Assembly: GCA_033764315.1 (NCBI GenBank)
Contig: JANRJA010000090.1
Coordinates: 1-25,810 of the forward strand
From: Oculatellaceae cyanobacterium bins.114
GTDB taxonomy: Bacteria > Cyanobacteriota > Cyanobacteriia > Elainellales > Elainellaceae
DNA length: 25,810 nt
Direction: 5' to 3'
This document shows, piece after piece, positions 1 through 25,810 of the stretch. The translations under genes and the position numbers were made by a program. How positions within the stretch are numbered: the first letter of the stretch is position 1; the number at the start of each line of letters is the position of its first letter. The notes under the pieces are model-generated. The model made no database searches. It had not been told where the DNA came from and was given only the letters and a program-made list of their open reading frames with translations.

Positions 1-61
1 CCTGCAACGCAAGAAGCGGCTGTTTTACAGACAGTTGCCCACGCTGATAGGCGAGCCGACC
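1..61 (-). tRNA. trnY: tRNA-Tyr(GUA), 3' end cut by the window edge
   Basis: Minus strand reads GGTCGGC TC GCCT ATCAGCGT GGGC A ACTGT CTGTAAA ACAGC, then a long variable arm CGCTTCTTGCG and the start of the T stem GCAGG. The D loop lacks GG. Confidence 0.8.
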
Positions 62-98
62 TATGTTTGGTTTTTGCTGCTCAAGGATGAGCAAGATT

Positions 99-175
99 TG
101 GCAGTGCCGACGGGAGTTGAACCCGCAAGCATCGACTTGAAAGATCGACGGCTTTACCCATTTGCCTACGGCACC
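99..175 (-). tRNA. trnE: tRNA-Glu(UUC), CCA encoded
   Basis: Acceptor GGTGCCG/CGGCACT-G-CCA; anticodon arm TCGAT CTTTCAA GTCGA; T arm GCGGG TTCAACT CCCGT. Confidence 0.92.
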
Positions 176-187
176 AAACTTTGAGAT

Positions 188-320
188 TTCTACAACGTGC
201 AAGTTTGAGAAGCTGTTTTTTCAGCCTCCAAGTTGGCGGAGGCTGTAGGAGTTGAACCTACTTCGCTGTTTAGGCGAGTGACCAGTATGTAGGCTTCTCG
301 GATGAGGGCACACCGTAGAA
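188..320 (-). ncRNA. Circularly permuted tRNA-mimic RNA, Y RNA (YrlA)-like
   Basis: The ends pair over 13 bp (TTCTACGGTGTGC/GCACGTTGTAGAA), then GAGAAGC/GCTTCTC. These stems enclose a hairpin TCGC..GCGA, a T arm GTAGG TTCAACT CCTAC, and an acceptor-like stem AGCCTCC/GGAGGCT closed by the loop GCCAACTT. Confidence 0.65.
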
Positions 321-391
321 CGCACAGACGAGGATTTGAACCTCGAACAACAGTTTTGGAGACCGTGATGTTGCCGTTACACCATCTGTGC
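321..391 (-). tRNA. trnW: tRNA-Trp(CCA), CCA end not encoded
   Basis: Acceptor GCACAGA/TCTGTGC with G73; anticodon arm ACGGT CTCCAAA ACTGT; T arm CGAGG TTCAAAT CCTCG. Confidence 0.92.
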
Positions 392-393
392 AT

Positions 394-468
394 TGGTCGC
401 AGCGGCGGGAGTCGAACCCGCAATGACCAAGTTATGAGCTTGGGGCTTTGCCATTAAGCTACGCTGCA
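394..468 (-). tRNA. trnM: tRNA with CAU anticodon (Met; elongator, initiator or Ile2 not resolved)
   Basis: Acceptor TGCAGCG/CGCTGCG-A-CCA with U1-G72; anticodon arm CCAAG CTCATAA CTTGG; T arm GCGGG TTCGACT CCCGC. Confidence 0.88.
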
Positions 469-473
469 ATGAT

Positions 474-548
474 TGGACTCCAGGGAGAGAATCGAACTCT
501 CGCTAGTTGGTTTTGCAGACCAACGCCTTCCCACTTGGAGACCTGGAG
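474..548 (-). tRNA. trnC: tRNA-Cys(GCA), CCA encoded
   Basis: Acceptor CTCCAGG/CCTGGAG with U73 (Cys identity) and CCA; anticodon arm TTGGT CTGCAAA ACCAA. Confidence 0.92.
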
Positions 549-551
549 ATT

Positions 552-633
552 TGGTGGAGATGTGGGGAATTGAACCCCAATCCTGCAACCGTCCGTTTGT
601 TGGTTTCGGAGCAAGTGATGCCAATCCATTCCC
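552..633 (-). ncRNA. Mini RNA resembling the tmRNA tRNA-like domain, with no anticodon arm and no tag ORF
   Basis: Reads GGGAATG GATTGGCATCAC TTGC..GCAG GAT TGGGG TTCAATT CCCCA CATCTCC A CCA. It has G3-U70, A73, encoded CCA and a stemless D loop like tmRNA TGGnnTCGAC. Confidence 0.6.
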
Positions 634-638
634 ACGAG

Positions 639-712
639 CGAGGATGACAGGGATCGAACCTGTGACCACTTGTCTCGGAAACAAGCACTCTCTCCATCTG
701 AGCTACATCCTC
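639..712 (-). tRNA. trnR: tRNA-Arg(CCG)
   Basis: Acceptor GAGGATG/CATCCTC; D arm GCTC..GAGT; anticodon arm CTTGT TTCCGAG ACAAG; T arm ACAGG TTCGATC CCTGT. Confidence 0.9.
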
Positions 713-714
713 AT

Positions 715-791
715 TGGGAGCCTTGACGGGGGTTGCACCCGCTTCTTTCTGGCTGAGAACCAGAACGACTTCTCTATTCGTCCACAAGGCT
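715..791 (-). tRNA. trnE: Atypical tRNA-Glu(CUC)
   Basis: Acceptor AGCCTTG/CAAGGCT-C-CCA; anticodon arm TCTGG TTCTCAG CCAGA. The T loop TGCAACC and the D loop without GG are non-canonical. Confidence 0.7.
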
Positions 792-854
792 ATACGGCTT
801 TTTTAGTTACATAGTTAGTGTTTCGCACTAACCATTAACCAGTTGAAAGCTACA

Positions 855-930
855 CGGGGATGATGGGATTTGAACCCACGATCTTTCGCTCGACAGGCGA
901 CTGCTTTGAGCCAGGCTAAGCTACACCCCC
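855..930 (-). tRNA. trnD: tRNA-Asp(GUC), first gene of the array
   Basis: Acceptor GGGGGTG/CATCCCC with G73; anticodon loop CTGTCGA; T arm GTGGG TTCAAAT CCCAT. Confidence 0.92.
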
Positions 931-949
931 AAAGGTGGCATTTATGAAG

Positions 950-982
950 TTTTCAAGGTTCAAGTTTGCTGATAAATCAGCA
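950..982 (-). promoter_or_regulatory. rrn-type antitermination boxB hairpin plus boxA
   Basis: Hairpin TGCTGA TTTA TCAGCA (967-982) followed by GAACCTTGAAAA (950-961), which matches cyanobacterial rRNA spacer boxA, about 20 nt before trnD. Confidence 0.7.
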
Positions 983-986
983 GAAA

Positions 987-1181
987 TTAGAGAAAGCAAC
1001 GCCGTTCCAAGTAATAAGTTGACTGGAGAACAGATCGTTCTTTTGTGAATTGAATGAAAGATAAATTTCCCTGATTGCATGAGTTCTCTTGAAGTGGCGT
1101 GGAAATGCCAGAAACATGAGTGAGTAAGAACTCTAAGAGCTTCAAGAGACCATTGCTTCTAGTAAGGGAATGAGTGTTCAT
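987..1181 (-). CDS. Putative leader peptide of the tRNA array (64 aa)
   Basis: ATG preceded by a GAGGAG Shine-Dalgarno; ungapped paralogous ORF at 11031-11141. Confidence 0.4.
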   Translation of the reverse strand: MNTHSLTRSNGLLKLLEFLLTHVSGISTPLQENSCNQGNLSFIQFTKERSVLQSTYYLERRCFL

Positions 1182-1204
1182 TGGATTAGCTCCTCTGTGT
1201 CTTA

Positions 1205-1262
1205 TCTCATACTACAAATATAATACAACATACTACAAGATGTCGAGGGGGTACTACAACTT
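1205..1262 (-). promoter_or_regulatory. tRNA array promoter with phased TGTAGTA operator repeats (TrcR-like)
   Basis: tactaca/taataca at 1210, 1221, 1231 and 1252 overlap a -35 TCGACA (1241-1246) and an AT-rich -10. The same layout recurs at 11169-11217. Confidence 0.7.
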
Positions 1263-1329
1263 TTTGCGAGAAGGGAGAGAACGCCTATCAAAGAAATACT
1301 TGTATCGCTCTCTCCTGATGGACTTGCCC

Positions 1330-1743
1330 CTAAGCTGGAGAGGAAATGTAGACTTCGCTCATCTGCCACAGTTTGTAGATGGAAACGCTCAATCGACCAC
1401 TCATCACGGTCAAAAACATCCCCTCGTGAGCTTCTTTGCTTTCAGCCACCCAATTACCGCTGAAGTTAACTTCTACAAAATCGTTATCGACAGGAAAGAC
1501 AGTTGCGCTGGGGTTGCATTCCTGCTGCAACACTATTTCCAACCCCTCCAGTTCGGGTAAATCCGCAGGTAATAGAAAGGAGGCATGACCGGGTTCGACA
1601 TACAGCGGTGAGAAGCAGTTCCCCCTTCGGGGTAAACGCTCTAACCGCATTGCCAGAAGCACTCGCTGAGCAATCAACAATTCGGGGTTGATCATGGTTC
1701 GTTCCATAAACAGCCCAACATCGGTGTAGTTCAGTTTCAACAT
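1330..1743 (-). CDS. alr0857-family protein
   Basis: MLKLNYT start, VEPxxASFLLP and GxW motifs; lies directly downstream of an HNH gene, the usual cyanobacterial pairing. Confidence 0.8.
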   Translation of the reverse strand: MLKLNYTDVGLFMERTMINPELLIAQRVLLAMRLERLPRRGNCFSPLYVEPGHASFLLPADLPELEGLEIVLQQECNPSATVFPVDNDFVEVNFSGNWVAESKEAHEGMFLTVMSGRLSVSIYKLWQMSEVYISSPA

Positions 1744-1770
1744 CGGTCGTGCCTCCTTTCTGGCTTGAGG

Positions 1771-2301
1771 TCAGGTGTCAACAGGGTGCTGTTCTTTCCA
1801 AAACTGCTCAGCGAAGGCGATCGCTGGATGCATCGGTGCTTTGGGTTTGGTTTTGAGTACCATTCCGGTTTCATGTAAGAGGCGATCGCCCTTGCATGAA
1901 TTACACTTCTCACAGGCAGTCACCACGTTGTCCCAGGTATGGGTTCCACCCTTTGAGCGGGGAATGACATGATCCAGCGTCAAATGCTTGGTGCTACCGC
2001 AGTACTGACAGGTGTGGCTGTCGCGGCGAAAGACTTCCCGACGATTGACTGGAGGTACTTTCCAATGCCGTTCTGGATTGCCACTGGTCAACCGGATGTG
2101 GTCAGGGATTTGTAGTACGACACTGGGAGAGCGTACTTCCCATTGCTGGGTGCTACTGAACTCCAGAGTCTCTGCCTGTCCGGTAACAAGGAGCACGATC
2201 GCCCGTTTCAGGTTGATCCGCGCCAGTGGCAGGTAGTTCTTGGAGAACACCACCACCTGATTTTGGAGTATTGGAATTCTCTGTCGCTGCTCGGTCTGCA
2301 T
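1771..2301 (-). CDS. HNH endonuclease (McrA-like)
   Basis: CQYCG..LTLDHVIPRSKGG..WDNVVTACEKCNSCKG motif; start placed at ATG 2301 behind a GAGGAG Shine-Dalgarno. Confidence 0.92.
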   Translation of the reverse strand: MQTEQRQRIPILQNQVVVFSKNYLPLARINLKRAIVLLVTGQAETLEFSSTQQWEVRSPSVVLQIPDHIRLTSGNPERHWKVPPVNRREVFRRDSHTCQYCGSTKHLTLDHVIPRSKGGTHTWDNVVTACEKCNSCKGDRLLHETGMVLKTKPKAPMHPAIAFAEQFWKEQHPVDT

Positions 2302-2314
2302 CAGTTTTCTCCTC

Positions 2315-2354
2315 AAAAAATAACCCCCGCCTCTGAACACCAGGAGCGGGGGTT
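2315..2354 (-). terminator. Intrinsic terminator / attenuator upstream of the HNH gene
   Basis: Stem AACCCCCGC..GCGGGGGTT followed by ATTTTTT, between the leader ORF stop and the HNH Shine-Dalgarno. Confidence 0.75.
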
Positions 2355-2376
2355 GGGGAAGTTGATATGGCTTTCC

Positions 2377-2595
2377 CTATGTCGGTGTCAGGATTGCCCT
2401 GCACCTCCCGCTGCTAGTGGGTTGATCCGGATTAAGCCATCCGGCGATATTGCTATCAATGCCTTCACCGACGGATTTACCGCCGCTAAACCGATACGTC
2501 CCCTCAAACGCAAACAGCACCAATGCTGTGCCTAGACCGTGTTGAGGTCGGCATTGCATGGCACTGGCTAAAGTGGCGAGAAGGATGTGTATCAT
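2377..2595 (-). CDS. Putative leader peptide / small protein (72 aa)
   Basis: ORF between the TGTAGTA-box promoter and the terminator; no recognisable domain. Confidence 0.45.
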   Translation of the reverse strand: MIHILLATLASAMQCRPQHGLGTALVLFAFEGTYRFSGGKSVGEGIDSNIAGWLNPDQPTSSGRCRAILTPT

Positions 2596-2602
2596 GGAAG
2601 GC

Positions 2603-2664
2603 TGTAGTACTTGTATTACAAATCCGAATGCTTACATACTACACTTGTAGTATTGGATTGTCCA
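2603..2664 (-). promoter_or_regulatory. Promoter with TGTAGTA operators (TrcR-like)
   Basis: TGGACA-17 nt-TAGTAT on the minus strand; boxes at 2603, 2612, 2637 and 2646, including the inverted pair TACTACA-ct-TGTAGTA. Confidence 0.65.
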
Positions 2665-2730
2665 CCCGGGAATTGAAATTTAGGATGTTCGGTTATGGAT
2701 ACACGCAAACGGGGTAGCACTTCGGAAATG

Positions 2731-5700
2731 TTAGGTGCGTTCCAGCAAGGTTGAAACCGCCTTCACTAATGTTTCTGGCTCAACAGGTTTGGTAAGGTGC
2801 CTTTGAAATCCAACCTGGATTGCCCGCTGTTGATCGATTTCGGCGGCATAGGCAGTCAGCGCAATGGCTGGAATCCTTCCACCTTGCTCAAATGGTCGTG
2901 AACGAATCTGCTGCAGCAGCATATACCCGTCCATCTCCGCCATGCCAATATCACTGACAACGACATCAGGAATTGATTGTTCCAAGGCTTGCAAGGCTTC
3001 TAAACCAGAAGCAACGGCGGTCACGGTTGCCCCACTTTGTTCTAACAAGAAAGCTTGAAACTCACGAGTATCCGGCTCATCATCCACCAGTAAAATTTGA
3101 ATACCCGTTAGTGGTAGCCCAACACCACTTTGAGGTTGGCTGGGTTCAGACACAACCGCTCTCTGTTTCATCGTTGGCAATTGCACAATAAAGGTTGCGC
3201 CTTGCCCTTCCCCCTGGCTCTCTGCCCATACGTCTCCCCCATGCATTTGCACAATTCGCCGGACGATCGCCAGCCCCAGTCCTAACCCACCAAACTTGCG
3301 AGTGGTTGATCCATCTTCTTGTCGGAAGTACTCAAACACATGCGGCAAGAACTGGGGATTGATGCCTTTACCCGTATCGATGACTCGAATTTGAGCTAAG
3401 CGATTGCCAAGCAAACTTCCTTGGGAATCAAGTTGCCGCAGTTCAACCATCACCTGTCCGCCATTGGGTGTGAATTTAACGGCATTGGTGAGCAAATTCC
3501 AAACCACCTGCTGCAACCGGGCGGCATCTCCAGAGACAAGGGCAATGTCTGGAGCTAGATCCAGGGTGATCTGAATGGTCTTTGCTTCTGCGGCTAACCG
3601 CACCGTTTCCACCGCAGCAGAAATGACATAGGGCAACCTGACGGGTGTAACGGTCAAGGACAACTTGCCGCGCATAATGCGGGAAATGTCGAGCAAATCT
3701 TCGATTAATTGCGTCTGAAGTTTGGCGTTTCGTTCAATAGTTACTAATGCTTCTTGTTGTCGGACTGGATCGAGCTTGCCGTTTTGCAGTAGTCGAGTCC
3801 AACCGAGAATGGGGTTGAGGGGCGATCGCAACTCATGGGATAGCACCGCCAAAAACTCGTCTTTGATCCGGTTCGCCCGTTCGGCTTCTTCCCGTGCCGC
3901 TTGTTCTTGCTCTAAAAGCAATTTGCGTTGGGCTTCGGCTTGTCGCTGCTCAATTAAATCTGCCGCCTGCCGCGCCAGCAAATCGAGGAATCGCAGTTCG
4001 CGATCGCTCGATCGATAATGGGTACGCCAGTGGGTGGAAACCATACCAATGGGCTTGCCCGATCGCGAGATCAAGGGGGTAGACTGAGCCGAGAGCAGCC
4101 CAACTTCGACATGCATTCGCATTGTTCCATCAGGGTCTTCGCTGGCGGGGACATCAAAATCAACGAAGCTGCGAATGTTGCTCCTGAGCGCAATGCCACA
4201 GGGGGTGTTAGAACTGGCGTTCACCCGATAGAACTGGTCAGTCATCGTTCGGTCAAAGCCCTGGGTCGCCAGCAGCAACAAATCTTGCGTCGTTTCATCT
4301 AGAATTTGCACCGTTCCGGCATCGGCATGGGTGAGAGCAATGGCGGCTGCCATAATCTCTTGATAGAGTGCCTGAATGTTCTCCTCGGTGGCAAGTCGGG
4401 CACTCAGTTCACGCAACAGTTGAGTATCTCTGAGGTCAGCGGCGATCGCAGCTTCGGTTTGTTTGCGCTCAGTGATGTTAGCAAACAGGGCGGCAACCCG
4501 ATTTTGACCGGGCGCACCACTGGGAAAGGCATAAATGTCAAAGATGCCATTCAGCGAGGGAACATCGGCTTCAAATCGGATGGCTTCCCCGGACTTCGCC
4601 ACTTGCGCGTAAAGGTCGATCCACTGCGGTTCAAAGTTTGGTGCAAGTTCGAGAATCGTTTTTCCAGCCGCATCGGCTAAACCGCACTGCTGCTCAAACG
4701 CCTGATTGACATCAAGAAACCGATAGTCGATTGGTTTGCCGTTGGCATCAAACAGCAATTCAAACAGGCAAAACCCCTGGTCGATCGACTCAAACAGCGA
4801 TCGATATTTCTCCTCTGATTCGCGTAAAGCTGTATCTGCCCAATACCGCTCGATAAAATCATCCGCCATCCACGCGAGCAGGTCAATCAACCGGAGTTCG
4901 TCGTCTCTAGGACGGTGGGGCTGCGAAAACTGCGTACTCAAGACGCCGATCGCCTTACCGTTGCGGTTCATGATCGGCGTGGACTGGGTTGCCCGGATGC
5001 CCTCAGCAGCAGCCACTGCCCCCGCCTCGGTGCCTTCCAGACCGGGATAACCAATCGTTTCCTCAATGATGAACCGTTGGCGACCCACCCGCGCTCGATC
5101 GCAGCCTTCCTTGAACCCCTCATATCGAAAGTGGTTGATAAACGGGCTATCGTCTGAGTAGCCGCGCCAGGTAAACATTTCCAACCGAGTGCTGTCGTCG
5201 TTGACCAACTGCACACAGCCTCGCTCGGTATGCGTAAACTCACAGGCAACCGCCAGAATTTCGTCAAGAGCGGTCTTCAGATCGGGCCCAGTGGCGAGCA
5301 TAGCGTATAAGTCATAAAGCCGCTGCATTCCCGCTAAGTCTGCCGCCAGTCGCGCTTCTGATTGCCGCCGGGCAGCTTCGGCACGGGCACGTTCAACGGC
5401 TGCCCAGGTGCGTTCAGCCACTTCTTCCACCAAGGCAATCTCCTCTGATGTCCATTTTCGGGGACTGGCTGAGTGAACTGCCAAGCCTGCCACAAACTCA
5501 CCCTGCTTCACGAGCGGAACACCGATGTAGGCGGCAATTTGAACGCCAGCGTAAGCCGATCGCTGATCTGGGGATAGACGAAAGTCGGTCGTCACATCGG
5601 TTGAAATAGCCGTCCGACCGCTGCGATAAGTTGCCAGCAATTCTGCCCCAAAGGACTCAATTGGATAACTTCCTCGCGATGGCTCCACGCCGTTGACGTA

Positions 5701-7653
5701 ATCCTGTTCCACAACATAATCTGCACCGCGCACCTCAAAGTAGGTGACTCGGCTGGTCTGCAAATGTTCACCCAGCACTCGATTAGCCGTTGCTTGAATG
5801 GCGATCGCGTCTGTCAATGGACGTAGCGCGTCGTTCAGAGTGACGAGGAAAGCATCGCGATCGCCATTGCGCCGAATAATTTCTTCAGCTCGTTTGATCT
5901 CAGAGAGGTCATAAAAATAACAAACTACACCATAGCGACCATCGGATAGGGTAATGCGATGAATTTGCCAATCGTAGGACTGAATTTCTGCAATATCTGC
6001 TCTGGGTTCCACGATCGGCGGCGAGTAGAAGGATTCACCCGTAGCAAGGGTATGGCGAAAGTGATGAATGGCTTCGGTGGCAAAGGGTTCTTGCCAGATG
6101 GTTCGTAGGGCTTCGGCAAGATCGCGCCCAATCAACGACCCAATATTAAAGGCGGCGATCGCGGTTTGGTTTGCCTGCTGGAAACGAAAGTTTGCATCAA
6201 TCATGTAAACCCCAAAGGGGGCTTCCGAAACCAGAGCAGAGAACATTTCCTGATTCTGGCGCAGGGCACTCTCAACCCGAGTTCGTTCCAGCTTTGTCCA
6301 GATGCGGTTTGCCAATTCGCGCATCAAATAAATTTCATCGCTACGCCAGCTGTAAGGGGTTCGATGATAAATACCGAGGGTAAACTTCCACTCGTCATTT
6401 CGGATCAGTGGAACGTTAATAAATGAACCAATTTTAAGGGCTGCAAATCGTTTTGGATCAGCAATGCGTGAGTCGGTTTTGACATCTCGAACAATGATGG
6501 TTTGCCCAAGTTTGGCAGTCTGAAAAAATTCGCCTGTGACAAATTCTGATAGACGATAACTGCTGACTAAACTGGGCACATCTGTTTGATGCCAACTGTG
6601 AGCGATCGTTGCTAGATCGGCACTCTCGTTAACTTCAACGAATGCACAGTTAGAGACGTGAAGATAACGGTTCAACTGTTCGCCAACAATTTGGATGATA
6701 TCTTCGACACAGGTTGCCTCCACCAGATTTTGAGTCAAATTGGAGAGAAATTCGGCACTCAACTCTGCCTGTTTGCGAACCGTCACATCGCTCGCGGCTC
6801 CCAACCACTCAACAATTTCATTTCGGTCGTTTAGGAGCGGAATCGCCCGCGAAAATGTCCAGCCGATCGTGCCATCTAATTGAATCACCTGATGTTCTAG
6901 CTCAAAGGTGCTCTTAGTGCGAATAGCTTGTTCGATCGCAGCCCTGACCCGCGTCCGTTCCTCCACAGGAATGTACTGTTCAAACCAAGTCTGCTTGGGT
7001 TGCTGAATAGTAGCAAGAAAGTTTTTGCCTTCGAGGAGATACATCTCGCGCCAATCTGCGCTCATTTTGTACACGGTGTTTGAGCTAGCAGCAGTAAATA
7101 GGCGGAACTCTGCTTCCGATGCCCGCAGGGCTGCTTCCGTTTGCTGCCGTTCATTTTCAGCGAGCTTTCGATCTGTGATGTCGCGTGAAATGCACAACAG
7201 CCGCTCAACCCGCCCATCAGCACCTAAAATGGGGCTGATTTTGTTATCCCACCATTTGGGTTCGCCATTCATCGTCGGACAATAGCCTTGCAGGGAACAC
7301 ACCTCGCCTGCTGCTGCCTGGGCGATCGCATCCATAGCCGCTTGCTGTTCCTCGTCCTGCCAAAAGTTGACCCAGAAGGTATTGAGTAAGGGCGTAATAT
7401 CCTGAATGCCAAGCAACTCCTGTCCGCCCCGATTCATGAACAGGATACGCCCCTCTAAATCCAACATCTTGATACAGTCCTCGCTGCTATCTAGAATTTG
7501 AAGGGTCTGGATGTCTAGCACTGAGTTGGGGGAGCGATCGGGGTAATCTGCTGCCTTTGCTGTTGTGTGATCAGGGGGTTCAGCAATGTCTTGAGAACTA
7601 TCTTGAGACAACCCTTTAGTTGAGGAAGTCGAGCGGCGAAGAGGGTGCGTCAT
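2731..7653 (-). CDS. Multi-sensor hybrid histidine kinase (multiple PAS and GAF domains, HisKA, HATPase, REC)
   Basis: 1640-aa ORF; H box FLAVLSHELRSPL, N box NLLTNAVKFT, G boxes DTGKGI and GGLGLGL, C-terminal receiver (LLVDDE..SDIGM). Confidence 0.95.
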   Translation of the reverse strand: MTHPLRRSTSSTKGLSQDSSQDIAEPPDHTTAKAADYPDRSPNSVLDIQTLQILDSSEDCIKMLDLEGRILFMNRGGQELLGIQDITPLLNTFWVNFWQDEEQQAAMDAIAQAAAGEVCSLQGYCPTMNGEPKWWDNKISPILGADGRVERLLCISRDITDRKLAENERQQTEAALRASEAEFRLFTAASSNTVYKMSADWREMYLLEGKNFLATIQQPKQTWFEQYIPVEERTRVRAAIEQAIRTKSTFELEHQVIQLDGTIGWTFSRAIPLLNDRNEIVEWLGAASDVTVRKQAELSAEFLSNLTQNLVEATCVEDIIQIVGEQLNRYLHVSNCAFVEVNESADLATIAHSWHQTDVPSLVSSYRLSEFVTGEFFQTAKLGQTIIVRDVKTDSRIADPKRFAALKIGSFINVPLIRNDEWKFTLGIYHRTPYSWRSDEIYLMRELANRIWTKLERTRVESALRQNQEMFSALVSEAPFGVYMIDANFRFQQANQTAIAAFNIGSLIGRDLAEALRTIWQEPFATEAIHHFRHTLATGESFYSPPIVEPRADIAEIQSYDWQIHRITLSDGRYGVVCYFYDLSEIKRAEEIIRRNGDRDAFLVTLNDALRPLTDAIAIQATANRVLGEHLQTSRVTYFEVRGADYVVEQDYVNGVEPSRGSYPIESFGAELLATYRSGRTAISTDVTTDFRLSPDQRSAYAGVQIAAYIGVPLVKQGEFVAGLAVHSASPRKWTSEEIALVEEVAERTWAAVERARAEAARRQSEARLAADLAGMQRLYDLYAMLATGPDLKTALDEILAVACEFTHTERGCVQLVNDDSTRLEMFTWRGYSDDSPFINHFRYEGFKEGCDRARVGRQRFIIEETIGYPGLEGTEAGAVAAAEGIRATQSTPIMNRNGKAIGVLSTQFSQPHRPRDDELRLIDLLAWMADDFIERYWADTALRESEEKYRSLFESIDQGFCLFELLFDANGKPIDYRFLDVNQAFEQQCGLADAAGKTILELAPNFEPQWIDLYAQVAKSGEAIRFEADVPSLNGIFDIYAFPSGAPGQNRVAALFANITERKQTEAAIAADLRDTQLLRELSARLATEENIQALYQEIMAAAIALTHADAGTVQILDETTQDLLLLATQGFDRTMTDQFYRVNASSNTPCGIALRSNIRSFVDFDVPASEDPDGTMRMHVEVGLLSAQSTPLISRSGKPIGMVSTHWRTHYRSSDRELRFLDLLARQAADLIEQRQAEAQRKLLLEQEQAAREEAERANRIKDEFLAVLSHELRSPLNPILGWTRLLQNGKLDPVRQQEALVTIERNAKLQTQLIEDLLDISRIMRGKLSLTVTPVRLPYVISAAVETVRLAAEAKTIQITLDLAPDIALVSGDAARLQQVVWNLLTNAVKFTPNGGQVMVELRQLDSQGSLLGNRLAQIRVIDTGKGINPQFLPHVFEYFRQEDGSTTRKFGGLGLGLAIVRRIVQMHGGDVWAESQGEGQGATFIVQLPTMKQRAVVSEPSQPQSGVGLPLTGIQILLVDDEPDTREFQAFLLEQSGATVTAVASGLEALQALEQSIPDVVVSDIGMAEMDGYMLLQQIRSRPFEQGGRIPAIALTAYAAEIDQQRAIQVGFQRHLTKPVEPETLVKAVSTLLERT

Positions 7654-7666
7654 AGAACCTCCAGCG

Positions 7667-7900
7667 TCACTCTGAAAAGTATTTGACTAGCAAATCTTGA
7701 CCCGATTCGCCCATCTGGTATAGCAAGTGTTCAATCTGCTTCAAGGCAATGGGTAAGGGTTTGGTTCGTCCATTCTCCCAACGGTTGACACTTTGAAACG
7801 AAACCCCTAATTTCGCCGCAAACTTTTCCTGCGAAAGGTTTAGACGCTGCCGGGTTTCTCGTACGAGATTGGCTAACTGAAGCTGGTCGATGACAGGCAT
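7667..7900 (-). CDS. XRE-family HTH transcriptional regulator
   Basis: LSQEKFAAKLGVSFQSVNRWENGRTKP; start placed at ATG 7900; 13 bp upstream of the kinase. Confidence 0.88.
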   Translation of the reverse strand: MPVIDQLQLANLVRETRQRLNLSQEKFAAKLGVSFQSVNRWENGRTKPLPIALKQIEHLLYQMGESGQDLLVKYFSE

Positions 7901-8157
7901 AAGGCACAATAACAGCATTTTGATTAGCTATACCACCTGTTATAGCAATCATCCCTCTCCCTTAGGGCTTAGAGTTTCTACCCAAGGTTGCCCTGCTAGA
8001 ACCATTTTTAGTCAATCAGAAATTGAATTCATGATCGAATCAGCGTGGCGATCGCCTCTAGGCTTAATTTTGTATCGGTCATAAGTCGCCACACTACGTT
8101 GCGCTGTCATCATATAGTGGTGCTGGATCCTCACTTGCAGGTCTGCCAACTTGACCT

Positions 8158-8319
8158 CTAATAGCCACTATCTGCTACACACATTCCCTGGCACTTTATG
8201 CCATTTGTTGCTGTTCTTAAGCAGTGAGGACATAGGATCTTTTCAGTACCTAATTTCGGACGACTCCCGCCTTCATTTGTCTGCACTATTTCTGGTTCAA
8301 CCTGGGGATCGAGGGGCAT
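8158..8319 (-). CDS. Small Cys-rich ORF (53 aa), possibly the C-terminus of a disrupted longer gene
   Basis: Own translation: MPLDPQVEPEIVQTNEGGSRPKLGTEKILCPHCLRTATNGIKCQGMCVADSGY. A protein-like but stop-containing frame lies upstream (8320-8470). Confidence 0.5.
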   Translation of the reverse strand: MPLDPQVEPEIVQTNEGGSRPKLGTEKILCPHCLRTATNGIKCQGMCVADSGY

Positions 8320-8473
8320 AAAAATAACACTTTAAAGCTACCAACTTCTTCATTTTACAGCCCGATATAGAACTGCCATAGCTGCCAAGATTCGTGTTTA
8401 AACCATCCATAAAACGGGGTGATCAATCGCTGGGCAGTTCCTCTCACAAACCCTGCTAAATGCTCTGCTCATC

Positions 8474-8566
8474 TATAGCAGTCCTAAATCATTTGTGAAA
8501 TTAGGAGGTTGTGAGAGTCGCACCCCTCCGGGGTGCGACTCTCACAACCCATTTAGGATTGCTATA
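8474..8566. mobile_element. MITE with TA-flanked terminal inverted repeats and an internal hairpin
   Basis: TATAGCAGTCCTAAAT ... ATTTAGGATTGCTATA; perfect internal stem GGTTGTGAGAGTCGCACCCC/GGGGTGCGACTCTCACAACC; related copy at 25063. Confidence 0.8.
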
Positions 8567-8774
8567 GATAGGTTTTAATTCCTGCTTCCAGATCCTGTAG
8601 TGCAGTTTCCAGACTGGGGTAGCTATCCTTGCCTTCATAAATAGTGCCACCAAGATCGTATGCTCAGACAAAGGCAGGAATCATCTCATGCTGCCCAATT
8701 TCGATCCAGCCAATTTCTCTAACAAAACGTTGGATGATTGGATACTGTTTTTCAAAAGCAGTGAACTTTGACAT
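8562..8774 (-). pseudogene. Small hypothetical protein pseudogene with an internal TGA
   Basis: MSKFTAFEKQYPIIQRFVREIGWIEIGQHEMIPAFV*AYDLGGTIYEGKDSYPSLETALQDLEAGIKTYL*; the final stop is supplied by the MITE end. Confidence 0.65.
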
Positions 8775-8810
8775 TGGTGAAGTTCCCGCAGCGTAAAGGA
8801 AAACTGCTCC

Positions 8811-9146
8811 AACGAAATGACACGTAATCCTTTGCTTAAGCCAGAAAAGCTTGCAACTATTATTGAATAAAGGTTTCAGCCTCTAAGGCAACGAAATGAC
8901 ATGGAAATTCTCCGACGATCAAAGAAAACGCTAAAGCTCTTACAGGACAATAGTTTCGGGTAACTACTAACGAAATGACATTGATGTCTTCGATAGCTCC
9001 ACGAAATGACATTGATGTCTTTGGTTGGGTTTTCTTTAAAGATTGAGTGCTAAAAGACCTCAAAGCCTTACTCTATAGGACTTGGAGGTAAAGGACGGTT
9101 ATGACATTCATGCCTTCGGTTGTGACACTTATTCCTTTGCTCTACA
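8811..9146 (-). mobile_element. Tn7-like (TnsB-type) transposon end
   Basis: Terminal TGTAGAGC at 9146 (minus strand), followed by six same-orientation repeats of consensus AAGRCATNAATGTCAT(TTCGT); TGACA cores at 9123, 9102, 9007, 8976, 8897 and 8818. Confidence 0.65.
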
Positions 9147-9151
9147 TGCAA

Positions 9152-9991
9152 TCACAATTGTGGAGTGAATGAATATTCATGCCAATCACAAACAGGACGA
9201 TAGCCGATTTTTTGGTAGATAGAGTTTGAAGTGGGATTGGCTAAATCAGTAAATAGAAAACAGCTCTCGCACCCCTGCTCCAAAAGCTTCTGGCTTAAGG
9301 CAGCAACCCCTGCCGTTGCATACCCTTTGCGACGATATTCAGGGGGAGTGTAAACGGGGGCAATCCGAGCCGCTGTTGAGGAGAATTGCCGACCGCCAAC
9401 CATTGAAACGGGAACGCCATCCTCCCACAAATAGGTACTCTGACGCTTTAACTCAACCTCTACTCTCCGTTCAATTTCGTCATCGCTAACAATGTCAATT
9501 TCGGCGTTAAATGCAGCAAACCACTTCAATAACAAGGGGCGATCGCTTGGTGTTGCCAGTCTGAGATGCCCCTTAACGGTTGTAACAGGGTTTACCTGGG
9601 TTAACTGATAAATTCTTGACTCAACTCCTGTTTGATAGGATTGCCCGGTGAGGGTGTGCCAAATTTTCACAAATGTTTCAGCCTCAGCCACCAGCCCACT
9701 CACCCCTGATAGCTGCTCGTGTTGTAAGTCTTGAGCAATGAGATTTAAAGCATTCAAATCCTGCACGTTAGACAGCAATAAGCTATTGGGAGGCGTGCGG
9801 ATGGCGATCGCTAAGATCTCGCCACTGGTTTGAACAAGTGCCAGATAGGGCGGTTCAGGATAACGCTCTGGATAATGCAACAGTGTGTGCAAAACACCCA
9901 GCAACGCATTGTGCTCTGCCTCGTATTGCCGCAGATAATTTTGAGTGCATTGCCAAAACTCTTTAACGCTATCAAATTGATGGAATTGCAT
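9152..9991 (-). CDS. GNAT-family N-acetyltransferase
   Basis: C-terminal VYTPPEYRRKGYA..LFTDLANPTSNSIYQKIGY acetyl-CoA binding motif. Confidence 0.92.
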   Translation of the reverse strand: MQFHQFDSVKEFWQCTQNYLRQYEAEHNALLGVLHTLLHYPERYPEPPYLALVQTSGEILAIAIRTPPNSLLLSNVQDLNALNLIAQDLQHEQLSGVSGLVAEAETFVKIWHTLTGQSYQTGVESRIYQLTQVNPVTTVKGHLRLATPSDRPLLLKWFAAFNAEIDIVSDDEIERRVEVELKRQSTYLWEDGVPVSMVGGRQFSSTAARIAPVYTPPEYRRKGYATAGVAALSQKLLEQGCESCFLFTDLANPTSNSIYQKIGYRPVCDWHEYSFTPQL

Positions 9992-10002
9992 CTTCGCTAT
10001 CC

Positions 10003-10560
10003 TCAGTCTTGAATACTCATCACCTCTAAATACTGCGGTGGAACGTCATCCACAAGCCAGACTCCATTATCAGAACAGTAAAATGTGAACCCAGCCTGGT
10101 GCATGTTGGCAGCGGCGATCGCAAAAATCACAGGGCGACCATGCCGCATTCCCACCCTGTGAGCTGTTTCCACATCTTTAGACAAATGCACATGATGCCG
10201 TGACATCTTGAGTAACCCTGATTGCAGAATTGCAGGTACAGATCGTTCACCTGTTCCGTGATACAGCACATTCGGTGGAATTTGTGGTTGTAGTTTTAAA
10301 TCAACCTCAACACTATGTCCTTGATTGGCTCGAATCCGAGTCCTGGTTTCATCGAATGAGAATCGCTGCTTATCATTGTTAGAAACAATTTCTTCTAGCT
10401 CAGCACGAGTGATGGGAAATTGATGGGCGGCACAAGCAGATAATAGATCATCGACATTCACCCAACCCCCGATCGCCAGCGTCAAACCTAACCGTTCTGG
10501 CATGTGTCGGAGATGCTTGCTGAGGTATTTGCTAATTTTGATCTGCTGTGTCTTATCCAT
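10003..10560 (-). CDS. kptA: RNA 2'-phosphotransferase (Tpt1/KptA)
   Basis: SKYLSKHLRH, NDKQRF, IRANQGHS, LYHGT and RHHVHLS motifs; start placed at ATG 10560 after GGAGG. Confidence 0.95.
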   Translation of the reverse strand: MDKTQQIKISKYLSKHLRHMPERLGLTLAIGGWVNVDDLLSACAAHQFPITRAELEEIVSNNDKQRFSFDETRTRIRANQGHSVEVDLKLQPQIPPNVLYHGTGERSVPAILQSGLLKMSRHHVHLSKDVETAHRVGMRHGRPVIFAIAAANMHQAGFTFYCSDNGVWLVDDVPPQYLEVMSIQD

Positions 10561-10728
10561 GACATTCCTCCACTTTAATGCATCTCTTGGGCGCAAGTTT
10601 TAATAGGGTTATGAGATACTACCAATCATCACGCAAAGATCCCTGAATGGCGATCGCTGCCACAACTCCTACTTTCAATCTGTCGCTCATGACGATCAAC
10701 ATCTTTGGGAGCGATCGCAGCTCACCTT

Positions 10729-10805
10729 TGGGGTGACTGACGAGAGTTGAACTCGCTAACACTGGTGTCACAGACCAGCCCCTCCACCACTTCGGGTTCA
10801 GTCAC
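10729..10805 (-). tRNA. trnH: tRNA-His(GUG), CCA encoded, no encoded G-1
   Basis: Acceptor GTGACTG/CAGTCAC with C73 and CCA; anticodon arm CTGGT CTGTGAC ACCAG; T arm GCGAG TTCAACT CTCGT. Confidence 0.88.
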
Positions 10806-10807
10806 AG

Positions 10808-10881
10808 TGGATTCTGGTCGGATTTGAACCGACATCTTTCTGCTTGCAAGGCAGACGCTTTTCCAATTAAGCTACAGACCC
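10808..10881 (-). tRNA. trnA: tRNA-Ala(UGC) with a 1-nt bulge in the acceptor stem
   Basis: GGGTCTG against CAGAATCC (8 nt), G3-U70 and A73; anticodon arm TCTGC CTTGCAA GCAGA. Confidence 0.8.
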
Positions 10882-10927
10882 AAGTTTCGTCATTGGTCAT
10901 TGGTCTTGTTAGTACTGATGACTAAAT

Positions 10928-10972
10928 TGGTAGTCCTGGCAAGATTTGAAACCGTAACCCTCTGTTTGTAAG
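10928..10972 (-). pseudogene. trnV: 3' half of tRNA-Val(UAC)
   Basis: CTTACAA ACAGA GGGTT ACGGT TTCAAAT CTTGC CAGGACT A CCA; the 5' half is absent and the T stem is mismatched. Confidence 0.7.
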
Positions 10973-11016
10973 ATATTTTTGTAAGACATTGGTGGAGTAC
11001 TTGCGTGTGCTGCGCG

Positions 11017-11276
11017 GAAGATGAATTTTCCTAATTTAATGCATCTTCTTGAAGTGAAATAGAAGTGCCAAAGATATGAGTATATGAGAACTCAAAGAGC
11101 TTCAAGAGAGTCCTGTTTTTAGTAAGAGAGTGAGTGCTCATTGGATTACTTCTCCGTGTCTCATCTCATACCACAATCGTAATACAACGTACTACAAGGC
11201 GTCAAGAGAGTACTACACCTTTTTTTGAGGGGGGAAGAGGGCGATCGCTCAACAAATACTGGTATCGTTCTCTCCC
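11017..11276 (-). promoter_or_regulatory. Second copy of the tRNA array promoter/leader, with TGTAGTA boxes and a 36-aa leader ORF (11031-11141)
   Basis: Colinear similarity to about 1057-1315; -35 TTGACG at 11200-11205; boxes at 11169, 11180, 11190 and 11211. Confidence 0.8.
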
Positions 11277-11358
11277 AGCGATTTTGAGGTCAGGGTCAAC
11301 TGGTTGCTATTCTTTCCATTTAGGACTACTCTTTATTTCTTCGCTCTGCAACAGTAAC

Positions 11359-11784
11359 CTACAACAAAGTCTTCTTAAAGACGTAACTGGTCTTGTCAAA
11401 ATTCATTTGCGCTTGATAAAAGCGATGAGCATCTGTCCGTTCTAAGCCTGATGAAAGTGCTATAACTTCACAATTTTCACGACGTGCAACCTCTTCAATA
11501 AACTCAAGTAGCCGACTCCCATAGCCTTTTGAGCGAGCACTGCTTGCAGTAACCAAATCGTAAACCCAAACATAGCGACCATAGGAGAAGTTCGTTAAAA
11601 TTGCGATGCCAGCGAGAGAAACGATAATCCCTGAATCGCGGAGCGCAAAGAGGCGATAACCTTCCTTAACCATGCGGGTCAATAGGCAGAGATACGCTTG
11701 TTTATCTAAATCACTGCGAAGTTCACGCATAACGTGAAAGGCTTCCTGCCATTCTTCCTGGGTTTGAAGTTCTTCAATCTTCAT
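11359..11784 (-). CDS. GNAT-family N-acetyltransferase
   Basis: VYDLVTASSARSKGYGSRLL..AHRFY motif. Confidence 0.92.
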   Translation of the reverse strand: MKIEELQTQEEWQEAFHVMRELRSDLDKQAYLCLLTRMVKEGYRLFALRDSGIIVSLAGIAILTNFSYGRYVWVYDLVTASSARSKGYGSRLLEFIEEVARRENCEVIALSSGLERTDAHRFYQAQMNFDKTSYVFKKTLL

Positions 11785-11848
11785 CTCGTTGTTCTTTATC
11801 GCTATTATCGCGGGCGGAATGTATTTATTTCCAGTAATACCAGGTTAC

Positions 11849-12120
11849 TTATGAATGCAACCGATAAACTTTTGGTGTTGTTCCGGTTAACTGTCGAAAC
11901 TGTTTACTGAGATGACTATGACTGTTAAACCCACACGTTAATGCAATATCTGTAACGGGGCACGTGGCTTTGCCGTTACCACAAGGGTCGCTCTGTTTCA
12001 ACAACTGCTTTGCTCGTTCAATGCGTTGTTGTAGTAAGTATTGATAAGGACTGATTCCCGTTGCTGCTTAAATTGGCGACTGAAATAAAATTCACTCATC
12101 CCTAACAACGAGGCTAGATC
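11849..12120 (-). pseudogene. AraC-family regulator relic (HTH domain only, frameshifted)
   Basis: DLASLLGMSEFYFSRQFKQ / frameshift / TGISPYQYLLQQRIERAKQLLKQSD..VTDIALTCGFNSHSHLSKQFRQLTGTTPKVYR; the N-terminus is missing. Confidence 0.85.
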
Positions 12121-12125
12121 TCGCC

Positions 12126-15100
12126 CTAAACTTTTTGACGCTCTAATAGCCTCAAAATGACCGTTAGGAGTTGAATAGGTTCGATGGGTTTAGAGATATG
12201 AATTTGAAAGCCAGCAGCTAGTGCCTGGAGGCGATCGCCCTCTCTCGCATAAGCAGTCAACGCCGCAGCGGGGATTTGTCCTCCTTGGTTGGGCGGGAGC
12301 GATCGAATGCGGCGAATCAACATGAATCCGTCTTCATCCGGCATTCCTACATCACTCAATAACACATCGGGCTGATGAATTTGCAGCAACTGCCAGGCTT
12401 CGGCGGCAGACGCCGCACTCACAACGGTTGCCCCATATTGCTCTAAAGCGACCTGCAAAAACTCGCGTGTGTCTTGCTCATCGTCAACCGCCAACACTTT
12501 GATGCCAGTGAGATTGAGGGCAGTATCGATCACCGTTTGGCGATGCAAGCCCTGGTGATTGGTTTGATGTTCTTTGTGAGCGAGAGGTAAGAGGGGAAAT
12601 TGAACTGTAAAGGTGGCTCCCTGGTCTTCTCCAGCACTGTCGGCGTGAATGTTGCCTCCATGTAACTCTACTAAATTTCGCACGATCGCTAATCCTAACC
12701 CCAATCCCCCTTGTGTCCGAGTGGTAGTTGAGTCTGCTTGTCGAAATCGCTCAAAGACATAGGGCAAAAAGTCTGGACTGATCCCTTTTCCAGTGTCGGT
12801 GACGGTGATTTGAGCGTAGGAGTGCATGGGCGACTGGGGTGTTGAATGCAGGAGTGGTCGAGTCGAGTCACTCCCGTTTCTTTGACCTATCCCCTCTTCT
12901 ACCCCCGCACAGACTAGTTCTAACTGCACCAGCACGGTTCCTCCAATGGGTGTGAACTTGATTGCATTAGAGAGCAAGTTCCAAACGATCTGTTGCAATC
13001 GTTCTGGATCACCCGAAACAAACTTTGCTTCTGGCGCAGCGTGAAATGAGATGGTAATAGATTTAGCCGTGGCAGCAGGGCGAATGGTATCGATCGCCGC
13101 TTGAATGCAAGGAAGCAAGTTGGTAGGACGCAAATCGAGCCGAATCTTGCCACGAATAATGCGTGAAATATCTAATAAATCTTCGATTAATTGAGTTTGA
13201 GATTGAGCATTGCGCTCAATAGACGCCAGAGCTTGATCTGTTTTTTGCGGATCAAAGGTTCGCGTGCGGAGTAGCCGTGACCAGCCCAAAATAGCATTGA
13301 GGGGCGATCGCAATTCATGGGAAACAACTGCCAAAAATTCATCTTTCATCCGGTTAGCGCGTTCCAGTTCCATGCGGGCTGCTCGTTCTCGTTCCAAAGC
13401 CTGTGCCCGTTCTTCAATCAATAATTTCTGGTCGTGAATATCGGTCGAAGAGCCAAACCATCTCACAATGTGACCTTCTTGATCATGACAAGGAATGGCT
13501 TGGGCGAGGTGCCAGCGATAGGCTTGATCACTGGCGCGACGAAGACGATGCTCTACCGTAAACAACTTGCCCAGTTGCGATGCTGCCGCAAAAGCCTGAA
13601 GCGTATTGGGCAAATCATCTGAATGGATAATCTGTTGCCAGCCCGATTCATGTGCTTGCTCCAGGGTTAATCCGGTGTATTCATACCAGCGTTGATTGCA
13701 ATATTCGTGATACTTATTCGGGAGAACTACCCAAAAGAGTTGGGGCATCGTATCTGCTAGCGTGCGAAACATTAACTCGCTTTCCCGTAGAGCCGCTTCA
13801 GTTTGTTTGCGAATAGTTTCGTCTTGCTTAGCTGCCGTAATATCGAGTACGGTTCCTGACATGCGGTAGGGTTTCCCAGTTTGGTCGCAATAGCACTGTC
13901 CCCGTGCCGACACCCAGCGCATTGTGCCATCCAACCAGAATGTGCGGTACTCCTCTTGAAATTCATCTCCATGTTGCAAGGCGTTGGTTGCAGCAGATAT
14001 GACGCGCTCGCGGTCATCGGGGTGCAGTGCGTTGATATGCCACTCATAGGTCACCCAAAAATCAGGTGGGAGTCCAAAAATCTCTTTACAGCGATCGTCC
14101 CAATCTAACCGTTGAGTATGTAGATTCCAATCCCAGATTCCCTGTTGTGCCCCTTTTAGGGCGAGTTGCAATCGTTCCTCGCTTTCTCGCAAAGCGGCTT
14201 CTGCCTGCTTGAGATGGGTAATATCGATAAAGGCTCCAATCACCCCGCGAATGTCTCCAGATTCTTGTTTCAGCGGCACTGCCTTGCCATATAGAAAGCA
14301 GATATTTCCATCTTCAAAGACAAATTCAAACTCACCTGAAGTGGATTGTCCAGTCCGTCCTGCCTGTTGCATGGGCAAGTCTTCAGGGGCAATATCGTGA
14401 CCCTTGTGTTGAATGCTGAATTGGAAGGGATATTCGCCATTTTCAGGAGTGGCTGTCATTACCGCATCGGGCGATCGCCGCATTATGTCATAGGCCGCGC
14501 GATTGGGGGTGACGTGATGACAGTGTGGGTCATGAGCGATCCACACGGCTGCCGGGACAGCCTCCATAAATGCTTCTAGCTCGGCGGCTCTGGCTCGTGC
14601 CGTTGCCTCACTTTGCTTGAGAGCGGTTTCTGTTCGTTTGCGCTCAGTGATATCAGTCGTACTTCCCACAACCCGCACCGCTTTGCCAACAGCGTTCCGC
14701 AAGATCAATCCTTGATCATAAACATCGACATAATTACCCTGTTGATTACAAACTCGATACTCCAGGGTGTAACGTTCCTCGTGCTGAAGTGCCTTTTGAA
14801 AGGATTGCATGACGACCTCAACATCCTCTGGGTGAATGCGGCTGATCCACCAATCGCTGTTAGCGTCGATCACCTCAGATGGAAAACCAAACAAGCTATT
14901 GGTTCCCTCGCTGCGCTCTACCCGGTCTTGTTCTAGATCCCAGTCATATACCAACGCATTAATGGCTGACATCGCTAAGCGATACCGCTCATTAGCTTGC
15001 ACCAACGCTTGTTCAGTTTGCTTGCGCTCTGTGACATCGACCCCAATTCCCCACGTTGCCCAACCTGGAATAGGACAGAGTGCCGAGATATTAGACCAGG

Positions 15101-15593
15101 CGATCGTCCGAATACTGCCATCCTTGCAGGTCAGATCCCACTCCCAGTTGCGGTAATAGTCTCCTCGTTGATGCCATTGGGCGGTTTGTTGTTGGCAATA
15201 GTGAGCATTCGGGTACAGTTGCCCCATGATGCCGACAGTCCCCATGACATCCTCTGCGGTGTATCCGGTCACGCGCTCACATTCTTGATTCCAGGCAATG
15301 ATCTGGCCGTTGTCATCAAAGGCATCAAGCATCACAGGCATATTTTCCAGGATGGAGTGCAGATGCGCCTCGCTGTGGCATCGTTGATCCTCAGGTGATC
15401 TATGGGCGATCGCGGCTGTCAGTAACTCAACCCCAGCTAGACTCCCTAACCCACCACACAAAATCGCTAAAGTAATAGCCTCAGATAACACACAGTCTAA
15501 GGAGGTTGCTTGTAACAGGTAGGTGAGTCCTATGAGACAACCTAGTAGGGAGAGAAGCCCAACGAGCAGGGAAAACTGAGGATTTTGGGACAT
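12126..15593 (-). CDS. Membrane-anchored multi-PAS hybrid histidine kinase
   Basis: Two N-terminal hydrophobic segments, several PAS/PAC repeats, SHELRSPL H box, HATPase and REC; start placed at ATG 15593. Confidence 0.93.
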   Translation of the reverse strand: MSQNPQFSLLVGLLSLLGCLIGLTYLLQATSLDCVLSEAITLAILCGGLGSLAGVELLTAAIAHRSPEDQRCHSEAHLHSILENMPVMLDAFDDNGQIIAWNQECERVTGYTAEDVMGTVGIMGQLYPNAHYCQQQTAQWHQRGDYYRNWEWDLTCKDGSIRTIAWSNISALCPIPGWATWGIGVDVTERKQTEQALVQANERYRLAMSAINALVYDWDLEQDRVERSEGTNSLFGFPSEVIDANSDWWISRIHPEDVEVVMQSFQKALQHEERYTLEYRVCNQQGNYVDVYDQGLILRNAVGKAVRVVGSTTDITERKRTETALKQSEATARARAAELEAFMEAVPAAVWIAHDPHCHHVTPNRAAYDIMRRSPDAVMTATPENGEYPFQFSIQHKGHDIAPEDLPMQQAGRTGQSTSGEFEFVFEDGNICFLYGKAVPLKQESGDIRGVIGAFIDITHLKQAEAALRESEERLQLALKGAQQGIWDWNLHTQRLDWDDRCKEIFGLPPDFWVTYEWHINALHPDDRERVISAATNALQHGDEFQEEYRTFWLDGTMRWVSARGQCYCDQTGKPYRMSGTVLDITAAKQDETIRKQTEAALRESELMFRTLADTMPQLFWVVLPNKYHEYCNQRWYEYTGLTLEQAHESGWQQIIHSDDLPNTLQAFAAASQLGKLFTVEHRLRRASDQAYRWHLAQAIPCHDQEGHIVRWFGSSTDIHDQKLLIEERAQALERERAARMELERANRMKDEFLAVVSHELRSPLNAILGWSRLLRTRTFDPQKTDQALASIERNAQSQTQLIEDLLDISRIIRGKIRLDLRPTNLLPCIQAAIDTIRPAATAKSITISFHAAPEAKFVSGDPERLQQIVWNLLSNAIKFTPIGGTVLVQLELVCAGVEEGIGQRNGSDSTRPLLHSTPQSPMHSYAQITVTDTGKGISPDFLPYVFERFRQADSTTTRTQGGLGLGLAIVRNLVELHGGNIHADSAGEDQGATFTVQFPLLPLAHKEHQTNHQGLHRQTVIDTALNLTGIKVLAVDDEQDTREFLQVALEQYGATVVSAASAAEAWQLLQIHQPDVLLSDVGMPDEDGFMLIRRIRSLPPNQGGQIPAAALTAYAREGDRLQALAAGFQIHISKPIEPIQLLTVILRLLERQKV

Positions 15594-15887
15594 AGTAAAA
15601 CTGCAAATCGGCAAACTACCGAAAAGCCAGAGAGAAGAGAAAATTGGATGGACTTAACTTACTCCTTTTGGCAGAACCAAACGCCTACCAAAAGATGGAA
15701 ATTGAGGAGCTTCCTCATTCTTAAGGATGAATCTTTTTTCTTGAGAAAAATCTATTATTCACATGTAATGTTCTTCATGACCAAAATTGGCTTGATCACG
15801 CGATGTGCCCCTAATCTGTACATCAGATTTGAGCTGAAGTGGTCCTACACTAAATCATAAAATTCATCAATTATAGAGATCTGCCTC

Positions 15888-16739
15888 ATGGAAATAATCA
15901 GCAAAAGTAAGATACCAGAGATATTGAAAACCTATGAAGTAGAGCTATTGTCGGAGTGGAATCAGGAGTTGGCTGCAACCAACACCCGGAGAGGATTGAT
16001 TAGAGAAGCAGAGCTAGAAGAGGAGTGTCGAGAATTTCTTAAGTTGCTTTGTGTCGCTGTTCAACCAGGAAATTTAACCAATCTTCAGACAACTGAGTGG
16101 CGCGAGGTGCGCGATATGTTGACAAGTGTGTCGCGATCGCGATCGCAAAAAGGCTTTACACCAACCGAAACAGCCACCTTTATCTTTTCATTCAAACAAC
16201 CTCTCTTTAGTCGCCTGCGGCATCAGTTGCAAGAACCCACTGAGCTAGGTGAAGAGATTTGGCACGCCACTAACCTGCTCGATCGGTTGGGGTTATTCGT
16301 CGTGGAAGCCTATCAGAAAGCGCGGGAAGAAGTGATTTTGCGCCAACAAGAAGAGTTAATGGAGTTGTCTACACCCGTAGTCAAGCTCTGGGAAGGCATT
16401 TTGGCACTGCCCATTATTGGCACCCTAGATAGTGCCCGCACACAGATCGTGATGGAGTCGCTCTTGCAAAAGATTGTTGAAACCGGTTCAGAAGTCGCCA
16501 TTATTGACATTACTGGAGTTCCGACGGTCGATACGCTGACCGCTCAACATTTACTCAAAACGGTAACCGCGGCTCGTCTCATGGGAGCCGATTGTATTAT
16601 CAGCGGCATTCGACCTCAAATTGCTCAAACGATCGTGTATCTCGGCATCGATTTAACCGATGTCATTACGAAGGCAACATTAGCAGATGCTTTTGCCTTG
16701 GCATTAAAGCGAACGGGAACCAGCATCACCCGGAAATAG
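15888..16739 (+). CDS. rsbR: Stressosome RsbR-like STAS protein
   Basis: RsbRD-type N-terminal domain plus STAS (ELSTPVVKLWEGILALPIIGTLDSARTQ, DITGVPTVDT). Confidence 0.92.
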   Translation: MEIISKSKIPEILKTYEVELLSEWNQELAATNTRRGLIREAELEEECREFLKLLCVAVQPGNLTNLQTTEWREVRDMLTSVSRSRSQKGFTPTETATFIFSFKQPLFSRLRHQLQEPTELGEEIWHATNLLDRLGLFVVEAYQKAREEVILRQQEELMELSTPVVKLWEGILALPIIGTLDSARTQIVMESLLQKIVETGSEVAIIDITGVPTVDTLTAQHLLKTVTAARLMGADCIISGIRPQIAQTIVYLGIDLTDVITKATLADAFALALKRTGTSITRK

Positions 16740-16754
16740 GTAGAGGAGAGACTG

Positions 16755-17156
16755 ATGGAACGCATTCCCATCCTTCAAATGGGTGAATTCTTGCTTGTCA
16801 CCATTCAGGTTGATATGCACGATCGCCTCGCAGTAAACCTACAAGATGATCTAACGAATCGCATTAGCCAAACTCATGCGAATGGGGTTTTGATTGATAT
16901 TTCTGCCTTAGAAATTGTCGATTCCTTTATTGGCAGAATTTTAGGTAATATCGCCAAAATGTCGCGCGTGATGGATGCTGAAACCGTTGTTGTTGGCATG
17001 CAACCCGCTGTTGCGATCACCCTGGTGGAATTAGGCTTGTCACTTACGGGTATTCGTACGGCATTAAACGTGGAAAAGGGGATGGCATTGTTGCAATCGT
17101 CGATGGGTCATACCCTTGCCTCGGAATGGAGTGCAGATAGCAATGCAGAAGACTGA
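16755..17156 (+). CDS. rsbS: Stressosome RsbS STAS protein
   Basis: IDISALEIVDSFIGR..VVGMQPAVAITLVELGL. Confidence 0.93.
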   Translation: MERIPILQMGEFLLVTIQVDMHDRLAVNLQDDLTNRISQTHANGVLIDISALEIVDSFIGRILGNIAKMSRVMDAETVVVGMQPAVAITLVELGLSLTGIRTALNVEKGMALLQSSMGHTLASEWSADSNAED

Positions 17157-17541
17157 GACAATGAACATCCAGTCTTCTGTGGATGTGGTTTTAGTGCGGC
17201 AAGCAGTGCGTCAGTTTGCTATCGAGATTGGCTTTGGTTTAGTAGACCAGACCAAGATTGTGACGGCGGCTAGCGAGTTGGCACGAAATACGTTGGACTA
17301 TGGGGGAGGGGGAACCGTCAAGCTAGAAACGCTGCAAGCAGGAGCACGACGTGGACTCAAGCTGATTTTTGAAGATCAGGGTCCGGGCATTCCGGATATT
17401 GAAATGGCCTTAAAGGATGGATTTACGACAGGTGGTGGTTTGGGCATGGGGCTAGGTGGGGCAAAACGCCTCACCAATGAATTTGAAATTGAGTCTGTGG
17501 TGGGAGAGGGAACGCGAATAACAATTGTACGCTGGAAATAA
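17143..17541 (+). CDS. rsbT: RsbT serine/threonine kinase (anti-sigma regulatory factor)
   Basis: TAASELARN..DQGPGIPD..GLGMGLGGAKRL; start placed at ATG 17143, overlapping rsbS. Confidence 0.92.
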   Translation: MQKTETMNIQSSVDVVLVRQAVRQFAIEIGFGLVDQTKIVTAASELARNTLDYGGGGTVKLETLQAGARRGLKLIFEDQGPGIPDIEMALKDGFTTGGGLGMGLGGAKRLTNEFEIESVVGEGTRITIVRWK

Positions 17542-17554
17542 TTGAGGAAATTGA

Positions 17555-18559
17555 TTGAGGGATTCCATTGCGATCGCCGTTACAGAGTCAAGTCAAGCGG
17601 GAGAAGCACGACGGGCATCTCTGGCATTAGCCACTCGTTTGGGCTTTAAAGAAACAGAACGGGGTAAGGTTGGCATTTTAGTGACAGAGGTTGCCAATAA
17701 TCTCGTGCATCATGGTGGTGGCGGTGTGATTGTGCTACGGGCGATCGCCCAACAATCTACTGTGGGCATGGAGGTGCTGGGGCTAGATCAAGGCTCTGGC
17801 ATGATGGATGTAGAAGAATGCTTGCAAGATGGCTTTTCTACGGCTGGCACATCGGGCAATGGGTTGGGTGCTATTCGTCGCCTCTCCAATGTGTTTGACA
17901 TCTATTCAATGCCTAAAAAGGGGACTGCCTTGCTCGCTCATCTCTGGTCAACCCCACTCCAACTACCACAAACATCTCTAGACATCGGCGTGGTCTGTTT
18001 GCCCAAGCTGGGAGAAGAGGTGTCAGGAGATGCGTGGAATTGGCATAGTGAGCCTAATCGTGCTCTGTTATTGGTGGCCGATGGGTTAGGACATGGGCCT
18101 GCCGCTGCCAGTGCGTCTGCTGCGGCTGTTCGCGTCTTTCAAGAGCATCATCACCAGTCGCCTCAGTTGATTGTCGAAGCGGCTCACGCGGCTTTGCGCA
18201 GCACCAGAGGCGCGGCACTGGCGATCGCTGAGATCAACTTTGAACAACAGACCTTGCGCTTTGCTGGTATCGGCAATATTGCTGCCACCATCTTTTCTCC
18301 CACAAAGCATCACAACTTGGTGTCTTATAACGGCACTGTAGGGCATGAAGTTCGTAAAATCCACGAGTTTACCTATCCCTGGATGCTCAACGGACTGTTG
18401 ATTATGCATTCTGATGGCTTGAGTACGCAGTGGAAGCTCGACCGCTATCCCGGCTTGAGTCAAAAACATCCCAGTTTGATTGCAGGGGTTTTATACCGAG
18501 ACTTTCATCGCGATCGCGACGATGTGACCGTATTGGTGGCAAGAGGAACAGACCCATGA
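17555..18559 (+). CDS. HATPase-SpoIIE/PP2C phosphatase fusion (RsbX-like)
   Basis: N-terminal RsbT-like domain; SGD, VADGLGHG, HSDGL and DDVTVLV PP2C motifs. Confidence 0.9.
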   Translation: MRDSIAIAVTESSQAGEARRASLALATRLGFKETERGKVGILVTEVANNLVHHGGGGVIVLRAIAQQSTVGMEVLGLDQGSGMMDVEECLQDGFSTAGTSGNGLGAIRRLSNVFDIYSMPKKGTALLAHLWSTPLQLPQTSLDIGVVCLPKLGEEVSGDAWNWHSEPNRALLLVADGLGHGPAAASASAAAVRVFQEHHHQSPQLIVEAAHAALRSTRGAALAIAEINFEQQTLRFAGIGNIAATIFSPTKHHNLVSYNGTVGHEVRKIHEFTYPWMLNGLLIMHSDGLSTQWKLDRYPGLSQKHPSLIAGVLYRDFHRDRDDVTVLVARGTDP

Positions 18560-20688
18560 CAACGCTCTTTACCCTTGAGATTCGCTATGAACAGGATGTC
18601 GTGCAAGCTCGGCAACGAGCTCGTGATCTGGCTGAGCAGTTGGGTTTTGACGCTCAAGATCAGACCCGACTCGCCACTGCTGTTTCAGAAATTGCCCGCA
18701 ATGCCTTTCAATATGCCAGGGGGGGAACCGTTGAATTTTATGTCGAGGGTGAGCCTCAAATCTTTGGGATTCGGGTTCAAGATCAGGGAAAGGGGATTCC
18801 CCACTTGGCTGATATTTTGGGGGGAACCTATCGTTCTTCTACGGGTCTAGGCATGGGTATAGTAGGCACTCGCAGGCTCATGGATACCTTTGAGGTGGAA
18901 TCACACCCCAACCAGGGAACCACGGTGGTGATGGGCAAAGCCTTGCCAAAGCGATCGCCCAATCCTACCGACCTCCAGTTGCAGCACATGCGAGAAGTCG
19001 TCACAGGGCGATCGCCCCAAAACCCCTATGAAGAAATTCAACACCAAAACCAGGAATTGCTGCGAGCGATGGCCGAGCTACGCAAGCGCGAAGAAGAGCT
19101 AACGCACCTCAATCAAGAGTTAGAGGATACCAATCGTGGTGTGGTTGCTCTGTATGCTGAACTGGATGAAAAAGCTAGTTCACTGCAACAAGCCAATGAG
19201 CTAAAAACGCGCTTTCTCTCAAACATGAGTCACGAGTTTCGCACACCCCTCAACTCCATTCTGTCACTGTCGCGTATGCTGCTATCGCGCATGGATGGTG
19301 AGTTGTCTTCAGAGCAAGAAAAACAGATAAATTTCATTCAAAAAGCGGCAGATGGCTTATCAGAGTTGGTGAATGATCTGCTGGACTTAGCCAAGGTGGA
19401 AGCTGGAAAAACAGAGGTGCGTCCCAGTTCTTTTGCAGTCAGTGACTTATTTGCAACGTTGCGGGGCATGTTGCGCCCTTTGCTGGTTCAAGGGTCTTCG
19501 GTGACACTGGTGTTTGCAGAGCCAGATGGGTTGCCACACCTCTATAGTGACGAGGGCAAAATTGCTCAAATTCTCAGAAATTTTATTTCAAATGCGCTCA
19601 AATTTACAGAGCAGGGAGAGGTGCGAGTAACAGCGGTGCAGGTCGGGCACACGATTCGCTTTTCGGTCTCTGATACGGGCATTGGCATTGCACCTAAAAA
19701 TCAAGAACGCATCTTTGAGGATTTTGTGCAGATTGAGTCTCACCTGCAAAAGCAAGTCAAAGGAACTGGGTTAGGTCTGCCGCTGTCGCGCAAGTTGGCA
19801 GAGTTGCTTGGGGGCGGCGTTTCGGTCATTAGTGAATTGGGTCAAGGCTCTACTTTTTCAGCCTCTATTCCGATCCTCTACCCTAAGGCAACCGAGTTGC
19901 CAAACCTGTTGCAACCTGTTACTCCCCTCAAGCCAGCACACCTACCCATTCTGGCGATCGAAGACCACACGGAAACACTGTTTATCTATGAAAAACATCT
20001 GCAAGAGACAAGATATCAACTGATTCCAACTCGCACCCTGGCTCAGGCAAGACAAGCCTTAGAGCAATTTCAACCAGCGGTGATCTTGCTAGACATCTTG
20101 CTAGAAGGACAAAACGGATGGACTTTCTTGCGAGAACTCAAAAGCGATGAAGCGACTTGTAACATCCCCATTGTGGTCATTACCGTTATTGACAATGAGA
20201 AACAAGCTCTTGCTTTAGGAGCCGATGGATTTTTGATTAAGCCTGTAGATAGATTGCCCTTGCTCAACAAACTCAATACACTGATCAACCAGGGTAAAAA
20301 CCAAAAACTGCTACTTATTGACGATGATTCGGCTTATCGGTATGTCGTGAAACAGTTATTAACGAATATGCCATTGCAAATCGTAGAAGCCGCCAATGGA
20401 CACACCGGATTAGCATTGGCAGAAAGCGAGCAACCAACGGCAATTTTGCTTGATCTGGAGATGCCAGAAGTGAGTGGATTGGAAGTTCTTAATCAACTTC
20501 ACCATAATCCGATAACTCAATCTATTCCTGTTATCATTCACTCATCCACCCAATTGGATGTCGCAACACAGAGCCGTCTAGCTCAACAAGGTGTCACCAT
20601 TTTTTCTAAAGAAAAAACTTCTCAAGCCGTGGCAACCTCCCAATTGCGAGAGACGCTCATTAAAGTCGGACTCGTTCTAGAGGGTTGA
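18556..20688 (+). CDS. Hybrid histidine kinase with an N-terminal RsbT-like ATPase domain and two REC domains
   Basis: ATGA overlap with the upstream gene; ATAVSEIARN, SHEFRTPL, HATPase and two receivers. Confidence 0.92.
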   Translation: MTTLFTLEIRYEQDVVQARQRARDLAEQLGFDAQDQTRLATAVSEIARNAFQYARGGTVEFYVEGEPQIFGIRVQDQGKGIPHLADILGGTYRSSTGLGMGIVGTRRLMDTFEVESHPNQGTTVVMGKALPKRSPNPTDLQLQHMREVVTGRSPQNPYEEIQHQNQELLRAMAELRKREEELTHLNQELEDTNRGVVALYAELDEKASSLQQANELKTRFLSNMSHEFRTPLNSILSLSRMLLSRMDGELSSEQEKQINFIQKAADGLSELVNDLLDLAKVEAGKTEVRPSSFAVSDLFATLRGMLRPLLVQGSSVTLVFAEPDGLPHLYSDEGKIAQILRNFISNALKFTEQGEVRVTAVQVGHTIRFSVSDTGIGIAPKNQERIFEDFVQIESHLQKQVKGTGLGLPLSRKLAELLGGGVSVISELGQGSTFSASIPILYPKATELPNLLQPVTPLKPAHLPILAIEDHTETLFIYEKHLQETRYQLIPTRTLAQARQALEQFQPAVILLDILLEGQNGWTFLRELKSDEATCNIPIVVITVIDNEKQALALGADGFLIKPVDRLPLLNKLNTLINQGKNQKLLLIDDDSAYRYVVKQLLTNMPLQIVEAANGHTGLALAESEQPTAILLDLEMPEVSGLEVLNQLHHNPITQSIPVIIHSSTQLDVATQSRLAQQGVTIFSKEKTSQAVATSQLRETLIKVGLVLEG

Positions 20689-20698
20689 GAGAAATGCC

Positions 20699-22828
20699 AT
20701 GTTTGAACCACAAGGAACAATCCTGCATGTTGATGATAACGAAGCCAATCGTTATATCGTGACACGGATCTTGCAGAATGCAGGGTTTGCTGTTGTAGAA
20801 GCAGCAACCGGAACCGCTGGTTTAGAGGCGATCGCCCAACATCAACCGATGTTAGTTATTTTAGATGTGAAATTGCCTGATATAAGCGGTTTTGAAGTCT
20901 GTCGCCAGATCAAGTCAAACATCAAAACAGCTTATATTCCAGTGCTGCATCTCTCGGCAAGTTTTGTCAAAAGCCAAGACAAAGCAGAAGGGTTAGACAG
21001 TGGTGCTGATGGTTATCTGGCACAACCCGTTGAACCAATTGAGCTGCTTGCAACGGTGCGATCGCTGTTGCGAATTCGGCAGGCAGAAGAATCAGCATTG
21101 GCTTCCGCTCGAGAGTGGCAAACGACCTTTGATGCGATCAACGATAGTGTGTGTTTAGTCGATCAACAAGGCAGGGTTTTGCGGTGTAACCAGGCAATGA
21201 GGCGACTATTTGAACAATCTGTTCAAGATGAGTCTGTCAAGCCTGAGCCTGCTCAAGATGAGATTGTAGGGCGGGTGCACTATGAGTTAATGAATGCATT
21301 CTTAGGCGTGGGAGATGGTACTTGCTTTCGTCTGGCTCAAGAAACTCGCCAACGTCAGGTTTTAGAACTCCAGAGTCAAAACCGCTGGTTTGCTAAGACA
21401 ATAGACCCTGTATTCAATAACCAGGGAACCTTTACAGGTGCTGTCTTGATCTTGGCAGATATCACCAGTCGCAAACAGATTGAAGATGAACGCAGGCAAG
21501 CAGAACTGGTTTTGCAGGAGCACAATCAACGTCTAGATTTGCTCTATGAAACGACCCGTGAGCAAGCCGATCAATTGCGTCAGGCCAATCGGATCAAAGA
21601 CGAATTTTTGGCGGTGCTATCTCATGAGTTGCGATCGCCCCTAAACCCCATTTTGGGTTGGGCAAAGATCCTGCAAATGAAACAACAGGATGCAGCCAAA
21701 ACTCAATATGCGCTCGAAACCATCGAACGGAATGCTAAATTGCAAGCCCAACTGATCGAAGACTTGCTGGATGTGTCTCGCATCCTTCAAGGCAAGTTGA
21801 GGTTAAACACAGGTCCAGTAGGGCTGCCATTTACCATTAGAGCGGCACTTGAAACCGTACATCTGGCAGCTGAAGCCAAATCCATTCAAATTCAAACCAC
21901 ATTTGAGCCAAACGTTGGGCAAGTGTTGGGAGACCCAAGCCGATTGCAACAGGTCGTATGGAACCTGATTTCCAATGCTGTTAAGTTTACGCCCCAAGGC
22001 GGAACTGTGCAGGTGCGGTTAGAGCAAATAGAGAGCACGAGCGTAGATGAGGAGATAGGCAACAGAGCAGGAGACTCATCGACTCGACCTCTGATTCACT
22101 CAACACCCCATTCACCCGTTCACTCCTACGCCCAAATCACCATCAGTGACACTGGACAGGGCATCTCCCCTGACTTTTTGCCTCATGTCTTTGACTACTT
22201 CCGTCAAGCTGATAGCACAACCACCCGAAAATTTGGTGGGTTAGGGCTGGGGTTGGCGATCGTTCGTCATTTGGTCGAGTTGCATGGCGGCACCGTTCAG
22301 GCAACGAGTCCCGGTGAAGGTCAAGGTGCAACATTTATCGTCAAGCTTCCTATCATGGCTGTCTCAAAACTAAATCTTGATGATCCGGCATTGAATGCTC
22401 ACTCAGATTTTAATCTCAACGGATTGCGAGTCCTGTTTGTGGATGATGAGAGAGATTCACGAGAGTTAGTGACCTTTTTGCTAGAACAACATGGCGCGAA
22501 TGTGACTCAGGTCGATTCGGCTGGCGCAGCATTAGGCAACTTAAAGCAAGCAAAATTTGATTTGCTCATTAGTGACATCGGCATGCCCAGTATGGATGGC
22601 TATGCCCTGATTCGCCAGGTAAGAGAACAATTGCCTGACCAGGGCGGAAAAATTTTGGCGATCGCCCTCACTGCCTATGCCGGAGAAATCGATCAACAGC
22701 AAGCCTTAGCCGCTGGCTTTCATCAACACATCACCAAACCGATTGAGCCAGACACCTTGATGCAAACCGTTTGGACTCTAGTGCAAAGCAATAGTGAGAT
22801 AGCACAGCACAAAACAGAAGTGATATAG
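20699..22828 (+). CDS. REC-PAS-HisKA-HATPase-REC hybrid kinase
   Basis: N-terminal ILHVDD..LDVKLPD, a PAS domain, SHELRSPL and a C-terminal REC. Confidence 0.93.
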   Translation: MFEPQGTILHVDDNEANRYIVTRILQNAGFAVVEAATGTAGLEAIAQHQPMLVILDVKLPDISGFEVCRQIKSNIKTAYIPVLHLSASFVKSQDKAEGLDSGADGYLAQPVEPIELLATVRSLLRIRQAEESALASAREWQTTFDAINDSVCLVDQQGRVLRCNQAMRRLFEQSVQDESVKPEPAQDEIVGRVHYELMNAFLGVGDGTCFRLAQETRQRQVLELQSQNRWFAKTIDPVFNNQGTFTGAVLILADITSRKQIEDERRQAELVLQEHNQRLDLLYETTREQADQLRQANRIKDEFLAVLSHELRSPLNPILGWAKILQMKQQDAAKTQYALETIERNAKLQAQLIEDLLDVSRILQGKLRLNTGPVGLPFTIRAALETVHLAAEAKSIQIQTTFEPNVGQVLGDPSRLQQVVWNLISNAVKFTPQGGTVQVRLEQIESTSVDEEIGNRAGDSSTRPLIHSTPHSPVHSYAQITISDTGQGISPDFLPHVFDYFRQADSTTTRKFGGLGLGLAIVRHLVELHGGTVQATSPGEGQGATFIVKLPIMAVSKLNLDDPALNAHSDFNLNGLRVLFVDDERDSRELVTFLLEQHGANVTQVDSAGAALGNLKQAKFDLLISDIGMPSMDGYALIRQVREQLPDQGGKILAIALTAYAGEIDQQQALAAGFHQHITKPIEPDTLMQTVWTLVQSNSEIAQHKTEVI

Positions 22829-22832
22829 ATTA

Positions 22833-22854
22833 GCCCCGAAATAAATTTCGGGGC
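22833..22854. terminator. Hairpin between convergent genes (possible bidirectional terminator or palindromic repeat)
   Basis: GCCCCGAAAT AA ATTTCGGGGC; no clear U tract. Confidence 0.5.
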
Positions 22855-22901
22855 GAGAAAGCAACTTAACAATGGGTTTCAATAATCGGTTTCAATGGGT
22901 A

Positions 22902-23528
22902 TTACTGCCGAACCAGTTCAACAGAGGTAGCAAGCCCAGGATAAATAGACACTGGGGGACGATCGATTACCTGATCAATCAAGCCATACTCCATCGCTTC
23001 TTGCGCTGACATAAAGAAATCTCGCTCCGTATCTTGCTCGATTTGCTCCAATGATTTTCCGGTGTAGTTCGCCATTCTCTGGTTAATTTGGCGTTTTAGA
23101 TAGAGGATTTCCTTAGCTTGAATCTCGATATCTACGGCTTGCCCCTGCGCCCCACCTGAGGGTTGGTGAATCATAATCCGTGAACTAGGCAAACTGCTGC
23201 GCTTGCCTTTAGCTCCCGCACCTAACAGAAATGCCCCCATACTGGCCGCCAGCCCATAGCAAATGGTGCAAACATCAGGGCGAATATGATTCATGGTGTC
23301 ATAGATGCCTAAACCTGCCAACACAGAGCCACCTGGCGAATTGATATACAGGTAAATATCTTTTTCTGGGTCTTCTGCCTCCAAAAATAACATTTGTGCC
23401 ACAATTCGATTTGCCATTTCTGACTCGACAGGTTCTGCCAGAAAGATGATGCGATCGCGCAGCAAGCGAGAATAAATGTCGAAGGCTCTTTCTCCTCGAC
23501 CCGATTGTTCAATAACGGTAGGAATCAT
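22902..23528 (-). CDS. clpP: ATP-dependent Clp protease proteolytic subunit
   Basis: [18 protein letters not shown] (catalytic Ser), MIHQP (His) and ERDFFM (Asp). Confidence 0.97.
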
Positions 23529-23582
23529 GATGGCGTTTCCTTTTAAAGATGTAGATGGTGTCGTGATCAGGACTTGGACTAG

Positions 23583-23957
23583 TTACAGGGAAGGCAATTG
23601 GCTCACATGACCGGCGACAATTTGCCAGCGGTTTTGGCGTTGGAGCCAGACACGAGTAAACCGATAGCCCTCTGAAAAAGCTTGATGATTAAGAGTTCCA
23701 GCGATTTCGGCCTTGAGGGTAACTACCACACAATCGTTGCTAAAGGGATGAATTTGGCGATCGCTAATATCCAGTTTTGTGAACCGAAAAAGTCCAGAGC
23801 GGTGTGCGTCTAGATCGTCTTGTTTACTGGCGATCTGACCAATATGCATGGTCCAAACCAAATCATCTGCAATCAGTTCATCCAACACAGCCACGTCGCT
23901 GGCGAGCATGGCACATCGCAATTTTTCTTCCAGGTTTTCGATGGGTTCATATTCCAT
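23583..23957 (-). CDS. Nuclear transport factor 2 / DUF4440-family protein
   Basis: AMLASDVAVLDELIADDL..YRFTRVW..WQIVAGH; start placed at ATG 23957. Confidence 0.85.
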   Translation of the reverse strand: MEYEPIENLEEKLRCAMLASDVAVLDELIADDLVWTMHIGQIASKQDDLDAHRSGLFRFTKLDISDRQIHPFSNDCVVVTLKAEIAGTLNHQAFSEGYRFTRVWLQRQNRWQIVAGHVSQLPSL

Positions 23958-24102
23958 TGCAGGTTTCTCCCAGTTGAGCAATCATGCTGGGTTTCCAGAT
24001 TTCGTCGAATGGGAGTCGAAATGCTCTTATTAATCCCCTACTAGGGGCACTTTGCGAAACACCCCTACCGCTGATCGGTGGCCGTTATGGGTTAAATGGA
24101 TA

Positions 24103-24672
24103 TCACATTTCTAGCGGGGGTTCATGCTGAATTAAGACAGCGGGTAGGGTTTGGTTGAGGTAATACTCCCAATGAAAGGCTTGAAATGCAGAAATTTCTA
24201 GAGTGGCTGTGCTTGAAGCACTACCATAGTCAGGGTGAAACAACTTAGAGTGACGCAACCCAGAATAGTTGTAGAAACTAGCTGTTTCCTTGGAATGATG
24301 CTTTGTGGTAACGCCACTGAGACGATTTAGAGTCGCCGCCGCGATCGCGTAGCTGTGTTGCAGATGCTTAAGGCGCAGTTGCGTTCCACCTGGCACAGCA
24401 TCCAAAGTCCAGACCACCAGAGACGGTTCAGCAGCAGGCTCTTTCCAGGTGTAAACCAAACGAGTCGGTTCCTCTAATTCCACCACCTCACACTGAATGG
24501 TGGTTGTCAAACCTGGTAAAGGTTGGCTGCGAAACTGAAACTTGTGTCCTAGTTTTGGCTCAAAATCATTGTCCATCATCCAGTCTGCCAAGGCGCGGCG
24601 ATCGGTCAACACTCGCCAGACCCGCTCAGGTGGATGCGGATAAAACACCTCTAAGTGAACTGTCTGACTCAT
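24103..24672 (-). CDS. SRPBCC/AHSA1-domain protein
   Basis: YPHPPERVWRVLTD..WMM.NDFEP..CEVVELEEPTRLVYTW; coupled to the ArsR gene by a 4-bp overlap. Confidence 0.9.
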   Translation of the reverse strand: MSQTVHLEVFYPHPPERVWRVLTDRRALADWMMDNDFEPKLGHKFQFRSQPLPGLTTTIQCEVVELEEPTRLVYTWKEPAAEPSLVVWTLDAVPGGTQLRLKHLQHSYAIAAATLNRLSGVTTKHHSKETASFYNYSGLRHSKLFHPDYGSASSTATLEISAFQAFHWEYYLNQTLPAVLIQHEPPLEM

Positions 24673-24992
24673 GAGGTTTCCTCCAAGTAGTCACCAAGGG
24701 CATCTAGTTTTTGCTGCCAGAACGGTTCGTAGTGGGCGACCCACTCAGACACCTGTTGCAGGGGCACTGGATTGAGCCGATAGAGCCGTTGTCGTCCCGA
24801 TTTTTGTTGGCTAACTAACCCGGCACTGCACAGAATTTGTAAGTGCTGAGAGATGGCAGGCAATGACATCTCAAAGGGTTCGGCAAGTTGTCTGACGGGC
24901 TGTTCTCCGGTTCGCAGGCGATCAAGAATTGCCCGACGAGTCGGATCAGCGATCGCCTGAAAAATATCGGCACTGGCAGCAGGTCTACTCAT
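24669..24992 (-). CDS. ArsR/SmtB-family transcriptional regulator
   Basis: FQAIADPTRRAIL..MSLPAISQHLQIL..GRQRLYRL. Confidence 0.93.
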   Translation of the reverse strand: MSRPAASADIFQAIADPTRRAILDRLRTGEQPVRQLAEPFEMSLPAISQHLQILCSAGLVSQQKSGRQRLYRLNPVPLQQVSEWVAHYEPFWQQKLDALGDYLEETS

Positions 24993-25002
24993 TCAATAAA
25001 AC

Positions 25003-25056
25003 TTAAGCGAATGCTTAACTGTTTACAGTATAGATAAGCATTCGCTTAAATGTCAA
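25003..25056 (-). promoter_or_regulatory. ArsR operon promoter with two palindromic operators
   Basis: TTGACA-18 nt-TATACT; TTAAGCGAATGCTTA (25003-25017) and its exact inverse (25035-25049). Confidence 0.8.
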
Positions 25057-25062
25057 CTGAAA

Positions 25063-25139
25063 TATAGCTATCCTCAATCAGTTGTGAGATCAGTGGTTGT
25101 GAGAGGCGCACCCCTCATAACCCACTTGGGATTGCTATA
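25063..25139. mobile_element. Degenerate copy of the 8474-8566 MITE
   Basis: TATAGCTATCCT..GGTTGTGAGAGGCGCACCCCTC..GGGATTGCTATA; most of one internal hairpin arm is deleted. Confidence 0.7.
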
Positions 25140-25287
25140 TCAACTCACATGTCAGCCCACCTTGAGAGCACTCTATCCCTCACAATGACTTGAGTTGGTG
25201 CCAGAGCCATGCAAGCGTAATTCTATGTTTGTGTAAGCTCTACATCATTCCACTCGTATTTCATTCCACTGGTATTTCGGCTAACAG

Positions 25288-25810
25288 GTGACTCTCACTG
25301 CTGAATTGCGTCAGAAATTGAGCGATCGCAAAGCCGAACTGGTTCCTTATCGGCATCAAGCCAAAGCCGAGACCAGAGCACAGCCCTTCTTGCCGATCTC
25401 CCCTTCTTTCCCTGCCCAACGCCCCAGTTCCTCCCAAAGCTTTCCCCTTTCCTTTGCTCAGCAGAGATTGTGGTTCTTGCAGCAATTTATCAATTGTAAA
25501 TTTGAGAACCGTTGCAGTGAGCGATCGCATGAGCCAACAACTTGCCACCGCCGAAGCTCAACGGCCGTTTAACCTGACGGTTGACCCACTGTTACAATTG
25601 ACCTTTTTACAATTTGATGCAGCGGAGTCTGTTTTGTTGTTGACGATGCATCACATTGCTACTGATGGTTGGTCGCTCGGAGTCCTGATTTGAGAACTAG
25701 CGTGTTGCTACACTGCATGAGTTGAGGGGAGCTTTATATCACCTCATTTGTCACCGTTGCCCATGCAATACACTGACTTTTTCCTCTGGCAGCACAATTG
25801 GTTATAAGGG
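25288..25810 (+). pseudogene. Decayed NRPS N-terminus (docking-like segment plus condensation domain fragments)
   Basis: FPLSFAQQRLWFLQQ, RPFNL and MHHIATDGWS (HHxxxDG) lie in different frames with an internal deletion and stops; PMQYTDFFLWQ follows downstream. Confidence 0.85.

Follow-up and report, generated by a model that had tools for sequence, protein, structure and literature searches.

The RNA repair operon of Salmonella, rsr-yrlBA-rtcBA, combines tRNA-like non-coding RNAs and RNA-repair enzymes in a stress-induced unit. Enzymes of the KptA family remove 2'-phosphates and are not end-healing; to our knowledge, the in vivo substrate of bacterial KptA has not been established. In Anabaena PCC 7120, the ribbon-helix-helix protein TrcR (all0854; PMC10272220) acts at a TGTAGTAT-type site on the -10 box to repress the trn operon, asr0855-alr0856(HNH)-alr0857, all8564 (HNH), rtcB, rsgA and GNAT genes; the repression is lifted by translation inhibitors (PMC10272220; PMC8421152). 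Transplanted repeats alone suffice for regulation (PMC8421152). Table 1 of the TrcR paper, which lists genes up >8-fold, includes an rsgA-type GTPase, GNAT acetyltransferases, an ABC ATP-binding protein and an AAA ATPase, and kptA is absent from it (PMC10272220); the main texts of PMC8421152 and PMC10272220 make no mention of kptA or Tpt1.

The window analysed here (25,810 nt) is an entire contig (C117) of a filamentous Oculatellaceae cyanobacterium genome that is 90.7% complete. Positions 1-11300 probably represent a rearranged cyanobacterial L-array island, with TrcR-occluded units including a tRNA array, an HNH-alr0857 operon and kptA-GNAT. The core is thus a known system, a TrcR regulon with an L-array, mostly described already in the model strain. 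What is new is the link of a TrcR-type operator to kptA, an RNA 2'-phosphotransferase, and a Y-RNA-like tRNA mimic. By analogy, the island would resemble the Salmonella operon in joining tRNA-like non-coding RNAs to RNA-repair enzymes in a stress-induced unit, although its regulator would be a repressor and not RtcR. A preliminary description of this DNA had invoked the Anabaena system, which is indeed published and fits (PMC10272220; PMC8421152); its gene names also stand and its placement of kptA-GNAT gains support, but its leader peptides and its end-healing KptA do not. The defence against tRNA-cleaving toxins that it proposed is speculative.

The window contains 10 exact TGTAGTA matches against a mean of 0.90 expected from 100 dinucleotide-preserving shuffles, none of which reached 10 (maximum 3). 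As previously proposed, the boxes are shared by three minus-strand promoters, P1, P2 and P3, whose clusters hold eight of the ten matches:

1209..1258, minus strand: promoter/operator P1 (motif search, promoter scan), with TGTAGTA at 1252-1258, 1231-1237 and 1210-1216, each on the minus strand, degenerate TGTATTA at 1221-1227 and -35 TCGACA at 1241-1246
2603..2652, no single strand: divergent operator P2, with palindrome ATACTACACTTGTAGTAT at 2635-2652 (plus strand) and a second site at 2603-2621; TGTAGTA at 2603 (+), 2637 (-) and 2646 (+)
11169..11217, minus strand: promoter/operator P3, paralogue of P1 (motif search, promoter scan), with TGTAGTA at 11211-11217 and 11190-11196, both on the minus strand, degenerate TGTATTA at 11180-11186 and TGTGGTA at 11169-11175, and -35 TTGACG

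The remaining matches lie at 2111 (+), within the HNH ORF, and at 12030 (+). Genome-wide, the word is rarer than expected (423 matches vs about 926 from base composition), and only 14 clusters (at least two boxes within 60 nt) were detected, three of them on this contig. A consensus promoter scan placed -35/-10 pairs in all three clusters (1246..1217, 2664..2636 and 11205..11176). Judged by sequence, the boxes match the published TrcR operator: they are identical to the footprinted site and to the 9-nt repeats which, once transplanted in Anabaena, bring about induction by chloramphenicol. P1 has the architecture of the Anabaena trn promoter, with upstream repeats and two tandem repeats across the -10 and transcription start (PMC8421152), so that operator word and placement are common to both systems. 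The divergent operator fits ATACTACACTTGTATTAC, the motif footprinted at the Anabaena trcR promoter (PMC10272220), and its minus-strand -10 (TAGTAT) falls within a box. Together with their leaders, P1 and P3 are paralogous (77-78% identity across about 210-260 nt). The fourth box of P3 is degenerate (TGTGGTA). Elsewhere in the genome, tandem boxes head RsgA (165 bits vs a cut-off of 100), an MshD-like tandem GNAT, an ABC ATPase and an AAA-like protein, the same classes of regulon genes as in Anabaena.

On the Anabaena model, a TrcR protein would bind TGTAGTA(T) repeats over the -35, -10 and start, occluding the island promoters and silencing the supernumerary tRNA array, the HNH-alr0857 operon and kptA with its tandem GNAT during normal growth. 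Impaired translation elongation would then lower TrcR protein levels, and all three units would be transcribed together. A search of public runs yielded no usable RNA run, only two of them containing about 5% of the words sampled from this stretch.

P1 heads seven tRNA genes plus two non-canonical tRNA-like elements. The individual tRNA genes below were called with ARAGORN and Rfam:

1..931, minus strand: 5' part of an L-type tRNA array (ARAGORN; Rfam tRNA 40-66 bits)
854-931, minus strand: tRNA-Asp
715-791, minus strand: tRNA-Glu(CUC)
638-712, minus strand: tRNA-Arg(CCG)
474-548, minus strand: tRNA-Cys
394-468, minus strand: tRNA-Met
320-392, minus strand: tRNA-Trp
99-175, minus strand: tRNA-Glu(UUC)
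932..1208, minus strand: trn leader of about 270 nt, with a 64-codon ORF (987-1181) and conserved hairpins (16 aligned copies)

Gene order is that of the Kovacikia and Anabaena arrays, which also begin at tRNA-Asp; the full arrays carry tRNA-Ala at or near the 3' end (with tRNA-His next in Anabaena). The contig end at position 1 cuts the array, and contig C69 terminates in 24 further tRNA genes, its last 204 nt being 83% identical to window positions 1-230. Unlike the window array, the Anabaena array has no such leader at its trn promoter. One leader stem (CTCTTGAAG/CTTCAAGAG) becomes C-G in two of the 16 aligned copies.

P2 heads a 72-codon ORF, a terminator, an HNH gene (PF01844/PF14279) and an alr0857-family gene:

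1330..1743, minus strand: alr0857-family protein, 137 aa (NCBIfam NF045647, 117.3 bits vs a cut-off of 75)
1771..2301, minus strand: HNH endonuclease, 176 aa from the ATG at 2301 (Pfam HNH_5 and HNH)
2302..2600, minus strand: structured HNH leader (12-locus alignment, RNAalifold consensus)
2377-2595, minus strand: asr0855-like 72-codon ORF within this leader (codon-position diversity 0.207/0.213/0.287)
2695..2730, plus strand: stump of an array-linked trcR paralogue (homology to relatives stops at 2730)

The names given earlier to the HNH, alr0857, kptA and GNAT genes were right, with the alr0857-family and KptA assignments exceeding curated cut-offs. The HNH protein is an orthologue of array-linked all8564 (84% identity to this Nostoc PCC 7120 plasmid delta protein and 96.6% to the Kovacikia minuta pA HNH), and as in Anabaena its gene lies upstream of the array. 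Here it is followed by an alr0857-family gene, whereas the Anabaena alr0857 is part of the chromosomal trcR locus.

Four hairpins are conserved in the HNH leader, and an intrinsic terminator (about 2315-2354) lies directly before the HNH ribosome-binding site. An unlikely alternative is that the main sensor acts in cis: ribosome stalling on leader ORFs (72 codons for HNH, 64 or 36 for the arrays, 23 for kptA) would remodel the leader RNA and relieve termination, the boxes being mainly promoter elements. The terminator that separates the 72-codon ORF from the HNH start is strong and near-invariant in all 12 aligned loci, all8564 in Anabaena is preceded by the same type of ORF and terminator, and upstream ORFs with ribosome-binding sites occur in all three units; a terminator alone precedes an HNH paralogue (C105) and an alr0857-like gene (C87). 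However, the Anabaena transplants needed the repeats alone (PMC8421152), and the promoter/terminator scan found no terminator in the array leader. The array leader ORF, full length (63-64 codons) with its ATG intact in 10 of 16 copies, is broken or ATG-less in the other six and absent in Anabaena. Nor do the leader ORFs have a clear coding signature, contrary to their earlier designation as leader peptides: codon-position diversity was 0.203/0.242/0.247 in the trn leader and, as listed, similarly flat in the HNH leader, against 0.109/0.061/0.38 in the HNH control.

The search for a TrcR homologue recovered an intact candidate elsewhere and a remnant beside the island. Unlike the Anabaena array, the island had its own trcR paralogue, of which 12 native codons remain before the frame runs into the stop codon of a convergent kinase gene; relatives have ORFs of at least 115 aa at this locus (longest 145 aa, L009) against 19 codons in the window. 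An intact paralogue of 111 aa on contig C87 carries the exact published promoter motif and shares only 44.6% identity with the array-linked type. Since the local copy is a stump, the repressor of the island is most likely this C87 protein, which would bind the window boxes. We consider it very improbable that the island has instead become constitutive through loss of the linked trcR, with separate operator specificities for array-linked and chromosomal TrcR. The shortness of the stump, the retention of two paralogues in relatives at only about 45% identity, and Kovacikia minuta, which likewise has only a 29-residue match, would accord with such a loss. Against this, box sequences are the same at array-linked and chromosomal regulon promoters of this genome, the single chromosomal TrcR of Anabaena represses a plasmid-borne array (PMC10272220), and in that array no trcR separates the DUF2459 gene upstream from the HNH gene.

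P3 heads a second, internally deleted array copy followed by kptA and a GNAT gene, an arrangement that differs from Anabaena:

10732..11160, minus strand: internally deleted L-array copy (pieces map separately onto the Kovacikia array)
11034-11141, minus strand: 36-codon ORF of the leader copy
10923-10973, minus strand: 3' fragment of tRNA-Val (88% vs the Kovacikia array)
10809-10881, minus strand: tRNA-Ala(UGC) (96% vs the Kovacikia array copy; 65.7 bits)
10732-10805, minus strand: tRNA-His(GUG)-like gene (Rfam tRNA 48.1 bits; gathering score 29)
10003..10690, minus strand: kptA with its 5' UTR, ATG at 10560, 185 aa (PF01885 E 1.5e-54; NF002014 288 bits vs 239)
10619-10690, minus strand: 23-codon upstream ORF in the kptA 5' UTR, conserved in two relatives (G002 and G005)
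9152..9991, minus strand: tandem-GNAT acetyltransferase, 279 aa, 12 nt downstream of kptA (Pfam Acetyltransf_1)

The promoter and leader of P3 are 77.6% identical to the Kovacikia array, and the Ala-His pair is the one that ends the Anabaena trn operon. The tRNA-His-like gene folds as a cloverleaf and lacks an encoded G-1. Over its full length KptA matches the solved Tpt1 structure 7kw8 (E 3e-58) and retains the catalytic Arg-His-Arg-Arg motifs (LRH, IRANQGHS, SRHHVHLS), and as a 2'-phosphate remover it was wrongly termed an end-healing enzyme; it differs from described Tpt1/KptA genes in lying behind a translation-stress operator, joined to tRNA genes and with a tandem GNAT as its partner. 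The AlphaFold2 model of the latter (pLDDT 89.1) is nearest to solved two-domain GNATs (3iwg, VipF, glycine N-acyltransferase and MshD; TM 0.6-0.67).

Comparison across cyanobacteria supports the earlier placement of kptA-GNAT in the same regulon. A sense-strand TGTAGTA box was present within 500 nt of kptA at 51 of 80 loci, which come from related genomes and are not independent samples, against 9 of 80 on the antisense strand; the exact sense-strand box was not found at the other 29 loci. This amounts to 64 boxes in 39.4 kb, or 1.62 per kb, about 29-fold above the density of 0.056 per kb per strand in the rest of these loci. In relatives without the mini array, kptA is immediately preceded by canonical tandem boxes (TGTAGTATTTGTAGTAT or TGTAGTATGTTGTAGTAT in G001, G005 and G011; one box in G017), and box positions vary among lineages (-29, -52, -73 and about -340). 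A GNAT gene follows kptA in 12 of 80 loci. The suggested synteny with tRNA arrays was recovered in G002, where kptA-GNAT, followed by a NADAR gene, lies about 4.5 kb downstream of an array on the same strand. The P3-kptA fusion occurs in none of the 30 relatives searched.

Unit 3 probably arose through the joining of an array copy with an internal deletion (promoter, leader, Val fragment, tRNA-Ala and tRNA-His-like gene) to the kptA 5' UTR. This would have displaced the tandem-box promoter found before kptA in relatives, so that kptA remains behind the same operator. The scan predicted no terminator-like sites between P3 and kptA, consistent with putative read-through. Alternatively, the clustering could be a by-product of mobile-element decay, L-arrays being prone to horizontal spread and frequent rearrangement; the mini array would be dead and kptA-GNAT a chance neighbour, on its own promoter or outside TrcR control in this strain. 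In favour of this, the mini array is the product of an internal deletion and still holds a tRNA-Val fragment, and recent rearrangement is indicated by the trcR stump and by the kinase and HTH genes, which are not syntenic. Multiple arrays or promoter copies per genome are also common in the family, and a second kptA in this genome (C74, 81% identical) has no boxes upstream. We nevertheless regard decay as improbable: kptA has TrcR-type boxes of its own, at differing positions, in many lineages, P3 retains two perfect boxes and a -35/-10 pair, and tRNA-Ala, given its 96% identity to the array copy and its 65.7 bits, is not decayed. As neither the junction at 2730 nor the P3-kptA fusion was seen in the 30 relatives, either may be an assembly chimera.

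Two further elements lie within the array of unit 1:

176..319, minus strand: second mimic, structured RNA of about 135 nt, spacer between tRNA-Trp and tRNA-Glu (folding, covariation)
552..633, minus strand: first mimic, tRNA-Ala/tmRNA-like acceptor and T-arm element (Rfam tmRNA 34.9 bits)

The 176-319 RNA has a long terminal stem, an inner stem, a small hairpin, a T-arm-like hairpin and a closed acceptor-like hairpin whose loop contains GCCA. Its minimum free energy is -45.3 kcal/mol (z = -4.3; 0 of 200 shuffles equally stable), and it is 83-97% identical across eight arrays. Covariation supports its membership of a structured RNA family, with compensatory changes in 29 of 37 pairs and 97.4% of cells able to pair, against at most 46% in slid controls; a model of it (R1) matched 17 of 151 genomes of the class. 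By analogy, its layout resembles bacterial YrlA-type Y RNAs, sharing the long stem formed by the two ends and the head order of small hairpin, T arm and closed acceptor-like stem-loop (PMC4201824). In contrast to YrlA, it lacks a D arm, has no Rfam match at E <= 10, and carries the 5' motif UCCGAGAAG and not GNCGAAN0-1G. RNAs of this family in other cyanobacterial genomes co-occur with, and sit just upstream of, a divergent Ro60 homologue that Pfam TROVE misses; neither this homologue nor a TROVE protein was found in the present, incomplete genome.

ARAGORN makes no call at 552-633, and the tmRNA score is below the gathering score of 47. The element has an encoded CCA, a G3:U70 pair and a non-canonical body. 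At least 20 distinct copies occur in the arrays compared, all of them with G3:U70 and with covariation at positions 6:67 and 4:69.

The heptamer TGTAGTA is rarer than expected across this genome (423 matches in 6.64 Mb), and the window holds 10 matches where 0.90 are expected, a count reached in none of 100 shuffles. Eight of the ten fall into three clusters that lie on or close to promoters of the minus strand (1210, 1231 and 1252; 2603, 2637 and 2646; 11190 and 11211), the others lying at 2111, within the HNH ORF, and at 12030. The whole genome has 14 clusters of at least two matches within 60 nt, three of them on this contig. A consensus scan placed a -35/-10 pair inside each cluster. Three minus-strand promoters with common TGTAGTA boxes, as put forward in the preliminary description, are thus borne out by the excess of matches, their clustering and the promoter elements among them. 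The promoters (P1 to P3) and the features around them are arranged as follows:

1-931, minus strand: tRNA array of unit (i)
176-319, minus strand: tRNA-like element in the array
552-633, minus strand: second tRNA-like element in the array
1209-1258, minus strand: P1, heading unit (i)
2603-2652, divergent operator: P2 on the minus strand, heading unit (ii), which consists of a leader, an HNH gene and an alr0857-family gene
2731-7918, minus strand: two genes separating unit (ii) from unit (iii), one for a 1640-aa PAS/GAF hybrid histidine kinase with receiver domain, the other for an 83-aa HTH_3 protein
11169-11217, minus strand: P3, heading unit (iii), which consists of a mini array, kptA and a GNAT gene

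On the minus strand, P1 reads TGTAGTAC-N13-TGTAGTAT-gt-TGTATTAT-att-TGTAGTAT, with the -35 box between boxes one and two. P3 is a paralogue of P1, and P2 holds a perfect palindrome, ATACTACA-ag-TGTAGTAT.

In Anabaena/Nostoc PCC 7120, the trn operon (an inducible L-type tRNA array), all8564 (HNH), rtcB and dpsA carry 9-nt direct repeats across their -10 boxes and start sites, and transplanting two repeats rendered a constitutive tRNA promoter chloramphenicol-inducible (PMC8421152). In footprints, the ribbon-helix-helix repressor TrcR (all0854) covers TGTAGTAT in the trn promoter and ATACTACACTTGTATTAC in the promoter of trcR itself. Deletion of trcR derepresses the array, asr0855-alr0856(HNH)-alr0857, all8564, rtcB, rsgA and GNAT genes, among others, and translation inhibitors lower the level of the TrcR protein (PMC10272220). 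We defined a TrcR promoter by one or more TGTAGTAT-type boxes overlapping or adjoining the -10 box and transcription start; P1, P2 and P3 all carry such boxes at or around their predicted -35/-10 elements, so that the window has the same words in the same places as Anabaena. Elsewhere in this genome, tandem boxes head genes for RsgA (TIGR00157, 165 bits against a cut-off of 100), an MshD-like tandem GNAT, an ABC ATPase and an AAA-like protein, the same kinds of genes as appear in Table 1 of PMC10272220. An intact 111-aa trcR paralogue, 44.6% identical to the array-linked type, is found on another contig (C87:23209-23544) with the exact published promoter motif upstream, and a terminator and an alr0857-like gene lie divergent from it. 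The TrcR framework of the preliminary description proved correct, and a candidate for the homologue that it had proposed to look for lies on C87. Among public sequencing runs, two shared words with the window, a metatranscriptome and a DNA run, each with 0.05 of the words sampled.

The core of this island is a known system in a new lineage and in rearranged form. The TrcR regulon and inducible tRNA array have been known from a single model strain, and the window shows the same operator logic in a distant filamentous lineage, whose nearest named relatives are Leptolyngbyaceae such as Kovacikia and Oculatella. A conserved operator upstream of kptA, the fusion of an array remnant to kptA, decay of the array-linked trcR and a Y-RNA-like passenger go beyond the main texts of both papers.

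Unit (i) comprises seven tRNA genes between 99 and 931 (ARAGORN and Rfam), which together with the two tRNA-like elements are packed into 830 nt up to the contig end; because the window is the whole contig, the array is cut at position 1. A further 24 tRNA genes, of matching strand, stand at the end of contig C69 (the genome has 69 tRNA genes in all), and the last 204 nt of C69 are 83% identical to 1-230 of the window, so that C69 represents either a continuation of the array through a duplication or a second array. Gene order is that of the arrays on Kovacikia minuta plasmid pA and the Anabaena delta plasmid. Supernumerary tRNA genes packed into a long run on one strand, together with a conserved upstream HNH gene and common ancestry with other cyanobacterial arrays, identify it as an L-array. 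The closest named relative of units (i) and (ii) is carried by the 1.2-Mb plasmid pA of Kovacikia minuta CCNUW1 (locus L193). We also observed a stable hairpin in the Asp-Glu(CUC) spacer (792-853, minus strand; -18.7 kcal/mol, z = -4.3, with 0 of 200 shuffles as stable).

In unit (ii), the HNH protein shares 84% identity with all8564 of the Anabaena delta plasmid and 96.6% with its Kovacikia counterpart, and the gene after it belongs to the alr0857 family (117.3 bits, NCBIfam equivalog cut-off 75). The HNH leader runs from a 72-codon ORF through four conserved hairpins to a strong intrinsic terminator directly before the HNH ribosome-binding site, and Anabaena all8564 is preceded by the same ORF and terminator. 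The 3' part with hairpins and terminator is near-invariant in 12 of 12 aligned loci. Conserved leader peptides were expected; codon-position diversity and broken ORFs among the leaders speak against strong selection on a peptide. In the 72-codon ORF this diversity is only weakly coding-like (0.207/0.213/0.287, compared with 0.109/0.061/0.38 in HNH). Given this weak coding signature, we describe the region as a structured leader that may include an attenuator, rather than as an established leader peptide.

Divergent from P2, relatives carry a trcR paralogue of at least 115 aa (the longest, in locus L009, of 145 aa). In the window only 12 codons of trcR homology remain; the homology breaks off at 2730, precisely where the convergent PAS/GAF hybrid histidine kinase gene has its stop codon. 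No synteny of the kinase and HTH genes with relatives was found, and we therefore treat both as passengers. For the array-linked trcR of Kovacikia minuta pA, too, the match covers only 29 residues, so this paralogue may have decayed more than once. Scattered over many contigs of this genome is a repeat that translates as RLPRRGNCF(A/S)P; it occurs in frame inside the alr0857-family ORF (window about 1560-1640) and inside the trcR paralogue of another cyanobacterial genome, G010.

The mini array of unit (iii) maps piecewise onto a full array (promoter and leader 77.6%, tRNA-Val 3' end 88%, tRNA-Ala(UGC) 96%) and also holds a tRNA-His(GUG)-like gene. The Anabaena trn operon ends with Ala and then His, which makes the mini array an array with an internal deletion. 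It adjoins the kptA 5' UTR. This UTR contains a small upstream ORF (10619-10690, minus strand; 20-23 codons, MSD..K....V.AIA.Q) that has its own ribosome-binding site and is conserved in this genome and in two others (G002 and G005). The KptA protein aligns end to end with solved Tpt1 enzymes (Pfam E 1.5e-54; NF002014, 288 bits against 239), and the motifs LRH, IRA..GHS and RHHVHLS are kept in the alignment to 7kw8 and 6e3a. Its sequence thus predicts a Tpt1/KptA enzyme with the PTS_2-RNA fold and the catalytic Arg-His-Arg-Arg tetrad. A second kptA copy in this genome (C74:2108-2665) is 81% identical and has neither upstream TGTAGTA boxes nor a GNAT partner. The 279-aa protein after kptA is a two-domain GNAT (pLDDT 89) whose nearest folds are 3iwg, VipF, glycine N-acyltransferase and MshD. 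Identity as RimI or AAC(6') was considered and rejected, as scores were far below the model cut-offs and the fold search gave a generic tandem-GNAT fold.

The kptA-GNAT pair recurs in relatives. In G002 it is found downstream of the array in the same orientation, preceded by genes for endonuclease V, a 477-aa vWA protein and a 450-aa protein, one instance of the synteny with tRNA arrays that the preliminary description had suggested checking. The G002 pair is followed by NADAR and a second GNAT gene; at the matching place in the window, a stretch of about 1.2 kb beyond the GNAT gene (7919-9151), only short broken reading frames are present, and no NADAR gene was found in this genome. Canonical tandem boxes stand upstream of kptA itself in G001, G005 and G011, and a single box in G017. 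We surveyed 500 nt upstream of 80 cyanobacterial kptA loci, from genomes that are not independent samples. At least one sense-strand TGTAGTA was present in 51 of the 80 loci and an antisense one in 9, and the 64 sense boxes in 39.4 kb correspond to 1.62 per kb, compared with 0.056 per kb per strand elsewhere in the same loci. Box position depends on clade (about -29 and -51 in Nostoc, -73 in Microseira, -52 in Thainema and -340 to -380 in Leptolyngbya-like strains), which means that the association does not go back to a single ancestral promoter, even though the genomes sampled are related. The GNAT gene follows kptA in 12 of the 80 loci.

To our knowledge, no bacterial pathway makes RNA with an internal 2'-phosphate, which makes the bacterial use of Tpt1/KptA puzzling. 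A conserved translation-stress operator at kptA and the fusion to tRNA genes indicate when and where a KptA substrate should be sought. A search of the literature on TrcR, KptA or tRNA-like elements in cyanobacteria found no paper tying kptA or Y-like RNAs to arrays. The terms kptA, Tpt1 and "phosphotransferase" are absent from the main texts of PMC8421152 and PMC10272220, and kptA does not figure in Table 1 of the main text of the latter; the supplementary lists may nonetheless name kptA as a weaker TrcR- or chloramphenicol-responsive gene or as part of the neighbourhoods in Figure 6B.

Of the two elements described previously as tRNA mimics, 552-633 combines a tRNA-Ala/tmRNA-like acceptor stem, a T arm and an encoded CCA with a non-canonical body. 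At least 20 distinct copies occur in the arrays retrieved, with G3:U70 kept and with covariation at positions 6:67 and 4:69. Identity as a tmRNA, the sole kind of Rfam match at E <= 10 (sub-threshold tmRNA and permuted tmRNA), was rejected: the score was 34.9 bits against a gathering score of 47, only the acceptor and T-arm ends align to the model, the mRNA-like tag region is missing, and ARAGORN does not report a tmRNA.

The other element, 176-319, takes up the spacer between tRNA-Trp and tRNA-Glu, and its fold is a long rod bearing three hairpins (z = -4.3). Copies in eight arrays show 83-97% identity, compared with 72-87% for the leaders of the same arrays. No Rfam family was matched at E <= 10, and a blastn search against plasmids returned Kovacikia minuta pA alone. 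Of 151 genomes spanning the class, 17 gave a match to a covariance model of the element. The 34 members in the alignment have a rod signature in common (5' GUGCCC..AAGCYUACAUAC, 3' ACAGCUUCU..AACUUGCAC), while outer stem and head vary. Compensatory changes were seen in 29 of 37 pairs, and 97.4% of cells pair compared with 32-46% in slid controls, in an alignment fitted to the covariance model and so biased towards the structure; among the first eight close copies, 0 of 37 pairs covaried, and the signal appeared only with the divergent members from the model search. Fold stability and these compensatory changes, with the same fitted alignment, establish the element as a real RNA family.

The part order of 176-319 (rod, small hairpin, T arm, closed acceptor-like hairpin with a GCCA loop, rod) is that of YrlA Y RNAs, in which, as the text of PMC4201824 describes them, the 5' and 3' ends form a long stem and a tRNA-like domain has a T arm and a closed acceptor-like stem-loop. 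By fold and covariation, 176-319 has both the long end-formed stem and the tRNA-like domain. Unlike YrlA, it has an A-rich linker in place of the D arm and does not have the GNCGAAN0-1G motif near the 5' end, where its internal loop reads CCCUCAUCCGAGAAGC. Outside arrays, family copies lie behind TGTAGTA boxes and before genes for endonuclease V, an EF-Tu paralogue or, most often, the 477-aa vWA protein. At locus L188 (G121:C54) the scaffold RNA stands behind boxes spaced by 21 nt and before the EF-Tu paralogue; at L187/L199 (G138:C430) and L032 (G002) it precedes endonuclease V and then the Ro60-like gene.

The gene for the 477-aa protein is present in 13 of 151 class genomes, all among the 17 RNA-positive ones and none among the 134 RNA-negative ones. 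In 10 of 14 Ro60-like loci a member of the RNA family is encoded no more than about 1 kb upstream, in the same orientation, with contig edges accounting for two of the four exceptions. Pfam TROVE did not match the protein, Pfam giving weak vWA matches only; a shallow family profile was not significant (E 0.16), a PDB profile search returned nothing, and the AlphaFold2 model was too poor for a fold search (pLDDT 56.8). A deep profile of 59 sequences aligned with five canonical cyanobacterial TROVE proteins over 418 columns (hhalign, probability 97.8, E 9.3e-13), Pfam vWA_Ro60 matches 16 of the 59 members, and language-model neighbours of the family are TROVE clusters. On the deep profile, the protein of relatives thus combines TROVE ring homology with a vWA domain, as expected of Ro60. 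Neither it nor a TROVE gene was found in this genome (assembly 90.7% complete); three other RNA-positive genomes without the 477-aa gene carry a canonical TROVE gene. Given the co-occurrence, the homology and these canonical TROVE genes, a Y RNA identity is a well-supported lead for the family, of which the window copy is only a candidate. Such Y RNAs would consist of covarying tRNA-like heads on a conserved rod, and their partner would be a previously unrecognised, divergent Ro60 family encoded beside them behind TrcR boxes. Arrays carry conserved non-tRNA passengers, one of which has the build of a Y RNA and accompanies a divergent Ro60 in other cyanobacteria. If confirmed, the small number of cyanobacterial Y RNAs in earlier surveys would be explained by their procedure, which, as far as the text of PMC4201824 sets it out, discarded matches within tandem tRNA genes and leaned on annotated TROVE proteins.

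More broadly, spare tRNAs, the Y-like RNA, an alanine-identity minihelix, KptA and the tandem GNAT could form one repressor-gated RNA damage response, to which endonuclease V and NADAR would be added in relatives. This system, if real, would give bacterial KptA its first physiological setting. The joint reading, that 176-319 is a cyanobacterial Y RNA and that L-array/TrcR islands are the counterpart of the enterobacterial Ro60-Y RNA-RtcB repair operon, is put forward tentatively, with slightly less than an even chance of being right. Confirmation of the Y-RNA-like element would link the response in cyanobacteria with the Ro60/RtcB repair systems found in other bacteria.

Box words also occur in other settings. 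On contig C150 of this genome (53100-53180), TGTAGTAC and TGTAATAC repeats lie on either side of the start of an ORF for a 517-aa serine-recombinase-like protein; this may reflect a further use of the word or coincidence. Just upstream of P3 sits a gene for a 141-aa GNAT (11359-11784, minus strand), and the tenth TGTAGTA match of the window (12030) lies upstream of it within 11850-12130 (minus strand), a stretch with no ORF of at least 60 aa that resembles, by eye, the C-terminal HTH of an AraC-type regulator.

Follow-up and report, generated by a model that had tools for sequence, protein, structure and literature searches.

An 82-nt gene in a long tRNA array of Oculatellaceae cyanobacterium bins.114 was found to have the plan of a tmRNA reduced to its tRNA-like domain (TLD), and this element recurs in about a hundred cyanobacterial genomes, counted as species representatives. 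Long tRNA arrays in cyanobacteria spread horizontally and are inducible by stress, and the element forms a conserved cassette within them. The sequence analysed, referred to here as the window, is a stretch of 25,810 nt (contig JANRJA010000090.1, positions 1 to 25,810 of the forward strand). On balance, we consider it probable that the element acts as a tag-less "mini-tmRNA", that is, an alanine-charged SmpB partner which would engage stalled ribosomes without tagging and compete with tmRNA under stress, and the element probably changes how stalled ribosomes are rescued.

RNAs of this kind are already known from phage DS6A, mitochondria and plastids, and it is the cyanobacterial, TrcR-linked family that appears to be new. 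No report of this family was found in the literature searched, which comprised main texts only, so that a prior mention in supplements is possible. The terms "tmRNA", "SmpB" and "ssrA" do not occur in the main text of PMC8421152, nor do "tmRNA" and "SmpB" in that of PMC10272220, and neither "Nostoc" nor "tRNA array" occurs in PMC11915505. Published CDS-less (that is, TLD-only) tmRNAs have barely been studied; a conserved family of them can now be placed in free-living cyanobacteria, with one member located in Anabaena PCC 7120, a genetically tractable strain, within a trn operon that two groups have studied. The function of a tag-less tmRNA is testable there with existing strains, which include a trn deletion and a trcR mutant, and with chloramphenicol as inducer. 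The survival benefit credited to the tRNAs of the array may partly stem from an overlooked ribosome-rescue RNA.

Structure of the 82-nt element

The element lies between the genes for tRNA-Arg and tRNA-Cys (Table 1), where the initial annotation, made from the sequence of the window, had described an RNA that is not a cloverleaf. This was borne out, as ARAGORN called neither a tRNA nor a tmRNA at 552-633, no match to the Rfam tRNA model was kept there, and a cloverleaf with a D stem and an anticodon arm bearing an Ala anticodon is not present in the window element. Read on the minus strand, the acceptor is of the alanine type originally noted, in which G1-C72 and G2-C71 are followed by G3.U70, an A4.C69 mismatch and three further pairs; together with A73, which precedes the encoded CCA, the alanine identity set (G3.U70, A73, G1-C72, G2-C71) is complete in this copy. 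The D-loop analogue, GAUUGGCAUCA(C), is purine-rich, contains GG and spans 11-12 nt without a D stem, in line with the stemless 12-nt loop seen at the outset. The short helix annotated as TTGC/GCAG was found as CUUGC/GCAGG, which has 5 bp, and is separated by a 2-nt linker from a T arm that is canonical, as had been claimed. Of the details first described, the single one that did not survive comparison is the small hairpin proposed to cap this helix, for which none of the four pairs covaries and comparative support is absent.

Table 1. Features of the window that bear on the element (positions counted from the first letter of the window)
Feature	Position	Strand	Evidence or remark
Part of long tRNA array on the contig, 7 tRNA genes and the element	99..931	minus	truncated at position 1, where the contig ends
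tRNA-Cys(GCA), downstream neighbour, 3 nt from the element	474..548	minus	ARAGORN
TLD-only (CDS-less) tmRNA-like gene, 82 nt	552..633	minus	Rfam tmRNA and family model R1
Discriminator A and encoded CCA	552..555	minus	
Acceptor stem 3' strand CAUCUCC, element positions 72-78	556..562	minus	
T arm UGGGG-UUCAAUU-CCCCA, element positions 55-71	563..579	minus	
Helix 2a 3' strand GCAGG, element positions 48-52	582..586	minus	
24-nt conserved loop capping helix 2a, element positions 24-47	587..610	minus	
Helix 2a 5' strand CUUGC, element positions 19-23	611..615	minus	pairs with 582-586
D-loop analogue GAUUGGCAUCA, without stem, element positions 8-18	616..626	minus	invariant GG
Acceptor stem 5' strand GGGAAUG, element positions 1-7	627..633	minus	pairs with 556-562
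tRNA-Arg(CCG), upstream neighbour, 4 nt from the element	638..712	minus	ARAGORN
Array promoter, three TGTAGTA boxes 21 nt apart, putative TrcR-type operator	1200..1262	minus	boxes 1210-1258
HNH endonuclease gene, array-upstream	1771..2340	minus	Pfam HNH, E 1e-15
Three TGTAGTA boxes before the HNH gene	2603-2652		

The 24-nt loop stands where tmRNA has its whole mRNA-like domain and its pseudoknots, and an interior of this length leaves no space for PK1-PK4. A resume codon, a tag reading frame and a stop codon are absent from the window element, and a hidden tag ORF was ruled out, as all three forward frames through the 82 nt are free of stop codons. The element has the size (65-85 nt) and plan of a TLD-only tmRNA of the DS6A type, consisting of a TLD alone with a short loop closing helix 2a. 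The folding energy of the window element was uninformative, being no better than that of shuffled sequences (z -0.20), and support for the element is for this reason drawn from models and relatives and not from energy.

Scores of the window copy and its relatives on tmRNA models

Comparison with tmRNA and tRNA covariance models, a check that the initial annotation had proposed, gave a match to the former at the element and none that was kept to the latter. The Rfam tmRNA model RF00023 aligns the element end to end over model positions 1-374, with 320 model positions replaced by 29 nt, at 34.9 bits (E 4.7e-12 in a 1300-nt search), and the identification as a tmRNA TLD was upheld in this way, with a score that lies under the RF00023 gathering score of 47 bits. 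In a genome-wide ranking of tmRNA matches the window element came second, after the true ssrA (127 bits). A family model, R1, which was built as a covariance model from 40 distinct intact copies, found one copy only in this genome, at 86.2 bits.

Nine of ten other copies scanned also matched the Rfam tmRNA model, at 27.7-49.6 bits (the highest being 49.6, 48.6, 48.6, 46.8 and 45.4), and three of the ten (49.6, 48.6 and 48.6 bits) pass the RF00023 cut-off of 47 bits. Counting the window copy with these ten loci, a tmRNA match (E <= 0.001) with no tRNA match kept was obtained for 10 of 11 copies; the remaining one, L023, had no Rfam match at E <= 0.001. The tRNA model explained none of the ten other copies better than the tmRNA model did, and one Nostoc copy fits the tmRNA consensus with zero non-canonical flags.

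The junction of D loop and helix 2a, which in tmRNA belongs to the SmpB elbow region, is kept in its tmRNA-type form (UUCGAC ... GGA) in most relatives, the full majority form of the loop being CGAUUGGUGUUCGAC, whereas the subgroup of the window has AUCAC ... GGA. The AUCAC form costs the window copy the first G of the GAC/GGA junction beside helix 2a, and a single G-to-A change leads from the GGGGAUG/CAUCUCC form to the acceptor of the window. Judged from these sequences, the copy in the window is a derived and slightly weakened member of the family, with a shortened D loop and the A4.C69 mismatch.

A family across cyanobacteria with fixed alanine identity elements

A BLAST search of the 82 nt against 60 related genomes gave matches in 12, of which 9 had long matches, and in all nine the match occupied the corresponding slot of a syntenic array. 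A degenerate pattern for the central loop was matched by 96 stretches in species-representative genomes; 79 of 80 titles among the loop-pattern matches listed name cyanobacteria, and the carriers include Nostoc, Scytonema, Leptolyngbya, Oculatella, Phormidesmis, Kovacikia and Stenomitos. With R1, 96 cyanobacterial copies were recognised in 100 loci, all at 42.9 bits or more, against 31.5 bits for the best tRNA, and in an even sample of the class the element was present in 11 of 150 other genomes. Disruption was seen in 28 of the 96 copies and took the form of a T-loop insertion of 22 or 44 nt in 25, a 5' deletion in 5, both in 3 and other damage in 1. Recent horizontal spread may be a partial cause of the high identity among copies.

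Covariation was assessed in an alignment (A2) of 40 distinct intact rows, which excludes the 82-nt subgroup to which the window copy belongs (8 rows), as MAFFT had misplaced its 5' end; with these 8, the distinct copies aligned numbered 48 in total, and a model-based alignment (A3) gave the 82-nt subgroup the same pairing. Standard pairs fill 99.1% of the pair cells in A2; shuffles reach 92.5%, and sliding the partners lowers the figure to 40-54%. Eight pairs change on both sides, a number reached by 0 of 500 shuffles. The covarying pairs are distributed over the acceptor (4 of 7), the T stem (3 of 5) and helix 2a (1 of 4, which is weak), and the T-stem pair cells are 100% paired. In the same rows G3.U70 and G1-C72 never vary (40 of 40) and G2-C71 is absent from a single row (39 of 40), and the discriminator A73 is invariant in all 48 aligned copies. 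That G1-C72, G3.U70 and A73 are fixed amid covarying neighbours is the pattern of an RNA selected for recognition by alanyl-tRNA synthetase (AlaRS). Covariation had likewise been named as a check at the outset, and the outcome, with acceptor and T stems covarying around a fixed G3.U70 and A73, agrees with the original reading.

The 24-nt loop is almost invariant across the 48 distinct copies and has no compensatory change, which marks it as conserved in sequence, any structure for it being unproven. For copies in a stand-alone context, mean pairwise identity was 0.918 within the element, compared with 0.602 and 0.558 in the flanks.

The array slot and other genomic contexts

The array of the window comprises genes for tRNA-Asp, Glu(CUC), Arg(CCG), Cys, Met, Trp and Glu(UUC), all on one strand (minus), and is accompanied by an upstream HNH gene. 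A long same-strand array with such a gene is what characterises an L-array, and conservation of the HNH gene upstream of L-arrays is described in PMC8421152. A further contig, C69, may continue the window array, but the two do not form a simple contig-end overlap, as the overlapping stretch is 82.6% identical.

A search with the Cys-Met-Trp block retrieved 26 homologous array loci in 18 other genomes, of which 12 carry the element, 8 (a genome of the same genus among them) a different element of about 147 nt in the slot, and 1 a 36-nt remnant; the other 5 are partial matches without the slot, which left 21 Arg-to-Cys slots for inspection. The same element was found in the corresponding slot of other cyanobacterial arrays, as the initial annotation had suggested looking for, and the normal tRNA-Ala that it had named as the sign of simple decay was present in 0 of the 21 slots inspected. 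A separate, normal tRNA-Ala(UGC) is borne by the arrays. Since nine homologous arrays lack the element, the cassette is optional, or dispensable, for the array.

About one-third of the copies are found in long arrays, between tRNA-Arg(CCG) and tRNA-Cys; the remaining two-thirds or so, mainly from Nostoc and relatives, are outside arrays. The trn operon of PCC 7120, on plasmid delta (NC_003273.1), has an intact copy between tRNA-Glu(UUC) and tRNA-Tyr, at 2474-2557 of locus L120. In the stand-alone context of Nostoc, the element heads a transcript with other odd tRNA-like RNAs and a small ORF. Rfam recognised no additional family in this Nostoc module, and a Ro/TROVE reading of a neighbouring gene was unsupported, the one Pfam match among these genes being to vWA, in the 477-aa protein. 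The surroundings of the element showed no aminoacyl-transferase gene.

TrcR-type promoters and signs of expression

The motif TGTAGTA occurs 10 times in the window against 0.9 expected, and three of these occurrences are directly upstream of the array, in a layout that matches the PCC 7120 trn promoter. According to PMC10272220, the site footprinted by the repressor TrcR, TGTAGTAT, overlaps the -10 box of the PCC 7120 trn operon, and TrcR represses this operon, rtcB and the array-upstream HNH gene in Anabaena PCC 7120. The TGTAGTAT boxes precede the array in the window and the trn operon in PCC 7120, and likewise many stand-alone copies; among loci not classed as array type, at least two boxes were located within 200 nt upstream in 39 of 70 (background 0.08), and a promoter of the same layout lies 60-100 nt ahead of stand-alone copies. 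Retention behind a stress-type promoter in a second genomic context argues against a passenger pseudogene. As reported in PMC8421152, normal growth leaves the PCC 7120 trn operon silent, translation inhibitors induce it, and it aids survival; the link to translation stress put forward in the initial annotation is strengthened by the TrcR-type boxes at these promoters. The same NAR 2021 study detected 23 of 26 RNAs of the PCC 7120 operon and called 3 of its 26 genes pseudogenes, while its main text leaves unstated whether this element was probed.

A weak hint of expression came from contigs that bridge Cys, element and Arg (for example 504-672 and 521-668, at depths of 14-110), the sources being metatranscriptome libraries from three studies plus a single run whose type is uncertain; these are contigs only, without RNA ends, and DNA carry-over is possible. 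None of the sequencing runs contained half of the sampled words. The uncovered stretch 806-849 in the bridging contigs is uninformative, because related arrays exist without that spacer.

Proposed function and alternative explanations

The genome of the window encodes one SmpB and one full ssrA (G000:C175:15431-15813), the latter with the tag ANNIVPFARKAVAIA. SmpB binds the elbow of the TLD and stands in for an anticodon arm. An isolated alanyl-TLD has been crystallised with SmpB and EF-Tu in the A site of a stalled ribosome, as described in PMC3968760. From its conserved features, the family is predicted to have all that a TLD needs, namely the AlaRS identity set, a standard T loop, the D-loop GG and the tmRNA-type junction. 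In the proposed mechanism, array and element would be co-transcribed once translation stress lifts repression by TrcR, and the element would be excised from the transcript like its tRNA neighbours. AlaRS would then charge the mini-tmRNA with alanine via G3.U70 and A73, the cell's single SmpB would bind the charged RNA, and EF-Tu would deliver the complex to ribosomes with an empty A site, where the mini-tmRNA would take over the nascent chain and offer no tag frame. The peptidyl-RNA might be resolved by drop-off and Pth, or by release of the ArfB type. Full-length tmRNA would, as the net result, have a competitor for SmpB as well as for stalled ribosomes, and rescue under stress would proceed with less degradation tagging or none. 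In substance the reading given in the initial annotation is supported, and we infer processing, alanylation and SmpB binding; the additional role as a nuclease decoy that it had raised found no support.

It was also considered whether the element might be a pure sponge for SmpB (and AlaRS), which would bind SmpB off the ribosome and accept no peptide, its charging being irrelevant. There is only one SmpB in the genome to titrate, and according to PMC4131195 and PMC11915505 a molecule like the DS6A form strongly inhibits E. coli tmRNA whether chargeable or not, perhaps by titrating SmpB. However, G3.U70, G1-C72 and A73 are invariant amid covarying pairs, which points to selection by AlaRS that a sponge does not need, and an isolated alanyl-TLD is able to reach the A site together with SmpB and EF-Tu (PMC3968760). 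Because the alanine identity is invariant, a charged RNA that enters the ribosome is favoured over a mainly inhibitory titration of SmpB, and we regard the sponge as unlikely. A role that is independent of SmpB, either as a non-ribosomal alanine donor or as an RNase P/Z processing or punctuation signal in the array transcript, would suit an element that is packed 3-4 nt from its tRNA neighbours like any array member and that is the first RNA of the Nostoc transcript, ahead of odd tRNA-like RNAs and a small ORF. Such a role is nevertheless improbable, as a processing signal needs no invariant G3.U70 and A73, an alanine donor finds no aminoacyl-transferase gene nearby, the tmRNA-typical features of D loop and junction (UGG, UUCGAC, GGA) are kept in most copies, and the best family for every copy with a match is tmRNA and not tRNA.

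A functionless relic, in which a decaying fragment of tRNA-Ala or tmRNA is passively carried by a mobile array, would account for the 28 disrupted copies of 96, for the nine homologous arrays without the element and for the mismatch and shortened D loop of the window copy, and the pseudogene calls for 3 of the 26 operon genes of PCC 7120 (PMC8421152) fit with it too. Against this, seven stem pairs show compensatory changes while the identity elements are fixed, identity within the element is far above that of its flanks, and in Nostoc it is kept outside arrays behind its own TrcR-type promoter. Moreover, the arrays bear a separate tRNA-Ala(UGC), which means that the element is not the remnant of that gene, and both halves of the TLD are present, unlike in the 3' fragments left by island integration; decay is accordingly the explanation to which we give the least credence.

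A wider proposal, which we offer tentatively and hold to be possible rather than expected, is that cyanobacteria run a regulated second mode of trans-translation, in which release of TrcR would yield mini-tmRNA, spare tRNAs and RtcB. The mini-tmRNA would in this case divert SmpB and stalled ribosomes from tag-and-destroy to tag-free rescue, nascent proteins would be spared while synthesis is scarce, and the phage RNA of the DS6A type would be the viral version of this device or its source.

Comparison with known systems

The canonical one-piece tmRNA, represented by the ssrA of the host, has in common with the element the TLD features and the alanine identity, whereas the element is without resume codon, tag ORF, stop codon and pseudoknots. 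A recent deletion derivative of the host ssrA was rejected as an origin, as the two TLDs are unlike in sequence and R1 gives the end of the host ssrA only 24.3 bits. With tRNA-Ala the element shares G3.U70, A73 and a T arm; it differs in having no D stem, anticodon arm or anticodon, and it drew no call from ARAGORN or the Rfam tRNA model. A remnant of the array's own tRNA-Ala was likewise rejected, given that the separate tRNA-Ala(UGC) is kept and that this gene scores 27.7 bits on R1, as against about 43 bits or more for members of the family.

Arrays of mycobacteria and mycobacteriophages are similar in that a ribosome-rescue RNA is carried by a tRNA array that spreads horizontally and often has a gene for an HNH endonuclease near it (Morgado and Vicente 2018, PMC5966550); mycobacterial arrays can also hold RF1 and Pth genes (PMC5966550). 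The difference is that whole tmRNA genes are reported there, and the tRNA-like domain only is present here. CDS-less tmRNAs are reported in PMC11915505 from the mitochondria of jakobids and oomycetes and from two plastids of Mallomonadaceae, with SmpB co-occurring. These, which are likened to the element by description only, also consist of the TLD and have no tag frame; they are, however, the sole tmRNA of their organelle, whereas a complete ssrA, with the tag ANNIVPFARKAVAIA, coexists with the element here. Tag-less mitochondrial tmRNAs had been cited as precedent in the initial annotation; the closest precedent, the TLD-only tmRNA of DS6A, had been missed.

Mycobacteriophage DS6A is listed with a "TLD only" tmRNA in PMC4131195 and PMC11915505, and the element was located at 28478-28560 of JN698994.1 (83 nt). 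It scores 43.2 bits on the Rfam tmRNA model and 52.5 bits on R1 (E 1.6e-10), the latter above every tRNA in the 747 kb searched (best 31.5 bits). The two RNAs are alike in length (83 versus 82-84 nt), in the G3.U70 acceptor, T arm and discriminator A, in a stemless D loop with GG and (U/G)UCGAC, and in a short helix 2a capped by a small loop that starts CGAAA(A)CC. An RtcB-like ligase is likewise encoded by DS6A, and rtcB shares its regulation with the cyanobacterial array (PMC8421152, PMC10272220). A generic TLD-only pattern was matched in 35 viral contigs, one of which is as long as the DS6A genome; only 1 of the 35 matches is placed within a tRNA cluster. An origin from cyanophages was considered and rejected, as the loop pattern had 0 matches in viral contigs and blastn against a phage collection gave T-arm-level matches only. 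In plan and model score the cyanobacterial family resembles the DS6A form, a resemblance that falls short of demonstrated common descent. The DS6A RNA is a phage gene outside tRNA arrays, for which blastn in the phage collection returned DS6A records only; unlike it, the cyanobacterial family is carried on cellular chromosomes and plasmids, in about 100 species representatives, and stands behind the operator of a host repressor.

A recurrent insertion in the T loop of mini-tmRNA and tRNA genes

Among the 96 cyanobacterial mini-tmRNA copies, 25 from different sequence subgroups carry a small insertion in the T loop, always at the same position. It measures approximately 22 nt, with the core GGGAAGGCAAAGCCTAC, or 44 nt in a longer version. 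T loops of tRNA genes also carry it, for example that of tRNA-Arg(CCG) in loci L011 and L021. The core was counted 66 times across the loci examined, where it precedes the 3' part of the T loop and the T stem of several different tRNA genes, and no T-loop insertion was found in the window. The insertion looks like a T-loop-specific mobile mini-element or its footprint; to our knowledge, no such insertion has been described.

Further non-tRNA and composite RNA elements

A second family of non-tRNA elements, approximately 145 nt long, was observed in the tRNA arrays. Its members are bordered by GTGCCCT...AGAAGCCTACATAC and CAGCTTCT..AACTTGCAC, which enclose an incomplete tRNA-like core together with a hairpin, and the 5' motif is present 148 times in the loci examined. 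In eight arrays without a mini-tmRNA, the slot between tRNA-Arg and tRNA-Cys is filled by this element.

Downstream (3') of the stand-alone mini-tmRNA, a composite RNA gene was identified in loci L074 and L035 and in about 45 other Nostoc loci. Its outer frame resembles tRNA-Ala (GGGUCUG...CAGAUCC-A), with G3·U70 here too, and is interrupted by about 190 nt that include a tRNA core lacking an acceptor stem (positions 10-63 of the Rfam tRNA model, 48.8 bits). In most loci this inner core carries the amber-reading anticodon CUA; a few others have CUU or UUU instead. The composite gene is followed by a 69-aa ORF (MVHIRFEGRSVD...), a 240-aa ORF and a 477-aa vWA-domain protein.

A near-duplicate promoter and further array genes in the same genome

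The promoter and leader of the window's tRNA array are nearly duplicated ahead of a separate tRNA-Ala/tRNA-His pair, the same pair in which the array of PCC 7120 terminates. The acceptor of this tRNA-Ala is irregular, with G3 opposite A as aligned or, read differently, a G3·U pair and a bulged A; the tRNA-His received no call from ARAGORN. TGTAGTA boxes were also located upstream of the HNH endonuclease gene, where one stretch is close to the motif that PMC10272220 gives for the promoter of trcR itself. A further 24 array tRNA genes lie at the end of another contig of this genome (locus L003). As the overlap of this segment with window positions 1-230 is only 82.6% identical, the genome contains a second array or, alternatively, a repeated segment at which the assembly broke.

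Positions of the features described
Feature	Location	Strand	Remark
Near-duplicate promoter and leader with the tRNA-Ala/tRNA-His pair	window 10732-11225	-	
TGTAGTA boxes of near-duplicate	window 11190-11217		
tRNA-Ala(UGC)	window 10809-10881	-	behind near-duplicate promoter
tRNA-His(GUG)	window 10732-10805	-	behind near-duplicate promoter
TGTAGTA boxes (three)	window 2603-2652		upstream of HNH gene
HNH endonuclease gene	window 1771-2340	-	
~145-nt element	window 176-319	-	fills gap between tRNA-Trp and tRNA-Glu(UUC)
~145-nt element, other copies	L162:1354-1500; L163, L165, L166, L169, L170, L178, L185		
Mini-tmRNA T-loop insertion	L016, L022, L024, L031, L034, L036, L047, L052, L059, L063, L071, L078, L086, L087, L089, L100, L101, L103		among others
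Composite RNA gene	L074:6950-7330	-	example
Composite RNA gene	L035:3643-3990	+	example
Further array segment	L003 (G000:C69:26638-29239)		
RtcB-like RNA ligase gene	L122 49300-50502		phage DS6A
Ro-like RNA-binding protein gene	L123 1-756		Gordonia phage Forza; adjoins tRNA array and tmRNA

Comparison with phage rescue RNAs

A strict, generic pattern for tmRNAs consisting of the tRNA-like domain only (64-80 nt) was matched by 35 viral contigs from IMG/VR (L124-L158), only one of which has at least three tRNA genes around the match. Many of these matches share with phage DS6A and the cyanobacterial mini-tmRNA family a loop of the form AA(A/G)(A/G)CC and, directly after it, a small hairpin. DS6A encodes an RtcB-like ligase and Forza a Ro-like protein; RNA-repair genes therefore accompany rescue RNAs in phages, in parallel to the presence of rtcB in the cyanobacterial TrcR regulon.
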